Below, piece by piece: positions 1 through 64,000 of a stretch of 64,000 nucleotides of DNA. The stretch is taken from NCBI GenBank assembly GCA_045803545.1, contig JBJMOW010000004.1:1009189-1073188 (forward strand), written 5' to 3'. The notes under the pieces were generated by a model. It was not told where the DNA came from. It worked only from the letters and a program-made list of their open reading frames with translations, and made no database searches. Within the stretch, counting starts at the first letter, position 1. Each line of letters opens with the position of its first letter. Source of the stretch: Gemmatimonadaceae bacterium (GTDB lineage Bacteria; Gemmatimonadota; Gemmatimonadetes; Gemmatimonadales; Gemmatimonadaceae). The translations under genes and the position numbers were made by a program.

Positions 1-1264
1 TCTTCTTCCGCAAGAAGTCCATCAGAATGAACTGCCCCAACGTCATCGTGTTGGTGAAATACGCTTTGCCGCGACTAATCTCAGACACGCGCTTTACGAA
101 TTCAACGAGCGCACGGTCCCGCGCCAGCATGAAGGTGTTGATCAGAATGCCGGCCCGTCGACAATTCGCTACTTCTCGCAGCGTCGTCGCGATGACTGTA
201 CTGTCGAGTCCCATCGAGTTCTTGTAGATCTGGCCGTTGGGCATCGTCATCGCGCTCGGCTTGCCGTCGGTGATCATCACGATCTGCCGCATGTCTTTCT
301 TCTGCGCCATCAGAAGGCGGCGCGCGAGCTTCAGCCCTTCCGCGGTGTTGGTGTGATACGGACCGACCTGCGCTTGCGGCAACGTCGAGAGCGGAATCTC
401 TTCAGCGGAGTCGTGGAACAGCACCACCTGCAGCGTATCGCCGGGAAACTGGGTGCGAATGAGATGCGTCAGCGCGAGCGCGACTTTCTTCGCCGGGGTG
501 AATCGATCTTCACCGTAGAGAATCATCGAGTGCGATGTGTCGAGCATGAGCACCGTTGCGCACGACGAGCGATACTCTGCCTGACGCACCATCAGATCCT
601 CGTAGTCGATATCCATCGGCACTTCGAGTGATCCGGTACGCAGGAGCGAGTTCTTGAGAGTCTCGTTGACATCCATGTTGAGAACGTCGCCGAACTCGTA
701 CGACTTGCTGTAGCCGTCGGCCTCGATTCCCGTCGCCAAATGAGGCGTGTCGTGCGATCCGAAGCTCGACTTGCCGAGCGAGCTGAGGATGTGGCGCAGG
801 CTCTTGTAGCCGAGGAAGTCGATGCCTTTATCGGTGAGATTGAACTGCACGCTCTTCGACGCCGCTTGCGCCAGGCTTCCTTTGCCGGTGACTGGCTGAT
901 GACCGGCCGGCATCTGCGGCGGGGCTTGAAGGTTCAGATAACCTTCCTGCGCCAGTCGCTGGATCAGCTGATCGAGGAGCTCACCGAGTTTCTGCTGTGA
1001 TTCCTTGTTGCCGTCGCCCCGGAGCGCTTCCAGCAGATCGGGGGTGAACTGGCCGCTCTCGATAAGGGCGTCGAGTATCGCCTGCCGCAATGCTTCGACC
1101 GAGTGATCGGGCTCCGAATCGAAATCGTCAAAGTACGGATTGAAGCTCTGTCCGCCGGCGAAACCTGATTGCAGCAGAAAATCGGCGAGCTTATCCAGCA
1201 GCGCCTGCAGATCGACGGCATCAGCAGCTTCCGGACTGAACTTCGAATAGGTGTGGAAGCGCAT
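1..1264 (-). CDS. VWA (von Willebrand A) domain protein; 3' end runs off the window start
   Basis: Minus-strand frame is open from ATG 1264-1262 ([26 protein letters not shown]...) to position 1. It is absent from the ORF track because no stop lies in the window. My translation contains [18 protein letters not shown] (DxSxS MIDAS-type motif) and [11 protein letters not shown], both typical of VWA domains. Confidence 0.7.
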
Positions 1265-1297
1265 AACCCAAACATACAGCCGGGGACGCAGAGCGTG

Positions 1298-1303
1298 TAT
1301 AAT
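1298..1303 (+). promoter_or_regulatory. Perfect TATAAT -10 hexamer 10 nt upstream of the MFS ATG (short-leader or leaderless promoter)
   Basis: gcgtgTATAATcctctgcggcATG. This AT-rich hexamer stands out in GC-rich DNA within the 49-bp divergent region between the VWA and MFS genes. Confidence 0.35.
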
Positions 1304-1313
1304 CCTCTGCGGC

Positions 1314-2606
1314 ATGGCTAACCCGATTGGAGGCCCCGCGACCACACCGACCGCTCCCCGAAAATCGGTGCCGACGCCGCCCCGTGCCCGCCCGCGCTCG
1401 ATCAACCCATTCAGAGCGCTTCAGGTCCACCGGAATTTCCGACTCTTCTGGATCGGTCAGACTGTCTCGCTGATCGGAACGTGGATGCAAACGGTTGGGC
1501 AGGGCTGGCTTGCACTCGAGCTCACCAACAGCGCTTTCCTGGTCGGCGTCGTCAGTGCAGCGGGCAGTTTTCCGGTGCTCCTCCTTTCGCTTTACGGTGG
1601 AGTCGTTGCCGATCGCTACAACAAACTGCGTATCGTGATCGTGTGCCAGGCCCTGCTGCTCGCAGAGGCGGGAGCGCTGTGGTGGTTTACGTGGTCCGGC
1701 CGAATCGATTTCGTCTCGCTACTGGTTCTCACGACACTCAATGGCGTCATCTCGGCGTTCGAGATTCCCGCGCGCCAGGCGATGATCGTCGAGCTTGTAA
1801 CGCGCGAAGATCTGGTCGATGCGATCGCGCTCAACTCCGGCGGATTCAATCTCGCTCGTATCATCGGGCCGTCCATTGCCGCGATCGTGCTCGCCAAGTG
1901 GGGAGTCGCTGCCTGCTTTGCCATCAACGCGGTCAGCTATTTCGCAGTGCTTGGGAGTCTGTTTCAGGTGCGGCTGCCGCGATGGGTCCCGCGAGAATAC
2001 CTCGTCTCTCCCATCGAGCAGTTGAAGCAGGGCTTCCACTACATCCGCTCCAACCGCGCAGTAACGGGCTTGATGGCAGTCGTCGCCGTGTATTCGATCT
2101 TCGGCTTTCAGTATTTGTCGATGATGCCGGTGATCGCGCGCGATGTGTTGCACACGGGCGCCGGCGGCTACGGTTTGCTTCTTACGTTCGTGGGAATCGG
2201 TGCGCTGACGGGCGCACTCTCCCTCGCCGGACTCGGCGTGCGCATCAAGCGTGGCCGGCTCTACAACATCACCGCCTACGTTTACGCAGGCCTGATCATG
2301 CTGTTCGCCCTGACACGCTCGGTCCATCTCGCAGCCGCAGCACTGCTGTTCCTTGGTCTGGCGATGTTGATCAATGGCGCGCTGTCCAACGGAATCATCC
2401 AGTCCGTCGTGCCCGACGAGCTGCGCGGCCGCGTCGTCGCCACCTACATCTTCGTATACGTCGGCTTTCCACCAATCGGCTCTTTCCTCGCCGGCCTGCT
2501 GGCCGACTACATCGGAGTCGAGTGGGCGATATTCGGCGGGGGACTTGTGATGTTGATCTTTGGGATCTGGGCGTTCTCGAAGTATCCGGAGATAAGGTCT
2601 GTTTGA
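1314..2606 (+). CDS. MFS transporter (EntS/MFS_3-like)
   Basis: The 451-aa ORF 1251..2606 has about 12 hydrophobic helices. The motif FRLFWIGQTVSLIGTWMQTVGQGWL...GGVVADRYNK is typical of this MFS subfamily. I moved the start to the ATG at 1314 (MANPIGG) to avoid overlap with the divergent VWA gene; the start remains uncertain. Confidence 0.85.
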   Translation: MANPIGGPATTPTAPRKSVPTPPRARPRSINPFRALQVHRNFRLFWIGQTVSLIGTWMQTVGQGWLALELTNSAFLVGVVSAAGSFPVLLLSLYGGVVADRYNKLRIVIVCQALLLAEAGALWWFTWSGRIDFVSLLVLTTLNGVISAFEIPARQAMIVELVTREDLVDAIALNSGGFNLARIIGPSIAAIVLAKWGVAACFAINAVSYFAVLGSLFQVRLPRWVPREYLVSPIEQLKQGFHYIRSNRAVTGLMAVVAVYSIFGFQYLSMMPVIARDVLHTGAGGYGLLLTFVGIGALTGALSLAGLGVRIKRGRLYNITAYVYAGLIMLFALTRSVHLAAAALLFLGLAMLINGALSNGIIQSVVPDELRGRVVATYIFVYVGFPPIGSFLAGLLADYIGVEWAIFGGGLVMLIFGIWAFSKYPEIRSV

Positions 2607-2705
2607 CATCTCGAAGCGCTTGGAGCTGGGCTCGTCGCTAAACAGCTCCCTAAACTGGTAGCTCCCGGCTTTAGTTCTTTGATTGCCGGCTACGTATCGC
2701 GATCT

Positions 2706-3056
2706 CTACGCCGAGATGTGCCCGCGAAACATGAAGAACACCGCCCCAACTATGCACAACGCCGCCCACAGAAAGTCCAGCCGGGGCGGCTGTCGCATGT
2801 AGAAAACGGCGAACGGCACGAATACCGTCAGCGTAATCGCCTCCTGCAGAATCTTTAGCTGCGGGAGCGACAGCTCGGTCGCTCCGATTCGATTCGCCGG
2901 GATCATGAACATGTACTCGAACAACGCGATTCCCCAGCTCAGGATGACAGCGATGTACCACGGCCGGTTGCTGAGATTACGAAGGTGAGCGTACCAGGCG
3001 AACGTCATGAAGATGTTCGAGATGATCAGCAGGCTCGCCGTTCTGAGAAGTAACAT
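2706..3056 (-). CDS. DMT-superfamily small membrane protein (DUF486 family)
   Basis: 116 aa. LLIISNIFMTFAWYAHLR...SWGIALFEYMFMIPANRIG...QLKILQEAITLTVF closely matches the DUF486 pattern as I remember it. Confidence 0.85.
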   Translation of the reverse strand: MLLLRTASLLIISNIFMTFAWYAHLRNLSNRPWYIAVILSWGIALFEYMFMIPANRIGATELSLPQLKILQEAITLTVFVPFAVFYMRQPPRLDFLWAALCIVGAVFFMFRGHISA

Positions 3057-3089
3057 TTTGTTGTCGAGTGAAGTTAGGGCGGCAGCGAT

Positions 3090-3440
3090 CTAGGCTTTTA
3101 TCCAGACGCGAATCGCAATCAAAACCAGAAAAATCGCGAAGCCCCTCTGGAGCTGGGTGCCGGAGATCATTTGGGCCAGACGCGCGCCGAACCACGCGCC
3201 GATGAACAATCCGAGCGCGATCCACAGCGATGCTGCGATGTTGAGGTGTCCGCGGCGCCAGTACTCCCACGCGCCCAACGCGCCGACCGGGAGCAGTAAA
3301 GCACCCAGTGAGGTCCCTGTCGCGGTCTGCGGCTGAAACTTGGCCAGCAGAATCAGCGCCGGCCCGATGACAATCCCGCCGCCAATGCCAAAAATCCCTG
3401 CTATGACTCCGGCAAAGAGGCCGATCGCTATGAATAGCAT
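3090..3440 (-). CDS. TauE/SafE (TSUP) family membrane protein, half-size
   Basis: 116 aa with 4 TM helices. GIFGIGGGIVIGPALILL and GTSLGALLLPVGALGAWEYWRRG are typical TSUP motifs. The protein is only one half-repeat long and no second half lies adjacent. Confidence 0.7.
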   Translation of the reverse strand: MLFIAIGLFAGVIAGIFGIGGGIVIGPALILLAKFQPQTATGTSLGALLLPVGALGAWEYWRRGHLNIAASLWIALGLFIGAWFGARLAQMISGTQLQRGFAIFLVLIAIRVWIKA

Positions 3441-3472
3441 ACGGTTTTAACTCGCGTTGATTGTGAGCCGCA

Positions 3473-4771
3473 TCAGGATGGAATTCCTTTCTTCGCCGCT
3501 TCCAGCACTTTGTCCGCGAACAGATCGATCTCATCGAGCGTCGTGTAGACGTTGGGGGTAATCCGAATTCCCTTGAACTCCGCGTGTACGATCGGTGTGT
3601 TGACGATGCGATGCTGATTGAACAGCCACTGCCCGAGCTTGATGTTGTCGATGCCGTCGACCTGGAAGAGCGCGATAGCGCCTGACTGCCGGTTGTCGAG
3701 CGGTGTCAGCACAGTTATCCGCGGGCTCTCGGCGACGAGCCGCTTCGCCCAGCGATCACGCAGGTAGCGGAGCCGGGCAACCTTGCGCTCGATCCCGATG
3801 CCGCGGTGGAATGCGAGTGCAGCTGAGATCGCGTTGTGATTGGCAGCTGGATGAGTTCCGATTTCTTCGTACTTCCTGATGTCGTTGTCCTGTTTCACGT
3901 CGGCGGCCATCAGCGGCCAGAGATTCTTCTGCTTGTTCTTCCGCACATAGAGGAAGCCCGTGCCAACTGGCGCGAGCAGCCACTTGTGGAGGCTCGTTCC
4001 GTAATAGTCGCAGTTGAGATCGTCGCGCTTGAACGGGAAATGGGCAAACGCATGCGCGCCATCGACGAACACTTCGATACCGCGTGGCCGCGCGAAGTCT
4101 ACTAGCTGCCGAACGGGCATTATCTGCCCAGTAAGGTTGGTGATGTGGGTGACTTCGATCACCCTGGTCTTCGGTGTCACTGCCGCCTTGAACTGATCGA
4201 CCAGGTATTCGTCCGACGGCGGCGGCACCTTGAAAGAGACCTGCCTGACTACGATTCCTTCGCGCCGAGCTCGCTGGTCCCACGCCGTCAGCATGCGCGG
4301 GTAGTTCTGGTTGGTAACGACTACTTCATCGCCGCGCTTGAGATCGAGACCCATGATCATGATCTCGTTTGCCTCCGACGCGTTGCGCGTGATTGCCATC
4401 TCCTCCGGATCGCACCCGAACTCGCTTGCCAGATCGCGGCGAACACTCTCGACGCGCGGCTCGAGCACGCGCCACATGTGCTCGACGGGCAGCTCGTTCG
4501 AGAATCTCAGATCGCGGATCATCGCCTCGAGCACGTGACTGGGTGTCGGGCTGCAGCCGCCGTTGTTGAGATTGATCATTGTACGATCGGCGTCGAACGC
4601 CCGCTGGATCTCCGACCAGTACGATTCATCGTCGGCGACTGCGTTCGGCGACCGTCCTGCGCCGATAGCACCCGCGCGTATGAGGGACTTGATCGCGCCC
4701 TCGCGGAAAATCGGCTGCGCCGTCAGACTGGCGGCAGCCATCCCCGCCAGAAACTCCCGTCGTGTCGTCAT
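3473..4771 (-). CDS. Class V aminotransferase-fold PLP enzyme with twin-arginine (Tat) signal
   Basis: 432 aa. The N-terminus MTTRREFLAGMAAASLTA is Tat-like. The PLP-lysine context is YYGTSLHKWLLAP. Overall the protein is isopenicillin-N-epimerase/cysteine-desulfurase-like. Confidence 0.85.
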   Translation of the reverse strand: MTTRREFLAGMAAASLTAQPIFREGAIKSLIRAGAIGAGRSPNAVADDESYWSEIQRAFDADRTMINLNNGGCSPTPSHVLEAMIRDLRFSNELPVEHMWRVLEPRVESVRRDLASEFGCDPEEMAITRNASEANEIMIMGLDLKRGDEVVVTNQNYPRMLTAWDQRARREGIVVRQVSFKVPPPSDEYLVDQFKAAVTPKTRVIEVTHITNLTGQIMPVRQLVDFARPRGIEVFVDGAHAFAHFPFKRDDLNCDYYGTSLHKWLLAPVGTGFLYVRKNKQKNLWPLMAADVKQDNDIRKYEEIGTHPAANHNAISAALAFHRGIGIERKVARLRYLRDRWAKRLVAESPRITVLTPLDNRQSGAIALFQVDGIDNIKLGQWLFNQHRIVNTPIVHAEFKGIRITPNVYTTLDEIDLFADKVLEAAKKGIPS

Positions 4772-4787
4772 GGGTGAGCCTCACCGC

Positions 4788-4820
4788 AGAAAAAAGACGG
4801 TCATCGTGTGATGACCGTCT
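4788..4820 (-). terminator. Rho-independent terminator downstream of the 4854..6002 gene
   Basis: Perfect 10-bp stem AGACGGTCAT/ATGACCGTCT (4795-4804 / 4811-4820) with a 6-nt loop. On the minus strand it is followed by a run of T (plus-strand A run 4789-4795). Confidence 0.75.
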
Positions 4821-4853
4821 TCAATAATACGCCGTGCGGGAAAGCTCGGTGAG

Positions 4854-6002
4854 CTACTGATACTGTATATAGAGAGGCTTCGGGTTCAGCATCAGTACTT
4901 CCGCTGGTGTCAGCAGCGGATCGCCCTTCTTCGTGTCGTTGTGATAAAAGAGCTTGAACCCGGTGTACTCGACGGGCTCGGCTTCGACATACGCGCGATA
5001 CGAATCGTACTTGAGCCATGGCTGTCCCCAGCCATCCATGTTGATGATCACCTGCACCCGTGGATCGAGCTTTATCGCCTTCGAGTCACTGAGCATGCGT
5101 CGCGTGAATCGATGCACTATGAGAATCTTCGGGGGCAGGTTGTACTGCTTGACGAGTCCCGACAGCAGGTTGATCGCGAAGTTGACGTCGCTCGCGGTCA
5201 TGGTGCCGATCTTTGTACCGGGCTTACTTCCGTCCTTCATCGAGAACTCGGGATCGATCGCGAGCATCACGTCAGGACGCTGCAGAAATGGAACGAGCCG
5301 AGGCAATTCTTCCTGCACAGTGCTCTGTCCGACTTGTACATCCAGGAACAGGATTGCGTGCTTTTTCTGCGCCCAACCGTAGACCATGTTGATCAGGCTG
5401 TCGGTCATGCGCAGGCGATACTTGCCGTCCCTGCCGGGTGCTCCCTGCGCCACGACGGCGATTAGGTGCAGCGCCGGCTGCACTGGATGCGACGGATCCG
5501 CCCTGGTCCACGCCGCGATTTCCTTGTCGAAGCGCGCCAGCATTTGGTCGGGTGGCAGCTCGCCGAGGATACCCATCTTTTTAGAAAGCGGATTTCCGTA
5601 GTAGGCGACGATTCTCTTTTGCGGGAGGATCGCGCCAGGTAGCGGTCGCGGCGCGGTCGTCACCGGCCAATCCTTGTTTGCCAATCCGGCTTTGACTGCG
5701 GCGACGAGAGCGAGGCTGTCCTTTTTCGTGCGCCCTTTGATCGTTGGCACGGTGATCGGCGGATCCTTGGCTGCGGAATCTTTGCCGACCCCCTTCACGG
5801 TGCTCGATGCACTTGGGCTCGTTGTCGCGCTCGCCACAATTGCCGGCGTCGGCTGTGCAGCGAGCGCGGTCGGCGGGCTTTCTGGGGAAATCGTCTGGCC
5901 TGTCGGCGACGGAGTTGCGTCCTTGCTCGCCGCGCAGGCGAACGAGGCGATGACCGCTGCTGGAAGGATCGAGAAATATCTATTGAACAATGTTGAGCTC
6001 AT
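4854..6002 (-). CDS. Secreted protein or lipoprotein of unknown function
   Basis: 382 aa. It has a hydrophobic N-terminus with Cys (AVIASFACAAS), a low-complexity Ala/Pro/Thr linker, and then a roughly 270-aa globular domain. No motif I can name with confidence. Confidence 0.6.
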   Translation of the reverse strand: MSSTLFNRYFSILPAAVIASFACAASKDATPSPTGQTISPESPPTALAAQPTPAIVASATTSPSASSTVKGVGKDSAAKDPPITVPTIKGRTKKDSLALVAAVKAGLANKDWPVTTAPRPLPGAILPQKRIVAYYGNPLSKKMGILGELPPDQMLARFDKEIAAWTRADPSHPVQPALHLIAVVAQGAPGRDGKYRLRMTDSLINMVYGWAQKKHAILFLDVQVGQSTVQEELPRLVPFLQRPDVMLAIDPEFSMKDGSKPGTKIGTMTASDVNFAINLLSGLVKQYNLPPKILIVHRFTRRMLSDSKAIKLDPRVQVIINMDGWGQPWLKYDSYRAYVEAEPVEYTGFKLFYHNDTKKGDPLLTPAEVLMLNPKPLYIQYQ

Positions 6003-6062
6003 TAACTGATGAGATTTTTTGGTGAGGCGATGAATGTTTTACACCAATTCAACAATCACGCC

Positions 6063-6141
6063 GATGGCGGGATGAGGGATGGGGATGAGAGATGGGGTAG
6101 GAGCGATCCGTTTGTCGTGCATCCCCCATCCCGTATCCCGG
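6063..6141. repeat. G-rich heptamer-type array (GGGATGA variant) with a C-rich inverted partner
   Basis: gatggcGGGATGAGGGATGGGGATGAGAGATGGGGtagg (6063-6103) faces gCATCCCCCATCCCGTATCCCgg (6119-6141). This is hairpin potential; the G tracts also fit a G-quadruplex pattern. Confidence 0.6.
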
Positions 6142-6154
6142 TCCAGTTATTGCC

Positions 6155-6175
6155 TTCGGTATATATTCGGTATAC
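6155..6175 (+). promoter_or_regulatory. Candidate operator/promoter, site 1 (TTCGGTATATATTCGGTATAC), upstream of imuA
   Basis: Direct repeat TTCGGTAT with 11-bp phasing and an embedded TATACT. It ends 12 nt before the imuA ATG. Near-identical copies occur at 13179-13200 and 19765-19786. Confidence 0.45.
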
Positions 6176-6187
6176 TATAGCAGAGCT

Positions 6188-6877
6188 ATGTCCGATCGCA
6201 ACGCCGCCCTCCGCGCACTCATCGAGCATCGATTTCCTGATGCAACACCGGTCACCCACCGGACCGCGGAGCCGGTGGCAACCGGGATCAGCGCGCTCGA
6301 TGGAATTCTACCAGGACATGGCTTGCCGCGCGGAAGACTCACGGTCTGGATGCCGCAAGGTGGAGCAACTGCGGTACTGAGAGCGGCGTGTAACACCACC
6401 GTCGCACAGGGTGAGCGCGCAGTCTGGATCGATGGACTCGGCACTGTTGCCGGACCGTTCTGGGAAGAAGGCACGATCCTGGTTCGTCCAAAGACACGCA
6501 AACATGGATTGCGTGGCGCCGAAGAACTTCTGCGCTGTGGTGGATTCGCGCTCGTCGTCATCGCCGGCATCGAGCCGGAAGGAACGGAGACAGTTCGCCT
6601 CTCTCGTGCCGCGCGCGAAGGAGGAGGTGCGCTCGTCACTCTGACATCGCACGCCTCGATGGCCAGTTTGCGCATGACGTCGAAGATCCTACGCGAGACT
6701 TATCGCTGGAAAAAAACTCCATTCGGTGATCCAGCCGAAGCGCAGGAAGTGATGCTGCGCGTCCGCGCCTTCTCCCTCGGCTGGAACAAGAGCGCGGATT
6801 TCCCCGTACGGGTCATACCATATGACGTCCGCGACTCTTTGGAAGCGGGCCTCGTCGATCGACGGGGTGTCCGCTGA
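6188..6877 (+). CDS. imuA: ImuA-like (RecA/SulA-fold) translesion mutasome protein
   Basis: 229 aa. It shows ATGISALDGILPGHGLPRGRLTVW...AVWIDGLGT...LLRCGGFALVVIAG, the ImuA/SulA-like pattern. ImuB-like and DnaE2 genes are in the same window behind the same upstream motif. Confidence 0.7.
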   Translation: MSDRNAALRALIEHRFPDATPVTHRTAEPVATGISALDGILPGHGLPRGRLTVWMPQGGATAVLRAACNTTVAQGERAVWIDGLGTVAGPFWEEGTILVRPKTRKHGLRGAEELLRCGGFALVVIAGIEPEGTETVRLSRAAREGGGALVTLTSHASMASLRMTSKILRETYRWKKTPFGDPAEAQEVMLRVRAFSLGWNKSADFPVRVIPYDVRDSLEAGLVDRRGVR

Positions 6878-6881
6878 CTGA

Positions 6882-7006
6882 GGATTGAGGCGTTCGGACC
6901 AACAGCCAGTGCGGAGTCCGGATTAAGTGAGGAATTCGGAAAAGTTCTCTCACCTCAATTATTCCGAAATCCGCCGGTCTGGCAGTTTGTCCGAACGCCT
7001 CAATCC
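6882..7006. repeat. Perfect 18-bp inverted repeat separated by 89 nt
   Basis: GGATTGAGGCGTTCGGAC (6882-6899) is the exact reverse complement of GTCCGAACGCCTCAATCC (6989-7006). The element lies between the imuA stop and the likely ECF sigma start. Confidence 0.8.
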
Positions 7007-7046
7007 GCACCCAAGCCCGGAGTCCTCGCCTCCACCGAACGGTTTA

Positions 7047-7622
7047 ATGGATCTCCGTGTCGAAGGTAGTAAGCATGGTCGTGACGATCAGCGAGTGAAC
7101 GAAGCGGAGCTTATCGCCCGAATCATCGACGGAGATAGGCTGGCCGGGCGGGCGCTGTACGACATGCACGCACCCCGGGTGTTCTCGCTCGCTTATCGAA
7201 TGAGTGGTGACGCAGAGAAGGCGCGGGAGTTTACGCAGGATGCATTCATCCGAGCGTTCTCGAGGTTGTCGCAGTTTCGCGGCGAAGCCGCTTTCTCAAC
7301 GTGGCTGCACCGCATCGTCGTCACGGTCGTGTCGAATGCACGACGCAACGAGGTACGGTTTGGGCGCGAAGTAGCGCTGGACGAGGCTCACTCGATCGAA
7401 TCCACCGCGGCGGAAGCCGAGCCCGACTTGAAGGAATCGATAGAGAGGGCGGTGAACAACCTGTCGGAAGCTTATCGCACCACGCTGATACTGCACGACG
7501 TTGAGGGATATACCCACGCGGAAATAGCCGTCATGCTCGGTGTCCCCGAGGGGACCTGCAAGAGCCGGCTTTCTGTGGCAAGAGCGCAGCTGAGAGAAGC
7601 ACTGGCTGCATTCAAGGAGTAG
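7047..7622 (+). CDS. ECF-type RNA polymerase sigma-70 family factor
   Basis: Region 2 is DAFIRAF...FSTWLHRIV. Region 4 HTH is EGYTHAEIAVMLGVPEGTCKSRLSVARAQLRE. I moved the start to ATG 7047 (MDLRVEG) because the upstream part of ORF 6927.. covers the inverted-repeat element. Confidence 0.85.
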   Translation: MDLRVEGSKHGRDDQRVNEAELIARIIDGDRLAGRALYDMHAPRVFSLAYRMSGDAEKAREFTQDAFIRAFSRLSQFRGEAAFSTWLHRIVVTVVSNARRNEVRFGREVALDEAHSIESTAAEAEPDLKESIERAVNNLSEAYRTTLILHDVEGYTHAEIAVMLGVPEGTCKSRLSVARAQLREALAAFKE

Positions 7623-7626
7623 GACG

Positions 7627-8259
7627 ATGGACGAAGATCGTTTCGAAGAGGTGATTCGCGATTTGCCGCGGAGCTTCAACGCTCCGCCGCCGCCTCCACT
7701 CGACGAGATGTGGGGCGTGATCGAGGACGCTCACTTCAATTCGCCACAATCGAAATCGACATCGCGTAGCAGTTTTCTGACGACGCCGTGGCTTGCCGCT
7801 GCAACGTTGCTCGTCGGTATTGGTATTGGTGCGTTATTCCCGCGAGCCAAGCCGCCAGCGACGGTTCAGGCTCCCGTCGCACAGAGCGCCCTTCCGCGAG
7901 AGACATCGGCGGTCGCGGACGTGTATCGCGATCAGACTCAACAGTACCTCGGCCAGGCTGCAGCGCTTCTCATTTCTCTGCCGGCGAGGGACGGAAGCAA
8001 GACCGCTGATTCAGCGTTTGCCAACAAGGCCGCCGATCTTCTCGTCACGACGCGACTGCTGATCGATTCACCCGCGGCATCGCGCGATGTCAAACTGCGT
8101 TCGCTGCTCGACGATCTGGAGTTGGTGCTGGTTCAGATCGCGCGCCTCCGTAACGAGCGTTCGCGCAGTGATCTCGATCTGATTCATCAGGCAGTCGAGC
8201 AGGGAGACGTGCTGTCACGCCTCAACTCCGCAGTCGCCACAACTCAATCCTCCGAGTGA
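7627..8259 (+). CDS. Putative anti-sigma factor (single-pass membrane protein)
   Basis: 210 aa and starts 5 nt after the ECF sigma stop. One TM helix (TPWLAAATLLVGIGIGALF) lies between a short cytoplasmic N-domain and a periplasmic C-domain. The call rests on position and topology only. Confidence 0.6.
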   Translation: MDEDRFEEVIRDLPRSFNAPPPPPLDEMWGVIEDAHFNSPQSKSTSRSSFLTTPWLAAATLLVGIGIGALFPRAKPPATVQAPVAQSALPRETSAVADVYRDQTQQYLGQAAALLISLPARDGSKTADSAFANKAADLLVTTRLLIDSPAASRDVKLRSLLDDLELVLVQIARLRNERSRSDLDLIHQAVEQGDVLSRLNSAVATTQSSE

Positions 8260-10034
8260 GAACCAGGATGACCAGAGCCACTCTTATCGCTGCAGCTTTC
8301 GTTTGCGCGCTGCCGCTTGCGGCGCAAAACCCGACTCCCGCGCCGCCGGCACCACCCGCGCCTGCCGCCCCGCCTGCTGATATCGACATCGAGATGCCGG
8401 ACTTGCCCGACATGCCGGACATCCCCGATATGCCGGACATCCCGGATATGCCGGACATCCCGGATATGCCGGACATGCCCCTGCTTGCACCAATGCTCAT
8501 GGACCTGGATCTGATCGGACCAGCGTTGGCGCCTCTCGGCGCGCTCTCCGACATCGATTTCGATTTCGAGATGCCGGAAATGCCCGAGATCCCTGACATG
8601 CCCGGTGTACCGTACAGTCCCGACATCCCACCGATGGCGTTGGCTCCGCGCATTGCGATGCCGGCGGTGCCGATGATCGCAATGCGACCAGCTGTGCCAG
8701 GTGTAACGCCCCTCATCGCGATTACTCCCGCGGCAAGCATTGGCTGGCAATCCCGATTCGACCAGGCATTCAGCGGCATCACCTCCAATCCGCCCGAGTC
8801 GTGGGCGCAAACAGACCCCGCCGATTCGCTTTATAGACTGGCGCGTACTGCGCTGAATCGAGGCGAGTATCGCCGTGCCGCCGATCTCTTCGGCCAGATC
8901 AGTCAGAAATTTCCGAACTCGGTTTATGCTTCCGACGCCCGATACTGGCGTGCCTTCGCGCTCTACCGAATCGGCGGACACGACGATTTGCGCGTCGCAC
9001 TCGTTTCACTGCAGGACAGTGGGCGTGGGTTTCGTCAGCAATCGCTCCAGACTGACGCGCCGGTTCTCGCGGCAAGAATTCGTGGGGCACTCGCGCGTGA
9101 CGGAGACGAAAGCGCTCGACAGGCGCTCCAGACCGCTGCCACCCAACCTGGCGTGTGCGATCGTGAAGATCTCGCCGTTCGCGTGGAGGCGCTTAACTCG
9201 CTCGGTCAGACAGACCCGGAGTCAACCACTCCGATTCTGCGCCGTGTTCTCGCCCGCCGCGACGACTGCTCGGCGGCTCTTCGTCGCGCCGCGCTGTACC
9301 TGCTTGGGCGTCGCACTGACGACGAAGCGCGCGATCTCATCATCTCCGCCGCGCGCAACGATCCCGACATTCAAGTCCGCGCCGATGCCCTTCGTTTTCT
9401 GGCCGCGATGCCGGGCGATCAGCCGATCGCCACAATTGAAGAGATGGTGCGCACTCCCGGCAATGAGCAGCTCCAACGCGCGGCGATCGCCGCGCTTGGC
9501 AGAAGCGATAGCCCCCGCGCCCGTCAGAGTCTGCACAACGTAATCGAGCGCACCGATCTCTCGGAGAGCCTGCGCGCCACTGCGCTCTTGAGCGTCAGCG
9601 CGGATCGCTCGGGGGACAACGGAGCCTACTTACGATCGATCTACCCGCGGCTCGACACCCCACGGCTGAAAGGAGAGGCGATTCGCGCGATCGCGCGGAT
9701 CGGCGGCAACGACAACGATCAGTTTCTGCTCTCGATAGTTCGCAATCAGAGCGAATCACCTGATGTGAGAGCGACCGCCCTGCGCTCGGTTGGCCGGTCT
9801 ACTATCTCGATCGCGGATCTGTCGAAAATGTACGACGCAGCAGATGACCGTCGGCTGCGCGAGCAGCTGATCGGACTGTTCGCTCAGCGAGACGACCCGC
9901 AGGCGACGGACAAACTCCTCGAGATCGCGCGCAACGGAACCGATCCCGATATGCGCCGCTACGCCATTTCCGCTCTGTCGCGCAAGAATGATCCGCGCAC
10001 CAAGAAGCTCTTACTGGAGATCATCGACAAATGA
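8256..10034 (+). CDS. Exported HEAT/ARM-repeat protein with an N-terminal (D/E)-x-P repeat tract
   Basis: 592 aa. The start overlaps the anti-sigma stop (GTGA). Signal peptide is ATLIAAAFVCALPLAAQ. It carries repeated D-P-D-x-x-V-R-x-x-A-x-x-x-L units (NDPDIQVRADALRFLA, ESPDVRATALRSVG, TDPDMRRYAISALS). Confidence 0.7.
   Translation: MRTRMTRATLIAAAFVCALPLAAQNPTPAPPAPPAPAAPPADIDIEMPDLPDMPDIPDMPDIPDMPDIPDMPDMPLLAPMLMDLDLIGPALAPLGALSDIDFDFEMPEMPEIPDMPGVPYSPDIPPMALAPRIAMPAVPMIAMRPAVPGVTPLIAITPAASIGWQSRFDQAFSGITSNPPESWAQTDPADSLYRLARTALNRGEYRRAADLFGQISQKFPNSVYASDARYWRAFALYRIGGHDDLRVALVSLQDSGRGFRQQSLQTDAPVLAARIRGALARDGDESARQALQTAATQPGVCDREDLAVRVEALNSLGQTDPESTTPILRRVLARRDDCSAALRRAALYLLGRRTDDEARDLIISAARNDPDIQVRADALRFLAAMPGDQPIATIEEMVRTPGNEQLQRAAIAALGRSDSPRARQSLHNVIERTDLSESLRATALLSVSADRSGDNGAYLRSIYPRLDTPRLKGEAIRAIARIGGNDNDQFLLSIVRNQSESPDVRATALRSVGRSTISIADLSKMYDAADDRRLREQLIGLFAQRDDPQATDKLLEIARNGTDPDMRRYAISALSRKNDPRTKKLLLEIIDK
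8391..8480 (+). repeat. Coding tandem repeat, 9/18-bp period, encoding EMPDLPDMPDIPDMPDIPDMPDIPDMPDMP
   Basis: The units atgccggacatccc(c/g)gat are repeated head to tail, giving ten consecutive acidic-x-Pro triplets in the protein. Confidence 0.9.
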
Positions 10035-11299
10035 CTGTCAGCCGTTTCGTAGCGATCGCGGTCGCTGGCGCGATCGTCGGCACCAGCGCGTCAGCGCAAT
10101 CTCTGGCCAACCGCGTCGCGTCAGCGTCCGATCGTTCAGTGCAGTTCACCTACAAGGCGCGGCCGGGTGTATGCGGCGACGGTCGCACTTATATCTCCAC
10201 TGGCCCGGGAAACTTCTATGGCTTCAATTCGAGCGACAGGGCTGACCAGTGTCAGGCCGGTCCCGTGCGCGTGGTGGTCGACCTCGCCGACAGAAACGTT
10301 GTCGCGCTGCGCACGTACGTCGGCATTCCGTCCACCGGCCTCGACGCGAGCGTTTCGAACCTCGGCAACGTAACTCCAACGGATGCCGCTGACTTCCTGC
10401 TGGGCGTAGCTGGGCGGGCCGATGGTCGCATCGGGCGCGACGCGATCTTTGCCGCGCTGCTTGGCGACAGTGTCGACGTCAGCTCGCGATTACTGACGAT
10501 TGGCCGCGACGGCAATCGTCCATTGGAGACTCGTCGAGCCGCTCTCGCCGGCCTGGCGCGTACGGATTCGCGCCAGCTCGATGCGATTGGCTCGTCGCTC
10601 GTCCAGATCGCTACCAACGAGAGCGATGTCCAGGGTGCGCGTGAGGAGGCGCTTCGAGTTCTGTCGAGACTCGATCACGGAGCCGGCATCCAGCCGCTGA
10701 TTCGTCTTGCCAACAGCAACGCGACTTCATGGATTGGTCGGGAGAGCATGCGTGTACTCGCGTCTTCGGGCGATCCGCGTGCCCGGGATTTTCTGCGCGC
10801 GACGGTGCAGCGCACTGACGTCCCCGATGAATTGCTTGCGTCGGCGATTCGTGGTCTCGGCCGCAACTATGTCACCGGACAGGATGCGACTTTGCTGCGC
10901 TCGCTTTATCCAAAGGTCACCGGAGATAAATCACGCGACGCCATCCTGGCGTCGCTAGCGAACCTGGGCGGCGCTGACAACGTGCAATGGCTCACCGATG
11001 TCGTCCGGAACGAGCAGCTTTCGCCTGACGCTCGTCGCCGAGCGCTTGTCTATCTCACCCGCGCCGGCGCGCCGACGCCCACGCTGGTTGCGCTCTACGA
11101 TCCGCTCACCGACTCACAGTTGCGTGGCGAGTTGATCAGCATCTACTCGCGCGCGGGCGACAAGTCAGCGACCGACAAACTCGTCTGGATTGCGCGCAAT
11201 GAGCAGAACTATCAGTTGAAGCGACGCGCGATCGGTGCGCTGTCGCGGAATTCAGATCCCGCGATCAGGCAGGCGCTGCAGGGTATTGTCGAGCGTTAA
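10031..11299 (+). CDS. Exported HEAT-repeat protein, paralog of the preceding gene
   Basis: 422 aa with an ATGA overlap with the upstream gene. Signal peptide is AIAVAGAIVGTSASAQS. HEAT-like units include GDPRARDFLRATV and LSPDARRRALVYL. The C-terminus RRAIGALSRNSDPAIRQALQGIVER parallels YAISALSRKNDPRTKKLLLEIIDK in the upstream gene. Confidence 0.7.
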   Translation: MTVSRFVAIAVAGAIVGTSASAQSLANRVASASDRSVQFTYKARPGVCGDGRTYISTGPGNFYGFNSSDRADQCQAGPVRVVVDLADRNVVALRTYVGIPSTGLDASVSNLGNVTPTDAADFLLGVAGRADGRIGRDAIFAALLGDSVDVSSRLLTIGRDGNRPLETRRAALAGLARTDSRQLDAIGSSLVQIATNESDVQGAREEALRVLSRLDHGAGIQPLIRLANSNATSWIGRESMRVLASSGDPRARDFLRATVQRTDVPDELLASAIRGLGRNYVTGQDATLLRSLYPKVTGDKSRDAILASLANLGGADNVQWLTDVVRNEQLSPDARRRALVYLTRAGAPTPTLVALYDPLTDSQLRGELISIYSRAGDKSATDKLVWIARNEQNYQLKRRAIGALSRNSDPAIRQALQGIVER

Positions 11300-11892
11300 C
11301 CGGCGATCCGCCGGCGCTTGGCTGTAACTTCGGTATTCTCGACGAGGCGTGGAGCACTCCACGTCTTGTCGAGGACTTTCTGGAAGCAGCGCTTCGGAAT
11401 GATCTCGACGCCCGATTTGGCGAGGGTGTCGTAGCGGGCCAGCTTCTCGGGGTAGCGCGAGATCGTGCAAGCCTTGTAGCCAAGCGACAGGAAGAAATTG
11501 TCGGTGAGGCTCAGCGCGAAAACTTCTTCGATGTCGCGCGCGCGAGCGAGCCGCTCGACGCCCAGCACCACCTGAGTGCCCAATCCCTTGCCGTGCTGGG
11601 TTGGCGATACGGCCACTGAGGATACCTCGGCCAGCGAGGGCGAATACTCCTCGAGCGCCGCGCAGGCGAGCACGCGACCGGCAGCGTCCGTTGCAACGAC
11701 GTAGTTGTCGATGCGCGAAGCGATCTGGTCCAGGGTGCGTGGCAGCATCAGCCCCTGAGCCGCGTACGGGGACACGAGCTCGAGGATCTGGGCCGCATCC
11801 GCCCGCGCTGCCCGGCGCACGATCTGCTGGGCCGGCTTGCGGCGATCAGAAAGCCCCCGGAGAGGCTTGGCTGCACTTGGGATTTTATGCAC
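11296..11892 (-). CDS. GNAT N-acetyltransferase (short N-acetylglutamate-synthase-like)
   Basis: 198 aa. The acetyl-CoA motif is VAVSPTQHGKGLGTQVV. The overall pattern matches short ArgA-like amino-acid acetyltransferases. GTG start at 11892. Confidence 0.8.
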   Translation of the reverse strand: MHKIPSAAKPLRGLSDRRKPAQQIVRRAARADAAQILELVSPYAAQGLMLPRTLDQIASRIDNYVVATDAAGRVLACAALEEYSPSLAEVSSVAVSPTQHGKGLGTQVVLGVERLARARDIEEVFALSLTDNFFLSLGYKACTISRYPEKLARYDTLAKSGVEIIPKRCFQKVLDKTWSAPRLVENTEVTAKRRRIAG

Positions 11893-11919
11893 GAAGAATG
11901 TATATATACACAGCCTTCG
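11892..11919. promoter_or_regulatory. Palindromic operator-like element abutting the GNAT start codon
   Basis: CGAAG-aa-TGTATATATACA-cagc-CTTCG. The central 12-bp palindrome is perfect (11899-11910) and the outer 5-bp arms are complementary. It contains a TATATA hexamer 11 nt upstream of the GTG start on the minus strand. Confidence 0.35.
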
Positions 11920-11955
11920 TGGCGCAAGAGTTTGAGGGAGGACTTGGACTGATAA

Positions 11956-12128
11956 CTACCGCGCTCGTAGCTGATAGCAGCAGGCTGTTAGCTGATGGCT
12001 GCCTGCAACCAGACAGATCCCATAGAATAAAAGCGAGCAGAACGCTGTGCCTCTACGTTGTCGCGATCTGTCCCGTCGCCTGCAGCGAATAGCTATTAGC
12101 TAGCTGCTATCAGCTACCCGCGAGGTAG
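11956..12128. repeat. Imperfect 26-bp terminal inverted repeats enclosing 121 bp (MITE/REP-like)
   Basis: Compare CTACCgcgctcgTAGCTGATAGCAGC (11956-11981) with the reverse complement of 12103-12128, CTACCtcgcggGTAGCTGATAGCAGC. There are additional inner GCTGTTAGCTGA / TAGCTATTAGCTAGC repeats. Confidence 0.6.
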
Positions 12129-12150
12129 TGCGCTTTCAATGTCCGCGGTC

Positions 12151-12615
12151 CTAGTAGCTGGCGAACACCCGGTTCTTCCCATTCCGATCGAATGCGATGA
12201 CCTGGTAGTGCTGCTTCATCGCTCCTTCCATCCCCGGTGATCCCATCGGCATTCCGGGAACAGCCAGCCCCTTCACCGCGGGCTTCGCTGCGAGCAATCG
12301 GTCGATGTCCGCTGCCGGCACGTGCCCCTCAATGAGGTAGCCCTCGACAACGGCTGTATGACACGATCTCAGATCGGGCGGTACGCCAAGCGTGGCTTTG
12401 ATCTGCGCCATGTCGGGCGTGTCCTTGGCATCCACGCGGTAGCCGTGCTTGATGAGATGCTCGATCCAGTTTTTGCAGCAGCCGCAGCTCGGATCTTTGT
12501 AAACCGTGATCGTGGGTTTTTTCGGAGCAACCACGGTCGGTGCCGCAGCGGTCGTAACGGTCAGGGCAGCGGCGCAAACCGCGACCGCGAATAAGCTGAA
12601 TGAGCGCTTGGTCAT
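12151..12615 (-). CDS. DUF411 (CopG-like) periplasmic metal-binding protein
   Basis: CGCCKNWIEHL, SCHTAVVEGYLIEGHVPA and GLAVPGMPMGSPGME are DUF411 signatures. Start ATG 12615 forms an ATGA overlap with the DinB-family stop, and a signal peptide follows it. Confidence 0.85.
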   Translation of the reverse strand: MTKRSFSLFAVAVCAAALTVTTAAAPTVVAPKKPTITVYKDPSCGCCKNWIEHLIKHGYRVDAKDTPDMAQIKATLGVPPDLRSCHTAVVEGYLIEGHVPAADIDRLLAAKPAVKGLAVPGMPMGSPGMEGAMKQHYQVIAFDRNGKNRVFASY

Positions 12616-13151
12616 TGAGGCAGGGATTTGAGTGTGCGTTCGATTTGTTTGCGGTGTCGCGCTTCGTGGTGGCCGACGAAAATTAGCCACTGATACAGAT
12701 CGAGCTCGCCAAGTACGATGTGGGTGTGCTTGATGTCGCCGATCGCCAACCCATCAGCAGAGACGACCGCCGACCGTAAAGCTTCACGCGAGGTCTCCAG
12801 TCCGTCGATTGCTTCATTGATGTCGACGTCGGTTCGTGGCTGAACGAGAGTGGGCGCCTGGAGTAATCCGGATTCCAGCTTGGCTGCGTGAGAGTCGAAC
12901 GATCGCATTACCGACGATGTCGATGTTTCGTCCCGAAGGCCTTCTTCGCGCGCCTTCGCCACACGCTTGGTGATAAGGCGCGCGACACCCGACTCCACCA
13001 TCCGCAGATGTTCGAGGATCTCCGCGACGGACCAGCCGCTTGGATCCGCTCGTTGGCAAAGTCTTGTGCCGGAGACGCCGGCGAAGCTGTTGAGCAGCTC
13101 GCGTCGCTTCTCCTCCACATAACTCATCGTTTCGGCGAGTCTGGGGTGCAC
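12612..13151 (-). CDS. DinB-superfamily (DinB_2-like) metalloenzyme
   Basis: 179 aa. WSVAEILEHL...GHHEARHRKQIERTL carries the conserved His residues of the four-helix DinB fold. Confidence 0.8.
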   Translation of the reverse strand: MHPRLAETMSYVEEKRRELLNSFAGVSGTRLCQRADPSGWSVAEILEHLRMVESGVARLITKRVAKAREEGLRDETSTSSVMRSFDSHAAKLESGLLQAPTLVQPRTDVDINEAIDGLETSREALRSAVVSADGLAIGDIKHTHIVLGELDLYQWLIFVGHHEARHRKQIERTLKSLPQ

Positions 13152-13178
13152 GTTTCTAATGTAGTCATGGGGCTTGGC

Positions 13179-13200
13179 TTCGGGTTATATTCGGTATATA
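13179..13200 (+). promoter_or_regulatory. Candidate operator/promoter, site 2 (TTCGGGTTATATTCGGTATATA), between the DinB-family gene and imuB
   Basis: Same TTCGG-N6-TTCGG architecture as 6155-6175, with an embedded TATAAT (13196-13201). It lies in the 74-bp divergent intergenic region. Confidence 0.45.
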
Positions 13201-13225
13201 ATTGATCCCCCCGCTTCGCTCTGCA

Positions 13226-14596
13226 ATGTTTATCTGCCTCTGGACTCCCGCTGCTTTTCCTGCTCTCCCGCTCTTCGCTGAGGAGGGAGTCGTCCAGGAG
13301 AGCGAGCTGCTCAATGAGCTGGTTCCGGAGCTCCTCAACGTCGCACCGCGCGTCACGATCGGCTCGAGAGGAGTTGTGTGGGCAGATGCCCGCGGACTAG
13401 ATGCCGAGCTCCTCGCCAACGATCTTCTCGATGTCTTCCATCGACATGTTCCATCCTGCCTCCCGCCTCCCGCCTCCCGCCTCCCGCTTCCCGCGAGAGC
13501 GGCGATCTCGCTCGTACCAATCACCGCGGAAGTGGCAGCACTGCATGGCAACGGTGGGCTAGTCAGGATCCCGGTCGGCACCGAGCGGGAATTTCTGGCG
13601 CCGTTTCCGATCGGAGTGCTCGAAGCATCGCCGTTTCTGGCGTCGCTGCTCGATGGAATCGGAGTCGAGCGCTGTGCCGATCTGGCGAAGCTCGATCTGG
13701 AATCGATCGAGGTCCGGTTCGGCGCCGAAGGCGCCAATCTCTGGAGATTGGCGAGAGCCGACGACACGCGTCGCATCTTCAAGACGGTGCCGCGTGCGCT
13801 GCCGACTGCTTCGCTCGACTGGCTGGATTACACTCTGCGCGACGCCGAGCGTCTCGTCTTCATCATTAACTCGCTCGTCGGCAACATCACCACCGAGCTC
13901 AAGTCGCGCGGGCAATGTGCGCGTGAGATGACGTTGGTATTCTCGCTGGCAAACCGTGAGACCCTCGAGCAGCTGGTGCGCCCGGCGCGGTCCACGGCGA
14001 GCCACAAAGCGTGGATGAGATTGATGCGCTCGCACCTGGAGCGACTCTCTCTGCCCGACGGTGTCGTCGGCATTACCGTTCGCGTCGAGTCGGTAACCGG
14101 TGAGGTCGAGAAACAGGGCGACATCTTCGATCGCGGCTTCGGCACCGCGCGCGCGGCCGAGGAGACCATCGCGCAGCTCCTCGATGACCAGGGCGCGGTG
14201 GTCGTCACGCCACGAAATTCACAGCATCCGTTGATCGACCGCCGCACCGAGTGGGTCACTCAGGAGCCATCCCAGGCATCGGCGCGCATTCAGCTGCGGG
14301 AGCGAGTGGTGAAAGCGACGGCGGCCCCGCGTCTGACGCTGCAATTATTGCCAGAACCCAAGAGAGTGGCGGTAACGACACGCCGTCGTCGCGATCACGA
14401 CATGCCGATCCAGTATCGCGACAAAGAGTGGGCAACTCTCGTCTCCGCCGCCGGTCCCGATCGTGTGTCAGGTGGCCAATGGACCGAGCCCTACGCGCGC
14501 GAATATTTCCGCTGCGTCACTGATGACGGAATGATGGTCTGGCTATTCCGCGATGCGCGCGATAGCGAGTGGTATTTGCACGGCTGGTGGGATTAA
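13226..14596 (+). CDS. imuB: ImuB-like (Y-family polymerase-like) mutasome protein
   Basis: The N-terminus MFICLWTPAAFPALPL resembles the canonical ImuB start (CLW.P.WPL). About 456 aa. It occurs in context with imuA and dnaE2. The start is taken at ATG 13226; the TTG at 13202 is also possible. Confidence 0.7.
   Translation: MFICLWTPAAFPALPLFAEEGVVQESELLNELVPELLNVAPRVTIGSRGVVWADARGLDAELLANDLLDVFHRHVPSCLPPPASRLPLPARAAISLVPITAEVAALHGNGGLVRIPVGTEREFLAPFPIGVLEASPFLASLLDGIGVERCADLAKLDLESIEVRFGAEGANLWRLARADDTRRIFKTVPRALPTASLDWLDYTLRDAERLVFIINSLVGNITTELKSRGQCAREMTLVFSLANRETLEQLVRPARSTASHKAWMRLMRSHLERLSLPDGVVGITVRVESVTGEVEKQGDIFDRGFGTARAAEETIAQLLDDQGAVVVTPRNSQHPLIDRRTEWVTQEPSQASARIQLRERVVKATAAPRLTLQLLPEPKRVAVTTRRRRDHDMPIQYRDKEWATLVSAAGPDRVSGGQWTEPYAREYFRCVTDDGMMVWLFRDARDSEWYLHGWWD
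13461..13495. repeat. Five tandem heptamers (TCCCGCC x3, TCCCGCT, TCCCGCG) inside the imuB coding sequence
   Basis: Read directly from the sequence. The tract encodes CLPPPASRLPLPA. The complementary strand reads CGGGAAGCGGGAGGCGGGAGGCGGGAGG, the same family as the intergenic arrays. Confidence 0.9.
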
Positions 14597-14762
14597 TTAC
14601 TCAGAACTGCGCGCTGCTAGCCAACGAATCAGTCCCAGCTGCGAGCTAAGACCGAAATTCGAACCTATTGCGAGTTAAGAGCAAACGCTCCATCCAAGCT
14701 CGTACCTCGCACTGGGCTCGCAAATCGGACTCAGATCGCACCTCGGATTCACCCGTATTGCA

Positions 14763-16784
14763 ATGAAGCGTCTCCTCCTACTTCTGCTTCTTACAGTTCC
14801 CAGCGTCGCGAGCGTCGCGAGCGCTCGGGTTGTTCGTGTAGAGATTCTTTCTCGCTCCCCAATCTCCGGCGCCTTCGATGGCAGAACGTACGAGCGCATA
14901 ACAGGCCGCGTGTACTTCGCCTTCGATCCCAACAATACCGAGAACAAAAAAATCGTCGACCTCGCCCTCGCTCCGCGTAACGCCACGGGCGAAGTCGAAG
15001 CCATCAGCGAGTTCGTCATGCTGAAGCCAATCGGCTCCGCACAGTCGGCGAACGTCGCTGTGATCGACATCGTGAATCGCGGCGGCATCACTCATTTCAT
15101 CTTCAATCTCGGCCGCAAACCCCAGGCGGCGCCGGAATCGGGCGAGTTCTACGGCGATGCATTGCTGATGAAACGTGGTGTCACCATCGTCGCACTCGGC
15201 TGGCAATGGGATGTTCAACCAGGCGGATCGGCGCTTCACTTCCAGGCACCGCCCGTTGGTTCAGCAGCAAATCCGATAACGGGTCTCGTTCGCAGTGACA
15301 TCACTGTCGATGCGCCGACGAGCTCGATTCCACTCGGACACAGCCTCGCCACCGGAGCACTCGCGTATCCTGTCGCCGATCCTGACGATCCAGCCAATGC
15401 TCTCACGGTTCGCGACTCGCCCACCGGCACTCGCTCCATTGTGCCACACAGCCGTTGGCGTTTCGGACGCGAAGCGAACGGCCAGGTCATTGATGATCCG
15501 CGCTCAGTGTACATGGCGAGCGGCTTCCAGCCGGGAAAGATCTATGAAGTGGTTTATCGCGGCCGCGATCCGGTAGTCGTTGGCGCCGGCCTCGCCGCAG
15601 TGCGCGACATGATTTCCTATCTCAAGTACGACCCCAGCTCCATCGCGCCGGTCCAATACGGTATCGGCTACGGCGTCTCGCAGACGGGACGATTCATTCG
15701 CCACTTCCTCTATCAGGGATTCAACGCCGACGAAAACGGGCGAGCGGCGTTCGACGGATTTTTCGTGCACACCGCCGGCGCCGGTCGCGGCAGTTTCAAT
15801 CATCGTTTCGCGCAGCCATCCCGTGACGCGCAGCCGTACTCGACGTTTTTCTATCCGACCGACGTTTTCCCTTTCACCACTCTGCCGACCCGCGACCCGG
15901 TAACCGGTCAGCGCGCCGGCCTCCGCGACAACCTTGCCGGGTCGGAGGAGACGAAAGTTTTTTACGTTGATGGCGGACATGAGTACTGGGGACGTGCCGC
16001 ATCCCTGACGCATACGACTCCCGACGGCACACGCGACGTCGGCTTTTTGCCGACGGAGCGGCGTTACGTTATTTCGTCGGCGCAGCACTCCAGCCCAGCC
16101 GGGTGGCCATTGCCTGATTCGGATCGCATCGCCGGCACCATTGCCTACCGAGGCGATCCACTCGATCAGCGTCTGGCGCTGCGCGCGCTGATGTCCGCTC
16201 TGATCGACTGGGTGACCATGGCGAAAGAGCCGCCCGCGTCGCGCTACCCAACGCTCGCCTCACACACCCTGGTCGCCCCACAGGCTCAGACATTTCCTCG
16301 CATACCTGATCTCTCCGTCGCCCGAATTCCTCATCAGGTCTACAGGATGGATTTCGGTCCGCGCTGGAATCAGGGAATAGTCGATCTGGAGCCGCCAAAG
16401 CTGGGCGCACATTACCCGATTTTGGTGTCGCGTGTCGATTCGATTGGCAACGACGTCGGCGGAATTCGCAGCGTCGAGATCGCAGTACCCCTCGCTACTT
16501 ACTACCCTTGGCTGCTGCGCACCGGGATGCCGGCAGGGACCGACCGCCTCGTCAGCTTCCGCGGGACCTTCGTACCACTGCAGAAAACTGAAGCTGTGCG
16601 ACGGAAAAGCGGCGACTCTCGCCCAAGCATCGAGACGTTGTACGGTGACAAGACTCGATTCATGGGCAGGGTCAATGCAGCGATCTCTTCGTTGATCGCG
16701 CAGCGCTTCATGCTGCCAGAGGATGCTGTCGTCGCCCGAGCGCGAATGTCCGACGTCTGGGATCGCTTCGGACCCGCGAAGTAG
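14763..16784 (+). CDS. Secreted protein of unknown function (possibly alpha/beta-hydrolase-like)
   Basis: 673 aa. Signal peptide is MKRLLLLLLLTVPSVASVASA. A segment GYGVSQTGRFIRHFLYQGFN resembles a nucleophile-elbow-like GxSxxG. The family assignment is from memory only. Confidence 0.55.
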   Translation: MKRLLLLLLLTVPSVASVASARVVRVEILSRSPISGAFDGRTYERITGRVYFAFDPNNTENKKIVDLALAPRNATGEVEAISEFVMLKPIGSAQSANVAVIDIVNRGGITHFIFNLGRKPQAAPESGEFYGDALLMKRGVTIVALGWQWDVQPGGSALHFQAPPVGSAANPITGLVRSDITVDAPTSSIPLGHSLATGALAYPVADPDDPANALTVRDSPTGTRSIVPHSRWRFGREANGQVIDDPRSVYMASGFQPGKIYEVVYRGRDPVVVGAGLAAVRDMISYLKYDPSSIAPVQYGIGYGVSQTGRFIRHFLYQGFNADENGRAAFDGFFVHTAGAGRGSFNHRFAQPSRDAQPYSTFFYPTDVFPFTTLPTRDPVTGQRAGLRDNLAGSEETKVFYVDGGHEYWGRAASLTHTTPDGTRDVGFLPTERRYVISSAQHSSPAGWPLPDSDRIAGTIAYRGDPLDQRLALRALMSALIDWVTMAKEPPASRYPTLASHTLVAPQAQTFPRIPDLSVARIPHQVYRMDFGPRWNQGIVDLEPPKLGAHYPILVSRVDSIGNDVGGIRSVEIAVPLATYYPWLLRTGMPAGTDRLVSFRGTFVPLQKTEAVRRKSGDSRPSIETLYGDKTRFMGRVNAAISSLIAQRFMLPEDAVVARARMSDVWDRFGPAK

Positions 16785-19055
16785 CTAGCTGACTCCCGGA
16801 AAATCAATGCGGGCGGCCTTCGCGATTGCGCGCACGCGATTCATGATCTTGTCGGCCATCTTCGTGTCCCCCTGATTGCGTACCGCTTCTGCCAGAATGG
16901 CGCCGGTAAACGCGTACGTATAGGGAATGCCGAATGAGGGGCGGTCGATCCAGTCGCCTTCCTTGATCAAAGCTTCCGGCGCTTTGTACACGGTGTCCCA
17001 GAGTTCCTTGGTGCGCTGCACATCGAGATTGAGCCCCGCCGCCACCAGGGGAACCTGCGGGCTGTTCACGACCGGATGATCGACGAGCTTTTGCACAAAC
17101 CCCTGGGTGACCAGGTACGGCTGCAGGAGTGGGCCAAGCGTTGTCCCGCCACCACCTGTCGACACGTAGATCGGCCGCTCGGGGAACGCGTCCTTGATCA
17201 AACGCAAAAATACCAGCTCATCTCGAACGAGATAGCCCTGCGGGATCTCCAGGCTGAGATTGCCCTGTCGGAAAATCTGCGGCTGGGTGATCTGAATGTA
17301 CTCGGGAATCGCGTCCGCTTCGGCGAAAGACATCTTTAGCGGCGGCCCGGACGGCTTCTTCCACTGTTGTCCGCGGAAGATTGCCGGACCCTTGGCCGCA
17401 TCGTACGTCTCGACCGGTCGGCGAATCATCTGTCGCACGAACCAGTCGGTGTCGAGATAAGTCGTGACTGCCACAGTCACATCGCGACGGACTCCTTCAA
17501 CTTCCTGAGCGTACCACAAGGGGAAGGTGTCGTTGTCGCCATTGGTGATGACAATCGCGTATGGCTCGAGTGAGTTGAGATAGTCGGTCGCCCACTCGCG
17601 TGTGAACTGGTGGCCCGAACGCGACGCGTATTTCCAATTGGCGACAAACGGAATCAGCGCGATCAGCAGAATCGGAGCTGCAAGTTTGAACGCGCGCGGC
17701 GACGGCCACGCGAACGAGGCGACCTTGCCCTTACCGGTTTTCTCCTCTACCGCCGCCGGCTCGCGATCGAGAATCTGCGCCAGCTGCTCCCACAGGAAGC
17801 CCAATCCGACCGCCGCCCACACGCCCCACGCCGAGAAGCTCCAGATGTAGAAGTAGTCTCGGTCGCGAACCTCGCGTGCGACGCTATTTCCAAGCTCCGG
17901 CGCCTGCGACCACCCGTACTTGAAGTTCAGATAGTAAACAAGCGCCAGCGTCATCGTGAACATCAGCGGACCGAAATACCAGAACGTTTTTCGATCTCGT
18001 TGCCAATGCACCCATCCACCGAGCAGTCCGAGCCCGAGGAAGACAAAGGCGAGAATGAACTGCAGACCCTGCATCACCTGGTGTGCGTCGCGCAGCCACT
18101 GCCACTTGAAGTACAGCCACCACATTCCGACCTGACTGGTGTAGGGCGCACCTCGCTCGACCTTCTCACCGTACTGAACGCGGTTGATGTTGTCCATCAG
18201 TCGCTTCTCGGTGAGTTTGCTGAACGTGCAGCTCGCTGCGATCTTCGTCTCGCACGCCGTGGGCGCGCCTTCATTGATTGCAGGGAAGTACGCGGCGCGA
18301 ATCGGCTCGAACGCAAAAGTCGTCAGCCCGAGTAGAAGGGCACCGACCGAGGCGAGAATCAGTCTCCAGCGCATCAGCGTGCGCCACTTGGTGGCCAGCA
18401 ACGCCACGCCGGCAGCCGGCAGCGGGAGGAATCCCGCCGGGTGGTTGGCGTACCCGAGTCCGAGCAGGAAGCAGACGAGAACGATGTAGCGATCGGCTTT
18501 GCGCGAGTTGGGCGCTTCGATCCACTCGATTACCAGCCACGACACAATCGTGAAGAACAGCAGCGAGATGGTGTACACCTTCTCGTTCACCACCGACTGA
18601 TTCCAGACGGTGAATGCAGTCGCGCCAATCAACGTCGCCAGACTCGCGATCACCAGGCGCTCCCAGCGCTCGGGAACCCAACGCGCGACGATGCGCTCCG
18701 TAATCAGGAACCAGAGGCCCGCCGAGATTGCGCTCGCCAGCGCAGCCATGATGTTGATCTTCTCGGCGTACGAGACCGGAATCGGCAGCGAAGCAAATGC
18801 GTGACCGAGAATGACGAAGAACGGATTTCCGGGCGGATGCGGAATGCCGAGGACTTTGACGGCAGCCATGTACTCGCCGGTGTCCCACATCGCCACCGAC
18901 GGCGCCAACGTGATCAGGTAAAGAACGAATACGAGACCTGCGGCGATTGCCGCGGGAACGTAAGACGGCCGATAGCCGCTCTCAGCTAGCAGTGTACGCT
19001 TCGGCGCAGGCGCGTAGGTCGCGTTGACCCGGTTCGATGAGACTTGTGTTGCCAT
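16785..19055 (-). CDS. DUF2723 family polytopic membrane protein (glycosyltransferase-C-fold-like)
   Basis: 756 aa. The N-terminal signature is MWDTGEYMAAVKVLGIPHPPGNPFFVILGHAF. It has many TM helices followed by a large soluble C-domain. Confidence 0.85.
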   Translation of the reverse strand: MATQVSSNRVNATYAPAPKRTLLAESGYRPSYVPAAIAAGLVFVLYLITLAPSVAMWDTGEYMAAVKVLGIPHPPGNPFFVILGHAFASLPIPVSYAEKINIMAALASAISAGLWFLITERIVARWVPERWERLVIASLATLIGATAFTVWNQSVVNEKVYTISLLFFTIVSWLVIEWIEAPNSRKADRYIVLVCFLLGLGYANHPAGFLPLPAAGVALLATKWRTLMRWRLILASVGALLLGLTTFAFEPIRAAYFPAINEGAPTACETKIAASCTFSKLTEKRLMDNINRVQYGEKVERGAPYTSQVGMWWLYFKWQWLRDAHQVMQGLQFILAFVFLGLGLLGGWVHWQRDRKTFWYFGPLMFTMTLALVYYLNFKYGWSQAPELGNSVAREVRDRDYFYIWSFSAWGVWAAVGLGFLWEQLAQILDREPAAVEEKTGKGKVASFAWPSPRAFKLAAPILLIALIPFVANWKYASRSGHQFTREWATDYLNSLEPYAIVITNGDNDTFPLWYAQEVEGVRRDVTVAVTTYLDTDWFVRQMIRRPVETYDAAKGPAIFRGQQWKKPSGPPLKMSFAEADAIPEYIQITQPQIFRQGNLSLEIPQGYLVRDELVFLRLIKDAFPERPIYVSTGGGGTTLGPLLQPYLVTQGFVQKLVDHPVVNSPQVPLVAAGLNLDVQRTKELWDTVYKAPEALIKEGDWIDRPSFGIPYTYAFTGAILAEAVRNQGDTKMADKIMNRVRAIAKAARIDFPGVS

Positions 19056-19059
19056 CTAG

Positions 19060-19116
19060 AGTAAGGATTTGCTGTGGAATTCTCGACAGTAAGGATTTGC
19101 TGGTGGAATTCTCGAC
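19060..19116. repeat. Tandem direct repeat, 2 copies of 28/29 bp
   Basis: AGTAAGGATTTGCTGTGGAATTCTCGAC (19060-19087) is followed by AGTAAGGATTTGCTGGTGGAATTCTCGAC (19088-19116). The pair sits immediately upstream of the DUF2723 start codon (19055). Confidence 0.9.
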
Positions 19117-19148
19117 TGAATTTTAGTCACTAAACGTCGGGCGTGCGG

Positions 19149-19670
19149 TCATCGGCACGTAAGCTCGCGACGAGAAATGATCACCCGGGTTACCTGGGAT
19201 GAATTGTGTACGAAACACGCCCGTCCTTTTCTGAAAGTCAGCCCGCGAGCCGGCGTTCCGACACCAATTCCGTTCGACGTACGAAATGCAGGACTCGAGC
19301 TGCCAACGGTCTCGATCAGACTGTCCTTTCCTGCGACGGTGAAGACGATCAATCCGCCGGTTACTGATACTCCGAATACCGGTCCCTGGATCGCTACCGA
19401 TCCAGGGACCTTGATGACTGCCACTCGGCAACGCTGCCGAAGTCGCCTCAGTGGCGTACTCACAGTGACCGGCCCGATGCTGGCCGCAGTGATGAGCACC
19501 CCTGTGGGCTCGAGGCAGGCCTGGTCGCTGATCGCAACCGGATCGCCGTGTGAGAAGACGTCCGGCGAGAGCTTGGCCACGTCGTTTGCCTTCGCCGCCT
19601 CCCCGTCCGTACAGCCCCCAACCGTCGACAGGCCCATAATTACCGTAAGGACTTTCCTATAGCTCGGCAT
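19149..19670 (-). CDS. Putative lipoprotein, unknown function
   Basis: 173 aa with the lipobox-like LSTVGGC near the N-terminus. Its codon usage is more plausible than the overlapping + strand ORF 19177..19662. Confidence 0.45.
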   Translation of the reverse strand: MPSYRKVLTVIMGLSTVGGCTDGEAAKANDVAKLSPDVFSHGDPVAISDQACLEPTGVLITAASIGPVTVSTPLRRLRQRCRVAVIKVPGSVAIQGPVFGVSVTGGLIVFTVAGKDSLIETVGSSSPAFRTSNGIGVGTPARGLTFRKGRACFVHNSSQVTRVIISRRELTCR

Positions 19671-19764
19671 CGCCCCCCAACTCGCAGACCCCGCGCCGAG
19701 AACCGCGCCGCTGGCCCCGGACCGGCGGGCACTAGTCGCTGCAAGTCGTTTTCAGTTGACGGTT

Positions 19765-19786
19765 TTCGGTATATATTCGGGTATGG
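19765..19786 (+). promoter_or_regulatory. Candidate operator/promoter, site 3 (TTCGGTATATATTCGGGTATGG), at the dnaE2 start
   Basis: Same architecture as sites 1 and 2. The TATATA hexamer ends 7 nt before ATG 19783, so the second half-site overlaps the start codon. This is compatible with a leaderless mRNA. Confidence 0.45.
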
Positions 19787-22700
19787 GATTTGTTGAGCTT
19801 CGTGCCCATACCGCCTTTTCGTTCGGCGACGGCGGCACCTCACCCGAGGCGCTTGCTGCCCGTGCTGCATCACTCGGCTACCGTGCGCTGGGCATAACCG
19901 ATACGGCCGATCTGGGCGGCATCGTTCGATTTTGTCTGGAAGCGAGACGAGTCGGGCTGAAAGCGATTGTTGGCGCCGAGCTCAATATCGATGGCTGTCC
20001 CGTCGCCTTTCTGGCGCAGAACAAAACCGGGTTCAACAACATCGCCTCGCTTGTAACGAGGTCGCGAGTTGGCGAGCTATCGACGTGGCAGAAAGGAGAC
20101 GGCAAGAAAACGCGGGGTCGGCCGCGACTATCGTGGCAACAGGTAGCTGAGCGGAGCGAAGGAGTGCAGGTGCTGACCGGCCCGCTCACGGGTCCGGTCG
20201 CATCTCACCTCCGCAACGGCGAGTATCGTGAAGCGGAACACACGCTGTGCCGGTGGCGATCCGTTTTTGGTGAGCGACTCGCCGTCGAAGTGCAGCTGCA
20301 TCACGCCAGCGGTACCGAAGCCGCGCTCGGTGCTGCCTTGATCGAGCTGGCCGAGCGACACAACGTGCCGTGGGTCATCTGCCACGAGCCGCGCTACATC
20401 GACAACGGCACGCGACTCGTCCACGATGTTCTGACATCGCTGCGCTACGATGCGACCATCGACGACGCTGTCGCGCGCGGACTACTACATCCAAATGGTG
20501 AGTGGCGTCTCGTCTCGGCCGAGGAGATGGGTCAGCGATGGAAAGGTCGCGAGCAAGGACTCGAGGAGAGTGAGCGCATCGCCGACGAGTGCGATTTCAA
20601 TCTCTCATGGGTTCGTCCGCCTCTGCCAAAGTTTCCTGTTCCGCCCGGTTACGACGACGACACCTTCCTGCACGAGAAAGCTTTCGAGGGTGCGCGTGAG
20701 CGTTGGGGCGAACTCGACCAAAAGCAAATCGATCAGCTGAACCACGAGCTGCGGGTGATCGGTAATCTCGGCTTCGCGGGATTTTTCCTCGTGATGTGGG
20801 ACGCGGTGCATTTCGCCAAGTCGAAAGGGATTCTCTGCCAGGGTCGCGGCAGCGCCGCCAACTCGGCGGTGGCTTATTGTCTCGCGATCACGGCGGTAGA
20901 TCCGGTTCGGCATGGTCTGCTGTTCGAGCGATTTCTCTCGGAGATCCGCGTCGATGGGCAGACTGAAGCGCCGGACATCGATGTCGACATCGAGCACGAT
21001 CGCCGAGAGGAAGTGCTCGACTATGTCTATGGGAAGTACAATCGCGCGCAGGCGGCGATCACCTGCGTCGTGCAGATGTACCGCGGGCCGAATGCAATTC
21101 GCGATTCAATGCGCGCCTTCGGTTATCCGGTGGAGATGGCGAACAACATCTCCAAGCGCATCCATTGGAGCGATCCTGCCGAAGGGGCGAAGTACGTGGA
21201 GCAGGAGCTCGCGCCAAAGCTCGGCATCGATTTCGACAATCCGCGTGGACGTGCGACGCTGGCAGCGATGGCAGCGTTCGAAGGAGTGCCGCGTCTGCGC
21301 TCGACGCACGTCGGTGGCTTCGTACTCTCGTCTGCTCTGCTCGGCGATTACATGCCCGTCGAGCACACGACGATGGGTCGCACAATCATCCAGTTCGACA
21401 AAGATGATCTCGATGCGGTCGGAGTTCCCAAGTTCGATTTTCTGGGACTCGGTGCGCTGTCGCTGGTGAGACGCGCGTTCGACATGATCGAGGTACGCAC
21501 GGGAACGCGGCCGGAGATGTACAGGCTGCCGCCCGACGATGAGAAAACCTACGAGCTGATCGCGAGCGGTGAGACGATTGGCACCTTCCAGATCGAGAGT
21601 CGAGCGCAGATCGCTTCAGTGTTGCACACGAAGCCCGATCGGTTATACGACATCGTCGTGCAGGTGGCGCTGATTCGTCCCGGTCCGATCCAGGCAAACT
21701 TCGTCCATCCATATACTGCGCGCCGTCGCGGACTCGAGCCGGTGACGTATCAGCATCCCGATCTGGAGCCGATTCTCAAGAGGACGCAGGGCATTCCGAT
21801 TTTCCAGGAGCAGGCGATGGCGATCGCGATGAAGCTCGGTGGTTACTCGGCGGCTCAGGCCGACGAGCTGCGCCGCACCATGGGACACATCAGAAAAGTC
21901 GAGAAACTGCACCGCGTGCTCGAACAGCTCCGACAGCGCATGGTTGAGCGCGGAGTCACTGAAGATGTCGCGACCAGGATCGCCGAGGATCTAAAGAGCT
22001 TCGCGAATTATGGATTCCCGGAGTCGCACGCCTGGAGCTTCGCACTGATCGCTTACGCGACGGGTTATCTCAAGGCTCACTATACGGCGGAGTTCTACGC
22101 CGGATTGCTGAATTCTTATCCGATGGGATTCTATCCGCCGTCGACATTGATACATGATGCTCGCCGCCACGGTTTACAAGTCTTGCCGCCTTGCATGCGC
22201 GATGGCGACTGGGAATGCACCACCGAGCCGACTGACAATCCTGACCGCCCCGCGCTCAGAATCGGCTGGCGCCACATCCGCGGACTCGGCGAGAAATCAC
22301 TCGACGCGCTCAAGGCAGCGAGAGGGTGGGATCGATTCTCTTCGATCGACGATGTCATCGACAGAGCAAAGCTCCAGCGCACTGATGCACTGCAGCTGGC
22401 GCGCGCCGGCGCTTTCGCGTGCTGGGAGCCTGATCGACGTCGCGCGGCATGGGTGGCAATGCGGGCGGTGGGAGATTGTCTACCGCTGGCGCCGGCGCGT
22501 CATGTACCGTACGAGCCGCGTCCGCTGACGCGAGACGAGCTGATCTTCCTCGACTATTTCTCGGTCGGCATCAGCGTCAGCGGGCATCCCATGGAGCATC
22601 TGCGCGACGAGCTGCGCGGCAAGGGCGTACTCGATTCCAAACAGCTACTGAAGCTGAAGGGCGGGGAATGGATCAAGACTGCCGGCCTCGTCACCATCCG

Positions 22701-22941
22701 CCAGCAGCCGCAGAGCGCAAAAGGAACTGTATTTCTGCTGATGGAGGATGAGTTCGGCTTCATCAACGTCATCGTCTCGAAGAAGATGGTCGAGGAGTAC
22801 GCGGAGGTAGTGAGGTTCTCGACCTTCGTGCTGGTAGAAGGGAAGTTCGAGCGCGACGACGGCGTGCGGAACGTCATCGGCAGGAAATTCAGTGAGCTCG
22901 AGGTGAAGGAGCTGGTTCATGCCTCCAGGGACTTTCATTAG
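19783..22941 (+). CDS. dnaE2: Error-prone DNA polymerase III alpha-like subunit DnaE2
   Basis: The PHP domain starts at VELRAHTAFSFGDGGTSPEAL. Polymerase core motifs are GRGSAANSAVAYCLAIT and PDIDVDIEHDRREEV, followed by an OB fold near the C-terminus. About 1052 aa without the long tau-binding tail of DnaE1. ImuA and ImuB partners are nearby. Confidence 0.9.
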   Translation: MGFVELRAHTAFSFGDGGTSPEALAARAASLGYRALGITDTADLGGIVRFCLEARRVGLKAIVGAELNIDGCPVAFLAQNKTGFNNIASLVTRSRVGELSTWQKGDGKKTRGRPRLSWQQVAERSEGVQVLTGPLTGPVASHLRNGEYREAEHTLCRWRSVFGERLAVEVQLHHASGTEAALGAALIELAERHNVPWVICHEPRYIDNGTRLVHDVLTSLRYDATIDDAVARGLLHPNGEWRLVSAEEMGQRWKGREQGLEESERIADECDFNLSWVRPPLPKFPVPPGYDDDTFLHEKAFEGARERWGELDQKQIDQLNHELRVIGNLGFAGFFLVMWDAVHFAKSKGILCQGRGSAANSAVAYCLAITAVDPVRHGLLFERFLSEIRVDGQTEAPDIDVDIEHDRREEVLDYVYGKYNRAQAAITCVVQMYRGPNAIRDSMRAFGYPVEMANNISKRIHWSDPAEGAKYVEQELAPKLGIDFDNPRGRATLAAMAAFEGVPRLRSTHVGGFVLSSALLGDYMPVEHTTMGRTIIQFDKDDLDAVGVPKFDFLGLGALSLVRRAFDMIEVRTGTRPEMYRLPPDDEKTYELIASGETIGTFQIESRAQIASVLHTKPDRLYDIVVQVALIRPGPIQANFVHPYTARRRGLEPVTYQHPDLEPILKRTQGIPIFQEQAMAIAMKLGGYSAAQADELRRTMGHIRKVEKLHRVLEQLRQRMVERGVTEDVATRIAEDLKSFANYGFPESHAWSFALIAYATGYLKAHYTAEFYAGLLNSYPMGFYPPSTLIHDARRHGLQVLPPCMRDGDWECTTEPTDNPDRPALRIGWRHIRGLGEKSLDALKAARGWDRFSSIDDVIDRAKLQRTDALQLARAGAFACWEPDRRRAAWVAMRAVGDCLPLAPARHVPYEPRPLTRDELIFLDYFSVGISVSGHPMEHLRDELRGKGVLDSKQLLKLKGGEWIKTAGLVTIRQQPQSAKGTVFLLMEDEFGFINVIVSKKMVEEYAEVVRFSTFVLVEGKFERDDGVRNVIGRKFSELEVKELVHASRDFH

Positions 22942-22972
22942 CCCTCCGCCTTCCCGCCTCCCGCGTCCCTCC
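22941..22972. repeat. Short C-rich heptamer-family tract directly after the dnaE2 stop
   Basis: GCCCTCCGCCTTCCCGCCTCCCGCGTCCCTCC. The complement has four GGG tracts. Confidence 0.6.
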
Positions 22973-22985
22973 TTATCCTTGGCTG

Positions 22986-24050
22986 ATGCGGCAAGAGAAA
23001 CAACCTGGACGCGCGTTCGCGAGTGACAATTGGGCCGGAGTTCACCCGGAAGTGCTGGCGGCGCTGGCCGCGGCGAACGTCGGCCACGTTCCCTCATACG
23101 GCGACGACTCCTATACCCACGAAGCCGTAAGCAGAATCCGACGCGAGCTGGGTGAAGACGCTGAGGTCTTTCTCGTCTTCAGCGGCACTGCTGCCAACGT
23201 CCTCTGTCTGCAAAGCATGGTGCAGTCTCACCAGGCGGTGATCTGCGCCGAGACGGCTCACGTGCACGTGCACGAGTGTGGCGCGGCGGAGAAGCACATC
23301 GGCTGCAAGCTGCTGCCGGTGCCGGCGCCCAATGGCAAGATCACCGTCGCCGGCATTCGCGAGCATCTGCACGACATCGGTAATGAGCATCACGTCCAAC
23401 CGCGTGCGATCACCATCACGCAGGCGACTGAGTACGGGACCGTCTACACGCCGCAAGAGATCAGAGCGATCGCGGACTTTGCCCACACCCACTCACTGCT
23501 GCTCCACATGGACGGCGCGCGGATCTTCAACGCTGCTGTCCATCTCGATGTGCCCCTGAGAGCCATCACCAGCGGAGCCGGGATCGATGCACTCTCCTTT
23601 GGCGGTACCAAGAATGGACTAATGGCGGCGGAAGCCGCTGTGTTCTTCAAGCCCGTCCTGGCCGATGACTTCGAGTTCAAGCGCATGCAGAACATGCAGC
23701 TCTCATCGAAGATGAGATTCATCGCCGCGCAGTTCAACGCGCTTCTCAGCAACGATCTGTGGAAACGCAGTGCCTCGCACGCCAACCGGATGGCACAGGT
23801 TCTTGCACGAGGTCTGTCCGAGATCGAGGGAATTACTCTGACTCAGGAAGTGCAGGCCAATGAAGTGTTCGCGACTATTCCGGAGAAAGTGATCCCGAAG
23901 CTGCAGGAGAGCTGGCCATTTCATGTCTGGAACGAGAAGACTTTCGAGGCGCGATTGATCACCTCATTCGACACGACCGAGGACGACATCTCCGATTTTC
24001 TCGACCTGCTGCGGGAGAAGGTGGGATCACGGGAGAAGCAATGGACCTGA
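22986..24050 (+). CDS. ltaE: Low-specificity L-threonine aldolase (beta-eliminating lyase family)
   Basis: FASDNWAGVHPEVL, YGDDSYT and the PLP-lysine context SFGGTKNG. 354 aa. Confidence 0.85.
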   Translation: MRQEKQPGRAFASDNWAGVHPEVLAALAAANVGHVPSYGDDSYTHEAVSRIRRELGEDAEVFLVFSGTAANVLCLQSMVQSHQAVICAETAHVHVHECGAAEKHIGCKLLPVPAPNGKITVAGIREHLHDIGNEHHVQPRAITITQATEYGTVYTPQEIRAIADFAHTHSLLLHMDGARIFNAAVHLDVPLRAITSGAGIDALSFGGTKNGLMAAEAAVFFKPVLADDFEFKRMQNMQLSSKMRFIAAQFNALLSNDLWKRSASHANRMAQVLARGLSEIEGITLTQEVQANEVFATIPEKVIPKLQESWPFHVWNEKTFEARLITSFDTTEDDISDFLDLLREKVGSREKQWT

Positions 24051-24745
24051 AGAACGCCGCGGTGCTCGTAACTGGCGCCAGCTGTGGCATCGGCTTCGAG
24101 ACAGCGCGTCTGTTGCGTGAGCGCGGGGCGCGGGTTGCCGTGTGCGCGCGTCACAAAAGCGAGCTGGAGGCATCCGCAAGCCAGATCGACGCGCTGCCGA
24201 TCGTCGCCGATGTGAGCAAGGAAGATGACGTGCTGCGCATGATCGACGTGGTGGTCAAGGAGTTCGACGACTATAACGTGCTGATCAACAACGCCGGATT
24301 CGGCTCGTTTGGTCCACTGATCGAGCTTACGAGCGATGACTTCTTCAGCGTTTGGCGCACCAATGTGCTGGGCGCGATGATGGTCGCGCGGGAGTCAGCC
24401 AGACATTTCGTCGGCCGCAATTACGGCAACATCGTCAACATATCCTCGACGGCGGGACAGCGCGGATTCGCCAATGGCACCGCCTACTGTGCGAGCAAAT
24501 TCGCGCTGCACGGAATGACCGAGTGCTGGAGGGCGGAGTTGCGGCAGCACAACATCCGCGTGATGCAAGTTAACCCGAGCGAAGTGTTGACAGGCTTCGG
24601 TGCCGAGTCGCGTAGTGAGGAGCGACCCGACAATCCCTCGAAGCTCCATGCGCCTGATGTCGCGCAGACAATCGTCAGCATGCTGGAGACCGCGGATCGC
24701 GGCTTCATCACCGAATCCACGCTCTGGGCGACGAATCCGCAGTAA
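24041..24745 (+). CDS. SDR-family oxidoreductase
   Basis: The TGASCGIG cofactor motif, NNAG, and the catalytic YCASK. Confidence 0.9.
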   Translation: MDLKNAAVLVTGASCGIGFETARLLRERGARVAVCARHKSELEASASQIDALPIVADVSKEDDVLRMIDVVVKEFDDYNVLINNAGFGSFGPLIELTSDDFFSVWRTNVLGAMMVARESARHFVGRNYGNIVNISSTAGQRGFANGTAYCASKFALHGMTECWRAELRQHNIRVMQVNPSEVLTGFGAESRSEERPDNPSKLHAPDVAQTIVSMLETADRGFITESTLWATNPQ

Positions 24746-24856
24746 AGGACTTCTACGTCCACGCCGGGCTCATACTACGTAAGACGGCGTAACGCGTAAT
24801 CGCGGGGTTGCGGGTAGTGTGGGGCAGCTTGACTGCCAACCCAAACCCGGCCCCCA

Positions 24857-25534
24857 ATGAATGCACAAATAACGGATCCAGCGGTCACCCTCACCGATTA
24901 CGGGCTCGCAGTCGAGTGCGCTGTGATCGTCGGGCTATTGCTGCGAACGCAGGTCAGCGACGAGGTACTTCGCATATGGCTCGTCGTTTTCTTTGGCGCC
25001 GCGAGTGCTGCTTCGCTACTCGGCGGAACGGTCCACGGTTTCTTCAAGCCGGCGAATAGTCGTGGCCGCGCGATCCTGTGGCCCGCGACGCTGATCTCGA
25101 TTCTCGGTAGTGGATTGGCTGTGTCGTTCATCGCCGCGCACATCGAGCTGAACAACGAGGCGGAGCAGATGGCGCGCGCAGTAGCCCTAGTGCTCATGAG
25201 TCTGATGGCGCTCGCGGTGCTGTTCGCCAGTCACAGCTTCGCGATTGCGATCGCGGGTTATGTACCTCCCAGCCTTTTTTTACTTCACGCGTTTATCTCG
25301 GCGTACGAGCGCAGTGGCGCTCCCGCTCTCAGATGGGGAATTGCCGGCGTTTTACTCTCCATTCTCGGTGCGGCAATGCAGCGCCTGCGCGTCGGCGTGC
25401 ATGGACGCTATCTCGATCACAACGCCTTCTATCACGTGATTCAGGGCGTTGCATTCTGGATGATCTACAAAGGAGCGCACTTCGTCTCAACCACACTGCC
25501 ATCCATCGGGAGGACTGATGCTATTACGTCGTGA
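24857..25534 (+). CDS. Polytopic membrane protein, unknown function
   Basis: 225 aa with about 6 TM helices. Its 3' end overlaps the next gene by 17 nt. Confidence 0.55.
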   Translation: MNAQITDPAVTLTDYGLAVECAVIVGLLLRTQVSDEVLRIWLVVFFGAASAASLLGGTVHGFFKPANSRGRAILWPATLISILGSGLAVSFIAAHIELNNEAEQMARAVALVLMSLMALAVLFASHSFAIAIAGYVPPSLFLLHAFISAYERSGAPALRWGIAGVLLSILGAAMQRLRVGVHGRYLDHNAFYHVIQGVAFWMIYKGAHFVSTTLPSIGRTDAITS

Positions 25535-27017
25535 CTTCCTGAAGCTCGCTGCCAACGTCGGTGTCGCCAGCGCGGTCTCAGTAAAGGAATCGACCGAAGT
25601 TGAGACACCCCAGGACACCCGCGTGTCGGTCAACGATGTTCACTCGCAGCTGAACCCAACGCGAGTAGGTGAGATCGTGCTACCGGGATCGATCGAAGCA
25701 ATTCGGTCGACGATCAGGACAGCGCATGATCAATCGCGCCCCATCAGCATCGCCGGTGGGCGGCACGCGATGGGCGGCCAGCAGTTCGCGGCCAATGCAA
25801 CCCTCCTCGACATGAACGGCATGACACGCGTGCTCGAGTTCGATCGCGACAAAGGAGAAATCGAAGTCGAAGCGGGAATTCAGTGGCCCCAGCTCTACAA
25901 GTATCTCGTCGATAGCCAGCGCGGCGAGACGCAATCGTGGACATTCGTTCAAAAGCAAACCGGAGCCGACAATCTCAGTATTGGCGGTGCACTCGCCGCC
26001 AATATTCATGGACGGGGACTGGCATTGCGTCCCTTTGTCGCTGACGTGATCGCGTTTACGATCGTAGGATCCGACTGCGTGGTTCGGCGCTGCAGCCGCA
26101 ACCAGAACAGCGAGCTATTCCGCGCTGCAATTGGCGGCTATGGGCTCTTCGGTCCGTTTGTCACCGCGCGACTGCGTCTGGTGCGGCGCCACAAGGTTCA
26201 GCGCGTCGTCGAAGTAATCGATATCGAACACCTTTCCGAGATGTTCGTGTGTCGGATCGGCGACGGGTTCCAATACGGTGACTTCCAGTTCGCGACCGAG
26301 CTAACTCACGAAAAGCTGTTACGCAAAGGAGTGTTCTCGTGCTATCGGCCGGTTGACGACTCTACGCCGATGCAAACAAGCCGGATTCACCTCGAGTCGG
26401 AAAACTGGCGCGAGCTCATCTACCTGGCGCACGTCGATCGCGCCCGGGCGTTCGACGCTTACTCGAGCTACTATCTGACGACTTCGGGCCAGTACTACTG
26501 GTCGGATGAGCATCAGATGAGCACTCACGTCCCCGATTACCACGAGGCGCTGGCATCACGCCTCGGACATTTCGCACACGGCAGTGAGATGATCACCGAG
26601 ATCTATGTCCCGCGAGAGGCGCTGTCGCGGTTTCTCAGCGATGTTCGCGCCGACTTTATCGCGAATCAGACTGATTTGATCTACGGGACGATCAGATTAA
26701 TCGAGGCCGATGGTGAGACGAAGCTGCAATGGGCAAAGCAGTCATGCGCCTGCGTGATCTTCAATCTCCACGTTTCGCCCGATGGTGCAGGGATCGAAAA
26801 GGCAAAGCGGGAATTTCTTCAGCTGATCGATCGTGGCCTCTCCTACGGCGGGAGTTACTATCTCACCTATCATCGCTGGGCGGAGCCGCGGCAGGTGATC
26901 GCCGCCTATCCCGAATTCCCGGCTTTCCTGAAACTCAAGCGAGAGCACGATCCCACCGAAGTTTTTCAGAGCGATTGGTATCGACATTACCGCCGCATGT
27001 TCATGGACGGTGACTGA
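25518..27017 (+). CDS. FAD-binding (PCMH-type) oxidoreductase with Tat signal
   Basis: The MLLRRDFLKLAANVGVASA twin-arginine signal, plus ISIAGGRHAMGGQQ and the GADNLSIGGALAANIHG FAD_binding_4-like motifs. Confidence 0.85.
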   Translation: MLLRRDFLKLAANVGVASAVSVKESTEVETPQDTRVSVNDVHSQLNPTRVGEIVLPGSIEAIRSTIRTAHDQSRPISIAGGRHAMGGQQFAANATLLDMNGMTRVLEFDRDKGEIEVEAGIQWPQLYKYLVDSQRGETQSWTFVQKQTGADNLSIGGALAANIHGRGLALRPFVADVIAFTIVGSDCVVRRCSRNQNSELFRAAIGGYGLFGPFVTARLRLVRRHKVQRVVEVIDIEHLSEMFVCRIGDGFQYGDFQFATELTHEKLLRKGVFSCYRPVDDSTPMQTSRIHLESENWRELIYLAHVDRARAFDAYSSYYLTTSGQYYWSDEHQMSTHVPDYHEALASRLGHFAHGSEMITEIYVPREALSRFLSDVRADFIANQTDLIYGTIRLIEADGETKLQWAKQSCACVIFNLHVSPDGAGIEKAKREFLQLIDRGLSYGGSYYLTYHRWAEPRQVIAAYPEFPAFLKLKREHDPTEVFQSDWYRHYRRMFMDGD

Positions 27018-27028
27018 GCGACCCGTGA

Positions 27029-27331
27029 CTAGCTGTGGATAGCTGGCTTCTCGGCTTCACGCAGCTGAGATCCATATCGATAGTGATAGTGTCCGTACAC
27101 GAGGAGCCATGTCGCAAGCACCAGGTGAAAAACTGTCGGAATGTAAGACGTGAACCAGCGGCTCTCGCGATAAACCGTAAGGCCGAGAAGAAGTCGAGCG
27201 AACATCGCCAGAAAATAGATAGATCCGAACACCAGAAAAAACACGCCGCGGCGGGACCCCGGAGCGATGTCTCCATCGCCAAATCTCGCCGCGGTTCGCG
27301 CGAACCAGGCGATGATGAAAAGCTGAGCCAT
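27029..27331 (-). CDS. Small membrane protein; the coding region probably extends upstream to about 27502
   Basis: 100 aa from ATG 27331. The same frame stays open and strongly hydrophobic upstream (YALWLWLLLALFVLRVVAQPLALVV) back to a TAG, but it has no ATG/GTG/TTG. Confidence 0.5.
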   Translation of the reverse strand: MAQLFIIAWFARTAARFGDGDIAPGSRRGVFFLVFGSIYFLAMFARLLLGLTVYRESRWFTSYIPTVFHLVLATWLLVYGHYHYRYGSQLREAEKPAIHS

Positions 27332-27492
27332 AAGTAAAGCCGGATAAGGCAGAACGCCGCTGTGCCACGACTCGAATCGTGGTAACAGCCGGAATTCAAC
27401 AACCAGTGCCAGTGGTTGCGCGACTACCCTTAGGACGAAGAGCGCCAGTAAGAGCCAGAGCCAGAGAGCATACGACTTCGAAGGATTCTGAT

Positions 27493-28020
27493 TTAAACCA
27501 ATCGTACGCTAAGTCCTGAGTTCGGTCTTCCCATTGCAGTCACTCCCGGATCGGAGCTTTGCTCGCCCCGCAGATATTTTAGAACTTCTTCAGCGGGCAG
27601 GCGACGACCTTCGAGCTGCGCGGACTCGGCGCGCGGCTCCATCGACAGTCGAGCGCGATAGACCTCGACGACCTGTCGTCCTTCCTCGAGCGCACGCAAC
27701 GCAACACCGCGCATGTAGTAGCGATTGAAATCGCCTTCCGCCAGCATCCTCGATGCCATGTCCGGCAGCTTCACCGCCGCCTGTCCCCCACCGCGAGTGC
27801 GTCGCGGCTCGAAGTCGACCATCAGATCCGAAGCGTGCTCCTCGAGCCATCGGTCATCGTAGTATCGCAACGCTTCATGTAGATATCGTTGATAGTCGGC
27901 GATCGCCGTCGGTCGAATTCGTTCCGACGTGTGATAGTGGCCACTAGCGATGTCAGCGTCCAGCTCGGCGATGGCAAAACGACGGGTGGTCGGGTCCAGG
28001 GATTCGTATTGTAAAGGCAT
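27493..28020 (-). CDS. Hypothetical cytosolic protein
   Basis: 175-aa ORF with coding-like composition and no recognisable motif. Confidence 0.5.
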
Positions 28021-28110
28021 AACGTCACCAAAATGCGAGAGTCACAAAAACACAATCGCACGACGCAGGCCGTTGCTACAGAAGAGGATACTACCTCAGC
28101 AGTAGCGCGA

Positions 28111-28650
28111 CTATTGCTGAGTTTTTGCGAGATTAAATAGTCGGCTCGCCAGATAGAGCACCGCGACAAGAGCGACCACGTTGAGCCCAATGACCGTCGC
28201 GGGGAATGCGGGATCGTGCAGCACGAGAAACGTGCCTTCAAATCCCCATGGCTTCCAGATTCTCGGCCCGCCGAAACGAAGCGTCCACTGCAATCCCGTC
28301 ACGTATCGCACGGCGGTGTGGGCGATGATTACCGGCAAAACCTGAAAAAGCTGAAGTCCCAGTGACACCGCGAGTCCGGAGCGCCTGCCACTCCACAGCA
28401 GGACGCCGGCGACTACAGTGAGAATCATCAGTGGAATGCCGAGCATGATCTCGACTGGGCGGGCATCGCCGCTCAACGCCTCGAGCACCAACGCGACCAG
28501 CGTCCCGAGACCGAAAACAATTTGAATCAGCGCAAGCAGACGATCGAGCAAGCTGTAGATCTGCTTCTCGCGCACCAATCGTTGCTGACTGCTGACGGCC
28601 CGCGCAGCTGCGTGTTCGCCAGTGATTGGTGGAATTGGCGTCGATGTCAT
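28111..28650 (-). CDS. Hypothetical membrane protein (about 4 TM)
   Basis: I shortened ORF 28111..28869 to ATG 28650 (MTSTPIPP) because the upstream part overlaps the divergent acyl-CoA dehydrogenase gene start. Confidence 0.5.
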   Translation of the reverse strand: MTSTPIPPITGEHAAARAVSSQQRLVREKQIYSLLDRLLALIQIVFGLGTLVALVLEALSGDARPVEIMLGIPLMILTVVAGVLLWSGRRSGLAVSLGLQLFQVLPVIIAHTAVRYVTGLQWTLRFGGPRIWKPWGFEGTFLVLHDPAFPATVIGLNVVALVAVLYLASRLFNLAKTQQ

Positions 28651-28720
28651 CGAACCTCTTACGGTTGCCGCCCGTGAATTGGTTTCAGGGGTAAATTGCA
28701 TTTGAACAATCGACGAAGCC

Positions 28721-30376
28721 ATGGCCGAGTTCATCCAGGATTCTCCGCAGCTGGCTAACCAGTACGACGACGATGCCGTGCTGCGCTCGTATTTGAAATG
28801 GCGACTGCCGGCAACGGTTCTCGCTGACGTTGAGCCCGACTTACGCCGCCTTGGCCAGCGAGCAGTCACCGATATTCTTGCGGTAGGCGAAGAGGCGGAG
28901 GCATCGCCACCCCAACACGTGCCGTTCGATGCGTGGGGAAAGCGCGTCGATCGGATCGAGACCAGTGACGCCTGGCGTCAGCTGGACCACATCTCCGCAG
29001 CGGAAGGAATCGTCGCTTCTGCTTACGAGCGCACCCACGGCATTCATTCGCGCATCCATCAGTTCGCGCGATTGTATCTATTCGCGCCGTCGTCGGCCTT
29101 GTACAGTTGTCCGCTGGCGATGACCGACGGCGCGGCGCGCTTTCTCGAGGTCTATGGCGATGAAGCGACGCGCTCGGTGTTCGCGCACCTGACCTCGCGC
29201 GATCCACGGCAATTCTGGACGTCGGGGCAGTGGATGACCGAGCGGTCGGGCGGATCCGACGTGGCAAGTACTTCGACGATCGCGAAGTGTGAGTCCGGAA
29301 ACGATTACCGGTTGTATGGGCTGAAGTGGTTTACCTCGGCAACGACATCGCAGGTGGCGATGACCCTCGCCCGCATCGAAGGTGCGCCCGCTGGTGGTTC
29401 AGGGCTTAGCGTATTCCTGGTCACACTGCGCGATCGAGATGGATCGCTGCGCAACATCCGCGTCGAGCGACTGAAGGACAAGCTTGGAACACGCGCGCTG
29501 CCGACGGCCGAGCTCACACTGGAAGGCACGCCCGCGCGTTTGGTCGGTGGGCCAGGCGACGGTATCAGGAAGATCTCGACGCTGTTCAACATCACTCGCG
29601 TTTACAACGCGGTGGCCGCGGTTGCGGGAATGAGACGCGCGATCGCGCTTGCGACCGACTATGCGAGGCGTCGAACGGCGTTTGGAAAGCCGCTGATCGA
29701 ACACCCGCTGCACGTCGAGACATTGGCCGACCTCTCACTCCGGTTTCGCGCCTGCTTTCTGCTCGCTTTTCGCGTCGCCGAGTTCCTCGGCAAGGAAGAG
29801 TGCGGCGAGGCGAGCGAGACCGAATTGCAGCTACTAAGACTTCTTACGCCCGTCGCGAAACTGTACACAGCGAAGCAGGCGGTCGCTGTTGCGAGTGAAG
29901 TCCTGGAGGCGTTCGGCGGTGCCGGCTATGTCGAAGACACTGGCATCCCGCGTTTGCTGCGCGACGCCCAAGTGCTACCGATCTGGGAAGGCACGACCAA
30001 CGTGCTGAGTCTGGATACGCTGCGTGCTATTCAAAAAACTGATGCGCTCTCGGCATGGATCGCGGATGGGCGCCAGCGACTCGGTCGAGTACCCAAAAAC
30101 GAGTTCACTGCGAAAGTCCAGAATGCGCTGCGATCAATCGATTCATCCCAACGCACCTCGGATCGAGGAGCCGCATTGGAGCAGGTAGCTGCCAGAGGCC
30201 TTGCCTATGCGATAGCGAGAACGGAAGCAGCCATGCTTCTGATCGAGCATGCCGCGGCAACAAGGAATCCGGCGGCTGAAGTTGCTGCGATGCGGTGGGC
30301 GATGCGCGATCTGGAGAGACTGGTAGAGGCGAACGAAGATCACCTCACCGGATCGCGGCAGCTCGTCGTCGATTAA
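28721..30376 (+). CDS. AidB-like acyl-CoA dehydrogenase family protein
   Basis: 551 aa. It shows MTERSGGSDV, GLKWFTSA and the C-terminal helical domain typical of the AidB/ACAD10-type family. Confidence 0.85.
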   Translation: MAEFIQDSPQLANQYDDDAVLRSYLKWRLPATVLADVEPDLRRLGQRAVTDILAVGEEAEASPPQHVPFDAWGKRVDRIETSDAWRQLDHISAAEGIVASAYERTHGIHSRIHQFARLYLFAPSSALYSCPLAMTDGAARFLEVYGDEATRSVFAHLTSRDPRQFWTSGQWMTERSGGSDVASTSTIAKCESGNDYRLYGLKWFTSATTSQVAMTLARIEGAPAGGSGLSVFLVTLRDRDGSLRNIRVERLKDKLGTRALPTAELTLEGTPARLVGGPGDGIRKISTLFNITRVYNAVAAVAGMRRAIALATDYARRRTAFGKPLIEHPLHVETLADLSLRFRACFLLAFRVAEFLGKEECGEASETELQLLRLLTPVAKLYTAKQAVAVASEVLEAFGGAGYVEDTGIPRLLRDAQVLPIWEGTTNVLSLDTLRAIQKTDALSAWIADGRQRLGRVPKNEFTAKVQNALRSIDSSQRTSDRGAALEQVAARGLAYAIARTEAAMLLIEHAAATRNPAAEVAAMRWAMRDLERLVEANEDHLTGSRQLVVD

Positions 30377-30389
30377 GAGTTTCGTCGAC

Positions 30390-31013
30390 TTACAACCGAA
30401 ACCTCATTCTCGCCGCGTCGACGATCAGATCCGCGGCACCCTGAATTCCAAGGCGTTCCGTATTTACGCTAAGATCGAAGTTCTCGTGAGCGCGACGTTC
30501 GCGCTCCCAGTGCAGCCGAACCCACTGATCACGCTGCTTGTTGGTTTCATCAACCAGGCGTGCCGCTTCCTCAGCGCCGACTGCTTCACGCTGCATCGTG
30601 CGCGCGATCAAGCTTTTTCGCGGTGCATAGCAGAACACGTGGAGCGTATCTTCGCGCGCGGCGAGCATCTCCTGGGTGCCGCGACCAACGACAACCAGCG
30701 GACCGGCGGCGATCGCTTCTTCGACGACGTGCCGCGTCACTTCGATCAGCTGCTCGTCGCTGGGCCGCTTGGCCGCGGCCATCGGCGAGGCCCACTCCTG
30801 TGATCCCATCGCCATAGCCGCGGTGAGTCTCTCTACGAGAGACGGAACCCGTTCTTCGCGCGCCTGAACCTCGGCGGCGCTCAATCCCATGCGCGCGGCA
30901 ACTGCATCGACTACAGCGTTGTCGAGTAACGACCAGCCAAGAGCTTTTGCGACGAGCGCGGCTACCTCAGAGCCTCCCGAACCATAGAGGCGCGAGACAG
31001 TGAGAACCGACAG
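30390..31013 (-). CDS. Cytidylate-kinase-like family protein (probable CTG start)
   Basis: The P-loop-like signature VLTVSRLYGSGGSEVAALVAKALGW lies upstream of the first canonical start (ATG 30890). The only start-like codon after the in-frame TGA (31019-31017) is CTG 31013-31011, preceded by AGGA with 7-nt spacing. Confidence 0.6.
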   Translation of the reverse strand: MSVLTVSRLYGSGGSEVAALVAKALGWSLLDNAVVDAVAARMGLSAAEVQAREERVPSLVERLTAAMAMGSQEWASPMAAAKRPSDEQLIEVTRHVVEEAIAAGPLVVVGRGTQEMLAAREDTLHVFCYAPRKSLIARTMQREAVGAEEAARLVDETNKQRDQWVRLHWERERRAHENFDLSVNTERLGIQGAADLIVDAARMRFRL

Positions 31014-31016
31014 GAG

Positions 31017-32465
31017 TCAGTCCTGATAGGGACGGCGACGCTTTTCTTCTACCGCGCGACCATAAGTACCGGCGTCGGAGCGCGTGATCTTCTTGCGCGC
31101 GACGAGCGACTCGAGCACGAGCTCGCATCCAGCCGCGACAACCGGGAGATCATCCATCGGTGCGAGGCCTGCGCCGCTCACAACCTGCATTAGCCCGGGT
31201 ATACTGCCGAAACCCTCGACTACGGTGTCCACCGCGACATCGTCCGTCACCTGCAGAGCACCGCCGACATCGAACCACATGATGATCTCGTCGGTGTTGA
31301 TTCCACCGGCGCGGTCCTGGTACGTCGCATCGGCGGCGCGGCGAATCAACTCACGCGCGATGGTGTGACCGCCGACAAGCTCGCCTTCGTATTCGAGCTC
31401 GATCTTCCCGGTGATGGCGGGCAGCGCGGCGTAGATGTCGGCGATGCGGGGCACGATATCGCGCTCGCCGGTCTGGATCGCGCGACGCTCGGCGTTGGAA
31501 ACGACGTTCTCCATTACGCTGATCGGCATGCGCTGGGAGACGCCTGAACGCTTGTCGATCCGCTTGTCATTCCGTGCCTCGAAAGCGACGCGCTCGATCA
31601 CTTCGGCGATGAAATCGGGAACGCGCACTTTGCCGGCGCCACGCGCGGTCCACGCTTCCTGATTGGTGATCGTCATGCCAAGTTCGACGCTCTCCGGATA
31701 GTGAGTCACGACCTCGCTGCCGATGCGATCCTTGAGCGGTGTGATGATCTTGCCGCGCGCCGTATAGTCTTCCGGATTGGCGGTGAAGCACAGCATCACA
31801 TCGAGCGGGAGGCGGACAGGGTAACCTTTGATCTGAACGTCGCCTTCCTGCATGATGTTGAACAGGCTCACCTGCACCTTGCCGGCAAGATCGGGCAACT
31901 CGTTCAGCGCGAAGATTCCGCGATTTGCGCGCGGCAACATGCCGTAGTGCATCGTCAGCTCGTCACCGAGTATGTGTCCGCCGCGCGCTGCCTTGATCGG
32001 GTCGAGGTCGCCAATGATGTCGGCGACGGTGACATCAGGTGTAGCAAGTTTTTCGACGAAGCGCTGCTCCGGCTCGAGCCAGGCGATCGGTGTGTCGTCG
32101 CCGGCTTCGTTCACCATGTTTCGGCCGTACTTCGAGATCGGCGAGAACGGATTGTCGTTGACTTCGCTGCCGGCGATGATCGGCAGCGCCGGATCGAGGA
32201 GAGTGATCAATGCGCGCAGGATCCGCGACTTCGCCTGACCCCGCAGTCCGAGCAGAATGAAATTGTGCTTGCTGAGTAGCGCGTTGACGATCTGCGGCAT
32301 GACGGTTTCTTCATAACCGATCACGCCGTGAAAAATCGGCTTGCGCGTCGCGAGCCGGGTGAGGAGGTTCGCGCGAAGCTCATCCTTGACGGACTGCTCG
32401 CGTCTTTCGGGAGCGCCAAAAGCAGAACGCTTCAGCGCGCCAAATGTTTCTGGAAGGACCGACAA
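31017..32465 (-). CDS. ChlI/MoxR-like AAA+ ATPase (magnesium-chelatase subunit I family)
   Basis: 482 aa. The Walker A region is ILLGLRGQAKSRI, the Walker B region is GIFALNELPDL, and arginine-finger regions are present. This family is usually paired with a VWA protein. Confidence 0.8.
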   Translation of the reverse strand: MSVLPETFGALKRSAFGAPERREQSVKDELRANLLTRLATRKPIFHGVIGYEETVMPQIVNALLSKHNFILLGLRGQAKSRILRALITLLDPALPIIAGSEVNDNPFSPISKYGRNMVNEAGDDTPIAWLEPEQRFVEKLATPDVTVADIIGDLDPIKAARGGHILGDELTMHYGMLPRANRGIFALNELPDLAGKVQVSLFNIMQEGDVQIKGYPVRLPLDVMLCFTANPEDYTARGKIITPLKDRIGSEVVTHYPESVELGMTITNQEAWTARGAGKVRVPDFIAEVIERVAFEARNDKRIDKRSGVSQRMPISVMENVVSNAERRAIQTGERDIVPRIADIYAALPAITGKIELEYEGELVGGHTIARELIRRAADATYQDRAGGINTDEIIMWFDVGGALQVTDDVAVDTVVEGFGSIPGLMQVVSGAGLAPMDDLPVVAAGCELVLESLVARKKITRSDAGTYGRAVEEKRRRPYQD

Positions 32466-32546
32466 CTTGATACTCCGAGGGAAAATACGAGCGTGTTGGT
32501 AATCTAGTCCCCGTGTCTGGACGCTACTAGGCGGAAGCTCTACACC

Positions 32547-32574
32547 TTGACACTATTTTCTGATGAGATAGATT
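32547..32574 (+). promoter_or_regulatory. Sigma-70-like promoter candidate (TTGACA-16 nt-TAGATT) for the small lipoprotein gene
   Basis: TTGACA at 32547-32552 and TAGATT at 32569-32574. An 83-nt leader follows, with the hairpin TGCCCG/CGGGCA and a strong AAGGAG Shine-Dalgarno. Confidence 0.3.
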
Positions 32575-32657
32575 CTTGCCCGCGCCAAAAACGGGCACTG
32601 CGACCGCGTGCACGGACCGGCGAATTTTCCACGTTTGCCATCTTAAGGAGATCGTAA

Positions 32658-32867
32658 ATGAAGCGCCTGGCCCTTGTCGCCGCAGTTCTGGTTCTCGCTG
32701 CTTGCACGTCAAAGAAAGACGAAGCTGCAACCGCCGATACTTCCGCTCCAGCAATGGCTCCTGCCCCGGCAGCGATGGATACCGGCATGAAGATGGACAC
32801 CACCGCAAGCACGACCCCGTCGGCTTCGACGACCACCACGACCAAGACCACGACCAAAAAGAAGTAA
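32658..32867 (+). CDS. Small Thr/Ala-rich lipoprotein
   Basis: 69 aa with lipobox LAAC. AAGGAG lies 7 nt upstream of the ATG, and a strong terminator follows the gene. Confidence 0.6.
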   Translation: MKRLALVAAVLVLAACTSKKDEAATADTSAPAMAPAPAAMDTGMKMDTTASTTPSASTTTTTKTTTKKK

Positions 32868-32891
32868 ATCGTCGCGATCGGTCAAATGAAA

Positions 32892-32920
32892 AGGCGCCAC
32901 TAAACAGTGGCGCTTTTTTC
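32892..32920 (+). terminator. Rho-independent terminator (bidirectional position between convergent genes)
   Basis: The GGCGCCAC-taaaca-GTGGCGC stem is followed by TTTTTT. It overlaps the last codons of ygfZ on the other strand. Confidence 0.75.
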
Positions 32921-33907
32921 GTTTTGGTCGACCTGAACGCTGCATTCGCCATCCGGCCACTTCGCTTGCAGCGTCGTCCCTCCGGCAATCTCTCTGCGGA
33001 CCATTCCCAGCGCGATGCCACCAAATCGGGGTGAGAGAGCAGCGCTCCGGATATCGCCGATAACTTTTCCTGTCTCGTCGAGGAGCTCGGCGCCCTTTGG
33101 TGGCGCGGGCCGGGTGACAAATCTCAGTCTGCGAAGAAAGCGATTCACGTGACCGCGAAAGTGTACGCGCGCCACGGTCTCCTGTCCGATGTAGCAACCC
33201 TTGGTGTACGAGATTGCGCCGAGGTCGTCGAAGTTTACTTCCTGCGGCAGTGTCGAGTCGTCCATGTCGACGCCCCACTCCGGTCGACCGGCTTCGATCC
33301 GAGCGATGTCCCACGTTTCTTTGCCGCCCGCGTTCACACCGGCAGAATGGAACCTGGTCTTGAGCGCGCCGGTGGCCTGCGTTGGAATGAAAATATCGAA
33401 ACCGTCCACATCCAGATCGGCTGCGCGCGCGACTATCGCCGTGACATCGGCGAACGGCCGGCTCAAGTGACCGTACGGCGGCAGCGCGGCGAGATCCTTG
33501 TCGTCGATATCCATCACCTTCGAAACGACAGATCGGGCTGACCGGCCAAAGATTCCGAAGTCACTCAGCTCCGCCGTCAGATCGTGGTAGGGCGCCTGGC
33601 GCGGATTGATGTATTTTCGCACCAGCTCCTTCCAACCCGGCGCTGCGGCAGCGGAAGTGTCGATCAGCAGCGAATCGTCGAGCGCAAAGATGCGGAGATC
33701 CGCGACGATCTTTCCCTTCGCCGTCAATGCCGCCGCGTACTGACCCTCGCCGGGAGAAAGCGCGGATACGTCGTTCGTCACCATTCCGGTGACGAGCTCG
33801 GCGGCTTTTGGACCCGACACCCGCATGCGGAGTCTGTCGGTGCGATCGAAAAACAGAGCGCCGTTGTGCAGCGCGGAATACTCGTTCAGCTCCGCCATGT
33901 TTTTCAA
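32900..33907 (-). CDS. ygfZ: Folate-binding YgfZ / GcvT-family protein
   Basis: Carries the KGCYIGQETVARV signature and an aminomethyltransferase-like fold pattern. 335 aa. Confidence 0.85.
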   Translation of the reverse strand: MKNMAELNEYSALHNGALFFDRTDRLRMRVSGPKAAELVTGMVTNDVSALSPGEGQYAAALTAKGKIVADLRIFALDDSLLIDTSAAAAPGWKELVRKYINPRQAPYHDLTAELSDFGIFGRSARSVVSKVMDIDDKDLAALPPYGHLSRPFADVTAIVARAADLDVDGFDIFIPTQATGALKTRFHSAGVNAGGKETWDIARIEAGRPEWGVDMDDSTLPQEVNFDDLGAISYTKGCYIGQETVARVHFRGHVNRFLRRLRFVTRPAPPKGAELLDETGKVIGDIRSAALSPRFGGIALGMVRREIAGGTTLQAKWPDGECSVQVDQNEKSATV

Positions 33908-33931
33908 TTAAGCCGGTGCACACCGGCAGCG

Positions 33932-35248
33932 CTACTGTCCGATTGCCGCGTATGATGCGTCGAGCAAATCGACGGGGTGAATCGAGCGTGCGTTGATTTC
34001 CGCGCGTATCAAACCGGCGCCGATCTGCATCAAACAACCTGGATTTCCGGTTGCCACCCACGGCGCGCGCGTGGCGCGGATGTTATCCAGCTTGGGCACC
34101 AGCACTGCGTCCGATGTCGCCGGTTCGATCAGATTGTAGATGCCGGCGCTGCCACAGCACTGGTCGGAATCGTGGAGCGGCACCAGCTCGAGACCGGGTA
34201 TCGAAGCGAGCATCGACAAAGGCGCTTGCGTCACCCGCTGGGCGTGCTGGAGGTGACACGGCGCATCGTATGTTACCCGAAGTGGCAGTGGACCGCCCGG
34301 ACGCGGGCCTGCGTCGGCAAGCAATTCACTCACATCGCGCACGCGTTCGGCAACCGCAACCGCTCGCTCGTACCACTCAACGTCGTCGTGCAACAGGTGA
34401 CCGTATTCTTTCATGATCGCCCCACATCCGGCTGCATTGGAGACCACGTACTTCGCACCCGACTTTTCGAACGCAGCGATGTTCTTCTTCGCCAGAGCGC
34501 GCGCGCCCTCGAGATCACCAGCGTGAGCGTGCAAGGCGCCGCAGCATTGCTGGCCGCGCGCGGGAACGGACGCGTATCCGTTCACCGTCAGCACTCGCTC
34601 GGTCGCACGATTGGTGGAACTGAATAAACCATCCATCACGCAGCCGCGCAGCAGCGCGACTGTTCCATTCTCACCGCGAGTGACCGGATTGTAGGACGAT
34701 CGTTCGATGGACCGACCGGTCGACGCGAGCATCGCCATCGCAAATCCGAGCCGGCCTTTGATTCCGGACAGCAAAGTCGGAATTGGAGTAGCAGCGAGCA
34801 GTCGGGAGAAAAACATCGCCGGTCTCAACAGCCATTCTCTGCCAAACACGAACAGAATGAGTCGCGCGATAAACGGCGTAGATTGATACTGGTTCAGTGT
34901 GGCGCGCGTTGCCTCGAGAAGTTGTCCGTAGGGCACGCCGCTCGGACACACCGGCTCGCACGCCCGACAACCAAGGCACTGATCGATATGCAGCTTGACC
35001 TCGGCATCAGTCGGGGCGACGGTGCCCTCCAACATTGAGCGCATCAGAAAAATTCTGCCCCGAGGACTGTCGTTTTCGTCTTCGAGATTCAGATACGTCG
35101 GACAAGCCTGCAGGCAGAAACCGCAATGCACACATGCATTAATGCCCGGCAGCGCCGCGGCGAGCGGAGTTCCGGGTAGCGCACAGCCAGGCATCGTATC
35201 GGGCGGCAACGGATCGCGAGGTGGAGGAACGACTGGTAGCGCGGTCAA
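33932..35248 (-). CDS. glcF: Glycolate oxidase iron-sulfur subunit
   Basis: Two ferredoxin-type clusters (CVHCGFCLQACP and CLGCRACEPVCP) plus two CCG domains. The start is set at TTG 35248, which overlaps the glcE TGA (TTGA). Confidence 0.85.
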   Translation of the reverse strand: MTALPVVPPPRDPLPPDTMPGCALPGTPLAAALPGINACVHCGFCLQACPTYLNLEDENDSPRGRIFLMRSMLEGTVAPTDAEVKLHIDQCLGCRACEPVCPSGVPYGQLLEATRATLNQYQSTPFIARLILFVFGREWLLRPAMFFSRLLAATPIPTLLSGIKGRLGFAMAMLASTGRSIERSSYNPVTRGENGTVALLRGCVMDGLFSSTNRATERVLTVNGYASVPARGQQCCGALHAHAGDLEGARALAKKNIAAFEKSGAKYVVSNAAGCGAIMKEYGHLLHDDVEWYERAVAVAERVRDVSELLADAGPRPGGPLPLRVTYDAPCHLQHAQRVTQAPLSMLASIPGLELVPLHDSDQCCGSAGIYNLIEPATSDAVLVPKLDNIRATRAPWVATGNPGCLMQIGAGLIRAEINARSIHPVDLLDASYAAIGQ

Positions 35249-36375
35249 TTCAGATCGCCAAGGATGCCAGGATTCAAAATGTTGTGCGGGTCGTACGCCC
35301 TTTTGATGCCCTGCGACAATGGGTCCGCGACGACACTGCGCGACATCGCGGGCCACAGCTCGGCGGGCAGCTTCTCGAACGCGAGCTCGCTCGATTCGGT
35401 GCGTTCGATTCCGCTGGCTATCTCCTGCGACGAATCGCCGCCATCAATTGCACCAGCAACGACGCGAATCACGCCCCGTCTCGGGTCGATCGACGTGTAG
35501 ACACCGCTGACATCATCGCTGAGAATCTGCGCAGCGCTGGCAACGATTCGCTGAGGCAAGCTCGAGATTCGCAGCGATGTGTGCGATCCAGCTTCGAGCC
35601 CCCGCAAGGACAGCCAGTTGCTCGAGTCGATTTCCTGAGTGCTGGCTATCTGCGTCAGTCCAGCGGCCTGTGCTTTCACGGCGGCTGAATTGCCGCCAAA
35701 GCGGATCAAGCCAATCGCATCCTGGCCCAACTCGAGCGCGCGAGCGACCGAAGCGCTGACAAGCAGGAACGCAAAAGGACTCAATGGTGCGGCAACCAGC
35801 GCGCGCAGGAACGCGGTCGTTTGCTTCTCGGATCCTCCGAGGTGAACGACGAACGTGCGATCCACTTCGGGTAGCGCGTAGAGTCGGAGTGTGACCTCGG
35901 TGATGACACCGAGTGACCCCCAGGATCCGGTCAACAATCTGGAGAGATCGAAACCGGCGACGTTTTTCACAACCTTGCCGCCGGCCCGCACTACTTCTCC
36001 GCGACCATTGACGAACTCCAGTCCGAGCACGAGATCCCGCGGCAGTCCGAAGTTCGACGACAGGGGACCGGCCGACGCGGTGGCGATGGTCGCGCCAATG
36101 GTGCCGTCAGGCGAGCCGTACGCGTCGAGGGGGAGCCACTGCTTTTTTTCGCGGGTAGTTGCCTCGATGTCCGAAAGACGGGTGCCGGAGCGGACTGTGA
36201 TGGTAAGATCAGCGGGCACGTACGCGGTGACACCCGCCTCATCACGAAGCGCCAGGGTATGCTGTGCGCGAACGGGACGTCCGGCGTCGAGCCAGCTGCC
36301 ACCGCCCGCGATTCTCAGCGGGGTCCTGCTGGCAAAACTCTCCCTCACTGAGCCCGCGATCGATTCAGTGCTCAC
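35245..36375 (-). CDS. glcE: Glycolate oxidase FAD-binding subunit
   Basis: RIAGGGSWLDAG and VKNVAGFDLSRLLTGSWGSLGVITEVTLRL. The start is set at GTG 36375, which overlaps the glcD TGA (GTGA). Confidence 0.8.
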   Translation of the reverse strand: MSTESIAGSVRESFASRTPLRIAGGGSWLDAGRPVRAQHTLALRDEAGVTAYVPADLTITVRSGTRLSDIEATTREKKQWLPLDAYGSPDGTIGATIATASAGPLSSNFGLPRDLVLGLEFVNGRGEVVRAGGKVVKNVAGFDLSRLLTGSWGSLGVITEVTLRLYALPEVDRTFVVHLGGSEKQTTAFLRALVAAPLSPFAFLLVSASVARALELGQDAIGLIRFGGNSAAVKAQAAGLTQIASTQEIDSSNWLSLRGLEAGSHTSLRISSLPQRIVASAAQILSDDVSGVYTSIDPRRGVIRVVAGAIDGGDSSQEIASGIERTESSELAFEKLPAELWPAMSRSVVADPLSQGIKRAYDPHNILNPGILGDLN

Positions 36376-37886
36376 GCGACTGGACGCGAGGGCTCGGCCT
36401 CGAGTGGTGGTGATGGTGTTTCGGCGCGACGCACTGCAGGCAGGCCTTGCCACTCTCGACACGAATGGACAGGTACGACCTTTCCGGGATTCGAACGGCG
36501 CTCGGGGTCGAATACCGATCGCAACTCGCACATCGCGTTGAGCGATGTCTCGGGAAAGATCGATTCCATGTACCCCAACTTGTCGAGCCCGACGCCGTGT
36601 TCACCGGTGATGCTTCCGCCGGCATCGATGCACGCCTGCATGATCTCGCGCATCGCCTTATGCACTCGCTCGCTCTCAGCGGGATCGTCGGCGCTGTAGG
36701 CGATGTTGGGATGCAGATTTCCGTCGCCGGCGTGGAAGACATTGCAGACAAGAACGCGATACTTCTCGCTGATGCGGTGAATCGTCTCGAGAATCTCCGG
36801 CAGTTTGGTGCGCGGAATCACGGCATCCTGCACGATGAGATGCGGAGCGAGACGGCCCATCGCGCCGAATGCTTTCTTGCGTCCCTGCCATAGCTTCATG
36901 CGCTCGGCGTCATCCCGCGCGACGCGTACGTTCCGCGCGCCGCCGCTGGCGCAAATGCGACGAACGGTCTCGAGGTCCGCGATCACCCCGGCTTCGAGCC
37001 CATCGAGCTCGATCAGGAGAATCGCTTCGGCGTCGCGTGGATAACCGGCGGCGTAGATCGAATCTTCAACGACGCGGATGGTGGGACCATCCATGAACTC
37101 GAGTGCGGCGGGAACGACCCCCGATGCGATCACCGCCGACGTAACCTGGGCCGCCTCGTTGACCGACATGAAATCGGCGAGGATGGTGCGAACGGTCTGC
37201 GGCTTGGGCGTGAGCTTGACGGTCACATCCAGCGCGAGACCGAAGCATCCTTCCGATCCAATGAACGAGCCGCGCAAATCGTAGCCGTCTTTCTCGCCAA
37301 CCTTGCTGCCCAGCTCGACGATCTCTCCGCTCGGCAAAACGACCGTCAGCGCGAGGACGTGATTGAGGGTGACGCCGTACTTGAGGCAGTGCGGGCCACC
37401 GGCGTTCTCGGCGACGTTCCCGCCGATCGTGCAAGCTGATTCACTCGACGGGTCGGGTGCGTAGAGCAGTCCCTGCGCTGCGACGTGACGATTGAGCTTG
37501 AGGTTGACGACACCGGGTTCCACGAGTGCGCGTCGATTCTCGACGTCGACGGAGATGATTTTCTTCAGGCGGTGCAGTCCAACGACGACGATATCGTCTG
37601 CCAGTGCACCGCCGGATAAACCGGTGCCTGCGCCGCGGGGAACGAACGGCACTTTTCCCGCCGCGAGCAAACGCACGACTGCGATCGCTTCGTCGCGTGT
37701 GCCAGGAAAAACTGCCAGTTTCGGCTGTCGCCGGTAGCCCGGCAATCCATCGGAGTTGTACACGAGCAGCTCGCTCGGCCGACTCAGGACGTGCCGTGAT
37801 CCAACGATCTCGGCGAGATCTGCCGCGAGATCGGAAGGCGACAGGGATTCAACAGGTGACTCCGCGCGATTGGCGGGCTGGGTCAT
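36372..37886 (-). CDS. glcD: Glycolate oxidase subunit GlcD (FAD-linked oxidase)
   Basis: 504 aa. It shows PRGAGTGLSGGA, the C-terminal FAD-oxidase domain and GITGEHGVG. Confidence 0.9.
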   Translation of the reverse strand: MTQPANRAESPVESLSPSDLAADLAEIVGSRHVLSRPSELLVYNSDGLPGYRRQPKLAVFPGTRDEAIAVVRLLAAGKVPFVPRGAGTGLSGGALADDIVVVGLHRLKKIISVDVENRRALVEPGVVNLKLNRHVAAQGLLYAPDPSSESACTIGGNVAENAGGPHCLKYGVTLNHVLALTVVLPSGEIVELGSKVGEKDGYDLRGSFIGSEGCFGLALDVTVKLTPKPQTVRTILADFMSVNEAAQVTSAVIASGVVPAALEFMDGPTIRVVEDSIYAAGYPRDAEAILLIELDGLEAGVIADLETVRRICASGGARNVRVARDDAERMKLWQGRKKAFGAMGRLAPHLIVQDAVIPRTKLPEILETIHRISEKYRVLVCNVFHAGDGNLHPNIAYSADDPAESERVHKAMREIMQACIDAGGSITGEHGVGLDKLGYMESIFPETSLNAMCELRSVFDPERRSNPGKVVPVHSCREWQGLPAVRRAETPSPPLEAEPSRPVA

Positions 37887-37899
37887 CCGTTGAATTTAG

Positions 37900-38874
37900 C
37901 TATTCGTCCTCCTCCGGCGACGCAACCACCAGCCGCAGCGCGTCTCGATCGATACGGTATTCGAGAGGTGTCTTCATGCGCTTAAGCTCTCCGTCCAGCC
38001 CGACCGTCGTTTGTGGCCGGTTCAAATCGATCTGGCATTTGTCGACCAGAAAATTCTCGAACTCCGGTAGCTTCGCCGCCTCCTTCGTTCCGCGGGCAAG
38101 CGCAGCCATTCCCAGCGTGAACAGCCTGGCCTTCTTGCGGCCGCGAATAATCATCACGTGCAAGCCGCGTCTGCCATTTGCGACTCGATTTCCGAAGGTG
38201 GGCATTTTGAGCTCGCGCTCGCCAACGCCAATGAATACGAGAGATGTGCGAAACGTTCTCGCTTTGCCTTCAACCTCGAATGTGACGCTGAATGTGCGGA
38301 GGTCTTTGAGCGTCATCACACCGGCGAAAACGCTGGCAATCGTATATCCAAACCGCTTCTCGAGCCTTTCTCGATCGCGAACGAACGTCACATAGGCGCC
38401 AATGGAGCTGGTGTTGAGGAAAACACAGTCGTTGACGTAGCCAATGTCGGCTCCGACGACTTCGCCGGCACCGGCGGCGATTGCTGCCTTACCGAGGTCG
38501 GTCGGAATGTTGTGATCCTTGGCGAAGTGATTGAGGGTTCCGCCCGGCAGGATGGCGAGTTGAGTTTCACTCCTGGCGACCAGCGACGCCGCGGTAGCGA
38601 TGGTTCCGTCACCCCCGGCAACCAGGATGCGTTCGATGCCGCCGGCGATCGCTGTCTTGAGCTTTGATTCCATGTCGCCGGGCTCGACGACCTCTAAATC
38701 GTAGCCGACTGTCTCCAGCGCCTCACGCGCCTTATCCGCGTTGCCGCACTTGGCGTTGAGGAAAGCCTTTAGAGCGCGAGGCGGGCGGCGAGAGGCGGGA
38801 GGCGGTGTAGTGGATAGAGACACGAGAGATGCTCCATACAAGAAAGACGCCGACCCAATTTGAGTCGGCGTCAT
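37900..38874 (-). CDS. Diacylglycerol-kinase-family lipid kinase (YegS/BmrU-like)
   Basis: Carries the ILVAGGDGTI motif and LAILPGGTLNHFA. The start is uncertain because the first roughly 35 codons cover one arm of a heptamer inverted repeat. Confidence 0.8.
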   Translation of the reverse strand: MTPTQIGSASFLYGASLVSLSTTPPPASRRPPRALKAFLNAKCGNADKAREALETVGYDLEVVEPGDMESKLKTAIAGGIERILVAGGDGTIATAASLVARSETQLAILPGGTLNHFAKDHNIPTDLGKAAIAAGAGEVVGADIGYVNDCVFLNTSSIGAYVTFVRDRERLEKRFGYTIASVFAGVMTLKDLRTFSVTFEVEGKARTFRTSLVFIGVGERELKMPTFGNRVANGRRGLHVMIIRGRKKARLFTLGMAALARGTKEAAKLPEFENFLVDKCQIDLNRPQTTVGLDGELKRMKTPLEYRIDRDALRLVVASPEEDE

Positions 38875-38919
38875 CTTACTGCTGTTTCGCTTTGCGCCTC
38901 TCGCCTCCCGCCTCCCTCC
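38774..38919. repeat. Inverted heptamer-family arms bracketing the start of the lipid-kinase gene
   Basis: gcgcGAGGCGGGCGGCGAGAGGCGGGAGGCGgtg (38774-38807) faces gCGCCTCTCGCCTCCCGCCTCCctcc (38894-38919). Confidence 0.7.
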
Positions 38920-38926
38920 TACCGCT

Positions 38927-39892
38927 CTAACTCCAGAATCCCGCGAGGGCCGAGCCGTCCGGTGATTCGCGCAATTTCTCGAAAGCGCGCTCGCGGATCT
39001 GTCTGATTCGCTCGCGCGTGACCCCCATCAGTGCGCCGATCTTCTCGAGCGTCATGGCGTCTGAGCCCTGTTCCAGGCCGTAGTACAAGTGAAGGATCTT
39101 CCTTTCGCGTGGCGTCAGGTACTTCCTGAAGACGCGGTCGATGAACTCGCGCATCAAGTGGAAGTCGGTGACATCCTCGATCTCGCCACCATCCACACCG
39201 GCGAACCGTTCACCGAGCGTGCACGCCTCGCGATCCGAGCGATCGATCGGCGCGTCGAGCGAGATCTCGGTCGCCGACATCTGCTTGGCGCTGCGGACAG
39301 CGTCCGGAGTCTCCTCCAGCAGTCGGCCGATTTCGTTGTCAGTTGGATCGCGCTTGAGAACCTGGGAGAGAACTGTCTGGGCGCGGGCGAGTCTGATTAG
39401 CTGGGAATTCTGGTTGAGCGGGATCCTCACGCTCCGGGTCTGCTCTGCCAATGCCTTCAGGACGGCTTGCCGCACCCACCACACTGCGTAACTGATGAAT
39501 TTGACGCCCTGATCCGGATCGAACTTTCTTACCGCTTTGAGCAACCCTTCGTTACCGATCGCTACGAGCTCACCGAGGTCGAGTCCGTGGCCCTGATACT
39601 TCTTCACATACGAGATAACGAATCGAAGGTTGGCGGTGACCAGCCGCTCTGCTGCTTTCTCGTCTCCCGCTTGCGCGCGTCGCGCAAGTCGACGCTCTTC
39701 TTCAGCGTCGGTAATAAGTGGGAGCTTCTGGATGTCCTGGAGGTACTGGTCGAAAGCGGTGGAGGGGGAAGAACGGAAGAAACCTTTGGATCTACTTTCG
39801 CCCGTAGTCTGCATAAGCCCCTTGGTAGAGACACTATGGACGGGCGTACCTGGGTGGCGCGCCCGGCTTTCGGTGGACGCGCACATTAACAA
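38927..39892 (-). CDS. RpoD/SigA-family sigma-70 factor (regions 1.2-4, short form)
   Basis: Shows LVTANLRFVISYVKKY, ISYAVWWVRQAV and the region 4.2 HTH TLEKIGALMGVTRERIRQIRERAFEKLR. An alternative start is ATG 39814. Confidence 0.9.
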   Translation of the reverse strand: MLMCASTESRARHPGTPVHSVSTKGLMQTTGESRSKGFFRSSPSTAFDQYLQDIQKLPLITDAEEERRLARRAQAGDEKAAERLVTANLRFVISYVKKYQGHGLDLGELVAIGNEGLLKAVRKFDPDQGVKFISYAVWWVRQAVLKALAEQTRSVRIPLNQNSQLIRLARAQTVLSQVLKRDPTDNEIGRLLEETPDAVRSAKQMSATEISLDAPIDRSDREACTLGERFAGVDGGEIEDVTDFHLMREFIDRVFRKYLTPRERKILHLYYGLEQGSDAMTLEKIGALMGVTRERIRQIRERAFEKLRESPDGSALAGFWS

Positions 39893-39983
39893 TCGGAATG
39901 CTCAGCAGTCAACAGCCATGTTTCATGCCACAAACATGACAGCTATTTTTTGGGGTTTCTTCGGGGGAAACCCTCAAACCACA

Positions 39984-40169
39984 TCAGGCTGGAGGTGCCG
40001 GCGGATCCTTGGTCTTCGTTCTGGTGGTTGCAGTGACGATCGCAATTCCGATCAGGATGATCGCGCCAACGATCACCCAGGTCTGGGAAACGCCGAGCAG
40101 AACCGCCGCGATCGCCAAGCCGATGATGAGGACGATAAATCCGATCAGATAGGTGCTGAACGAGGACAT
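39984..40169 (-). CDS. Small two-TM membrane protein
   Basis: 61 aa with two clear hydrophobic helices and a basic, Pro-rich tail. No Shine-Dalgarno is evident. Confidence 0.45.
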   Translation of the reverse strand: MSSFSTYLIGFIVLIIGLAIAAVLLGVSQTWVIVGAIILIGIAIVTATTRTKTKDPPAPPA

Positions 40170-40225
40170 GGTTGTCTCGGGTTCGAGTCAGCGGGTGGGG
40201 TCGCAATCAGTGTACCAAGGCTCGA

Positions 40226-40399
40226 CTGCGGGATGCGAGCTAACTGATCGGTCCGAACTGCGAGCTGATTACGAGATGCGAGCTAACTGCGAGATGAGGG
40301 CGATGCGAGCTGACTGGAGGGCTAGCCCTCAACTCGTAACTAGCTCGCATCTCGCATCTGATCGCAGCCCGCAACAATCAGTTGGCTCGCACCCCGCAG
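40226..40399. repeat. REP/MITE-like element, copy 1, bounded by CTGCGGG...CCCGCAG
   Basis: Four forward TGCGAGCT(A/G)A units sit opposite inverted AGCTCGCA/GGCTCGCA units, with dyad symmetry around 40320. The right end CAACAATCAGTTGGCTCGCACCCCGCAG is nearly identical to 60566-60592. Confidence 0.65.
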
Positions 40400-40401
40400 C
40401 C

Positions 40402-41211
40402 TTACCGCTTGGCGATGCCGTCCCAGCGAGTCGGAACGAGAGTGTCGTTCGGCACGGTCTCGACTTCACGCGCGACCAGGATCGCGCTCCCCCAATGACG
40501 GCCGAAGCGGGCGGCTTCTCTGCAGTCCGGATTCCAGATGTCGAGCGTAGCGCCGAGCACATTGCCGCCGGTGTCGTCGACCAGGTAACGACCGAGGTAC
40601 TCGTCGCCGAGGAAGACTTCGACGTAACGCGCGAGCGGGAAAATGCGCGGGTCGGCGGCGACGATGCCGTGACGGGTCTGCCGTCCGCGGCGAGTTTCAC
40701 CCTGTACGCAGTACTGGGTGAGCGACACGGGAATGGTGATTCCGTCCTGGGCCCGTGCGAATTTCGAAGGAATCAGCGGCAGGATTCCCTTCTTCATCTT
40801 GATCGCTTCGTGCGCGGTGGCCCGCACGACATTGCGCGGAATCGACTCGACGCCTCTCGCGATCGGCTTAGTGACTGCAGCGGTCGCGCGTGCAACTTTC
40901 ACGGTCGCCGACGGGACTGCCTTGGCGAGAGTCGCCACGGCGCGCATCGGGGCGGTGAGCATGCCCGCTTCGCTGTGCACGCCTTCGATGTCCGCCAGGA
41001 TCTGCGGCTCGAGAGGCGGCAAGGAGGCCGGAGTAATCTCGCTGGCGGCTTCTACCGGCGAGAGCGACGGCAAGGCGATGGCGCCGGTTGCCACCAGGGC
41101 GACCGCGAGGGTGACTGCCGAGATGGTGCGAGCGATGTCCGCGCGCGACCGCGCCGGGCTACCAGAGGCCGGCACTTCATAGGTACCGCGAGAGACATTG
41201 CTGTTTTTCAT
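40402..41211 (-). CDS. 3D-domain (MltA/RlpA-like double-psi beta-barrel) cell-wall protein
   Basis: The C-terminal segment RHGIVAADPRIFPLARYVEVFLGDEYLGRYLVDDTGGNVLGATLDIW matches the 3D domain pattern. An N-terminal membrane anchor is present. Confidence 0.75.
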   Translation of the reverse strand: MKNSNVSRGTYEVPASGSPARSRADIARTISAVTLAVALVATGAIALPSLSPVEAASEITPASLPPLEPQILADIEGVHSEAGMLTAPMRAVATLAKAVPSATVKVARATAAVTKPIARGVESIPRNVVRATAHEAIKMKKGILPLIPSKFARAQDGITIPVSLTQYCVQGETRRGRQTRHGIVAADPRIFPLARYVEVFLGDEYLGRYLVDDTGGNVLGATLDIWNPDCREAARFGRHWGSAILVAREVETVPNDTLVPTRWDGIAKR

Positions 41212-42326
41212 GCAAGCACCTCCCGTAGCTGATCGTTACTTACCGAAACCGTCCACCCTGATTCCTCTCCCGCCATGCTGCCGACGCGTCTAGGTAAGGC
41301 AAACCTTGTCTTACCGCCCCGCGCTTTCTTATCCGACCCCATCGCGGCGATAACCGCATCCGACTCACAGGAGTCGGGCAAAGTCGTCGGGAGGCTGAAG
41401 GCCCGGAGCGCGCCAACAATGGCATCCGCGGTCCCCGGTTCGGCGACTCCCAGCCTTTCGGCGAGTCGCGCCTCCAACGCCATCCCTACCGCGATCGCTT
41501 CTCCGTGAAGGAGAGTGTAGCCACTAACGAGCTCGATCGCGTGGCCGATGGTATGGCCAAAATTCAGAGTTTTTCGAAGGCCTTCCTCCCGTTCATCACG
41601 TGAGACAACTGCGGCCTTGATCTCAATACTATGGACGATGGCGGCGAGCATGCTGTCACTCGTCGGACCGTCCTTCGCCAGCAGCTTTTTGGCGCCGCCG
41701 ACGACCGTACGAAGATAAGCCTCGTCGGCGATTACGCCATGCTTGATAACCTCTGCAAATCCCGCACGCATCTCGTTAAGTGGAAGCGTGGCAAGGACTT
41801 GCGGGTCCACAATTATTGCGGCTGGGTGGTGAAAAACGCCGACCAGGTTCTTGCCAGCGGGGGTGTCGACAGCCGTTTTCCCCCCGATCGCTGAATCCAC
41901 CATCGCCATCAGGCTGGTGGGGACCTGAACGATGGGTATACCGCGCATAAAAGTGGCTGCGAGGAACCCAGCGAGGTCGCCCACGACGCCTCCGCCAAGT
42001 GCGATGACGGCGGAATCGCGGCCGAATCCGCGGACCAGCAATTGGTCGGTCAGGCTGCCCCAGGTATCCCGGGTCTTGTTCGACTCGCCGGGGGCGATCG
42101 TCAGTACGTCGACTTTGTCCCGGTTGAACGCTTTTTTGACCTGGGAGGCGTAGATGGGGCCGACGTTCGCGTCGGTGACGATCGCGTAGCGATGGGCCGG
42201 CGCGACCTCCTTTGCGATTGCCGCAACGTGGGAGATCAAACCGGGCGCGACCCTGATCGACGACGCACCGAGCGCGATCCGCTGATGGGCGGGTAGCGCG
42301 GGCGTAGGAGGTGTTTTGGCTACCAG
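41208..42326 (-). CDS. aroB: 3-dehydroquinate synthase (possible CTG start)
   Basis: Core motif GGGVVGDLAGFLAATFMRGIPIVQVPTSLMAMVDSAIGGKT. The first canonical start (TTG 42239) removes the conserved N-terminal strands (QRIALGASSIRVAPGL). The frame is open up to a TGA, with CTG at 42326. Confidence 0.8.
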   Translation of the reverse strand: MVAKTPPTPALPAHQRIALGASSIRVAPGLISHVAAIAKEVAPAHRYAIVTDANVGPIYASQVKKAFNRDKVDVLTIAPGESNKTRDTWGSLTDQLLVRGFGRDSAVIALGGGVVGDLAGFLAATFMRGIPIVQVPTSLMAMVDSAIGGKTAVDTPAGKNLVGVFHHPAAIIVDPQVLATLPLNEMRAGFAEVIKHGVIADEAYLRTVVGGAKKLLAKDGPTSDSMLAAIVHSIEIKAAVVSRDEREEGLRKTLNFGHTIGHAIELVSGYTLLHGEAIAVGMALEARLAERLGVAEPGTADAIVGALRAFSLPTTLPDSCESDAVIAAMGSDKKARGGKTRFALPRRVGSMAGEESGWTVSVSNDQLREVLA

Positions 42327-42874
42327 GTTACTTCACCCGCGCCGCTGAGTACGTTGGCGAGCCGCGCCAGAGTGAAGAGCAGATCGGATAGCCGATTCAG
42401 ATAGACGACGACGATTTGTGGTATCTCCACCTCGCGCTGCAGCCCGACCACCTTGCGCTCGGCGCGGCGGCAAACCGTTCGCGCGACGTGAAGCATCGCG
42501 CCCTTCTTGCTGCCGCCGGGAATGATGAAAGCCTTGAGCGGCTCGAGGTCGCGGTCCGAGTCGTCTATCGCCTGTTCCAGCTCCCCGATGCGGCGGTCAT
42601 CGATGTTTGCCTTGGCGAGGTGCTTGTGCATTTTGTCGAGATCCGGCGTCGCCAGCAGCGCTCCGATGCTGAAGAGATCGCGCTGCATAGGAACAAGGAT
42701 CTCATCGATGCGGGGCAGCGATTCGATGGCGCGGGCCATTCCGATTACGGCGTTGAGCTCGTCTACATCTCCATACGCTTCGACCCGGGGATCATCCTTC
42801 GGAACTCGGCCGCCGCCGAAGAGGCCGGTATCGCCGGCATCGCCCGTTTTTGTGTAGATCTTCATCGCGACCAA
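42320..42874 (-). CDS. PduO-type ATP:cob(I)alamin adenosyltransferase
   Basis: MKIYTKTGDAGDTGLFGG is the N-terminal signature. The likely true start is ATG 42865. Confidence 0.9.
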   Translation of the reverse strand: MVAMKIYTKTGDAGDTGLFGGGRVPKDDPRVEAYGDVDELNAVIGMARAIESLPRIDEILVPMQRDLFSIGALLATPDLDKMHKHLAKANIDDRRIGELEQAIDDSDRDLEPLKAFIIPGGSKKGAMLHVARTVCRRAERKVVGLQREVEIPQIVVVYLNRLSDLLFTLARLANVLSGAGEVTW

Positions 42875-42916
42875 ATCTATGCTGTTCGGTGCGCTCGCAT
42901 TGACGCACTATTCGGC

Positions 42917-43177
42917 ATGTCGCGTACAGATAATGGCGCCCCGGACGACGAGGACCTGGATACTGAATTTCCGCTCGGTGACGGCACGGCTGAGACAACG
43001 GCCAGCGTCCACTGTCCCTATTGCAACGAGGTCGTGGAGATCGCGATCGATCCCGGCGGCGGGCCATCGCAACAGTACGTTGAGGACTGCGAGGTATGTT
43101 GCCAACCGTGGACGGTCAACCTCCACTACAGCGGAGATGGATCGGCGCAGGTGAGTTTGACCCCACTCGATCAATAG
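42917..43177 (+). CDS. CPXCG-motif cysteine-rich small protein
   Basis: 86 aa carrying VHCPYCN...EDCEVCCQPW. Only the 3' part of ORF 42416..43177 is plausible, because the rest is antisense to the adenosyltransferase gene. Confidence 0.7.
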   Translation: MSRTDNGAPDDEDLDTEFPLGDGTAETTASVHCPYCNEVVEIAIDPGGGPSQQYVEDCEVCCQPWTVNLHYSGDGSAQVSLTPLDQ

Positions 43178-43264
43178 CTTCACCGCTCGTTCTGAATGCG
43201 GAGAAACGAAAGGTTTCACCGCCAGGTTCGCGCATCTGCCTACTATATATTTCGGGTCAGAGAG

Positions 43265-44281
43265 ATGAGCCACGAAATCGTCGATATCACCATCATCGGC
43301 GGCGGTCCAACCGGGCTGTTCGCCGCTTTTTATGCCGGGATGCGGGGAGCGACGTCGCAAATCGTCGACGCGCTCCCACAGCTCGGCGGACAGCTGGCCG
43401 CGCTGTACCCGGAGAAGTACATCTTCGACGTCGGCGGATTCTCCAAGATTCTCGCCAAGGATCTGGTCAACACGCTGGTCGAGCAGGCGGCGCAATTCCG
43501 GTTCAAGTCGCACCTCAACCAGAACGTCGTGGCGCTCGAGCAGAATGGGGATCACTTCTTCCTTGTTACTGAGACGGACCGTTTTCCGACCCGCGCCATT
43601 GTCATAGCGGCGGGAATCGGCGCGTTTTCTCCACGCCGGCTTCCGCAGCAGTGCGCGGAGCCCTGGTACGGTCGCGGGATTTTCGATCGCGTGGCCAATC
43701 CGGAGGAATTCCGCGGCCAGCGCATCGTCATCATCGGCGGCGGTGACTCAGCCTTCGATTGGGCGCAGCAGCTGCGAGATCGCGCGCGGGCGGTGACGCT
43801 CGTCCACCGGAGTGACAAGTATCGCGCGCACGGCGCGACAATCGCCGATGTGGTGGCCGCGGCCGGTGAAGGCCGTACGACCTTGCTGCCATTTCACGAG
43901 CTGCACGATGTACTGTCGGAGGATGACCGACTTACCGGGGTGACACTGCGCGATGTGAAAGCGAAGACGACCCGCGATATCGAGGCGGACGCCATTCTGC
44001 CGATGCTGGGATTTCACAGCGACATCGGTGCGCTCGGAGAGTGGGGACTGAACTGCGAGAACGACGAGATCATCGTCAACAGCATGATGGAGACAGGGCG
44101 GGCAGGTATTTACGCCGCTGGAGACATCACCACCTATCCGGGCAAGCTAAAGCTGATCGCAACCGGATTCGGGGAAGCGGCGACGGCGGTCAATCAGGCC
44201 GTGCACTGGATCTACCCGGACAAGAAAGTGAATCCCGGGCACAGCTCCAACATGGCGATTTTCGGCCAGAAGGACGATTAG
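43265..44281 (+). CDS. Thioredoxin-reductase-like ferredoxin-NADP+ reductase
   Basis: IIGGGPTGLFAAFYAGMRG, GGQLAALYPEKYIFDVGGF and VIIGGGDSAFDWA match the YumC-type FNR pattern. Confidence 0.85.
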   Translation: MSHEIVDITIIGGGPTGLFAAFYAGMRGATSQIVDALPQLGGQLAALYPEKYIFDVGGFSKILAKDLVNTLVEQAAQFRFKSHLNQNVVALEQNGDHFFLVTETDRFPTRAIVIAAGIGAFSPRRLPQQCAEPWYGRGIFDRVANPEEFRGQRIVIIGGGDSAFDWAQQLRDRARAVTLVHRSDKYRAHGATIADVVAAAGEGRTTLLPFHELHDVLSEDDRLTGVTLRDVKAKTTRDIEADAILPMLGFHSDIGALGEWGLNCENDEIIVNSMMETGRAGIYAAGDITTYPGKLKLIATGFGEAATAVNQAVHWIYPDKKVNPGHSSNMAIFGQKDD

Positions 44282-44835
44282 TTCGGCTCGTCGAGTCGGG
44301 TGCGGCTCAGGGCTGGTGCCGGAGTGGGCGAACCCGGAATAGCTGTGAGGGCATGTTCGTCGCGACCGGCGCGAATGCAAAGGATCCAGGTCAACATCGC
44401 AGTGCCTAAAGTGACGGCGAGGTCCGCGAGGTTGAACGTCCAGAAGCGGTGCGATTGGATGCCGATATCGATGAAGTCCACGACACCGCGCGGGGACTTG
44501 ATGCGGTCGAGCAGATTCCCGACCGCGCCGCCGCAGATGAGCGCAATCGAGGCGATCTGCAGCCGATCATCCCGCGGAGTTTGCCGGTACATATAAAGAA
44601 GCACGAGCAGCGTTCCGATGGAGAGCAGCACGAACCACCAGCGGGACGATGGTCCGAGCGAGAAGCTCATCGCGCCCTCGGGGTTATAAGCGAGGGTGAA
44701 ACGGAGGATATCGTCAACGATGTTGTGCGGTACGTACGCGGGCGACAGCCGGTTCACCGCGAGCTTTTTGCTGACGAGGTCGACCAGAACCGTCATCAGA
44801 AAAATCGTCCAGAATTTATTGGCTCTTTGCGGCAT
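44278..44835 (-). CDS. lspA: Lipoprotein signal peptidase II
   Basis: 185 aa with 4 TM helices. FNLADLAVTLG and the NPEGAMSF region fit LspA motifs. Confidence 0.9.
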   Translation of the reverse strand: MPQRANKFWTIFLMTVLVDLVSKKLAVNRLSPAYVPHNIVDDILRFTLAYNPEGAMSFSLGPSSRWWFVLLSIGTLLVLLYMYRQTPRDDRLQIASIALICGGAVGNLLDRIKSPRGVVDFIDIGIQSHRFWTFNLADLAVTLGTAMLTWILCIRAGRDEHALTAIPGSPTPAPALSRTRLDEPN

Positions 44836-44944
44836 GAATCTCGTTAGGGTGTTCTGGCCTTACGGTTTTGAGCTTAATCGCGTTTCGCTGGAACAGGGAC
44901 GACCAGCTGAATCCGAAGTATTAGACAGCGCATTATAGATTCTA

Positions 44945-45000
44945 GCGGGAAGCGGGAAGCGGGAAGCGGGATGGAGATTGAGGATTAGAGGATTGGGGAT
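44945..45000. repeat. GGGAAGC x3.5 array (canonical G3N4 quadruplex motif) followed by GAGGATT-type heptamers
   Basis: GCGGGAAGCGGGAAGCGGGAAGCGGG (44945-44970) is followed by atGGAGATTGAGGATTAGAGGATTGGGGAT. Confidence 0.85.
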
Positions 45001-45020
45001 GACGCGAGAGGACTGGCGAT

Positions 45021-46454
45021 CTGACTAAGAAACCAACGCATTACCACCTGATCGGGATCGCTGGTACGGCGATGGCGTCGCTGGCGGGGCTGCTGAAAGC
45101 CGCCGGACATAAAGTCACCGGGTCCGACGAGAACGTTTACCCGCCCATGTCAACCAACCTGGAGCGCATGGGGATCACCTACGCTCAGGGTTACAAGCCG
45201 GAGAACCTTTCACCGGCGCCTGACATCGTCGTGGTCGGCAATGTCATCTCGCGCGGGAATCCGGAGCTGGAAGAGGTGCTGATCCGGAAGCTGCGTTACA
45301 CGTCAGCGGCTGCCACGATCAAAGAAGAATTCATATGGGGTCATCACTGCCTGGCGGTGGCGGGGACGCATGGCAAAACGACCACGACTTCGTTGCTGGC
45401 GTGGCTGCTGGAGTCGGCCGGACTCAACCCGAGCTTTCTGATTGGCGGTGTAGCTGAGAACTTCGGCACATCCTATCGACTCACGGGCTCGCGTTACTTC
45501 GTTATTGAAGCCGACGAGTACGACACGGCGTACTTCGACAAGGGTCCGAAGATGTGGCACTACCTGCCGGACACCGCGATCGTCAACAACATCGAATACG
45601 ATCACGCCGACATCTATCGCGACGAGGAGGCGTACAAGTTCGCCTTCGCGCGCTTCATCAATCTCGTTCCGAAGAACGGCGTGGTGATCGCTGGCTGGGA
45701 CTCGCCAATCGTGCGAGAGCTTGCTCCCAAATCGCCGGCGCCTGTGCAGTCTTTTGCGTATGGGGATGACACAGTGACGTCGCAGGATGCGCAAGCACAT
45801 TGGCACGCGCGCGATGTCGAGTTCGACGAGAGCGGCACCCGGTTCCGCGCTTTCAAGTCGACGGAAGAGTGGGGAAGAGTCGAGACACCTCTCGCGGGCG
45901 CGTTCAACGTGCGCAACGCGCTGGCAGTCATAGCGGCCGCGGAATCAGTGAAAGCCGATCGCGATGGTGTGCGTCAGGGATTCAAGACCTTCGCGAGTGT
46001 GAAGCGACGGATGGAAGTCCGTGGTGAAGTTCGCGGCGTGACAGTGATCGACGATTTCGCGCATCATCCGACAGCGATCCGGGAGACGATCGACGCGGTG
46101 CGACAGAAGTACAAAGGGCGGCGAATCGTTGCCATCTACGAGCCGAGGAGCTACACCGCGCAGCGGCGGGAATTTCAGGACGACTATGCGCGCGCCTTCG
46201 CTGGTGCGGAGGAGATTATTTTCGCGTCGTTGTATCGGCCGGATCGGTACACGAAAGAGACTGCGCTGGATCTCGGAAAGCTCGTTCGGGATCTGAGCAC
46301 TAACGGCAAAACCGCAAAAGAGCTCAAGGATGCTGACACGATCGTGCGTGATCTTGCTCCGCGCGCACGTGAGCGTGATGTGGTGTTGATCATGTCGAAT
46401 GGCGGATTTGGCGGGATCCACCAGAAACTTCTCGACGCGCTCGGAGCTCGCTGA
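45021..46454 (+). CDS. mpl: UDP-N-acetylmuramate:L-Ala-gamma-D-Glu-meso-DAP ligase (murein peptide ligase), probable CTG start
   Basis: HYHLIGIAGTAMASLA...GSDENVYPPMS, GTHGKTTTTS and EADEYDTAYFDK parallel E. coli Mpl as I recall it. The first ATG (45072) lies inside the N-terminal Rossmann GxxGxxM motif. Upstream, the frame has only CTG 45021, preceded by GAGAGGA. Confidence 0.85.
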   Translation: MTKKPTHYHLIGIAGTAMASLAGLLKAAGHKVTGSDENVYPPMSTNLERMGITYAQGYKPENLSPAPDIVVVGNVISRGNPELEEVLIRKLRYTSAAATIKEEFIWGHHCLAVAGTHGKTTTTSLLAWLLESAGLNPSFLIGGVAENFGTSYRLTGSRYFVIEADEYDTAYFDKGPKMWHYLPDTAIVNNIEYDHADIYRDEEAYKFAFARFINLVPKNGVVIAGWDSPIVRELAPKSPAPVQSFAYGDDTVTSQDAQAHWHARDVEFDESGTRFRAFKSTEEWGRVETPLAGAFNVRNALAVIAAAESVKADRDGVRQGFKTFASVKRRMEVRGEVRGVTVIDDFAHHPTAIRETIDAVRQKYKGRRIVAIYEPRSYTAQRREFQDDYARAFAGAEEIIFASLYRPDRYTKETALDLGKLVRDLSTNGKTAKELKDADTIVRDLAPRARERDVVLIMSNGGFGGIHQKLLDALGAR

Positions 46455-46457
46455 CGG

Positions 46458-47048
46458 CTACTCTGGGCTGATCTTTCGGCGCGGCACAATCGGGGTAAGG
46501 CGGGCTGATCCCGTTTTTGCGACGATTCCGAGTTTAAGAATGGTGTTCCAGTTCCGGCCGGTTCCCCGTCCCAGTCTCTTCTCGAGAACCGAGTGGGTGA
46601 GCTTCGATCGGCCCTGGCCGTCCGGGAAATAAATGTAGGCGTGCTTGCCCTTGGCGCGTACGACTTCGCGGCCGCGGATGTCGCCTTGCAGCGCGACGAT
46701 GTCGGCCACGTCCGGCTCGCTCTTCAGGAACATCACTACGAGATGCCCCGAATCCTTCTCGGCTTCTTTGCGGAAAGGATTCTGGCGGATGATGGCCTTC
46801 CACTCATCCGGCGTCCGCACGATGAAATCGGCTTCGAGCGACAACCGATCGAGGGCTTCGCTCTCGAGAAAACGCTCGAGCTCGGAGCCAGTTCTAACCT
46901 TGCTCTCGAAGACGAGGTTACCGCTCTGAAGCAGCGACCGGACGTTCTCCATGCCGAGCGCCGCCAGGAAATTTCGAAGATCGGTCATCCCGACCTGACG
47001 ATGGCCGCCGACGTTGATGCCGCGGACGAGAGCGATATGGGTTGTCAG
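46458..47048 (-). CDS. DUF1697 family protein, probable CTG start
   Basis: The family signature IALVRGINVGGHRQV is encoded upstream of the first ATG (46988). CTG 47048 lies 2 codons after an in-frame TAG and gives (M)TTHIALVRGINVGG, a typical DUF1697 N-terminus. Confidence 0.8.
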   Translation of the reverse strand: MTTHIALVRGINVGGHRQVGMTDLRNFLAALGMENVRSLLQSGNLVFESKVRTGSELERFLESEALDRLSLEADFIVRTPDEWKAIIRQNPFRKEAEKDSGHLVVMFLKSEPDVADIVALQGDIRGREVVRAKGKHAYIYFPDGQGRSKLTHSVLEKRLGRGTGRNWNTILKLGIVAKTGSARLTPIVPRRKISPE

Positions 47049-47098
47049 AACTGGCTACTGGTTTAAGAAGACAGGGGTCTGCTACTGAAAAATATCAG

Positions 47099-47297
47099 CC
47101 GGCGGGAGGCGGGAAGCGGGAAGCGGGAAGCGGGAAGCGAGAAGGAGGGCGCGAGAGGCGGGAGGCGAGAGGCGGGAGGAGGATGCATTCGCCTCGCCCT
47201 GTCTTCACCGCGCTTCGCTTCCCGCTTCCCGTTTCCCGCCCGCTTCCCGCTTCCCGCCTCCCGCTTCCCGCTTCCCGCTTCCCGCTTCCCGCTTCCC
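47099..47297. repeat. Large inverted pair of heptamer arrays (about 12 units per arm) around a 28-nt spacer
   Basis: The left arm (47099-47183) is GGCGGGAGGC(GGGAAGC)x4...GAGAGGCGGGAGGCGAGAGGCGGGAGG. The right arm (47211-47297) is its C-rich complement, (CTTCCCG)n. The right arm supplies the last roughly 30 codons (GKREAGS repeats) of ORF 47205..48524. Confidence 0.9.
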
Positions 47298-48524
47298 ACT
47301 CCTATATGGGCGCTCCCACTCGCGCAGATGATCCAGCAGGTAGTCGAGCGAGAAGACGTGCCGTGAGTTGTCGGCCTTGCGGCGGAAGATCACGCGTGAC
47401 CAGCCGCGCATCCCCGTCGGGGTGTACCACTCGCCGTTCATGTGCAGCTTGTCGCCATTGATGGCGCGTATCAGTACGCGTTCGTACTGCGACCGCGGAA
47501 GCACGCGTTCGGGGAAAAGGTTGTCCCACGTGCAGAGGCGTCCGACGTCCTCGTACCCCGCCGGCCGATCGTCGAGATCCAGCAGTGATGGAGCGCGCCC
47601 TTTCATCACCGAGCCAATCAGCCTCAGGGTAAACGGGTCGGAGAAGCGGCGGATGTACGGCCAGAAGTGTTTCGTGATCCGACCGGCCATCTCGCGCAAC
47701 GTCATGAAACGGCCGTCGGTCGTTGGCCATTTGTCGGTGTCAATGTCGCTGATGAACGGGTTTTCGGGATAGCAATCGAAACGGGCCAGCCATCCTTTGC
47801 GCGTCGTGTGCGGCATTGGACGGAATCCACGAATCACCGGAATGTCGGTGTCGTCAAGCGCGCTGATTTCGTAACTTGGCCACCGCATCACTTCCCGCAC
47901 AATCCCGACGATCAGGGTCGCTGTTGCAATCATGAGCGGTGCGTCGGGAGTGAAGTCGGCAGTGACCTCGATGCGATCGCCGCGCGGCCGCACCCCGATT
48001 CCCGTCGAACGCCGGTTCGCCGCGAGCAGCATCACCGGAATCGGCAGGATGTGCGCGAGCAGATAAGCCAACTGCTCGACGGTGCGCGTCGTCCCCTGCT
48101 CGTACTTCGGCAGCTCGAACGAGATGTTGTAGTGGGTGCTGAAGCCGGCGAGCTGGACGTCGGTGTCGTGTGCCTGCTCCCAGGCATCGAGCTCCTGACG
48201 CACGAACAGAATCGCTTCCCATAGCGAGCGCCCGGCACGCGCGGCGCAGCCACGCTCGATCTCGATCACTGGCGTCGCCACTTCGATCACGCCCGTATCG
48301 AAATACACGGCACCGCCAGTTGGCAGGTGATACGACCGTCCTTTGCGGTGCATCATCTTCTCGCGGATGATCCTGCGCGGGCTGCCGAAGAGATCCTCAG
48401 GCTTCACCTGCACGCCGTCCTGGATCACCGCGAATTCGGCTTCCATGCCGATTGCGGCGAGCTGGATACGCTCGTGCGTGGATGATTTGTTCTCGGGACC
48501 TTTCTTTTTCTTCAGCTCGGTCAT
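47205..48524 (-). CDS. Distant PafA/Dop / glutamine-synthetase-fold carboxylate-amine ligase-like protein
   Basis: 439 aa. GMEAEFAV parallels the GIETEFG strand of PafA. GGAVYFDTGVIEVATPV parallels GARLYLDVGSHPEYATAE. GFSTHYNISF parallels YGCHENYLI. The order and spacing of the three motifs are as in PafA (about 450 aa), compared from memory. The C-terminal tail is encoded by the heptamer repeat. Confidence 0.5.
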   Translation of the reverse strand: MTELKKKKGPENKSSTHERIQLAAIGMEAEFAVIQDGVQVKPEDLFGSPRRIIREKMMHRKGRSYHLPTGGAVYFDTGVIEVATPVIEIERGCAARAGRSLWEAILFVRQELDAWEQAHDTDVQLAGFSTHYNISFELPKYEQGTTRTVEQLAYLLAHILPIPVMLLAANRRSTGIGVRPRGDRIEVTADFTPDAPLMIATATLIVGIVREVMRWPSYEISALDDTDIPVIRGFRPMPHTTRKGWLARFDCYPENPFISDIDTDKWPTTDGRFMTLREMAGRITKHFWPYIRRFSDPFTLRLIGSVMKGRAPSLLDLDDRPAGYEDVGRLCTWDNLFPERVLPRSQYERVLIRAINGDKLHMNGEWYTPTGMRGWSRVIFRRKADNSRHVFSLDYLLDHLREWERPYRSGKREAGSGKREAGGGKREAGGKREAGSEAR

Positions 48525-48581
48525 TCTGCCTTCTTACCCAAAGTGCTTCACTCTTTCTGACTCTTTTTCGGGACGATTCCG

Positions 48582-49208
48582 TCAACTTTTAACGTCCCTC
48601 GGCACTGAGATGACGTATCCCAGGTCGAGGTGTAGATGATCCTCCGCGTAGCCCGTAGGTGTTCCGTAGGGACGCGTCCAAACTCCAGGTAGCGTCTCCC
48701 GCGCGATCAGGCTGAAGCGCTCGATCGCACTTCGGTTGTCCAGGTAAGCGTCGCCAATGCGATAGATATTGGCGGCGGTTCCCCAGGCGTGCGGAGTCGC
48801 ATTCTTGGAGAACCGATGGGAAGGCGACCGATAGCCGCCATTCGCTGAAATGTGAACCAGCGTCCCAACAGCCTCCCGGAACCTCTCCAGACACACTGCA
48901 AGGAGGGTTATTGCGCACGGAACGTACCGGGGGAATGTGCGTAAAGGCGCGGCTTCCCGGACGTCGACCTGTATGAACTCCCAAAGCAGGAAGTGCGTGG
49001 AGAGCTCTACCTTCATCGCCGAGTCCCACGAGGGCACCTCGTAAAAATACCGGGGCAGCTGCCGGGAAAACCCGGTTCCGTCCTTCCATTCCTCCCCCGG
49101 TCTCAAGGCTTTACGGTACTCAGGCGGCAGGGTCAGGCCGTCAACGACCCGAAGGGGGAAGTTGGGGGACTCATGTCTGGCCTCAGCGAAGCTCGACGGA
49201 GCGCTCAT
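48582..49208 (-). CDS. Peptidase M15 (VanY / Peptidase_M15_3-like) fold protein with a variant metal motif, no signal peptide
   Basis: Shows NGGYRSPSHR, then HAWGTAAN (H-x6-N where the family has H-x6-D), then the distal DHLHLD. 208 aa. Confidence 0.7.
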   Translation of the reverse strand: MSAPSSFAEARHESPNFPLRVVDGLTLPPEYRKALRPGEEWKDGTGFSRQLPRYFYEVPSWDSAMKVELSTHFLLWEFIQVDVREAAPLRTFPRYVPCAITLLAVCLERFREAVGTLVHISANGGYRSPSHRFSKNATPHAWGTAANIYRIGDAYLDNRSAIERFSLIARETLPGVWTRPYGTPTGYAEDHLHLDLGYVISVPRDVKS

Positions 49209-50107
49209 TCGTCGGGTGGGCCTTTGGTGAGGGCTTCATAGATAGCGTGTGAGATGGTGGCGATGGTCCGCGACCGACCCGATGTGTTCGGATCCCATTC
49301 CGTAAGAATCACCAGCGCGTAAGGTTTGCGCTTGGGCAGGTAGATCACTCCGGCGTCGTGGGCGACGGTGGAAATCTCGCCGGTCTTGTGCGCAACCCGG
49401 GTGCCTTTGGGCAGGCGTGCCGGGATCCCCTGATTGAATTCCTGCCCGTGCATGATGTCCATCATCCGCCGAGACAAAGCCGGTGAGAAGGCTTTTCCCG
49501 CCGCCAGCATGACGAGAATTCTGAGCAGCCCATTGGCGGTGACGCGGTTATTGATCCCTTTCTCGAACGCGAGCTCGTCCTCGACACCGCGTTTGAGGTC
49601 GATGCCTTGCTCGAGATGCAGCTCGTGCAGGGTCTCGTTGACCGACTGTGGTCCGATGACGCCGAGCACCAGGTTGGTGGCGAGATTGCTCGACGTCGTG
49701 ATCATGTGGTAAGCGAGCTCGTCGACGCGCATCATCTTGCCGATGGCGTTGTGGACGGCTGAATTCGCGTCGCGGCCGGACTCGACGCGGAAAGGAATAT
49801 CTTCGACGACGCTGAGGAACCGGTTGCGGACGTGGACGCGTGAGTGTGGCAACAAATCGCCCCGGTCAATGGCGGCGAAGACGCCGAGCAGGATCGGTAC
49901 CTTGATGGTGCTGGCCGCGTGGAACCAGCGATCGTCGTGGTAATGCAGCTCGAAGCCAGTCTCGAAATCGTGCAGCGCGACGGCGATCGCCTTGGCGCCC
50001 GACTCCCTGGCGATCTTTTCGATCTGGTTCTCGAGGGCGGACTCACTGGGCGCGGCGGCGCTCACACCGGCTGAATGTGCCGGAGATGTTGTTTCCTTGC
50101 TGGTCAT
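49205..50107 (-). CDS. Class-A beta-lactamase-related serine hydrolase, no signal peptide
   Basis: SxxK = STIK, SxN = SSN, KTG = HKTGE. 300 aa. ATGA overlap with the M15 gene. Confidence 0.8.
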   Translation of the reverse strand: MTSKETTSPAHSAGVSAAAPSESALENQIEKIARESGAKAIAVALHDFETGFELHYHDDRWFHAASTIKVPILLGVFAAIDRGDLLPHSRVHVRNRFLSVVEDIPFRVESGRDANSAVHNAIGKMMRVDELAYHMITTSSNLATNLVLGVIGPQSVNETLHELHLEQGIDLKRGVEDELAFEKGINNRVTANGLLRILVMLAAGKAFSPALSRRMMDIMHGQEFNQGIPARLPKGTRVAHKTGEISTVAHDAGVIYLPKRKPYALVILTEWDPNTSGRSRTIATISHAIYEALTKGPPDE

Positions 50108-50114
50108 CTACCGC

Positions 50115-51035
50115 TTATGAATACGCTACGCGCGGGTCGGCTTTGGCGTAGGCGAGATCGGTGAGGAGGTTCACCATCACAAACACAACGCTGAGAAAAA
50201 GCACCGAGCCCTGAATGGCGGGCAAGTCCCGTCGCGTGATGGCATTGACGACGTAGCGGCCAAGTCCGGGCCAGCTGAAGATCGTTTCGGTGAGAATGCT
50301 TCCCGTCAGGTAGTATCCGAAATCGAGACCGAGGACGGTGATGATCGGAATGAGTGCGTTGCGGAGTGCGTGGCGCACTATGACGGCGCGTTCCTTCAAT
50401 CCTTTCGCGCGCGCGGTTCGCACAAAGTCTCCGCCGAGTACATCCAGCATCGCCGATCGGGTGACTCGCGCGAGGAACGCGATCGAGCGCGAGCCAAGCG
50501 CGAACGCAGGGAGAATCAGATACTTGATTCCGCCGTAGCCGGATGGCGGCAGCCAGCGCAGCATCACCGCGAAGATCAGAATCAGAATCAGCCCGACCCA
50601 ATACACAGGGAAAGAGATTCCGAGATAGGCGATGCCGAGACCCAGTCGGTCGAACCAGCCACCTGGAGCCCGGGCACTGAGAACGCCGAGTGTAATACCG
50701 AGAATAGAAGCGAGCAGCATCGCCGATCCGGCGAGAAGCAGCGTTTTCGGGAATCGCTCGAGAATGTCGCGAATGATCGGGCGTTGTGTGATGTACGAGT
50801 TGCCCAGATTACCGCGCACCACGCCGCCCGCGTACAGTGCGAACTGCTTGAGCCGGGGCTCGTCGAGGTGCAGATCTTTTCTCAAACGCGCGATCGTCGC
50901 CGAATCGGCGCGCTCGCCCACCATCTCGGTTACCGGATCACCCGGTGCGACATTGAGCAAAAGAAATGTCACTACCAGCACCCCGAACAGGGTCGGGATG
51001 GCGAGTAGAAGTCGGCGGACGATGAATGCGAGCAC
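50115..51035 (-). CDS. Peptide/nickel ABC transporter permease (DppB/OppB type)
   Basis: 306 aa with 6 TM helices. The EAA-loop region is RTARAKGLKERAVIVRHALRNALIPIIT. Confidence 0.9.
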   Translation of the reverse strand: MLAFIVRRLLLAIPTLFGVLVVTFLLLNVAPGDPVTEMVGERADSATIARLRKDLHLDEPRLKQFALYAGGVVRGNLGNSYITQRPIIRDILERFPKTLLLAGSAMLLASILGITLGVLSARAPGGWFDRLGLGIAYLGISFPVYWVGLILILIFAVMLRWLPPSGYGGIKYLILPAFALGSRSIAFLARVTRSAMLDVLGGDFVRTARAKGLKERAVIVRHALRNALIPIITVLGLDFGYYLTGSILTETIFSWPGLGRYVVNAITRRDLPAIQGSVLFLSVVFVMVNLLTDLAYAKADPRVAYS

Positions 51036-51038
51036 GCC

Positions 51039-52598
51039 CTACTTGCTGATCGTCACGTCAGTCCAACGCTGACCGCTGAACACTGCCGGCACGGCGAAGC
51101 CGTGAATCCAGGGCTGAATGGCGTACATATCCTTGTAGAAAAACAGATACGCCATCGGTGCGTCGGCGAATTGAAGCGAATCCGCCTGCGCGTACAATGC
51201 GTTTCGCTTTGACTCGTCCTGCTCGCGGTGCGCCTGATCCACCAGCGCGTCGAATTTGGGATTCGAGTAGAAGGAGACGTTGCCGCCGGGCCCTTTGTTC
51301 TTGCTGTGCAACAGCGGGAACAGGAAGTTCTCCGCGTCGGGATAATCTGCCCACCATTCCTTGACGTAGAGATCGGCGGCTCCTTTGCGCGCTGCCTCGC
51401 GCACCGACGATGCGTCGCGCTGCACGATCTTCGCGCGGATGCCGGCTTCGGCGAGATTGGCCTGAATTGCCTGCGACAGTCGTGGGGACTGGTCGGTCGT
51501 GGCCGCCCAGAGCTCGACGTCGATGCCATTGGGGTGTCCGGCGGCGGTGAGAAGCTGTTTGGCTTTGGCGACGTCGTGCCCATATGGTTTGCGATTGGCG
51601 TCGTAGCCGGGGAGAGTTGGCGGAACGACGCCGTTGGCAACGGCACCGCGGCCGGCCATGACTGCGCTCAGGATGGTGTTGACATCGATTGCGTAGTTCA
51701 GCGCCTGTCGCACGCGAACATCGGCGAGGGGACCGCGAGTGGTGTTGATCGCGACATACCAGAAGCGAAGCGCGGGAGCGGACTGCAACAGCTTGCTCTT
51801 GTCGGGATCCGCCTGCCACGACTTCCCTGTCTCATCCGGTACGGTCAACACATCGACGTTGCCGGCCTCGAACTCGGCGGTGGCTGTGCTCATCTCGGGA
51901 ATGATGCGCGCCATCAGCGAGTCGCTCTTGGGCAGTCCGTCGAAGTAGTTCGGATTCTTTGCAAACTTGAGGTAATCGTCGTGTTTCCATTCGACGAACT
52001 TCCACGGGCCGGTCCCAATTGGCTTCTGGCCGAAGTCGCTGCCGGCGTTGTCAGGCACGATGGAGTTTACCGGCATTGCCAGCATCTTCGGGAAGATCGA
52101 GTAGGGCTCCTTGAGCGTGATCACGACAGTCGTGTCATTTGGCGCGGCGAGGCCGGTTATCGATGATCCCTTCCCGCCGGCGAAATCCTCAGCGCCTTTG
52201 ATCGGAAATAGTGGCCAACCACGCCCGCCCTTCGTCTTAGGGTCGAGGACGCGCTGGAAAGTCGAAACCACATTTTTCGCGGTGAAGTTCGAGCCGTCAT
52301 GGAACTTGACGCCGCTGTGCAGGTGAAACGTGTAAGTGAGGCCGTCAGGTGTCACTTCCCAGGACTTGGCGAGTCCGGGGACGACTTTGGCGTCAGCGGT
52401 AAATCGAGTGAGTCCGTCGAAGATGTACGCCACCGCGCGACCGGTCGGCACGTCCGTCGAGAGTGCCGGGTCCATCGATCGCGGGTCGTAAGTATCGCGC
52501 GAATCGATCAGTGTTTTGCGTTGAGGAGCTGATGATTCACCACCACCGCCACCACAGCTGAGAAGTGCGGGTATTACGAAGAGGATTAGTCGCCGCAT
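51039..52598 (-). CDS. ABC transporter substrate-binding lipoprotein, family 5 (peptide/nickel)
   Basis: The start is set at ATG 52598 (MRRLILFVIPALLSCGGGGG lipobox). Family-5 SBP pattern throughout. Confidence 0.9.
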   Translation of the reverse strand: MRRLILFVIPALLSCGGGGGESSAPQRKTLIDSRDTYDPRSMDPALSTDVPTGRAVAYIFDGLTRFTADAKVVPGLAKSWEVTPDGLTYTFHLHSGVKFHDGSNFTAKNVVSTFQRVLDPKTKGGRGWPLFPIKGAEDFAGGKGSSITGLAAPNDTTVVITLKEPYSIFPKMLAMPVNSIVPDNAGSDFGQKPIGTGPWKFVEWKHDDYLKFAKNPNYFDGLPKSDSLMARIIPEMSTATAEFEAGNVDVLTVPDETGKSWQADPDKSKLLQSAPALRFWYVAINTTRGPLADVRVRQALNYAIDVNTILSAVMAGRGAVANGVVPPTLPGYDANRKPYGHDVAKAKQLLTAAGHPNGIDVELWAATTDQSPRLSQAIQANLAEAGIRAKIVQRDASSVREAARKGAADLYVKEWWADYPDAENFLFPLLHSKNKGPGGNVSFYSNPKFDALVDQAHREQDESKRNALYAQADSLQFADAPMAYLFFYKDMYAIQPWIHGFAVPAVFSGQRWTDVTISK

Positions 52599-52667
52599 GG
52601 TGTGCTCTGACGGTTGACATGAAGGGGCGAAAGTGGAGAACTTTCGCGCACCCAAAAAGGCCTCATC

Positions 52668-52940
52668 GTGAGCGCAGAATACTATTATCGCCGCCAACTC
52701 GGCGCCAAGGATCTGTTGCCGGCAGTTGGTCTCGGCGTCGCCACGGGTTTGGCCGCGTTCTACATTGTGCAACTCTTAATCCAGCGTACGCCTCTGGTGC
52801 CTCAAGGCGATTTGCCACGGACGCCGACGGCGCCGCCACGGAGAATGCTGGGCGATCGGACCGAGCCGGAGACAGAGACCCACTACGCGCGAGAGCTGCC
52901 GGCGGGTCAACCACCGGGCGCGCGCGCACTGAAAGGGTGA
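52668..52940 (+). CDS. Small single-TM protein translationally coupled to tamA
   Basis: 90 aa. GTG start with AAAGG 8 nt upstream. TM helix LLPAVGLGVATGLAAFYIVQLL. Its stop TGA overlaps the GTG start of the TamA-like gene (GTGA). Confidence 0.5.
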   Translation: MSAEYYYRRQLGAKDLLPAVGLGVATGLAAFYIVQLLIQRTPLVPQGDLPRTPTAPPRRMLGDRTEPETETHYARELPAGQPPGARALKG

Positions 52941-55189
52941 AGCTGACCCGGGTTCGACTCGGGCTTTTCACCGTATTCGCCTTCCTCGCAGCGACTCCGC
53001 TTGTCAGTGCTCGCGCTCAGGACATCGAGTGCGAGCGCGGAGACCTCGAGGTAATGCAACTCAATTTCGAGGGCAATCATGCATTGTCCGACGCCGAGCT
53101 CGCGCGAGCGATTGTAACGACACCGTCCTCGTGGGCCCGCCGCTTCCTGCATCTGCCGTTCACCACCAAGCATTGCCTCGACCGGGTCGAGCTGCCGAAC
53201 GATAGAGCGCGGCTGATCATTCTGTATCGACGTCGCGGGTTCCCCAAGGTGAAAGTGGACACGGCGGTGAAGGTGCTGGCGCCGGGCGCAGTCGCGGTCA
53301 CGTTCACGATCAACGAGGGGCCCCCGATGATTCTGCGCGGCTTCGGCGTTCAGGGACTCGACTCTGTTCCGGAAGGGCCGCGCTTGCTGCGATCTATCAG
53401 GATTAGCGAAGGAATGCGGTTCGATCGCACGACGATGGATACCGCTGCCAACAGCATTCGTGAGCGACTGCACAACAGCGGATACCCGCGCGCAGTCGCC
53501 GAGAACCATCCCGTCGTCAATGACAGTTCATTGAGTGGCTGGGACACGCTGGTGGTCACGGCCGGACCACGAACGAGAATCGGGGCGATCAAGATCGACG
53601 TGACGCCGCTCACCGATAGGAAGCAGCAGATTCCTACCCGCATCGTCAGGAAGATCATGGGTCTCGATTCCGGTCAGCTTTATCGCGAGAGTGAGATTCT
53701 CGATTCACAACGCGCGATCTACCAGACCGAGGCATATCAGCACGTGTCGATCGCGCCGGACAGCGGCGCCGATTCTCTGGTGACGCTTTACGTAAATCTG
53801 GCGGAAGCGCCGATGCACGCGGCGCGCGTCGGAGCCGGCTACGGCACACTCGATTGCTTTCGGCTCACCGGCGAATACACGGACTACAACTTCCTGAACG
53901 GCGCGCGCAGACTCGATCTCACCACTCGTGTCTCGAAGATCGGAATCGGGCGGCCGCTGGATTGGGAGCCCAACCTGTGTCCCGCCGCGAAGAAGGATGT
54001 CTTCAGCAATCGGCTCAACTACTACGCCGGCGCAACGCTGCGACAGCCGGTGTTCCTCGGCTTGCGGACGGTGCCGACGCTGACGGTGTACTCGCAGCGG
54101 ATCTCGGAATACAACGCATATCTGCGGACAACGTCCATCGGTGGCGCGGCGTCGTTGATCTGGCGCAGCCTCACACGCACACCGGTGAATCTGACCTACT
54201 CGATGGATCTCGGACGCACCGAAGCGCAGCCGGCTCTGTTCTGCGCGGTGTTCAATCTGTGTGAGGCGGCCGAGCGCGAGCGGATACAACGGACACAGCA
54301 GCTGGCGATCCTGAGCCTCGCGGTAACGCGCGACAACTCGAACAATTTGTTATCGCCAACTCGCGGTTCGGTGATTCGGTTGGAGGCTCGGCATTCTTCG
54401 CCGGCGATCCTCTCCAACAAGGACCTGCAGTTCAACAAGCTGGTCGGCGATGCTTCACGTTACATCGCGGTTGGCAGCTCGGTGATTGCAATGCGCGTCC
54501 GTGGCGGGTCGGTCTTTGGCCGCAACGTTCAATCAGCGACCGGGTTCATCCCGCCGCAGGAGCGTCTCTATGCCGGTGGTCCGACAACTGTGCGCGGATT
54601 CGCTCAGAATGAGCTTGGGTCGCTCATCTACATCTCCGGGTCTCAGGAAGCATTCTTCATCGACAACCCAAACGGGACCCGCGATACGGTGCTGCTGCAG
54701 GAGCACACGGACAGCGCTGTCCGGCGAACCGTGCCTGTGGGCGGTAACTCTTTGGTTGTGGGGAATCTCGAGCTCAGAATGCGCAGTCCATTCCTGTCGG
54801 AGCTGCTGCAATGGACCCTTTTTACGGATGCAGGCGAGGTATGGAATCGGGGTACTGGCCAGCTTAAGCAGGTGAAGCTCAAAGTGACGCCAGGAATTCA
54901 ACTTACGGCGTTCTCTCCGGTGGGACCTGTGCGTCTAGCAGTAGGGTACAATCCATACCGCCGACCGCCGGGGCCGATCTACTTTGAAGGGACCAGTCTG
55001 GGTGGTGAGTTATTGTGCGTAAGTCCGTTCAACACCATCAAGACACACATCACGTACGATACGAATGGGAATCCGACGAGCATTAGTCAGGACCCGGGCG
55101 GCATCTGTCCCTCGACGTATCAACCGCCGACGGACAACAGTCTTCGCAGCAAGCTCACGTTCAGCTTCGCGATCGGTCAGGCTTTCTAA
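52937..55189 (+). CDS. tamA: BamA/TamA-family outer-membrane protein (POTRA + Omp85 barrel)
   Basis: Start GTG 52937 gives the signal peptide VKLTRVRLGLFTVFAFLAATPLVSARA. It has POTRA-like repeats, an Omp85 barrel and the C-terminal beta-signal FAIGQAF. A TamB-like gene follows. Confidence 0.85.
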   Translation: MKLTRVRLGLFTVFAFLAATPLVSARAQDIECERGDLEVMQLNFEGNHALSDAELARAIVTTPSSWARRFLHLPFTTKHCLDRVELPNDRARLIILYRRRGFPKVKVDTAVKVLAPGAVAVTFTINEGPPMILRGFGVQGLDSVPEGPRLLRSIRISEGMRFDRTTMDTAANSIRERLHNSGYPRAVAENHPVVNDSSLSGWDTLVVTAGPRTRIGAIKIDVTPLTDRKQQIPTRIVRKIMGLDSGQLYRESEILDSQRAIYQTEAYQHVSIAPDSGADSLVTLYVNLAEAPMHAARVGAGYGTLDCFRLTGEYTDYNFLNGARRLDLTTRVSKIGIGRPLDWEPNLCPAAKKDVFSNRLNYYAGATLRQPVFLGLRTVPTLTVYSQRISEYNAYLRTTSIGGAASLIWRSLTRTPVNLTYSMDLGRTEAQPALFCAVFNLCEAAERERIQRTQQLAILSLAVTRDNSNNLLSPTRGSVIRLEARHSSPAILSNKDLQFNKLVGDASRYIAVGSSVIAMRVRGGSVFGRNVQSATGFIPPQERLYAGGPTTVRGFAQNELGSLIYISGSQEAFFIDNPNGTRDTVLLQEHTDSAVRRTVPVGGNSLVVGNLELRMRSPFLSELLQWTLFTDAGEVWNRGTGQLKQVKLKVTPGIQLTAFSPVGPVRLAVGYNPYRRPPGPIYFEGTSLGGELLCVSPFNTIKTHITYDTNGNPTSISQDPGGICPSTYQPPTDNSLRSKLTFSFAIGQAF

Positions 55190-55224
55190 GCCGGGCTTCC
55201 GCCTCTCGCCTCTCGCCCTCCGCG
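55190..55224. repeat. Short C-rich heptamer-family tract between tamA and tamB
   Basis: GCCGGGCTTCCGCCTCTCGCCTCTCGCCCTCCGCG, which contains complements of GAGAGGC units. Confidence 0.6.
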
Positions 55225-55225
55225 A

Positions 55226-58200
55226 ATGACCCGGCGTCTCCGCATCGCCATCGGCAGCGCGATCATCCTGTTCGGGTTGATCATGATTGTCGTGCTCGGC
55301 TTCATCGGCATCACGCATACGAGCGTGGGCCAGGAGCGTGTGCGGAGCATGATCGCGACCCTACTCGAAGGTAAGGTCAAAGGAAGAGTCTATCTCGGCC
55401 ACCTGAGCGGCGGCCTCGTCGGCGGAGTCACAATCGACTCGGTCGAAATTCGCGACGACGAGGATTCGGTGTTTTTCGCATCGGGACCAATCACGGTTGC
55501 ATACGATCCACGCGATTTGCTGGATCGCCGCATTCTCTTCAGTCGGGTTGAGGCGCAGCGGCCCTACGTGCACCTGCGTCAGCACGAGAACGGCGAGTGG
55601 AATTTCCGCCGCATTTTCCCGGCGAGCGTGGAGAAGCAGCAGCGAAATCAGCGCGGGTTCGGACAGTACATCGTCGCCGACACGTCGATCGTCCGCGATG
55701 CGCGGATGGATCTGACACTGCCTTGGCACCTGTCCGACACTCTGCGTGGCTACAAGCGCGACAGCGCGGTGCGCTACGAGCTCACGCGCAAAGATCACGA
55801 GATTCACAAGACGCGTGAGGGTTATGCGCGCACCTGGCGCTGGAGTGATATCGACGCCGACCTCGGCTACGCTCGCATCGCAGATCCTGACACAGTCGGT
55901 CGTTTGATTCGCATTCGGAATGTCAGCCTGACTGAGACGGATCCGCCGTTCAAGTTCCGAAACGTCGCCGGTACTTTCCTGAATCTTGGCGACTCGGTGT
56001 TCATCGATGCCGATCATTTTGATCTGCCCGGATCCACCGGTCGCGCGCACGGCAGCGTGATCTGGGGCAGCGATCTGCCTGTTCGCTATTACATACATGT
56101 AGTAGGAGACTCAGTCTCCCTCGCCGATGTAGCGTGGGTGTATCCGACGCTGCCTAAGACGGGCAGTGGCAAGATGGAGCTCGACATCCGCAGCGAGCGA
56201 AATCCCAAGCTTCTCGACTACATCATCAGCAACATGGATGTGCGCTCGACTCGCTCGCACCTGCTCGGCAATATGACGTTTGGCACCGGGGGTAGCGTAC
56301 TGGCGGTGAAGAATGTCGAGCTGCAGGCAGCGCCGGTGAATTTCGACTTGCTGCGGACGCTGAACGGCAAGCCGTTCCCGTACAACTGGCAGGGAAACAT
56401 CACCGGTACGGTGCGGGCGTCGGGCGGCCCACTCAATCACTTCAAGGTTGAGGAGTCGGCGTTGATCTTCGACGACGCCAACGTGGCCGGCGCCGAGACC
56501 GAGGCGCGCGGCAATGGCGAGCTGGACATCCTGTTCCCGGCGTTCACTGCCTTTCACGCATTCAACGTCGACGTCGCGACGCTCGATCTGCGCACACTGC
56601 AGTACCTCAATCCGCAGTTCCCGCGGATCAAAGGCACCGTCTCGGGCACTGCGACGCTGGACTCCTCGTGGCTGGACGTTCGCTTCAGCAACGCCAGCCT
56701 GTTCCATCACGATGGCAACCTCCCGCTGTCGCATGCAACGGGGAATGGCCGCATCACGTGGGGCGAGAAGTATCTCACCTACGATTTGAATCTTCACGCC
56801 GAACCGCTGTCGTTTACCGCGCTGGTGCACTCTTATCCGTTGCTGCCACTGCGCGGCAGCTACCAGGGCCCGGTGCAGGTGAAGGGACAGTCGCCCGGCC
56901 TACTGGTGAACGCGACCCTGACCGGACCGGCCGGCCAGTTCGCGTACAGCGGGCTCGTCGACGCGGATCCTTTGGTCTACGGTGCACGTGGGCGCGCGAC
57001 TTCGACCGCGCTCGATTTGCGCACGCTGATGGACAACAGTCAGCTACCGCACACTCAGCTCACCGGGCGCTATGATCTGGATCTGCACGGCGCTGACCTG
57101 CCGTCACTCGCGGGCAGTGCAGTAGCGCAGATCGAGAAGTCGACACTCGGCGGATTCCGCGTCGATCCGTCGGTGGCACGCTTGCATTTCGCGAACGGCG
57201 TAGCGACTGTCGACACCCTCGCGATCAACGCATCGGGACTGCAGGCGAGCGCGGCCGGCACCTTCGCGCTGACAGGAGCGCACCAGGGCTCGCTGAAGTT
57301 TTCGGCGGAGATGGATTCGCTGGCGCGGCTGCGCACTCTGGTGCCGGCGCTCGCAACCAACGCTCAACTCGATTCGCTGCGCGGCAGCGGCCAGCTTACC
57401 GGCGAGCTCTCGGGCAGTATTGAGCATCTCGCGCTAAATGGAGTGATCCGCGCCAACGATGTCAGTTTCGGCAGACAGAGCGTAGAGAGCATTCGTGGTA
57501 CACTGCTTCTCGCGGACATCACCAAACAGCCTACAGGCTCCTTCCTCTTCGGCGCGGACACCGTCGCGCTTGGACCCGTCGGGTTCAACAGCATGCGGGC
57601 AACAATAGCGCTGACCTCGCCGACGTCCGGGCATTTCAGCGCATCCATGCTGAGTCAGAGCGGCGTGTCGACCGAGCTCGCCGGCAACATCACACGCAGC
57701 AAGGACACGACAATCGTGCGCCTTGACAGCGCAGCGGTTGACGTCGACGCGGACAACAGATATCGGCTACAGTCGCCGAGCAAGGCGGTATTGTCGAAGG
57801 GATTTCTGTCGCTCGATTCATTGATTCTGCAACACAGCAGCAACGCCAAGCTCATCGTCCAGAACCTGCGCTTTACCGGCGACTCGATCAACGGACACAT
57901 TCGCACGGACAGCGTCGACATGCGTCTCTTCCGCGCCTTCGTACCGGGACTGGTAGACGCTCGCGGCGCGATTGTCGCCGACGTCGACGTGCGCGGCGCG
58001 GTCAAGCAGCCGCGTCTCTATGGCCAGATCACGTTGCCGGATGGAACTGCTGCCTTCTCAAACCTCGGCACACGTTTCAATCACATCCGCGCGAACATCA
58101 CGCTCGACGGCGATTCCGTGCACATCAAGCAGTTGTCGGCGGAGACCAACAAGGACCGTCGCGGATCGGCGAACGTGACGGGCACGGTGAGCTTCGAGCA

Positions 58201-59389
58201 TTATGACAATCCGTCATTCTCGATCGTGGCAAACGCGTCGAACTTCCACGCCATCGACAAGCCTGGACTGGCAGCGCTCGACATCTCGACTGGACCGCCA
58301 GTGACGCTTAGCGGGTCAACGCAGGACGCGGTTTTGCACGGCGCCGTCCGCGTCGAACGCGGGTCGATCTACATCCCGGAAGTCATCAAGAAGAACGTGA
58401 TCGACTTGAACGATCCCGATCTGCAGACGACCGTCGACACGCTGCTGTCGCAGAATCGAGAAGTGATGCCGCGCGCGCCAAAGGCAGTCGCACGCAATCT
58501 CCGGCTTGAAGATGTGAACGTCGATATCGGACCCGACGTCTGGCTGCGTTCATCGGAAGCCAACATCAAGCTGGGCGGGTCGCTGAACGTGACGATGGCA
58601 TCCGGCGGTCCTGGCCAGCCACCGCAGCTGGCGTTGCAGGGAATCTTGAGCGCAGACAAAGGCACCTATCGACTGAACCTGGTCGACCCATTCGTCCAAC
58701 CGACCTTCGACGTGCAACGCGGAACGCTGACGTTCTACGGAGACACTCAGCTGAATCCGCTGCTCGACATCGCCGCCATTCACACGGTTCGTCAGCCGAG
58801 GATTCAGACCGCAAACGGTCGTGACGTGCGTGTGGAGGTCGACATCACCGGTACACTGGCGCGGCCATCGCTCGCGCTCAAGAATCCGGACAACCTGCCG
58901 TTGTCCGAGAGCGACTTGCTCAGTTATCTGGTGACGGGTGAGCCGGCGGTCGGTCTCGACAACACCGGAACGCAGGTCGCCGCCCTCGGCGTCCGTACCG
59001 CGGCCAACCTGCTGGTGAGCGCATTGCCGAGGAACGTCGTCGATTATCTGGAGATCCAGACGGCAGCGCCCGGTAGCGATCCAAATCAGGCGTCCTCACT
59101 GTCGCAATACTACGGGTTGTTGAACACCCGCGCGATACTCGGCAAGCAGGTTGGCAGCAAGTGGTTTGTCGGCCTCAGCACTGGACTATGTTTCGTAAGC
59201 TCCAGTCTTTTCAAAGAGAATTTGGGCCTGCAGCTCGAGTACAGAATCAGTCCGGTGTTGAGTGCACAGGCCGCAATCGAGCCGGGCTCCAGCGCTCGGT
59301 GCGACCCGACTGGTCAGAAGCTGGTGATCCCGCCGAACCAGACTCCATCACAGCTCGGCTTCGACCTCTTTCGCAACTGGCGTTTCTAA
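55226..59389 (+). CDS. tamB: Translocation and assembly module protein TamB (AsmA-like, DUF490 C-terminus)
   Basis: 1387 aa with an N-terminal membrane anchor (AIILFGLIMIVVLGFIG), a long beta-rich body and a C-terminus ending in aromatic residues. It sits directly downstream of the TamA-like gene. Confidence 0.85.
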   Translation: MTRRLRIAIGSAIILFGLIMIVVLGFIGITHTSVGQERVRSMIATLLEGKVKGRVYLGHLSGGLVGGVTIDSVEIRDDEDSVFFASGPITVAYDPRDLLDRRILFSRVEAQRPYVHLRQHENGEWNFRRIFPASVEKQQRNQRGFGQYIVADTSIVRDARMDLTLPWHLSDTLRGYKRDSAVRYELTRKDHEIHKTREGYARTWRWSDIDADLGYARIADPDTVGRLIRIRNVSLTETDPPFKFRNVAGTFLNLGDSVFIDADHFDLPGSTGRAHGSVIWGSDLPVRYYIHVVGDSVSLADVAWVYPTLPKTGSGKMELDIRSERNPKLLDYIISNMDVRSTRSHLLGNMTFGTGGSVLAVKNVELQAAPVNFDLLRTLNGKPFPYNWQGNITGTVRASGGPLNHFKVEESALIFDDANVAGAETEARGNGELDILFPAFTAFHAFNVDVATLDLRTLQYLNPQFPRIKGTVSGTATLDSSWLDVRFSNASLFHHDGNLPLSHATGNGRITWGEKYLTYDLNLHAEPLSFTALVHSYPLLPLRGSYQGPVQVKGQSPGLLVNATLTGPAGQFAYSGLVDADPLVYGARGRATSTALDLRTLMDNSQLPHTQLTGRYDLDLHGADLPSLAGSAVAQIEKSTLGGFRVDPSVARLHFANGVATVDTLAINASGLQASAAGTFALTGAHQGSLKFSAEMDSLARLRTLVPALATNAQLDSLRGSGQLTGELSGSIEHLALNGVIRANDVSFGRQSVESIRGTLLLADITKQPTGSFLFGADTVALGPVGFNSMRATIALTSPTSGHFSASMLSQSGVSTELAGNITRSKDTTIVRLDSAAVDVDADNRYRLQSPSKAVLSKGFLSLDSLILQHSSNAKLIVQNLRFTGDSINGHIRTDSVDMRLFRAFVPGLVDARGAIVADVDVRGAVKQPRLYGQITLPDGTAAFSNLGTRFNHIRANITLDGDSVHIKQLSAETNKDRRGSANVTGTVSFEHYDNPSFSIVANASNFHAIDKPGLAALDISTGPPVTLSGSTQDAVLHGAVRVERGSIYIPEVIKKNVIDLNDPDLQTTVDTLLSQNREVMPRAPKAVARNLRLEDVNVDIGPDVWLRSSEANIKLGGSLNVTMASGGPGQPPQLALQGILSADKGTYRLNLVDPFVQPTFDVQRGTLTFYGDTQLNPLLDIAAIHTVRQPRIQTANGRDVRVEVDITGTLARPSLALKNPDNLPLSESDLLSYLVTGEPAVGLDNTGTQVAALGVRTAANLLVSALPRNVVDYLEIQTAAPGSDPNQASSLSQYYGLLNTRAILGKQVGSKWFVGLSTGLCFVSSSLFKENLGLQLEYRISPVLSAQAAIEPGSSARCDPTGQKLVIPPNQTPSQLGFDLFRNWRF

Positions 59390-59460
59390 ACGACGGTTGA
59401 CTCGTCAGTTAACGAGTTTCGGGTCTCTCGGATAGGCAGCATCCTGCAATTGCGAGTGTG

Positions 59461-59673
59461 ATGGCTAACAACCTGCGCGAAAAGGATTCGATGCTTTGCC
59501 GCTCCTGCGGTAATGAGGAGCGTGCATCCGAAGGCTACCCGTGTACAGATTGCGGAACGTTCATCTGTGTCATCTGCATCTTTCGCGGCGTCACGCTCTG
59601 CAAATCATGCGTCCAGAAACGTCCCGAACCACCGCTGACAGTTCCCCAGAAGCCCGACTGGCCGGAGCATTGA
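59461..59673 (+). CDS. Small cysteine-rich zinc-ribbon protein
   Basis: 70 aa with four CxxC pairs (CRSC, CTDC, CVIC, CKSC). Its stop overlaps the TTG start of the NlpC/P60 gene (TTGA). Confidence 0.55.
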   Translation: MANNLREKDSMLCRSCGNEERASEGYPCTDCGTFICVICIFRGVTLCKSCVQKRPEPPLTVPQKPDWPEH

Positions 59674-60443
59674 GCGAAAGTGTAACCGCCATCGCGCCAA
59701 TCGCACCGATGTTGTGCGAGCCGGATGTGAAAACGACCCAGGTCTCACAGCTATTGCATGGCCACATCGCTCAGGTACTCGAGCGCAGGGGGTTGTGGCT
59801 CAACGTGAAAGGCGCCGACGGTTATCCGGGCTGGGTACATCAGGGCTACGTGGTCATTGTGCCCGAGCCGGTGCCGCCGCTCGAGGACACAGGCTGGAAC
59901 GATCGGCGACCCTTATCACTCGGCTGCACTGTCCGCGACGAGCACGGCGCCACGCGCAAACTTCCACTCGGCGCGCTGATCACCGAGGGGCAGGAGCGCT
60001 TCGGCGGATTAGCGATGAGTTATGAAGAGCGGCGTCACGCATTTCCGCCCGCCGCCGACTCGATCAACGCATCAGCGATGACTTTCTTCGAAGGCACATC
60101 GTATGAGTGGGGCGGCGTCACGCCGTGGGGATGCGATTGTTCAGGACTGGTATCGAGCTCGTTTCATCTGCACGGAGTCAATGTTCCGCGCGACGCGTGG
60201 ATGCAGGCGATGACCGGCATTCCGGTCGCGATGAATCAGCTGCAGCCGGCTGATTTGCTGTTCTTCTCCGACGAGCCCGACGGCAAGATCACGCACGTCG
60301 CGATCTCTCTGGGCGGAACTCGAGTCGTTCATCTGGCGCTGGGACGCGGAGGCTACGCGGTCGATGATCTCAAGTCAGGCGACGAATACACCAATCTTCT
60401 CACGACAAGGTTTCGCTTCGCCCGACGAATTTTGGTTGACTGA
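59670..60443 (+). CDS. SH3b + NlpC/P60 (C40) peptidase, YkfC-like
   Basis: An SH3-like N-domain (LWLNVKGADGYPGWVHQGYV), the catalytic Cys context YEWGGVTPWGCDCSGLV, and His in ITHVAISLG. No signal peptide is seen. Confidence 0.85.
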   Translation: MSESVTAIAPIAPMLCEPDVKTTQVSQLLHGHIAQVLERRGLWLNVKGADGYPGWVHQGYVVIVPEPVPPLEDTGWNDRRPLSLGCTVRDEHGATRKLPLGALITEGQERFGGLAMSYEERRHAFPPAADSINASAMTFFEGTSYEWGGVTPWGCDCSGLVSSSFHLHGVNVPRDAWMQAMTGIPVAMNQLQPADLLFFSDEPDGKITHVAISLGGTRVVHLALGRGGYAVDDLKSGDEYTNLLTTRFRFARRILVD

Positions 60444-60447
60444 AATG

Positions 60448-60592
60448 CTGCGGGATGCGACCGCTGCCGGAGGAGAGGTTAGCTCTTAACCGCAACTAGC
60501 CCACATCTCGCAACCAGCCCTCGTCTCGCAACTAGCCCGCAACTCGCAACCAGCCCGCAGCTCGCAACAATTAGTTGGCTCTCCTCCCGCAG
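60448..60592. repeat. REP/MITE-like element, copy 2, with an internal 17-18 bp tandem array
   Basis: Starts CTGCGGGATGCGA and ends CAACAATTAGTTGGCTCTCCTCCCGCAG, as in copy 1. Internally it has 4-5 tandem units CTCGCAAC(C/T)AGCCC-N3 (60489-60575). Confidence 0.65.
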
Positions 60593-60629
60593 CGTGCTCG
60601 TAGTTAGCTCTCCTCCCCCAGCCCTCTCG

Positions 60630-61064
60630 CTAGGAAACCATCCCGTTCGGCGTTCCTCCCATGATCCGCGGTTGAATCGGTCCATTCACAAACAGTCTCG
60701 CCGACGCGGTCGGTTTGCCGTCGAGGGTGACCTGCATCTTGTATTGTCCCGCAGAGTTCAGCGGGAGATCGACGACCGCGATGATCGGCAGGTCGACCTC
60801 GAACTCGGGATTCGGCGCCGGCGCGACGTTCATCTCACCCGACGATGACCACAACTCCTCATCGCGCGGACTCAACCAGCGGAAGGTCAGCTTGTGATTG
60901 CCTACATCACTACCGTCGGCCTTTACGCGCACGATGAAGTGCGTGCGCGGGTGAATCGTCGGTAATCCCGCGACCTGGACTGCATCGAACACGCCGAGGA
61001 CGTTGAGCTTTCCCTCCTGGGAAAGGTTGGCGGCGTCGGCGAAAACGGCAAATGAGATGTGCAT
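60630..61064 (-). CDS. Hypothetical beta-rich protein
   Basis: 144-aa ORF with coding-like composition. No motif I can assign confidently. Confidence 0.55.
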   Translation of the reverse strand: MHISFAVFADAANLSQEGKLNVLGVFDAVQVAGLPTIHPRTHFIVRVKADGSDVGNHKLTFRWLSPRDEELWSSSGEMNVAPAPNPEFEVDLPIIAVVDLPLNSAGQYKMQVTLDGKPTASARLFVNGPIQPRIMGGTPNGMVS

Positions 61065-61113
61065 CCCGCAAAGTAGCCGCGCTGCAGCTTCACGGGCTAG
61101 CTAGTTTTCGGCG

Positions 61114-62070
61114 ATGACAGAATCGGTTAGCCCGCCGGTCGCAATCGCGGAATTGTCGTCGCATCCCGCATTCGGCGTGACGGATGTGTTGCTGCTCGCG
61201 ATGGCCACGATCTGGGGATCCAATTTTGTGGTGGTGAAATACGCGACGCGAATCTTCAATCCCGTCGCTTTCACTGGCTTGCGCGTTGGTACCGTAGCGA
61301 TCTTCATGATTCTTTTCGCGCTTTTGCGAAGCGCAGGGAGCGGAGAGCGCGCTACGTCGCGTCGAGCCCAGGCTCGTTCACTGAGCCGTGGTGTCATTAC
61401 TCGATTGCTATTGCTCGGGGTGGTCGGCAATGGGCTCTATCAACTCTGTTTCGTCCACGGTGTCGCGCGGACCCGAGCCGGAAACGCTGCCCTCATCGTC
61501 GGAGCAGCGCCTGCGTTCATCGCGCTGGCGGCAAGAGCGAAAGGGCTCGAACGGATCCAGCGAATGACAATGATGGGAATCGTACTATCGGTGTTGGGGG
61601 TTGGACTCGTAATGCTCGGCAGCGCGAACGCCGGCGCGGGGCAGACGACACTGCTGGGATCCGTCCTCGTATTCCTGGGCGTCGTGTGCTGGACGTTCTA
61701 CACGATCTTCCTGCAGCCGTACACCAAGCGCGTCGACGCGATCACATTATCGGCGCTGACTTTGATCGGCGGCGGGGTGCCGCTTTTGATCGCAGCCAGC
61801 CCGGCAATCGTCGCGACAGACTGGTCGCGAATCGGTATCATGGGCTGGATGGCGCTGATCTACTCCAGCATCGTCTCGATGGGTATCGCTTATCTCTTCT
61901 ATTATCGAGGCTTGCGAGTACTTGGCCCGACCCGCACGGCGGTTTACTCCAACCTGCAGCCGATCATCGCGCTTCTCATCGCGTGGCCGCTGCTCGGCGA
62001 AACTCCGACCATTTTCCAGGGCGTCGGCGCGGCCACGATCGTTGCCGGTGTCTTCATGACTCGGGCATGA
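61114..62070 (+). CDS. EamA/DMT family transporter
   Basis: 318 aa with 10 TM helices and two EamA-like halves. Confidence 0.9.
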   Translation: MTESVSPPVAIAELSSHPAFGVTDVLLLAMATIWGSNFVVVKYATRIFNPVAFTGLRVGTVAIFMILFALLRSAGSGERATSRRAQARSLSRGVITRLLLLGVVGNGLYQLCFVHGVARTRAGNAALIVGAAPAFIALAARAKGLERIQRMTMMGIVLSVLGVGLVMLGSANAGAGQTTLLGSVLVFLGVVCWTFYTIFLQPYTKRVDAITLSALTLIGGGVPLLIAASPAIVATDWSRIGIMGWMALIYSSIVSMGIAYLFYYRGLRVLGPTRTAVYSNLQPIIALLIAWPLLGETPTIFQGVGAATIVAGVFMTRA

Positions 62071-62759
62071 GGCTAGTTCTCTTCGACATTGACGGGACGC
62101 TGCTCAATTCAGGAGGAATGGGGCGAGCGGCGATGCAGAAGGCGCTTGGCCAGATCTTCGGATCTCCCGGGAATCCGTCCTATCGTTACGATGGCAAAAC
62201 CGACAAGCAGATCGTGCGCGAAGTAATGCGGATGGAAGGACACTCCGATGAGCACATCGATTCGAGAATGGAAAAGTTGGTCGGTGTTTATCTCGAGGGC
62301 CTGCGCGAAGCCGCTGCCAGCCGCAAGTTCAACATCCGTCCGCTCGATGGAATCCCGGAGATTCTCGACGCGTTGGACAATCGGGACGATGTGATTCTTG
62401 GACTCCTTACTGGAAACGTCGAGCCCGGTGCGCGGATCAAGCTGACAGCGGCTGGTATCGATCCGGATCGATTCAAGATCAACGCGTTCGGGTCGGATCA
62501 CGAGCACCGCCCGGAGCTGCCGGCAATCGCGCGACGTCGAGCGGGAGAGACACTCGGTCTCGACATCGCCGGCGACCGCCTCGTTGTGATTGGCGACACC
62601 CCCGCCGATATCGAGTGCGGTAGATCGCTCGGCGCCAAAGCGATCGGCGTCGCCAGCGGGCACTATACCGTCGAACAGCTGCAGGCGCATCGCCCTTACG
62701 CGGTTTTCTCTTCGCTCGGCGATACCAGCAAGGTCCTCGACACCATCCTTCATGCGTGA
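62067..62759 (+). CDS. HAD-superfamily hydrolase (phosphoglycolate-phosphatase-like)
   Basis: Start ATG 62067 overlaps the EamA stop (ATGA). Motif I is LFDIDGTLL. Motifs III/IV are around VVIGDTPADIECG. Confidence 0.85.
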   Translation: MRLVLFDIDGTLLNSGGMGRAAMQKALGQIFGSPGNPSYRYDGKTDKQIVREVMRMEGHSDEHIDSRMEKLVGVYLEGLREAAASRKFNIRPLDGIPEILDALDNRDDVILGLLTGNVEPGARIKLTAAGIDPDRFKINAFGSDHEHRPELPAIARRRAGETLGLDIAGDRLVVIGDTPADIECGRSLGAKAIGVASGHYTVEQLQAHRPYAVFSSLGDTSKVLDTILHA

Positions 62760-63324
62760 GGTCGAGCTCAAGGCGGTCGTCGACGACGTTGCGGAGCGGC
62801 GTCGCAACACCGAAAACGCGGGCGCGAAACTGTCTTTTGAAGGCAAGATCTCCGACCGGCGCTACGACTTCGCATCGGGCGATCTTTCTTCGCGCGATGA
62901 AGTGCTGAGAATGCGCACGTACATCAGCAAAACGGGCGCGAAAACCCACATCGACTGGAAAGGCCCGACCGAATTCCGCGACGTCTACAAAGTGCGCGAA
63001 GAGATCACTACTTCTGTCGACGATTCAGTGGCGCTCCACACGATCCTGCAGAAACTTGGTTTCGAGCAGGTCGCCGAGATCGATCGTGAAATCGCAGTGT
63101 ACGCGTTCGGTGCTGCGACGATCAGGTTCGAGATCTATCCGCGGATGGACACACTGGTCGAAGTAGAAGGTGAGCCGGAGGCGATCGAGGCGGCGATCGA
63201 GGCCACTGGCATCTCGCGTGGCACCTTCAGCAATCGGCGATTGGCGGATTTCGTAATCGATTTCGAGCAGCGAACAGGAGTTCAGGCAGCGATCTCGGAT
63301 CGCGATTTGGAGTCAGCGATCTAA
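62752..63324 (+). CDS. CYTH-domain protein (CyaB/ThTPase-like)
   Basis: Has the N-terminal ExExK signature (MREVELKAV). 190 aa. The start overlaps the HAD gene end. Confidence 0.8.
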   Translation: MREVELKAVVDDVAERRRNTENAGAKLSFEGKISDRRYDFASGDLSSRDEVLRMRTYISKTGAKTHIDWKGPTEFRDVYKVREEITTSVDDSVALHTILQKLGFEQVAEIDREIAVYAFGAATIRFEIYPRMDTLVEVEGEPEAIEAAIEATGISRGTFSNRRLADFVIDFEQRTGVQAAISDRDLESAI

Positions 63325-63374
63325 CTACCAGTGCCAATTGCGTATACGCGGTATCCAGATAAATTCACTCGGCA

Positions 63375-64000
63375 ATGAATTGTAGATTGATGCGAGGGAT
63401 CGCTGTCTCGATCCTTTCGCTGTTTGCGGCTCGCAGTGTCGCCGCCCAGGAAAACCCGGCAAAGCGATTGGCGAGCATCGTCGGCGTCGCCGTTGAGGAG
63501 TACGCCAAAGCCGTCGACGAAAACGGCAAGCTGATCTCGAAAGACGAATACGACGAGACGAGCGGGTTTCTCAGCGACGCTCGACCGATCGCGACGCGAC
63601 TCAACAGCTACACCGCGCGCACCATACAGGCCCTGCTCGACAGTCTTATCGCTGTAGTGCGCGACCGCAGACCACCGGCGGCAGCACGCGAGCTGCACGC
63701 AAGATTTGTCAACGCACTCGGTACGGCGGGTGCAATGGACCTTCCGAAAGCGCGGCTCGATACAGTCGAAGGCCACCGTCTCTTTGCCGCGAGCTGCGCT
63801 TCCTGTCACGGCATTGCCGGAACTGGCGATGGACCAAGCGCCCACACCCTCAGCACCCGGCCACCCGCCATTGGTGTCAGAGGCGAGACCCCAGAGCTGA
63901 CATCGACTCTCGCGTACAACGTGATCTCAGTCGGCGTACGCGGCACCGCGATGCCGGCATTCGCAGGTACACTCACTCCGCAGCAACGCTGGAACATCAT
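63375..64000 (+). CDS. Exported c-type cytochrome domain protein; 3' end runs off the window
   Basis: The + frame is open from ATG 63375 and is absent from the track because it has no stop in the window. Signal peptide is IAVSILSLFAARSVAAQ. The heme motif is CASCHG, and TAMPAF follows downstream. Confidence 0.6.
   Translation, partial: MNCRLMRGIAVSILSLFAARSVAAQENPAKRLASIVGVAVEEYAKAVDENGKLISKDEYDETSGFLSDARPIATRLNSYTARTIQALLDSLIAVVRDRRPPAAARELHARFVNALGTAGAMDLPKARLDTVEGHRLFAASCASCHGIAGTGDGPSAHTLSTRPPAIGVRGETPELTSTLAYNVISVGVRGTAMPAFAGTLTPQQRWNI

What the first reader, a model, noticed from the sequence alone, without database searches (positions are those of the whole stretch)
6155..6175. Shared 21-22 bp direct-repeat motif in front of imuA, imuB and dnaE2: candidate lineage-specific SOS operator
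There are three near-identical sites. Site 1 is 6155-6175, TTCGGTATATATTCGGTATAC, ending 12 nt before the imuA ATG. Site 2 is 13179-13200, TTCGGGTTATATTCGGTATATA, in the 74-bp divergent region between the DinB-family gene and imuB. Site 3 is 19765-19786, TTCGGTATATATTCGGGTATGG, overlapping the dnaE2 ATG at 19783. Each consists of two TTCGG(G)TAT half-sites phased 11 bp apart, which is one helical turn. Each also embeds a -10-like hexamer (TATACT / TATAAT / TATATA), so it looks like an operator sitting on a promoter for short-leader or leaderless mRNAs. By eye I found no other full copy in the 64 kb. imuA-imuB-dnaE2 cassettes are classically LexA-repressed. This sequence does not resemble the LexA boxes I know (CTGT-N8-ACAG, GAAC-N4-GTTC, GTTC-N7-GTTC).
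Basis: partly seen in the sequence, partly recalled or inferred. Interest (0 to 1): 0.75.

Follow-up and report, generated by a model that had tools for sequence, protein, structure and literature searches.

The report
Gemmatimonadota SOS operator: TTCGG direct repeat
The three repeated 16-bp sequences in front of imuA, imuB and dnaE2 are real copies of a control site that, across the phylum Gemmatimonadota, sits on the promoters of recA and other DNA-damage genes; it is very probably the phylum's so far undescribed "SOS box", but the protein that binds it was not found.

Summary
Observation confirmed. TTCGG-N6-TTCGG occurs three times in the window (6155, 13179, 19765). A weight matrix built from 101 independent sites scores them 34, 33 and 30 bits. 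The next best window hit scores 12.7 and shuffles reach at most 10.6.

Interpretation largely supported.
- In 679 kb around ImuA homologues, all 100 exact copies lie upstream of imuA, imuB or dnaE2.
- A scan of 185,579 genomes returned 120 stretches; 79 are labelled Gemmatimonadota.
- 68 of the 122 sites lie directly upstream of recA (15), a Rv2578c/PA0069-type radical-SAM gene (14), imuB-like genes (about 14), dnaE2 (11), imuA (10), Pol IV, uvrA or a DinB_2 gene.

This is an SOS-type regulon. The box sits inside sigma-70-type promoters, either between -35 (cTTGC) and -10 or straddling the -10. That is repressor geometry.

Not shown: the regulator. No canonical lexA was found in about 3 Mb of Gemmatimonadota DNA held.

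Side finding: the box also precedes a conserved operon that encodes an ECF sigma factor and a LexA/CI-like self-cleaving S24 protein.

Verdict: new variant of a known kind.

The parts
6155..6175 (+). SOS box 1 (core TTCGGTATATATTCGG, 6155-6170) in the imuA promoter
   Evidence: PSSM score 34.1 bits. The orthologous site is conserved upstream of imuA in 73 or more related loci.
6150..6178 (+). Inferred imuA core promoter: -35 TTGCCT (6150-6155), 17-nt spacer holding the box, -10 TACTAT (6173-6178). The predicted start lies about 3-5 nt before the ATG.
   Evidence: Read from the sequence. The relatives' consensus is cTTGCTT-17-TATTCT. This promoter falls below the threshold of the consensus scan, so it is inferred.
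6188..6877 (+). imuA-like gene (229 aa, RecA-fold paralogue)
   Evidence: NCBIfam ImuA_translesion hit, E 3e-9, below the curated cutoff. Homologues are in Gemmatimonadaceae.
12612..13151 (-). DinB_2/YfiT-superfamily gene, divergent from imuB. Its promoter region shares box 2.
   Evidence: Pfam PF12867. A DinB_2 gene with its own paired boxes is present in L187.
13179..13200 (+). SOS box 2 (core 13179-13194) in the imuB promoter, within the spacer of TTGGCT-17-TATAAT (13174-13202)
   Evidence: PSSM score 29.6 bits. Promoter scan gives 10 of 12 matches. The site is conserved upstream of imuB in 13 or more loci.
13226..14596 (+). imuB-like gene (456 aa, Y-family polymerase paralogue)
   Evidence: Weak NCBIfam Pol IV similarity. 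Orthologues carry the box.
19765..19786 (+). SOS box 3 (core 19765-19780), straddling the -10 TATATT (19772-19777) of TTTTCA-17-TATATT and touching the dnaE2 ATG. The mRNA is probably leaderless.
   Evidence: PSSM score 33.4 bits. The relatives' dnaE2 promoters carry 12 nt more between the box and the ATG.
19783..22941 (+). dnaE2 (error-prone Pol III alpha paralogue)
   Evidence: Pfam PHP, DNA_pol3_alpha, finger and HHH_6 domains.

Best explanation
The motif is the DNA-damage (SOS) operator of the phylum Gemmatimonadota. It is a 16-bp direct repeat, kTTCGG-N6-TTCGGk, with half-sites one helical turn apart and an A/T-rich centre (nnTnTn, often kATATr).

It is superimposed on ordinary sigma-70-type promoters, in which the lineage's -35 is cTTGC and the -10 is TAnnnT.
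- In the window's clade it fills the spacer between -35 and -10 (imuA, imuB).
- In most other Gemmatimonadales, and at the window's dnaE2, it straddles the -10.

A repressor bound there would keep RNA polymerase off the promoter. After DNA damage the repressor would be inactivated, and recA, uvrA, Pol IV, the radical-SAM repair gene and the split imuA / imuB / dnaE2 mutagenesis genes would be expressed together. Because the cassette is split here into three separate transcription units, each carries its own copy of the box.

The repressor is most likely a LexA that recognises a direct repeat, as in Alphaproteobacteria, Acidobacterium and Balneolaeota.

Shown: the motif, its conservation, its regulon and its position relative to promoter-like elements.
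Inferred: repression, damage induction and the identity of the protein.
For: 1. Specificity. All 100 exact copies in 679 kb around ImuA homologues are upstream of imuA, imuB or dnaE2 and face the gene. In more distant relatives, each 20-kb locus has one copy before imuA and one before imuB and none elsewhere. Where imuB directly follows imuA (L003, and Gemmatirosa plasmid 1) there is a single copy.

2. Regulon. The genome-collection scan with TTCGGKATATRTTCGGK returned 120 stretches. Of these, 79 are labelled Gemmatimonad*/Longimicrobiales. The genes downstream are RecA 15, radical SAM 14 (Rv2578c/PA0069 family), ImuB-like about 14, DnaE2 11, ImuA 10, Pol IV 2, UvrA 1 and DinB_2 1. Further boxes lie before tag, another radical-SAM gene and another imuA. 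The same gene set is LexA-regulated in other phyla (PMC7739468; PMC8565304; PMC3919608).

3. Repressor geometry. The -35 cTTGC lies 1-4 nt (type A) or 9-11 nt (type B) upstream of the box. The -10 is then just after the box or inside it. The same cTTGC -35 occurs in an unrelated promoter.

4. Resemblance to known LexA boxes. The 11-bp direct-repeat phasing matches GTTC-N7-GTTC. The right half is GTTCGG in 47 of 73 sites. Direct-repeat LexA boxes are documented.

5. The box precedes an operon that contains a LexA/CI-type self-cleaving S24 protein in six contexts. This links the box to the RecA-sensing protein family.
Against: No canonical lexA was found in about 3 Mb of Gemmatimonadota DNA held. 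This includes all 120 motif-selected loci and the whole 1.1-Mb Gemmatirosa plasmid 1. recA appeared 15 times among the motif hits and lexA never. So lexA either lacks a box of the ATAT type, or is not autoregulated, or is absent from the phylum.

Every site faces its gene. A symmetric repressor does not require this.

Promoter elements and transcription starts are inferred from sequence only.
Confidence: 0.62

Rival explanations
1. The anatomy and regulon are the same, but the protein that binds the box is not a canonical LexA. It is a lineage-specific damage-responsive repressor, comparable to the non-canonical S24 repressors of Bacteroidetes, UmuDAb of Acinetobacter or DdrO of Deinococcus.
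For: Canonical lexA was never seen, while recA was hit 15 times. Gemmatimonadota belong to the same superphylum as Bacteroidetes, which lack canonical LexA (PMC8565304). A LexA-like S24 family with a non-LexA N-terminal domain exists in the lineage and is under the box.
Against: That S24 family has about 165 clusters, against more than 1000 for ImuA, so it is too rare to serve a phylum-wide regulon. Its N-terminal domain is a helical bundle with no DNA-binding match, and its gene is translationally coupled to an ECF sigma gene. This points to an anti-sigma role rather than a repressor role. Absence of lexA from a 3-Mb sample of many genomes is weak evidence.
Confidence: 0.24
2. The motif is, or is part of, the promoter read by the box-linked ECF sigma factor. 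DNA damage would make the S24 protein (acting as anti-sigma) cleave itself, free the sigma factor, and so activate the regulon. This would be positive control.
For: The box precedes the sigma/S24 operon in six contexts, as expected for a self-activating ECF sigma. The sigma protein is a genuine ECF fold. The S24 protein keeps the AAG cleavage site, the GxSM serine and the lysine. All boxes face their gene.
Against: The two half-sites are separated by only 6 bp, whereas sigma-70-family -35 and -10 elements need about 15-18 bp. Separate -35 (cTTGC) and -10 (TAnnnT/TATATT) elements with 16-18-bp spacing are present, and the box shifts by one repeat unit relative to them. The sigma/S24 pair is far rarer than the regulon, and it was not detected in the window (no S24-domain ORF; the ECF sigma gene at 6927-7622 is not followed by one).
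Confidence: 0.06
3. The motif is the binding site of a tandem-binding activator, such as an OmpR/PhoB-type response regulator or a WYL/PafBC-like activator of damage genes.
For: The direct repeat has one-helical-turn phasing and a fixed orientation toward the gene, which is typical of such activators. PafBC controls recA and repair genes in Actinobacteria (own knowledge).
Against: In type-B promoters the site covers the -10 and the discriminator. No known activator class works from there. Its position relative to -35 is not fixed.
Confidence: 0.05
4. The motif is a generic promoter sequence or a chance or recently duplicated repeat with no regulatory role.
For: It contains -10-like A/T-rich hexamers. 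Sites 1 and 3 share an identical 16-mer.
Against: There are three sites in 64 kb and none elsewhere. The motif is conserved across orders of the phylum, before the same functional class of genes. An unrelated lineage promoter lacks it.
Confidence: 0.01

Closest known systems
Alphaproteobacterial / Acidobacterium capsulatum LexA box GTTC-N7-GTTC
   Same: Both are direct repeats, not palindromes. Both have 11-bp phasing and a TTC core. In relatives the right half is GTTCGG. Both control recA and imuA-imuB-dnaE2 (box as listed in PMC9578287; Acidobacterium reference cited in PMC7739468).
   Different: The half-site here is longer (TTCGG, with invariant GG). The left half rarely starts with G. The centre is A/T-rich, with two nearly invariant T. 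The window's own sites read CTTC/ATTC, not GTTC. The binding protein is unknown here.
Balneolaeota LexA box TTACACATATTTTWTACATA
   Same: It is a direct-repeat LexA box of a phylum related to Bacteroidetes. Its regulon includes recA, translesion polymerases and a radical-SAM protein (PMC7739468).
   Different: The half-site sequence is unrelated. LexA binding was shown there by EMSA; here it was not.
Gram-positive LexA/DinR box CGAAC-N4-GTTCG
   Same: The right half with centre, ATATGTTCG, is identical to the commonest Gemmatimonadaceae form kATATGTTCGG (box as in PMC9578287).
   Different: The left half is not the inverted GAAC. It is a second TTCGG, 11 bp upstream.
LexA-regulated imuA-imuB-dnaE2 mutagenesis cassette
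   Same: The same three genes are present, and contiguous or split arrangements under one operator type are known (PMC3919608).
   Different: Here the three genes are 6-7 kb apart, with unrelated genes between them and one box each. ImuA and ImuB are too divergent for Pfam.

Membership tests
SOS box (operator of the LexA regulon) | The same motif lies upstream of recA and other core DNA-repair or translesion genes across genomes of the lineage | tested here: met
   recA 15, radical SAM 14, imuB-like about 14, dnaE2 11, imuA 10, Pol IV 2, uvrA 1, tag 1
SOS box (operator of the LexA regulon) | The motif overlaps core promoter elements, as expected for a repressor | tested here: met
   It lies between -35 and -10 or straddles the -10. 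This is from sequence only; no transcription starts were mapped.
SOS box (operator of the LexA regulon) | The motif lies upstream of lexA itself (autoregulation) | tested here: inconclusive
   No lexA was found in any sequence held, about 3 Mb, so its promoter could not be examined.
SOS box (operator of the LexA regulon) | LexA binds the site, and the genes are induced by DNA damage in a RecA-dependent way | not testable with these tools
   This needs EMSA or footprinting and expression data.
Alphaproteobacterial-type direct-repeat box GTTC-N7-GTTC | Direct repeat with 11-bp phasing | tested here: met
Alphaproteobacterial-type direct-repeat box GTTC-N7-GTTC | GTTC in both halves | tested here: not met
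   The base before the right TTC is G in 47 of 73 sites. The base before the left TTC is T in 53 of 73. The window sites read C/A, C/A and T/A.
imuA-imuB-dnaE2 cassette | A RecA-like ImuA, a Y-family-like ImuB and DnaE2 under a common operator | tested here: met
   The arrangement is split, with one box per gene.
ECF-sigma-dependent promoter | Two conserved elements separated by about 15-17 bp, at a fixed distance from the transcription start | tested here: not met
   The repeats are separated by 6 bp, and the box moves relative to the cTTGC -35.
Generic housekeeping promoter | The motif is found before many unrelated genes | tested here: not met
   There are only 3 hits in 64 kb and 4 exact cores in a 1.1-Mb plasmid. 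The unrelated GNAT promoter lacks it.

The most novel reading that the evidence does not exclude
Gemmatimonadota do not run their damage regulon through a canonical LexA. The TTCGG direct repeat is bound by a different, still unidentified repressor. In Gemmatimonadaceae the box also controls an operon that encodes an ECF sigma factor and a translationally coupled protein. That protein has a C-terminal half that is a LexA/lambda-CI self-cleaving domain and an N-terminal half that is a helical, anti-sigma-like domain. It would be a RecA-triggered, self-destructing anti-sigma factor, giving a second, positive tier of the SOS response.
Probability: 0.2. Interest if true: 0.85.

Novelty: new variant of a known kind. 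Interest (0 to 1): 0.6.

Why it matters
SOS boxes differ between phyla, and each newly described one has helped trace how LexA changes its DNA specificity. No paper in the searchable library describes one for Gemmatimonadota, a widespread soil phylum.

This motif defines the phylum's damage regulon from sequence alone. The regulon comprises recA, uvrA, Pol IV, tag, a radical-SAM repair enzyme and a split mutagenesis cassette.

The motif also adds another instance of a direct-repeat box, close to the alphaproteobacterial one. It gives a concrete probe for finding the regulator.

The box-controlled ECF sigma / S24 autoprotease pair would be a new way of coupling RecA sensing to transcription, if it acts as proposed.

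Tried and rejected
1. Looked for lexA and recA in the window and in all fetched loci. Methods were tblastn with E. coli and B. subtilis LexA and an S24 HMM on six-frame ORFs. No canonical lexA was found.

2. Fetched the whole 1.1-Mb Gemmatirosa plasmid 1 in 23 calls. It carries imuA-imuB-dnaE2 with one box but no lexA or recA.

3. Ran tblastn of E. coli LexA against plasmids. The search saturated with enterobacterial hits and was useless.

4. The gene upstream of recA looked LexA-like at its C-terminus. It is a YraN-type endonuclease.

5. Tested the S24 protein as master repressor. Rejected as unlikely: the family is rare, its N-terminus is not a DNA-binding fold, and it is coupled to a sigma factor.

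6. Tested the E. coli-like CTGT-N8-ACAT palindrome near 11900 as the 'real' LexA box. Rejected: it occurs only in one conserved context before a GNAT gene and never before recA.

7. Compared with the Bacteroidetes non-canonical LexA motifs (GGA-N5-TCC, CTAA-N5-TTAG). They are unrelated.

8. Searched Rfam over 5900-20000. There was no relevant RNA family.

9. Ran hhalign of the sigma-like profile against the window's ECF sigma. It was uninformative with four sequences.

10. Non-Gemmatimonadota hits of the genome scan are explained as chance. Examples are NuoC coding sequence (I-R-D-M-F-G) in Nitrospira MAGs and 11-bp tandem repeats in Bacteroidales.

Full report
**1. The observation**

Each is a direct repeat of TTCGG with 11-bp phasing and an A/T-rich centre.

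With up to three mismatches the 20-mer is expected 0.00 times in the window. The bare core TTCGG-N5-7-TTCGG is expected about once and occurs three times, always on the + strand just before imuA, imuB and dnaE2.

A weight matrix trained only on 101 sites from other genomes scores the three sites 34.1, 33.4 and 29.6 bits. The next best position in 64 kb scores 12.7, and shuffled sequence reaches at most 10.6. There is no fourth copy.

The gene calls are broadly right. ImuA and ImuB are divergent. The 'DinB-family' neighbour is a DinB_2/YfiT-type protein, not Pol IV. The window holds no lexA or recA.

**2. Lineage and conservation**

ImuA homologues are named Gemmatimonadaceae.

In 80 metagenome loci around ImuA relatives plus three assembly loci (679 kb), there are 100 exact TTCGG-N6-TTCGG copies. 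Every one lies upstream of imuA, imuB or dnaE2 and faces the gene.

In more distant relatives (65-74% ImuA identity), each 20-kb locus has one copy before imuA and one before imuB and none elsewhere. Where imuB directly follows imuA there is a single copy. This holds in L003, and in the cultured Gemmatirosa kalamazoonensis plasmid 1, whose imuA-imuB-dnaE2 operon carries one of only four exact cores in 1.1 Mb.

So each transcription unit of the split cassette carries its own copy.

**3. The regulon**

It stopped at 120 stretches, and 79 of them are labelled Gemmatimonadota (Gemmatimonadales, Longimicrobiales).

Of the 122 sites, 68 have one of the following genes directly downstream in the same orientation:

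| Downstream gene | Sites |
|---|---|
| recA | 15 |
| Rv2578c/PA0069-family radical-SAM protein | 14 |
| ImuB-like Y-family paralogues | about 14 |
| dnaE2 | 11 |
| imuA | 10 |
| Pol IV | 2 |
| uvrA | 1 |
| DinB_2 | 1 |

Of the 54 sites with none of these, 39 are in other phyla. Some of those are plainly coding sequence or tandem repeats.

Additional boxes with other spacers in the same loci precede tag, a further radical-SAM gene and a further imuA.

This is the gene set that LexA controls in other phyla, including the radical-SAM protein (PMC7739468; PMC8565304) and the contiguous or split imuA-imuB-dnaE2 cassette (PMC3919608). ruvAB was not among the downstream genes found.

**4. Anatomy and mechanism**

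In the window's clade the consensus is cTTGCTTTCGGkATATgTTCGGGcTATtCTagcagagctATG. This reads as -35 TTGCTT, a 17-nt spacer that is almost entirely the box, -10 TATTCT, and an ATG a few bases after the predicted start.

In most other Gemmatimonadales (recA, radical SAM, imuB, dnaE2) a cTTGC -35 lies 9-11 nt upstream of the box. The -10 is then the TATATT inside the box.

In the window:
- imuB has TTGGCT-17-TATAAT around the box.
- dnaE2 has TTTTCA-17-TATATT, with the -10 inside the box and the ATG about 6 nt later.
- imuA fits TTGCCT-17-TACTAT. This is my reading; it falls below the scan's threshold.

The same cTTGC -35 occurs in an unrelated conserved promoter, so it is the lineage's ordinary -35.

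A site that moves by one repeat unit relative to -35 and -10, yet always overlaps them, is what a repressor needs. It is not what a sigma factor or an activator allows. The 6-bp gap between half-sites is also too short for -35/-10 recognition.

I therefore take the box to be a repressor operator. Repression, induction and transcription starts are inferred, not shown.

**5. Comparison with known boxes**

It does:
- The phasing is that of the alphaproteobacterial direct repeat GTTC-N7-GTTC (PMC9578287).
- The right half-site is GTTCGG in 47 of 73 non-redundant relatives.
- kATATGTTCG is the right half of the Gram-positive CGAAC-N4-GTTCG box.

LexA has evolved direct-repeat recognition several times (Alphaproteobacteria, Acidobacterium, Balneolaeota).

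The strict GTTC-N7-GTTC definition is not met, however. The left half is usually TTTC/CTTC, and the window's sites lack the G. It works like that box but is not a member of it.

No paper in the library describes a Gemmatimonadota SOS box.

**6. The regulator: the open point**

No canonical lexA turned up anywhere in about 3 Mb of Gemmatimonadota sequence held. recA was hit 15 times by the motif scan. This does not prove absence, because the sample is a mosaic of many genomes and the scan was restricted to ATAT spacers. It does keep 'LexA' an inference.

An S24 HMM found one hit in a motif-selected locus, L201. Following it up showed a Gemmatimonadaceae-specific family of 235-247-aa proteins (165 clusters). 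Their features:
- an invariant AAG cleavage motif, a GxSM serine and a lysine;
- a C-terminal domain that models as the LexA/lambda-CI autocleavage domain;
- an N-terminal 100 residues that form a helical bundle with no DNA-binding match.

The gene overlaps by 4 nt the end of a gene for a divergent ECF sigma factor. The evidence for that sigma factor is weak NCBIfam hits, JGI 'sigma24' names, an AlphaFold model and ECF sigma factors as the top Foldseek matches.

In six independent contexts the only exact box of the locus sits at the head of this operon. One of these is the cultured Gemmatirosa plasmid 2.

The pair is about six times rarer than ImuA in the protein collection, and no S24-domain ORF was detected in the window. 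I therefore read the pair as a regulon member, a possible RecA-cleavable anti-sigma, rather than the master repressor. It is the most novel thing seen, and it is unproven.

**7. Verdict**

The interpretation as a lineage-specific SOS operator is supported by the regulon test.

| Claim | Confidence |
|---|---|
| The motif is a DNA-damage-regulon operator | about 0.9 |
| It acts by repression | about 0.85 |
| The binding protein is a canonical LexA | about 0.6 |

This is a new variant of a known kind.

Noticed in passing
Related loci: L201 2651-4848; L233 4441-7086; L234 4181-6732; L235/L236 4482-7063; L243 3169-5740; L241 (Gemmatirosa plasmid 2) 4642-6369: A conserved operon sits under the SOS box. 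Its genes are a Slr1353_N-like protein, a divergent ECF sigma factor, a translationally coupled LexA/CI-type self-cleaving S24 protein with a helical non-DNA-binding N-terminus, and a protein of about 85 aa. The S24 protein may be a RecA-triggered anti-sigma factor. No paper was found on such a pairing.
   Followed up: partly
window 11893-11945 (minus strand), upstream of the GNAT-like ORF 11296-11892: A conserved element of about 60 bp, gAACnCTTGCG-N8/9-rTGTkTATATATACATTC-N3/4-rTGCATAAtTTCCCAA, is found 20 times in related loci, always between imuA and imuB. Its core is a perfect palindrome resembling the E. coli LexA box. Its flanks covary (CGAAGG/CTTCG, GGAGGG/CCTC, GGTGG/GCCA), which suggests a hairpin or a long palindromic operator. 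It is never found before recA. There is no Rfam match.
   Followed up: partly
window 11960-12150: The intergenic stretch between the GNAT and DUF411 genes is full of odd AGCTGATAGCAGCTAGCTAATAGCTA-type repeats. Similar repeats occur in both orientations in L005, L006 and L007.
   Followed up: no
window 19749-19786, compared with L049 19398 and with L085, L088, L145, L152, L190: The window's dnaE2 promoter lacks 12 nt (ACTCCGGGCTAT in L049) between the box and the ATG, and its -35 is displaced. The box has therefore changed from 'between -35 and -10' to 'straddling the -10', and it touches the start codon.
   Followed up: partly
L087, L108, L113, L119, L162 and other recA loci: In Gemmatimonadales recA lies 8 nt after the stop codon of a YraN-type endonuclease gene, so the recA -35 is inside that gene. 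A conserved GGCCTC...GAGGCC hairpin follows the box in the recA leader.
   Followed up: partly
L095 2415-2454; L187 2455-2496; L147 4533-4572; L109 6471-6513: Some promoters carry two boxes in inverted orientation a few bases apart. L121 has two in tandem. This points to possible cooperative binding or divergent control.
   Followed up: no
window 6927-11299: An ECF sigma gene, a 210-aa ORF without a domain, and two HEAT-repeat genes follow imuA. The same cluster lies between imuA and imuB in L002 but not in L227-L232. It is not the box-linked sigma/S24 pair.
   Followed up: partly
Gemmatirosa plasmid 1 (NZ_CP007129.1) positions 11106 and 64166: Two identical copies of a box (TTCGGGTTACGTTCGG) lie in a duplicated segment. 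Each is followed by a short ORF and a 168-aa membrane/zinc-ribbon protein. They may be small damage-induced proteins.
   Followed up: no
L135, L142, L192 (Bacteroidales MAGs); L112, L117, L123 (Nitrospira-type MAGs): These are off-target matches of the scan pattern. The Bacteroidales hits are 11-bp tandem repeats GGTATATGTTC. The Nitrospira hits are a conserved coding stretch (…E-I-R-D-M-F-G…, NuoC-like by my reading).
   Followed up: no
window 6066-6110: A G-rich stretch with repeated GATGGGG/GATGAGGG units lies just upstream of the imuA promoter.
   Followed up: no

What the first reader, a model, noticed from the sequence alone, without database searches (positions are those of the whole stretch)
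45000..45074. mpl must initiate at a non-canonical codon (CTG 45021)
The first ATG (45072) is the Met inside the Mur-ligase N-terminal Rossmann motif (HYHLIGIAGTAMASLA; E. coli Mpl, as I recall it, starts MRIHILGICGTFMGG). The true start must therefore be upstream. Between the in-frame TGA (45000-45002) and 45072 the codons are CGC GAG AGG ACT GGC GAT CTG ACT AAG AAA CCA ACG CAT TAC CAC CTG ATC GGG ATC GCT GGT ACG GCG. None is ATG, GTG or TTG. CTG 45021 is preceded by GAGAGGA with about 8-nt spacing. This parallels the DUF1697, cytidylate-kinase-like and aroB cases in this window and suggests recurrent CUG initiation in this organism.
Basis: partly seen in the sequence, partly recalled or inferred. 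Interest (0 to 1): 0.65.

Follow-up and report, generated by a model that had tools for sequence, protein, structure and literature searches.

The report
mpl gene starting at CTG
A cell-wall recycling gene (mpl) in a soil Gemmatimonadota genome has lost its in-frame ATG and most likely starts translation at a CTG codon, as do three other genes nearby; this rare but known bacterial start type makes gene finders truncate such genes.

Summary
After TGA 45000-45002 the mpl frame has no ATG/GTG/TTG until ATG 45072, which lies inside the Rossmann motif. Profiles place the conserved domain start at H 45039.

It aligns with the family's start (ATG GCG CGA...) and has a good SD, but is +1 out of frame. 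It now heads a 9-codon uORF ending at TAA 45026-28.

The gene is not a pseudogene (dN/dS 0.045 against another start-less allele, dS 1.2). It is not an assembly artefact either: a separate run's contig matches 44893-45064 exactly.

In the window's clade, every allele without an ATG at that codon keeps CTG six codons before HYH, and five of six have GAGGA 8-9 nt upstream. The closest relatives have ATG at that codon. uORF frames differ between alleles, which argues against programmed frameshifting.

The parallels hold. Of about 48 ORFs, only mpl, DUF1697, cmk-like and aroB have a domain start upstream of any canonical start, and each has an in-frame CTG there. DUF1697 is 13 CTG + 1 TTG in 14 orthologs; cmk-like is TTG versus CTG in a 98% relative.

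Verdict: CTG 45021 is the probable start. The evidence is comparative only.

The parts
44930..44942 (+). GCATTATAGATTC, a promoter-like motif conserved upstream of mpl across the family. In relatives L082/L090 the ATG start lies only about 6-7 nt after its extended form ...TAGATTCCAGTA.
   Evidence: Conserved in nearly all Gemmatimonadota mpl loci. No sigma-70 consensus match, so the promoter role is inferred.
44944..44971 (+). (AGCGGGA)x4 heptamer tandem array in the mpl 5' leader. It reads GGGAAGC GGGAAGC GGGAAGC GGGA, i.e. a G3N4 x4 G-quadruplex-type motif.
   Evidence: TRF, 100% matches. Word depth is 650-5900 in soil metagenomes, so it is a very common repeat. Relatives L083-86 carry other heptamer arrays at the same place.
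44988..44992 (+). GAGGA Shine-Dalgarno-like element, 6 nt upstream of ATG 44999.
   Evidence: Sequence. It corresponds to the family's GACGAGG-N4-ATG arrangement.
44999..45028 (+). Relic of the ancestral mpl start, now a 9-codon uORF: ATG ACG CGA GAG GAC TGG CGA TCT GAC TAA (MTREDWRSD*). It is +1 out of frame with mpl. Its stop lies 2 nt past the CTG.
   Evidence: The family consensus is ATG GCG CGA AAC ... with 39 nt from ATG to the HYH codons. The window has 40 nt.
45000..45002 (+). In-frame TGA that closes the mpl frame upstream.
45006..45012 (+). GAGAGGA Shine-Dalgarno-like element, 8 nt upstream of CTG 45021.
   Evidence: A GAGGA 8-9 nt upstream of the homologous CTG is also present in L081, L173, L175-178 and L179.
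45021..45023 (+). CTG, the proposed initiation codon of mpl.
   Evidence: It is position-homologous to the ATG start of L082/L090/X12. CTG is kept in all six distinct clade alleles that lack an ATG there.
45021..46454 (+). Proposed mpl CDS (477 codons plus TGA): UDP-N-acetylmuramate:L-alanyl-gamma-D-glutamyl-meso-diaminopimelate ligase.
   Evidence: TIGR01081 443 bits. PDB 3hn7/3eag alignments. dN/dS 0.036-0.08.
45051..45053 (+). ATC, which a public NCBI annotation of the identical protein (P0127, 467 aa, MGIAGTAM...) used as the start. This is unlikely to be correct because it removes the conserved HYHL beta-strand residues.
45072..45074 (+). First in-frame ATG. It is the Met of the Rossmann GxGGxxM loop and the default (truncated, 460 aa) call of gene finders.
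   Evidence: The P0004 cluster has many 460-aa calls.
47046..47048 (-). CTG proposed start of the neighbouring DUF1697 gene (46458-47048).
   Evidence: 13 CTG + 1 TTG in 14 orthologs. There is no canonical start in most, and conservation begins at this codon.
42324..42326 (-). CTG proposed start of aroB (41208-42326). It overlaps the stop of the upstream PduO-type adenosyltransferase gene (CTGGTAG).
31011..31013 (-). CTG proposed start of the cytidylate-kinase-like gene (30390-31013), 3 nt after the upstream gene's TGA. AGGA lies 7 nt upstream.
   Evidence: 120 orthologs start at this position with M/V/L. L174 is identical except for TTG in place of CTG.

Best explanation
mpl in this Gemmatimonadota genome is a functional gene. 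Its translation most likely begins at the near-cognate codon CTG 45021, decoded as fMet by initiator tRNA and positioned by the Shine-Dalgarno-like GAGAGGA 8 nt upstream. The resulting protein would start (M)TKKPTHYHLIGIAGTAM.

This is a derived state. The family's ancestral start, ATG 44999 with its own SD, is still present. A net 1-nt length change has put it +1 out of frame, so it now opens a 9-codon uORF that terminates at TAA 45026-28, 2 nt past the CTG. Ribosomes finishing that uORF may also re-initiate at the CTG (coupling), but direct SD-guided CUG initiation is sufficient.

Shown:
- There is no canonical in-frame start.
- The sequence is independently reproduced.
- The gene is under purifying selection.
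- The CTG+SD arrangement is conserved across alleles.
- Relatives have ATG at the homologous codon.

Inferred:
- The CTG is actually used.
- It yields Met.
- Expression is low but adequate for a non-essential recycling ligase.
For:: no ATG/GTG/TTG between TGA 45000 and ATG 45072.

the Mpl profile and PDB alignments begin at residue 13 (45039).

110+ of 120 orthologs start MARNPDQRTKKPLHYH, with 39 nt from ATG to HYH. The window has 40 nt, and ATG ACG CGA aligns to ATG GCG CGA.

a 172-nt contig from run X1 is identical over 44893-45064, with no gaps.

dN/dS is 0.045 for window vs L081 (dS 1.19), the same as between alleles with canonical starts.

L082/L090 and a variant in run X12 have ATG at exactly the CTG codon.

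- The window, L081, L173, L175-178, L179 and L083-86 all keep CTG six codons before HYH.
- GAGGA lies 8-9 nt upstream in five of these six alleles; L083-86 have GAGGG 4 nt upstream.
- The Thr codon after the CTG varies synonymously (ACT/ACA/ACC), whereas the sequence upstream of the CTG is unalignable.
- L179 has lost the ATG altogether (AAG).

only 5 of 159 mpl loci are start-less. The two outside this clade (Blastocatellia L011, L012) also have SD + CTG where their relatives have TTG or ATG.

the same lineage has CTG at start positions of DUF1697, aroB and cmk-like.

Literature: CUG initiates at about 1-2% of AUG in E. coli (bioRxiv 10.1101/063800). Conserved CTG starts have been proven by proteomics in Deinococcus (PMC2830850).
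Against: - There is no direct evidence: no N-terminal peptide, ribosome profiling or transcript 5' end. Metatranscriptome contigs do not cover the leader.
- CTG is the commonest Leu codon here, so its conservation in six related alleles is weak on its own. In L083-86, L173 and L175-178 an in-frame ATG or GTG further upstream could be the real start, with the CTG an ordinary Leu.
- In E. coli CUG is about 50-100 times weaker than AUG.
- A well-formed SD+ATG uORF that overlaps the SD and the CTG could just as well occlude initiation at the CTG.
- Run X1 may come from the same study as the window's source assembly.
Confidence: 0.65

Rival explanations
1. Programmed +1 ribosomal frameshifting. Translation starts at ATG 44999 and shifts into the mpl frame before or at TAA 45026, as in prfB. 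The product would be MTREDWRSD-KKPTHYH..., with the ancestral length of 13 residues before HYH.
For: ATG 44999 has a good SD and aligns with the family's start. The combined length (13 residues before HYH) equals the family consensus. L081 is also +1 out of frame and shares TCTGACTAA.
Against: - No slippery site: tRNAs on TCT or GAC cannot re-pair in the +1 frame (CTG, ACT).
- The internal SD is 10 nt from the putative shift codon, against 3 nt in prfB.
- The stop contexts TAA-G and TAA-A are not weak.
- Alleles differ in offset: L173 is +2 with a 3-codon uORF, L179 has no ATG at all, and the L175-178 uORF ends earlier. No single frameshift mechanism is conserved, while the CTG+SD arrangement is.
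Confidence: 0.06
2. Sequencing or assembly indel. The true genome has ATG 44999 in frame, so the gene is ordinary.
For: A single extra base accounts for everything. The identical protein sits on a 1.2-Mb contig, which suggests a long-read assembly, and those are prone to indels.
Against: - A k-mer contig from run X1 (depth 3.7) reproduces 44893-45064 with 0 mismatches and 0 gaps.
- There is no homopolymer at the site.
- Independent assemblies L081 and L179 are also start-less with different sequences.
- The other start-less genes in the window are point states shared with many relatives, not indels.
Confidence: 0.04
3. Initiation at a different codon. Candidates are ATC 45051 (as in the NCBI annotation), ACG 45036, AAG 45027, or ATG 45072. 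The downstream ones would give an N-terminally shortened protein.
For: NCBI annotates the identical protein from ATC 45051. Gene finders choose ATG 45072. ATH codons are known rare starts, e.g. infC and Deinococcus dnaA (PMC2830850).
Against: - HYHL and TKKP upstream of ATC are conserved at the amino-acid level with synonymous DNA changes, so they are translated.
- The Ile codon is ATC, ATT or ATA in different alleles.
- The Mpl profile and the solved structures include this beta1 strand.
- No SD precedes ATC or ATG 45072.
- ACG and AAG are far weaker than CUG in E. coli (10.1101/063800).
Confidence: 0.12
4. Recently disabled gene. The frame disruption silenced mpl, a dispensable recycling enzyme, too recently to leave a dN/dS signal.
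For: Mpl is non-essential in E. coli (general knowledge). The 5' region of this clade is hypervariable, with repeat arrays and indels.
Against: - Three deeply diverged lineages (window, L081, L179; dS about 1) are all start-less.
- They have intact 471-codon bodies, and dN/dS is 0.045 for window vs L081.
- Independent recent inactivation in each lineage, with retention of CTG and a correctly spaced GAGGA, is unparsimonious.
Confidence: 0.08

Closest known systems
Conserved CTG/ATC start codons in Deinococcus-Thermus (rpsL CTG, Deide_03051 CTG, dnaA ATC; Baudet et al. 2010, PMC2830850)
   Same: Chromosomal housekeeping genes whose conserved N-terminal fold elements lie upstream of any ATG/GTG/TTG. 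The CTG is conserved across related genomes, and gene finders mis-call the starts.
   Different: - Those cases have N-terminal proteomic proof; here the evidence is comparative only.
- The phylum (Gemmatimonadota) and the genes differ.
- The density here is higher (4 of about 50 genes in one window).
- For mpl the CTG start is a recent derived state next to a stranded ancestral ATG.
Near-cognate initiation measured in E. coli (Hecht et al., bioRxiv 10.1101/063800) and the CTG start of plasmid RepA (cited in PMC2830850)
   Same: The mechanism assumed here is the same: initiator tRNA reads CUG at an SD-positioned site and gives Met at low efficiency (about 1-2% of AUG).
   Different: The E. coli figures may not transfer to this phylum. 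Family-wide retention of CTG in aroB and DUF1697 suggests it is adequate, or better tolerated, here.
Start-codon switching among ATG/GTG/TTG under weak selection (Belinky et al. 2017, PMC5622118)
   Same: The cmk-like gene shows ATG, GTG and TTG at one homologous start position in 120 orthologs. The window's CTG is one transition away from TTG.
   Different: I cite that study only as the closest description of start-codon switching, from its title and abstract. Here the switching extends to CTG.
prfB-type programmed +1 frameshifting
   Same: A short upstream ORF with SD+ATG is +1 out of frame with the main ORF, and an internal SD-like element is present.
   Different: There is no slippery codon, the SD spacing is wrong, and neither the frame offset nor the ATG is conserved among alleles. 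It is not a member.
Translational coupling / termination-reinitiation at overlapping stop-start sites (ATGA, TAATG type)
   Same: aroB (CTGGTAG), cmk-like (TGACTCCTG) and mpl (CTGACTAA) all have an upstream ORF's stop within 5 nt of the CTG.
   Different: The restart codon is CTG instead of ATG/GTG. DUF1697 has no upstream ORF or SD, so coupling cannot be the general explanation.

Membership tests
Mpl (TIGR01081, murein tripeptide ligase) | Full-length match to the equivalog profile above the curated cutoff | tested here: met
   443.2 bits vs cutoff 388.7, profile positions 1-447 of 448. murC scores below its cutoff (325 vs 335).
Mpl (TIGR01081, murein tripeptide ligase) | N-terminal Rossmann beta1 strand plus Gly-rich loop (hhhhGIxGxxM) encoded in frame | tested here: met
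   HYHLIGIAGTAM at 45039-45074 aligns to 3hn7/3eag residues and to PF01225 position 1.
Bacterial non-canonical (CUG) start codon | No ATG/GTG/TTG in frame between the upstream stop and the conserved N-terminal domain | tested here: met
   Also true of L081 and L179.
Bacterial non-canonical (CUG) start codon | The gene is functional (purifying selection, intact body) | tested here: met
   dN/dS 0.036-0.045 within the clade, including start-less vs start-less.
Bacterial non-canonical (CUG) start codon | The candidate codon is position-homologous to canonical starts in orthologs | tested here: met
   ATG at the same codon in L082/L090 and the X12 variant. The analogous TTG/ATG vs CTG pattern occurs in Blastocatellia.
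Bacterial non-canonical (CUG) start codon | Shine-Dalgarno element at functional spacing | tested here: met
   GAGAGGA 8 nt upstream. GAGGA lies 8-9 nt upstream in L081, L173, L175-178 and L179.
Bacterial non-canonical (CUG) start codon | The codon is conserved beyond what a Leu codon would show | tested here: inconclusive
   For mpl, 6 of 6 distinct alleles have CTG, but they are related and few. For DUF1697 the feature is met: 14/14 YTG against 49% in 14 internal Leu columns, with a maximum of 12/14.
Bacterial non-canonical (CUG) start codon | Direct evidence of initiation (N-terminal peptide, initiating-ribosome footprint) | not testable with these tools
   No proteomic or Ribo-seq data exist for this uncultured lineage. 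RNA contigs do not cover the leader.
prfB-like programmed +1 frameshift | A slippery P-site codon that can re-pair in the +1 frame at a slow stop or hungry codon | tested here: not met
   TCT GAC TAA: neither TCT to CTG nor GAC to ACT can re-pair.
prfB-like programmed +1 frameshift | Conserved frame relationship and shift site among orthologs | tested here: not met
   Offsets are +1 (window, L081) and +2 (L173). L179 has no ATG, and L083-86 and L175-178 have an in-frame ATG.

The most novel reading that the evidence does not exclude
This soil Gemmatimonadota family, and perhaps other slow-growing soil phyla such as Acidobacteriota, may have relaxed start-codon discrimination. CUG would then serve as a routine fourth start codon for several percent of genes, against 0.05% or less in annotated model genomes. 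Some such starts would be fixed family-wide (aroB, DUF1697) and others would flip between TTG/ATG and CTG among close relatives (cmk-like, mpl). That would imply lineage-specific properties of IF3, the initiator tRNA or the 30S P site, and systematic N-terminal truncation of such genes in Prodigal- or PGAP-annotated MAGs.
Probability: 0.3. Interest if true: 0.7.

Novelty: new member of a known kind. Interest (0 to 1): 0.5.

Why it matters

In this window, four of about 50 genes can only be read as complete proteins if CTG initiates. Public annotations of the same mpl protein start it inside the nucleotide-binding fold: 460-aa and 467-aa calls against the 477 aa proposed here.

If the pattern holds genome-wide, three things follow:
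- Many proteins from uncultured soil phyla are stored N-terminally truncated in databases, which affects domain detection, signal-peptide prediction and structure modelling.
- The lineage would be a natural system for asking how start-codon stringency evolves.
- The mpl locus shows a concrete route by which a CTG start arises. An indel strands the old ATG as a uORF, and a nearby SD+CTG takes over.

Tried and rejected
**Pseudogene.** Rejected by dN/dS of 0.045 between two start-less alleles.

**Assembly or sequencing error.** Rejected by the identical X1 contig and by independent start-less assemblies. The raw-read run X22 from the same study gave only one read, on the repeat, so it was uninformative.

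**TGA recoding or a start further upstream.** The frame upstream has a second TGA and a TAG and no ATG.

**Programmed +1 frameshift.** There is no slippery site, and offsets are inconsistent among alleles.

**Phase variation by the heptamer arrays.** The arrays lie in the leader upstream of ATG 44999. The extra base lies in non-repetitive sequence between 44999 and 45021.

**Riboswitch or leader RNA.** No Rfam hit at E<=1. The leader does not fold better than shuffles (z = +0.67).

**Sigma-70 promoter or terminator scan.** Nothing found. A TAKAWTTYCAGTA motif search in the window found no match.

**Special initiator tRNA in the window.** The window contains no tRNA genes.

**'Every gene here is odd'.** Rejected. 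The GlcE-like gene, which has no ATG for 418 codons, simply uses a GTGA overlap start. About 44 other ORFs have canonical starts upstream of their domains.

**Gene-finder calls as evidence.** P0106/L088 and P0121/L175-178 were called from the internal Met although an in-frame ATG exists upstream. A '460 aa' call alone is therefore not evidence of a start-less allele.

**aroB in the 3-kb flanks.** Not reached. Solved with 10-kb flanks.

**Literature.** No paper was found on start codons in Gemmatimonadota.
Full report
**1. Observation**

- TGA lies at 45000-45002 and is followed by 23 codons with no ATG, GTG or TTG.
- The first ATG (45072) is the Met of the Rossmann loop in HYHLIGIAGTAM.
- GAGAGGA (45006-45012) lies 8 nt before CTG 45021.

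The ORF is Mpl. TIGR01081 scores 443 bits against a cutoff of 388.7, and murC is below its own cutoff. Position 1 of both TIGR01081 and PF01225 aligns to residue 13 of the stop-to-stop frame (H at 45039). The solved Mpl structures 3hn7 and 3eag align from the same point. The start must therefore lie at or upstream of about 45036.

As a base rate, only 5 of 159 mpl loci from many phyla lack a canonical start upstream of this motif.

**2.

The organism is a soil Gemmatimonadota. More than 110 of the 120 closest Mpl proteins begin MARNPDQRTKKPLHYH, with 13 residues before HYH.

At the DNA level the family has a conserved GCATTATAGATTCC motif. It is followed by GACGAGG-N4-ATG GCG CGA AAC..., with 39 nt from the ATG to the HYH codons.

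The window has an ATG at 44999, overlapping the TGA 'stop' (A-TGA).
- It is preceded by GAGGA at 6-nt spacing.
- It reads ATG ACG CGA, which plainly makes it the ancestral start.
- It lies 40 nt from HYH, so it is +1 out of frame.
- It now opens a 9-codon ORF (MTREDWRSD*) that stops at TAA 45026-28, inside CTG ACT AAG.

**3. Not an error, not a pseudogene**

A 172-nt contig from public run X1 (depth 3.7) lies on 44893-45064 with no mismatch and no gap. No other run holds the exact 5' region, and raw reads from a sister run were uninformative.

Independent assemblies show the same state with different sequences.
- L081 (ENA) has an ATG 16 nt before the same CTG and no in-frame canonical start.
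- L179 (ENA) has the ATG mutated to AAG and an in-frame TAA two codons before the CTG.

dN/dS between the window and L081 is 0.045 at dS 1.19. This equals the values between alleles with canonical starts (0.036-0.046).

**4. Which codon starts translation**

Within the window's clade (IGIAGTAM) the 5' end is hypervariable, but one arrangement recurs.

| Allele | SD-like element and spacer before CTG | Sequence from the CTG |
|---|---|---|
| window | GAGAGGA-8nt | CTG ACT AAG AAA CCA |
| L081 | GAGGA-9nt | CTG ACT AAA AAA CCA |
| L173 | GAGGA-9nt | CTG ACA AAA AAA CCA |
| L179 | GAGGA-9nt | CTG ACC AAC AAA CCG |
| L175-178 | GAGGA-8nt | CTG ACT AAA AAA CCA |
| L083-86 | GAGGG-4nt | CTG ACA AAG |

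- Upstream of the CTG the sequences are unalignable, and the encoded residues differ (RERTGD / GWTA / TRGYDA / DA).
- From the CTG on, L-T-K/N-K-P is kept with synonymous changes.
- The closest relatives (L082/L090, 94-95% aa identity, and a variant in run X12) have ATG at exactly this codon. It lies 6-7 nt after the promoter-like motif, which looks like a leaderless mRNA.
- Some alleles also have an in-frame ATG or GTG further upstream (L083-86 at -11; L173 and L175-178 at -19). Only the window, L081 and L179 are strictly start-less.

uORF geometry varies among alleles: +1, +1, +2, an in-frame uORF that terminates, or none at all. No slippery codon exists at TCT GAC TAA. A prfB-like frameshift is therefore not supported.

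ATC 45051 is used by a public NCBI annotation of the identical protein (P0127, 467 aa). It would delete the conserved HYHL residues, and the codon is not conserved (ATC/ATT/ATA).

**5. The parallel cases**

I scanned about 48 stop-to-stop ORFs of the window with Pfam. Only mpl, DUF1697, cmk-like and aroB have a domain that starts upstream of the first canonical start. Each has an in-frame CTG at the expected place.

*DUF1697 (CTG 47046-48, minus strand)*
- In 14 non-redundant orthologs the start column is 13 CTG + 1 TTG.
- Most have no canonical start after the nearby upstream stop, and conservation begins at that codon.
- As a control, 14 internal, fully conserved Leu columns use CTG+TTG in only 97 of 196 cells. 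None exceeds 12/14.

*cmk-like (CTG 31011-13, minus strand)*
- 120 orthologs all start at this position, with M, V or L as the first residue.
- L174 (98% identical) matches the window over 105 nt except for one upstream base and TTG in place of CTG.

*aroB (CTG 42324-26, minus strand)*
- The window, L170 and L172 read CTG GTA with no canonical start. L171 reads CTG GTG.
- The CTG overlaps the upstream gene's stop (CTGGTAG), so its conservation is confounded by that overlap.

Across 18 syntenic genes in five genomes, all other starts are ATG or GTG.

Outside the phylum, Blastocatellia mpl loci L011 and L012 have a strong SD followed by CTG, where relatives have TTG (L016) or ATG (L029).

**6. 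Mechanism**

The best reading has two parts.
- A net 1-nt change stranded the ancestral ATG as a uORF.
- Translation of Mpl now starts at CTG 45021 through SD-guided near-cognate pairing of the initiator tRNA.

This gives low expression, which is plausibly enough for a recycling ligase. In E. coli, CUG works at about 1-2% of AUG (bioRxiv 10.1101/063800).

Termination of the uORF 2 nt past the CTG could add reinitiation, or it could interfere with initiation there. This cannot be decided from sequence. The leader has no significant fold and no Rfam match.

**7. Comparison with known cases**

Conserved CTG starts have been proven by N-terminal proteomics in Deinococcus (rpsL and Deide_03051), alongside ATC for dnaA and the CTG start of plasmid RepA (PMC2830850). 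The kind is therefore known.

What is new here:
- the phylum;
- the density (4 of about 50 genes, against a combined 0.05% or less for non-ATG/GTG/TTG starts in annotated model genomes, 10.1101/063800);
- a visible evolutionary route at mpl.

I found no paper on start codons in Gemmatimonadota.

**8. Verdict**

This is a new member of a known kind and of moderate interest.

The broader reading, relaxed start-codon selection in this lineage, is not excluded. It would be considerably more interesting if true.

Noticed in passing
window 46458-47048 (-), start codon 47046-47048: The DUF1697 gene has a family-wide conserved CTG start: 13 CTG + 1 TTG in 14 orthologs. There is no SD, no canonical alternative, and conservation begins exactly at the codon. 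Gene finders call it from the internal conserved Met (173-177 aa).
   Followed up: yes
window 30390-31013 (-), start codon 31011-31013; L174:796: The start of the cytidylate-kinase-like gene is CTG here but TTG in a 98%-identical relative, and ATG/GTG/TTG in 120 orthologs at the same position. It sits 3 nt after the upstream gene's TGA, with AGGA 7 nt upstream.
   Followed up: yes
window 41208-42326 (-), start codon 42324-42326: aroB has no canonical start in the window, L170 or L172. Its in-frame CTG overlaps the stop of the upstream PduO-type adenosyltransferase gene (CTGGTAG), and GGTGA lies 6 nt upstream. Gene calls in relatives range from 277 to 360 aa.
   Followed up: yes
window 6069-6097, 13454-13494, 22946-22973, 38774-38805, 38895-38925, 44944-45000, 47101-47179, 47216-47297, 55200-55217: There are many G-rich heptanucleotide tandem arrays (GGCGGGA / GCGGGAA / GCGGGAG / GGGATGA and their complements), mostly in intergenic leaders. 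The (GCGGGAA)n words have depth 650-5900 in soil metagenomes, so this is an abundant repeat class. Several arrays fit G-quadruplex motifs. Copy number and unit differ between close relatives.
   Followed up: partly
window 47205-47297 (-): The 3' end of the conserved hypothetical gene 47205-48533 runs into a (CGCTTCC)x12 array. This gives a repetitive C-terminal tail, ...SGKREAGSGKREAGGGKREAGGKREAGSEAR. Relatives show similar repeat-encoded stretches (LPASRFPLPAS) near the DAGK gene.
   Followed up: no
L082:172, L090:1501 and a run X12 contig (variant of window 44942-45039): The closest relatives of the window's mpl have the ATG only 6-7 nt after the conserved TAGATTCCAGTA motif. This suggests a leaderless mpl mRNA in those strains. 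Three quite different 5' architectures therefore coexist within about 5% protein divergence.
   Followed up: partly
window 45051-45053; proteins P0127, P0129: NCBI annotations of this mpl protein (P0127, identical to the window's) and of a cluster relative (P0129) start at the Ile codon corresponding to ATC 45051 (MGIAGTAM..., 467 and 466 aa). The pipeline thus already resorted to a non-canonical start, but inside the Rossmann beta1 strand. JGI and ENA calls use Met 45072 (460 aa).
   Followed up: yes
L011:~3001 and L012:~2998 (Blastocatellia MAGs): Two Acidobacteriota mpl genes also lack any canonical start. They have a strong SD followed by CTG at the position where relatives have TTG (L016) or ATG (L029).
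   Followed up: partly
L088/L089:1929 and L175-178:~511: Gene finders called mpl from the internal Met although an in-frame ATG with the full MARNPDQRTKKPL N-terminus (L088) or an upstream in-frame ATG (L175-178) is present. Truncated calls in this family are therefore partly software artefacts.
   Followed up: yes

Follow-up and report, generated by a model that had tools for sequence, protein, structure and literature searches.

Five consecutive genes of a Gemmatimonadaceae bacterium raise the question of why two components of a peptide importer should precede a serine hydrolase related to class A beta-lactamases, a putative peptidase and a ligase-like protein, and what these last three proteins, referred to below as the trio, might do together. 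The analysis covered a stretch of 64,000 nucleotides (the window), in which the relevant features are the following:

45072-46454, plus strand: mpl (UDP-MurNAc:L-Ala-gamma-D-Glu-meso-DAP ligase; TIGR01081)
46458-46988, minus strand: DUF1697 gene, between the trio and mpl
47101-47297, no strand assigned: inverted pair of heptamer arrays (TRF, RNA fold)
47205-48524, minus strand: gene 3 of the trio, PafA/Dop/YbdK-fold protein of the carboxylate-amine ligase superfamily, from a family without name, 439 aa (AlphaFold and Foldseek)
48582-49208, minus strand: gene 2 of the trio, weakly M15/LAS-metallopeptidase-like protein of a family without name, 208 aa (sub-threshold profile matches)
49205-50107, minus strand: gene 1 of the trio, class-A-beta-lactamase-like / PBP-A-like serine hydrolase, 300 aa (Pfam Beta-lactamase2)
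50115-51035, minus strand: DppB/GsiC/NikB-type ABC permease, 306 aa (Pfam BPD_transp_1 and BPD_transp_1_N)
51039-52598, minus strand: solute-binding protein (SBP) lipoprotein, 519 aa (Pfam SBP_bac_5; lipobox N-terminus)

An ORF check of the window placed the five genes on the strand and at the positions assigned to them in the initial annotation, which had given their gaps as 58 nt or less; from the SBP gene to gene 3 these are 3, 7, -4 and 57 nt, the negative value being an ATGA overlap of the gene 2 start with the gene 1 stop. Co-orientation of five genes is by itself ordinary. The three enzymes had also been described as devoid of signal peptides, in agreement with their non-hydrophobic N-termini, for which the maximal Kyte-Doolittle value over 12 residues, a rough measure, was 0.86-1.47 versus 2.76 for the SBP. 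From these sequences, a cytosolic location is predicted for the trio proteins.

Identity of the two transporter proteins was clear. The SBP is a family-5 solute-binding lipoprotein nearest to GsiB and DppA: it matched Pfam SBP_bac_5 (E 9.9e-102), and the scores of its top NCBIfam models, GsiB (229 bits) and DppA (210 bits), were far under the respective cut-offs. The mechanical ORF reaches a TTG at 52772; started at 52598 with MRRLILFVIPALLSC, a hydrophobic N-terminus including the lipobox cysteine, the protein has 519 aa, versus 518 aa in locus L001. The permease, of the DppB/GsiC type, matched BPD_transp_1 (E 3e-42) and BPD_transp_1_N as well as, under cut-off in both cases, the NCBIfam models Opp2B (322 bits) and GsiC (312 bits). 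It is the sole transporter membrane subunit in the window, since neither a second permease or permease paralogue nor an ABC ATPase (Walker A plus LSGGQ) was found within the 64 kb. The earlier description of an incomplete peptide ABC importer thus holds locally, but not as part of a conserved unit: SBP and permease genes accompanied the trio in 28 of the 45 Gemmatimonadota loci having enough flank, all from the window's own Gemmatimonadaceae clade, and were found beside it in none of 30 Vicinamibacteria-type loci, nor in Ramlibacter or the divergent loci L167 and L169. They are a clade-specific accessory front end, outside the conserved trio.

Gene 1 matched Pfam Beta-lactamase2 with 162.8 bits and carries the three motifs previously noted as intact, STIK at residue 66, SSN at 139 and KTG at 241. 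Among 116 homologues, S66-x-x-K69, S139-S-N141, the omega-loop E176 and K241-T-G were at least 97% conserved, a set shared with class A beta-lactamases and with PBP-A (Tll2115) of Thermosynechococcus. The latter was the top PDB match (2j7v, E 2.8e-26 over about 290 residues), whereas the score against the NCBIfam class A model (114 bits) was under the cut-off of 200. This nearest solved relative is a DD-carboxy/endopeptidase acting on muropeptides (PMC11189452). PBP-A works on peptidoglycan outside the cytoplasm, unlike the gene 1 protein with no predicted signal peptide, and gene 1 further differs from PBP-A and class A beta-lactamases in being always accompanied by two other genes.

Assignment of gene 2 was more delicate. 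The window protein had no match in Pfam, NCBIfam or PDB, and no curated threshold was reached. Its weak matches were nevertheless all to M15 peptidoglycan peptidases: PHROG 894 'endolysin' (E 7.7e-5, and as low as 1.4e-6 for relatives), Peptidase_M15_3 (sub-threshold in 9 of 30 relatives), microvirus 'peptidase' genes, and the D-Ala-D-Ala carboxypeptidase 1LBU, with the zinc site of which NGGYRSP...H140-x6-(N/D)147 of a diverse profile was aligned (E 1.5). Residues H140, D190, H193 and D195 are invariant, and the order of motifs (F-x-x-x-E-F, NGG(Y/F)RS, H-x6-D, H-x-H-x-D) is that of M15/LAS zinc peptidases such as the Streptomyces albus G enzyme 1LBU, Peptidase_M15_3, phage M15 endolysins, VanX/DdpX and LdcB. 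Differences from these were a conserved N-terminal extension of about 70 aa and the replacement of the zinc-ligand Asp by Asn in 73 of 77 Gemmatimonadota members, the window's included. The M15 fold put forward by the initial annotation was thus backed by these weak sequence matches, the AlphaFold model being too poor for use (pLDDT 62.6); gene 2 may be described as a weakly M15/LAS-like putative metallopeptidase.

For gene 3, sequence searches gave no match in Pfam (Pup_ligase and GCS2 included), NCBIfam or PDB. Its AlphaFold model was good (pLDDT 85.7, pTM 0.85), and Foldseek retrieved PafA as the top match (4bjr, E 3.1e-9, probability 1.00), followed by Dop (7oyh, 8.9e-8) and a YbdK-like protein (1tt4, 6.5e-6), so that the predicted structure confirms the glutamine-synthetase-like (GS) fold of PafA, Dop and YbdK. 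In the hhalign alignment with PafA, GMEAEF lies over GIETEY of the N-terminal GxExE strand and YFD76 over the catalytic-Asp motif YLD (Y-x-D), and E28, E30, D76, H131, N133, R179, R181, R184, E186 and D190 are invariant in gene 3. Identity to PafA/Dop and YbdK/GCS2 is however only about 12%; gene 3 is shorter than PafA and has a variable Arg/Lys-rich, low-complexity tail or, in the Vicinamibacteria type, an insert of about 150 aa. Enzymes of the PafA/Dop/GCS2 fold have been described as gamma-glutamyl-amine ligases (PMC8599861). The fold that had been attributed to this protein thus stands, but its naming as a ligase is not established because this fold is also that of a hydrolase, Dop, which can be converted into an active ligase by a set of reciprocal substitutions (PMC7947786).

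The three genes are co-conserved in other genomes, across phyla. Hydrolase, M15-like and ligase-like genes followed each other in the same order and on the same strand in all 69 Gemmatimonadota loci and in 38 of 44 Vicinamibacteria-type loci, the other six having gene 3 without the two peptidases upstream. In total, 107 of the 113 loci with enough flank in two bulk scans, and three further single loci, showed this order, a recurrence far beyond chance. The trio was also present in two other divergent lineages, L167 and L169, whose gene 3 proteins share only 44-45% identity with that of the window, and the isolate Ramlibacter sp. USB13 has it as an insert of just these three genes, with no other genes shared. 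Flanks were wholly different among Gemmatimonadaceae, Longimicrobium, the Vicinamibacteria type, L167, L169 and Ramlibacter. The trio is a self-contained, portable cassette of several soil-bacterial groups, and it is probably co-translated; overlaps between stop and start codons were present in L001, L086 and L169 as well as in the window. The initial annotation knew of no described pathway with these three enzymes, no library or literature search assigned them to a characterised one, and the cassette is an undescribed one.

Where informative, the neighbours of the trio point to the cell wall. In the window, mpl (TIGR01081, 425.9 bits, cut-off 388.7) ends 751 bp past gene 3, at the distance previously reported; it is however on the opposite, convergent strand, and the intervening DUF1697 gene had not been mentioned. 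Of the 29 Gemmatimonadota loci flanked by 6 kb or more on each side, 24 had mpl in the flank, in three different arrangements, versus none of 13 Vicinamibacteria-type loci. In the latter type, an aminotransferase gene lies directly upstream on the same strand (14 loci), preceded, where the flank reaches, by dapD, dapA and dapB (5-7 loci each), and downstream of the trio come genes for an SLT transglycosylase in convergent orientation (26 loci) and for an RlpA-like DPBB protein (22 loci). The most distant gene 3 homologue adjoins a MepA-like M74 peptidase and a weak CHAP protein. The dap and mpl linkages, each restricted to one phylum, could represent inherited synteny.

Taken as a whole, these data are best explained by an undescribed cytosolic module combining the trimming of murein-type peptides with ATP-dependent carboxylate-amine ligation or isopeptide hydrolysis, a tentative reading to which we give a probability of roughly 0.45. 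The most likely substrates would be D-amino-acid-containing peptides of the murein stem-peptide type (L-Ala-gamma-D-Glu-mDAP-D-Ala-D-Ala). Enzyme 1, as a PBP-A-like serine DD-peptidase with the full acylation and deacylation set, and enzyme 2 would trim the D-Ala-D-Ala end and a second L,D bond. Enzyme 3 would use ATP to activate a (gamma-)carboxylate for joining to an amine or ammonia, or would hydrolyse an amide as Dop does; acting on a Glu or DAP carboxylate, it might re-tailor or amidate the peptide, or cut the gamma-D-Glu-DAP isopeptide, in a direction that we can only infer, and the products would reach Mpl or the DAP pool. The murein-type reading is favored by the activity of PBP-A on muropeptides, by the exclusively M15 matches of enzyme 2, by the persistence of mpl through three rearrangements in Gemmatimonadota, by the dap/aminotransferase, SLT and RlpA-like genes flanking Vicinamibacteria-type trios and by the di/tripeptide-type SBP and permease preceding the trio in the window's clade. 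It is weakened by neighbours without relation to the cell wall in many loci (L077, L078, L081, L086, L167, L169), by the sub-threshold M15 call with its mostly substituted zinc ligand in Gemmatimonadota, by the six loci in which gene 3 lacks upstream peptidases and because a DD-peptidase in the cytosol would be unusual. Murein-peptide recycling in E. coli relies on MppA/Opp, LdcA (S66), MpaA (M14) and Mpl. By analogy, stem peptides would likewise be trimmed in the cytoplasm before re-use by Mpl or degradation, and mpl is near the trio in most Gemmatimonadota loci; the proteins involved are however class-A-like, LAS-like and GS-fold ones instead of LdcA and MpaA, and the linkage to mpl is confined to Gemmatimonadota.

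Nutritional scavenging, in which imported D-Ala-containing or gamma-glutamyl peptides would be degraded to amino acids with gene 3 as a Dop-like ATP/Pi-dependent isopeptidase and no rebuilding, appears unlikely. Its model is E. coli ddpXABCDF, a D-Ala-D-Ala dipeptidase with a Dpp-type ABC importer, and the window's clade similarly combines an M15-like peptidase gene, a family-5 SBP and a DppB-type permease in an operon-like unit, the Dpp/Gsi-type genes being directly upstream of the trio. Together, the three enzymes could cleave a stem peptide at its DD, LD and gamma bonds, and the hydrolytic nature of Dop, convertible to a ligase as it is, would suit gene 3. The window unit however has one permease, no ATPases and two extra enzymes, no test placed its gene 2 peptidase in the VanX type, and the transporter is missing from most lineages that keep the trio. 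Moreover, the conservation of gene 3 from Gemmatimonadaceae to Longimicrobium (about 69% identity) is similar to that of mpl, so that a housekeeping role fits better than an optional catabolic one.

Production or tailoring of a small gamma-glutamyl/D-amino-acid peptide metabolite, or Pup-/RimK-like tagging of protein or peptide C-termini, with the hydrolases as maturation or editing enzymes, seems quite unlikely. PafA is the closest structure, the basic, disordered tails or inserts of gene 3 could bind an acidic partner, and its most distant homologues occur near NRPS genes or within a DndB/TGT/QueC island; these homologues lack the two peptidases and thus have little bearing on the trio. Furthermore, the entire window lacks a Pup-like ORF with a GGQ or GGE end, neither Mpa nor proteasome genes nor any conserved small ORF appeared in the gene lists of annotated related loci, and PADLOC gave no matches.

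Still harder to sustain, and improbable in our view, is a Van-like remodelling of cytoplasmic wall precursors conferring intrinsic antibiotic tolerance, in which D-Ala-D-Ala termini would be stripped by a DD-carboxypeptidase together with a dipeptidase before a ligase adds an alternative group. Among the Van resistance enzymes, VanX and VanY are M15 peptidases and VanA is a ligase, which would provide a formal analogy, and the hosts are, by their source names, soil bacteria facing glycopeptides and beta-lactams. D-Ala-D-X ligation nevertheless uses the ATP-grasp fold and not the GS fold of gene 3, neither VanH/VanA-type genes nor VanRS-type regulators were present beside the trio in annotated loci, and the trio is near-universal in Gemmatimonadota whereas resistance genes are usually patchy. 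Adjacency by shared ancestry alone, conceivable since most loci come from two phyla and synteny could be inherited, is close to refuted by the maintenance of order, strand and stop/start overlap amid fully different flanks and by Ramlibacter, which shares the three genes alone.

Two arrays detected by TRF at the 3' end of the unit, one of (GGGAAGC)n within the final ~30 codons of gene 3 and the other of (GCTTCCC)n in the spacer, pair into a long hairpin (RNA fold -155 kcal/mol, z -8.85). Further copies of this heptamer array are present at 44947 and 13472 (14 matches versus 0 expected), and only L007 and L044 have it at the corresponding position. The hairpin is possibly a terminator or a REP-like element.

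The initial annotation had described a run of five closely spaced genes on one strand, in which an incomplete peptide ABC importer is followed by three enzymes. Five open reading frames were indeed found on the minus strand from 52598 to 47205, at the positions described, and the gaps between them, claimed to be short, measured 3, 7, -4 (an ATGA overlap) and 57 nt. With the two genes that follow, the layout is:

51039-52598, minus strand: SBP, 519 aa
50115-51035, minus strand: permease, 306 aa
49205-50107, minus strand: serine hydrolase, 300 aa
48582-49208, minus strand: 208-aa protein
47205-48524, minus strand: 439-aa ligase-like protein
46458-46988, minus strand: DUF1697 gene, 216 nt past the ligase-like gene
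45072-46454, plus strand, convergent: mpl, TIGR01081 equivalog (NCBIfam, 425.9 bits against a cut-off of 388.7)

The SBP reading frame extends mechanically to a TTG at 52772; the start at 52598 was chosen because MRRLILFVIPALLSC is a lipoprotein-type start at that position and agrees with a 518-aa homologue in the related locus L001. The DUF1697 gene, which had gone unmentioned, sits between the ligase-like gene and mpl, and it has this place, 3' of the ligase-like gene, only in the window's close clade, where most loci show it. Next after mpl comes lspA, and Omp85/BamA-like and TamB-like genes (family names taken from syntenic L001) lie upstream in divergent orientation. Consensus scans for promoters and terminators returned sites no more numerous than in shuffled sequence.

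We give a probability of about 85% to the view that the hydrolase, 208-aa and ligase-like genes work together as a genuine functional unit made up of these three types of enzyme. Neighbourhood conservation was checked in related genomes and metagenomes, and the order and strand of this trio were kept in Gemmatimonadota, in Vicinamibacteria-type loci, in two further loci (L167 and L169) and in Ramlibacter. By tblastn with the window's proteins, the trio occurred in the same order and on the same strand in 69 of 69 Gemmatimonadota loci with at least 1.9 kb of upstream sequence. The Vicinamibacteria-type set, a second subfamily, was sampled from metagenomes and owes its inferred label to one member being named Vicinamibacteria; its ligase-like proteins are about 53% identical to the window's, and the trio was present in 38 of its 44 loci with enough flank. 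The six exceptions (L114, L119, L150, L154, L156 and L160) retain the ligase-like gene with the SLT/RlpA synteny downstream of it, and upstream a TPR protein and a 420-aa protein without Pfam match replace the two peptidases; here either the trio was lost or the two peptidase genes were relocated. The cassette is near-universal in the sampled Gemmatimonadota loci and frequent in the Vicinamibacteria-type ones.

At greater distance, L167 and L169 (ligase-like proteins P0258 and P0253, 44-45% identity) carry the trio among unrelated genes, and ligase homologues at 40% identity or less occurred without the two partner genes. In the isolate Ramlibacter sp. USB13 (Betaproteobacteria, Comamonadaceae) the trio stands alone among unrelated genes, its stop and start codons overlapping, and this bare set suggests that the cassette is mobile as a unit. 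A plasmid-borne cassette was ruled out, tblastn having given no match in PLSDB.

The 208-aa and ligase-like proteins represent two unnamed families, and word-indexed searches returned at least 4,926 sequences for one of them and 3,677 for the other. Both families are large but narrow: no matched sequence had a precomputed Pfam domain, all named ones were 'hypothetical', and among 1.84 billion representatives the ligase-like family accounted for only 470 clusters (50% identity). A scan of species-representative genomes yielded 547 or more matching stretches, the best 80 of which belonged to Gemmatimonadaceae, Gemmatimonadales, Longimicrobium/Longimicrobiaceae and two MAGs labelled Blastocatellia and Bacteroidetes. 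Proteins all but identical to the window's carry Gemmatimonadaceae source names, which places the window in that family.

By its sequence, the hydrolase is a member of Pfam Beta-lactamase2 (PF13354, 162.8 bits against a gathering threshold of 22, E 9.4e-48, profile positions 2-214 of 214) and not of the class A beta-lactamases proper, since it scored 114.1 bits against a cut-off of 200 (NCBIfam NF033103). Its best solved relative, closer than any lactamase in the PDB, is PBP-A (Tll2115, E 2.8e-26), a DD-carboxy/endopeptidase preferring D-iGln-amidated muropeptides (PMC11189452). The SxxK, SxN and KTG motifs, reported earlier as intact, were all found (S66-T-I-K69, S139-S-N141 and K241-T-G) and are, like E176 in the omega-loop region, at least 97% conserved among 116 homologues. 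Class A and PBP-A proteins are exported via an N-terminal signal peptide, whereas the hydrolase showed no hydrophobic N-terminal stretch by a hydropathy measure. Moreover, homologues of 278-283 aa begin directly in the mature domain and hence leave no room for a signal peptide, in line with its reported absence from this protein.

At E up to 0.1 the 439-aa protein matched nothing in Pfam, Pup_ligase and GCS2 included, or in NCBIfam, and at E up to 10 it matched no PDB sequence, either as a single sequence or as a profile. Its AlphaFold model was good (pLDDT 85.7, pTM 0.85), and Foldseek matched it with PafA (E 3.1e-9), Dop (8.9e-8), 1tt4 (6.5e-6) and YbdK (7.6e-5), each at a probability of 1.00 and with TM-scores of 0.43-0.53. 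In hhalign with PafA of C. glutamicum, whose sequence came from the PDB alignment, GMEAEF was aligned (E 8.4e-4) with GIETEY of PafA and LPTGGAVYFD76TG with IPNGSRLYLDVG, so that YFD76TG stood opposite YLDVG. D76 thereby pairs with the PafA Asp for which 4bjr, the PafA-Pup complex, has a mutation to Asn, as a comparison with 4b0t shows. Both the GxExE metal-binding strand and the catalytic Asp of carboxylate-amine ligases are matched, and E28, E30, D76, H131, N133, R179, R181, R184, E186 and D190 are invariant in the homologue alignment A1. Model, Foldseek matches and aligned motifs thus uphold the PafA/GS fold proposed at the outset: going by predicted fold and motifs, though not by sequence to Pup_ligase or GCS2, the protein belongs to the glutamine-synthetase-like carboxylate-amine ligase superfamily (PMC8599861), of which it is probably an active member. 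Ligation and hydrolysis cannot be told apart from the fold. Dop is a hydrolase, in which a set of reciprocal substitutions abolishes hydrolase activity and gives an active ligase (PMC7947786).

A variable C-terminal tail, strongly basic and of low complexity, is common to the ligase-like homologues (alignments A1 and A3; window 47205-47300); in the Vicinamibacteria-type proteins, an Arg-rich insert of about 150 aa ahead of the final conserved block replaces it or comes in addition. Tail and insert may be candidate sites for an acidic partner or the membrane.

For the 208-aa protein, membership of the M15/LAS peptidases is plausible on sequence matches that are weak but concordant. As a single sequence, the window protein had no match in Pfam, NCBIfam or PDB, nor with Peptidase_M15_3 (PF08291, gathering threshold 23.2 bits) even at E up to 10. 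This family was matched below threshold by 9 of 30 relatives (best E 0.021) and at 12 bits by the Ramlibacter homologue. Similarity to PHROG 894 'endolysin' reached E 7.7e-5, and 1.4e-6 for one relative; tblastn matched microvirus 'peptidase' genes at E 0.01-0.5. With a profile of 34 diverse sequences (alignment A6), the sole PDB match was the zinc D-Ala-D-Ala carboxypeptidase 1LBU, marginal at E 1.5. This weak alignment spans NGG(Y/F)RS...H-x6-D, the stretch with the HxxxxxxD motif of 1LBU, and sets H140 and position 147 opposite H154 and D161 of that enzyme. A LAS/M15 zinc site is recognized by H-x6-D and H-x-H; the homologues of the 208-aa protein all have H140, D190, H193 and D195, and 124 of 130 also have H191. 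AlphaFold modelled the protein poorly (pLDDT 62.6), and a Foldseek search with this model gave no match at E below 0.001 in PDB or BFVD. PDB profile searches with alignments A1 and A2 gave nothing useful for the 208-aa and 439-aa proteins, and hhalign of A2 detected no relationship with an M74-like protein (L083) or a 357-aa protein (L085), both encoded near distant ligase homologues. The M15 fold claimed initially is therefore plausible, not proven: the sequence matches agree with it, but every curated M15 threshold was missed, the model was poor and no fold match came up.

At position 147 the window's protein has Asn, as do 75 of the 130 homologues; 54 have Asp. Asn was found in 73 of 77 Gemmatimonadota members, the window's included, and Asp in all 51 Vicinamibacteria-type members as well as in L167 and L169. 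Asn147 is a phylum-wide substitution at the presumed metal site of an otherwise highly conserved protein.

The SBP belongs to Pfam SBP_bac_5 (E 1e-101), with GsiB and DppA as nearest curated NCBIfam models, both far under their cut-offs. The permease consists of BPD_transp_1 and an N-terminal domain, and is nearest to the models Opp2B, GsiC, NikB and DppB. Importers of the Dpp/Opp type comprise an SBP, two permeases and two ATPases, of which only the SBP and one permease are present here. No open reading frame with Walker A and LSGGQ and no permease paralogue were found in the whole 64-kb window, so that the importer is locally incomplete, in agreement with the initial annotation. Since the same two-gene arrangement is kept in 28 related loci, it is not an assembly artefact. 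These loci (28 of the 45 with enough flank) all fall in the window's own clade, with a ligase identity of at least 76%, and the proposed link between importer and enzymes is consequently not general. In this clade, SBP and permease would serve as a feeder, and the genes for the missing partners must lie elsewhere.

Of 29 Gemmatimonadota loci flanked on each side by 6 kb or more, 24 had mpl in the flank, in three arrangements: downstream and convergent (the window's own arrangement); divergent and directly upstream of the hydrolase gene (L052-L064); or 0.1-3 kb downstream (L061, L062, L073 and L075). This linkage was not seen in the other trio-bearing lineages. Neighbours of the Vicinamibacteria-type trio were sorted into gene clusters, with Pfam run on the cluster representatives. 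An aminotransferase gene directly precedes the trio on the same strand in 14 of these loci, all of one lineage (L146:341-4232 and 13 other metagenome loci), with dapD (7 loci), dapA (5) and dapB (5) further upstream where the flank reaches; in the L146 stretch read, where dapB-dapA-dapD lie upstream of the trio, no dapE-like gene was present. Downstream of the trio come a convergent gene for an SLT lytic transglycosylase (26 loci) and one for a DPBB protein of RlpA type (22 loci). The informative contexts (mpl, dap, SLT/RlpA, di/tripeptide-type SBP and M74/CHAP) are all connected with peptidoglycan or DAP. Elsewhere the neighbours are unrelated, such as STAND NTPase, VirJ and PepSY_TM genes, or efflux, MutS and M16-peptidase genes, and the cell-wall theme is for this reason suggestive and not a proof.

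Two distant ligase homologues have surroundings of their own. The gene for P0270, the most distant (L083:8747-19949, 35% identity), has a phosphopantetheinyl transferase gene and NRPS genes among its neighbours and adjoins a MepA-like Peptidase_M74 gene (29.6 bits against 25) and a weak CHAP-domain gene. P0259 (40% identity) ends an island (L168:1-9287) with three DndB-family genes as well as TGT-like, QueC and PTPS genes, a set of the kind that serves 7-deazaguanine DNA modification; the two peptidases are absent from it.

What was found is a probable cytosolic peptide-processing gene set, which brings known folds, two unnamed families among its members, into a new and widely conserved combination. 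The trio and the folds of the hydrolase and the ligase-like protein, as interpreted initially, stand, and that of the 208-aa protein is plausible; the transporter link does not hold in general, and the function of the trio is a putative one. The functional unit would be the three-gene cassette, with all three proteins predicted to be cytosolic. By analogy with PBP-A, the serine enzyme would remove or cleave at a D-Ala-D-Ala-type end, and the LAS-like enzyme, by analogy with M15 enzymes, would cut a second bond at a D-centre (L-Ala-D-Glu or DAP-D-Ala). The GS-fold enzyme would phosphorylate a Glu or DAP carboxylate with ATP and transfer it to an amine or ammonia, in a re-tailoring or amidation. 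Alternatively, transfer to water would amount to a Dop-like cleavage of the gamma-D-Glu-DAP isopeptide. The products of the cassette could then feed Mpl or the DAP pool. That its substrate is a murein-type peptide we rate at slightly less than even odds. Rather unlikely, in our estimate, is the fuller proposal of a new cytosolic pathway in which a GS-fold enzyme of the PafA/Dop branch has a small peptide, not Pup, as its substrate and, together with a class-A-type DD-peptidase and a LAS peptidase, forms, amidates or hydrolyses a linkage at the Glu or DAP carboxylate of murein stem peptides.

Among known systems, the cassette would work most like the cytoplasmic cell-wall-peptide sets, namely ddpXABCDF of E. 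coli, LdcA/MpaA/Mpl recycling and VanX/VanY/VanA remodelling. It belongs to none of these sets, since its enzymes come from other families and defining components are absent. The absence of a described pathway with this trio, noted initially, was confirmed for Pfam, NCBIfam, PHROGs function, PADLOC and the literature searched in full text. Pup-like tagging was rejected as the default reading: no small open reading frame with GGQ or GGE at its end occurs in the 64 kb, and the annotated neighbourhoods of related loci showed neither proteasome nor AAA Mpa genes. Anti-phage defence was dismissed, as neither the three enzymes nor DUF1697 had a PADLOC match at E up to 0.01.

Two of the three trio proteins represent large families without Pfam or NCBIfam model and without characterised member. 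The ligase-like protein, a remote relative of Pup ligase/depupylase and glutamate-cysteine ligase predicted to be active, could through its substrate extend the known scope of the fold. Gemmatimonadota and Vicinamibacteria are abundant soil groups, whose cell-wall metabolism is, to our knowledge, almost unstudied. If the substrate is a murein peptide, steps of LdcA/MpaA-type peptidoglycan recycling would be filled by unrelated enzymes, and a class-A beta-lactamase-like enzyme would reside in the cytoplasm, bearing on beta-lactamase/PBP diversification. Should the GS-fold pathway on small peptides exist, it would be a third, non-homologous solution to the salvage or editing of cell-wall peptides and a core trait of both groups. 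The question is directly testable, since the cassette is a compact, portable unit and present in the cultured Ramlibacter sp. USB13.

Within the last 30 or so codons of the window's ligase-like gene lies a (GGGAAGC)n heptamer array, which encodes the C-terminal GKREAG repeats. Together with its reverse complement in the spacer, this array makes up a hairpin at the 3' end of the unit (window 47101-47297, -155 kcal/mol, z -8.85). A riboswitch or leader RNA was discarded, Rfam having given only sub-threshold miRNA-precursor matches to the long hairpin. The heptamer recurs at 44947-44974 and 13472-13492, with 14 matches in the window against 0 expected, and among 169 loci only the close relatives L007 and L044 share the array, in identical intergenic positions. 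The array looks like a REP-like element that has spread over the 3' end of the gene, and it may serve as a terminator.
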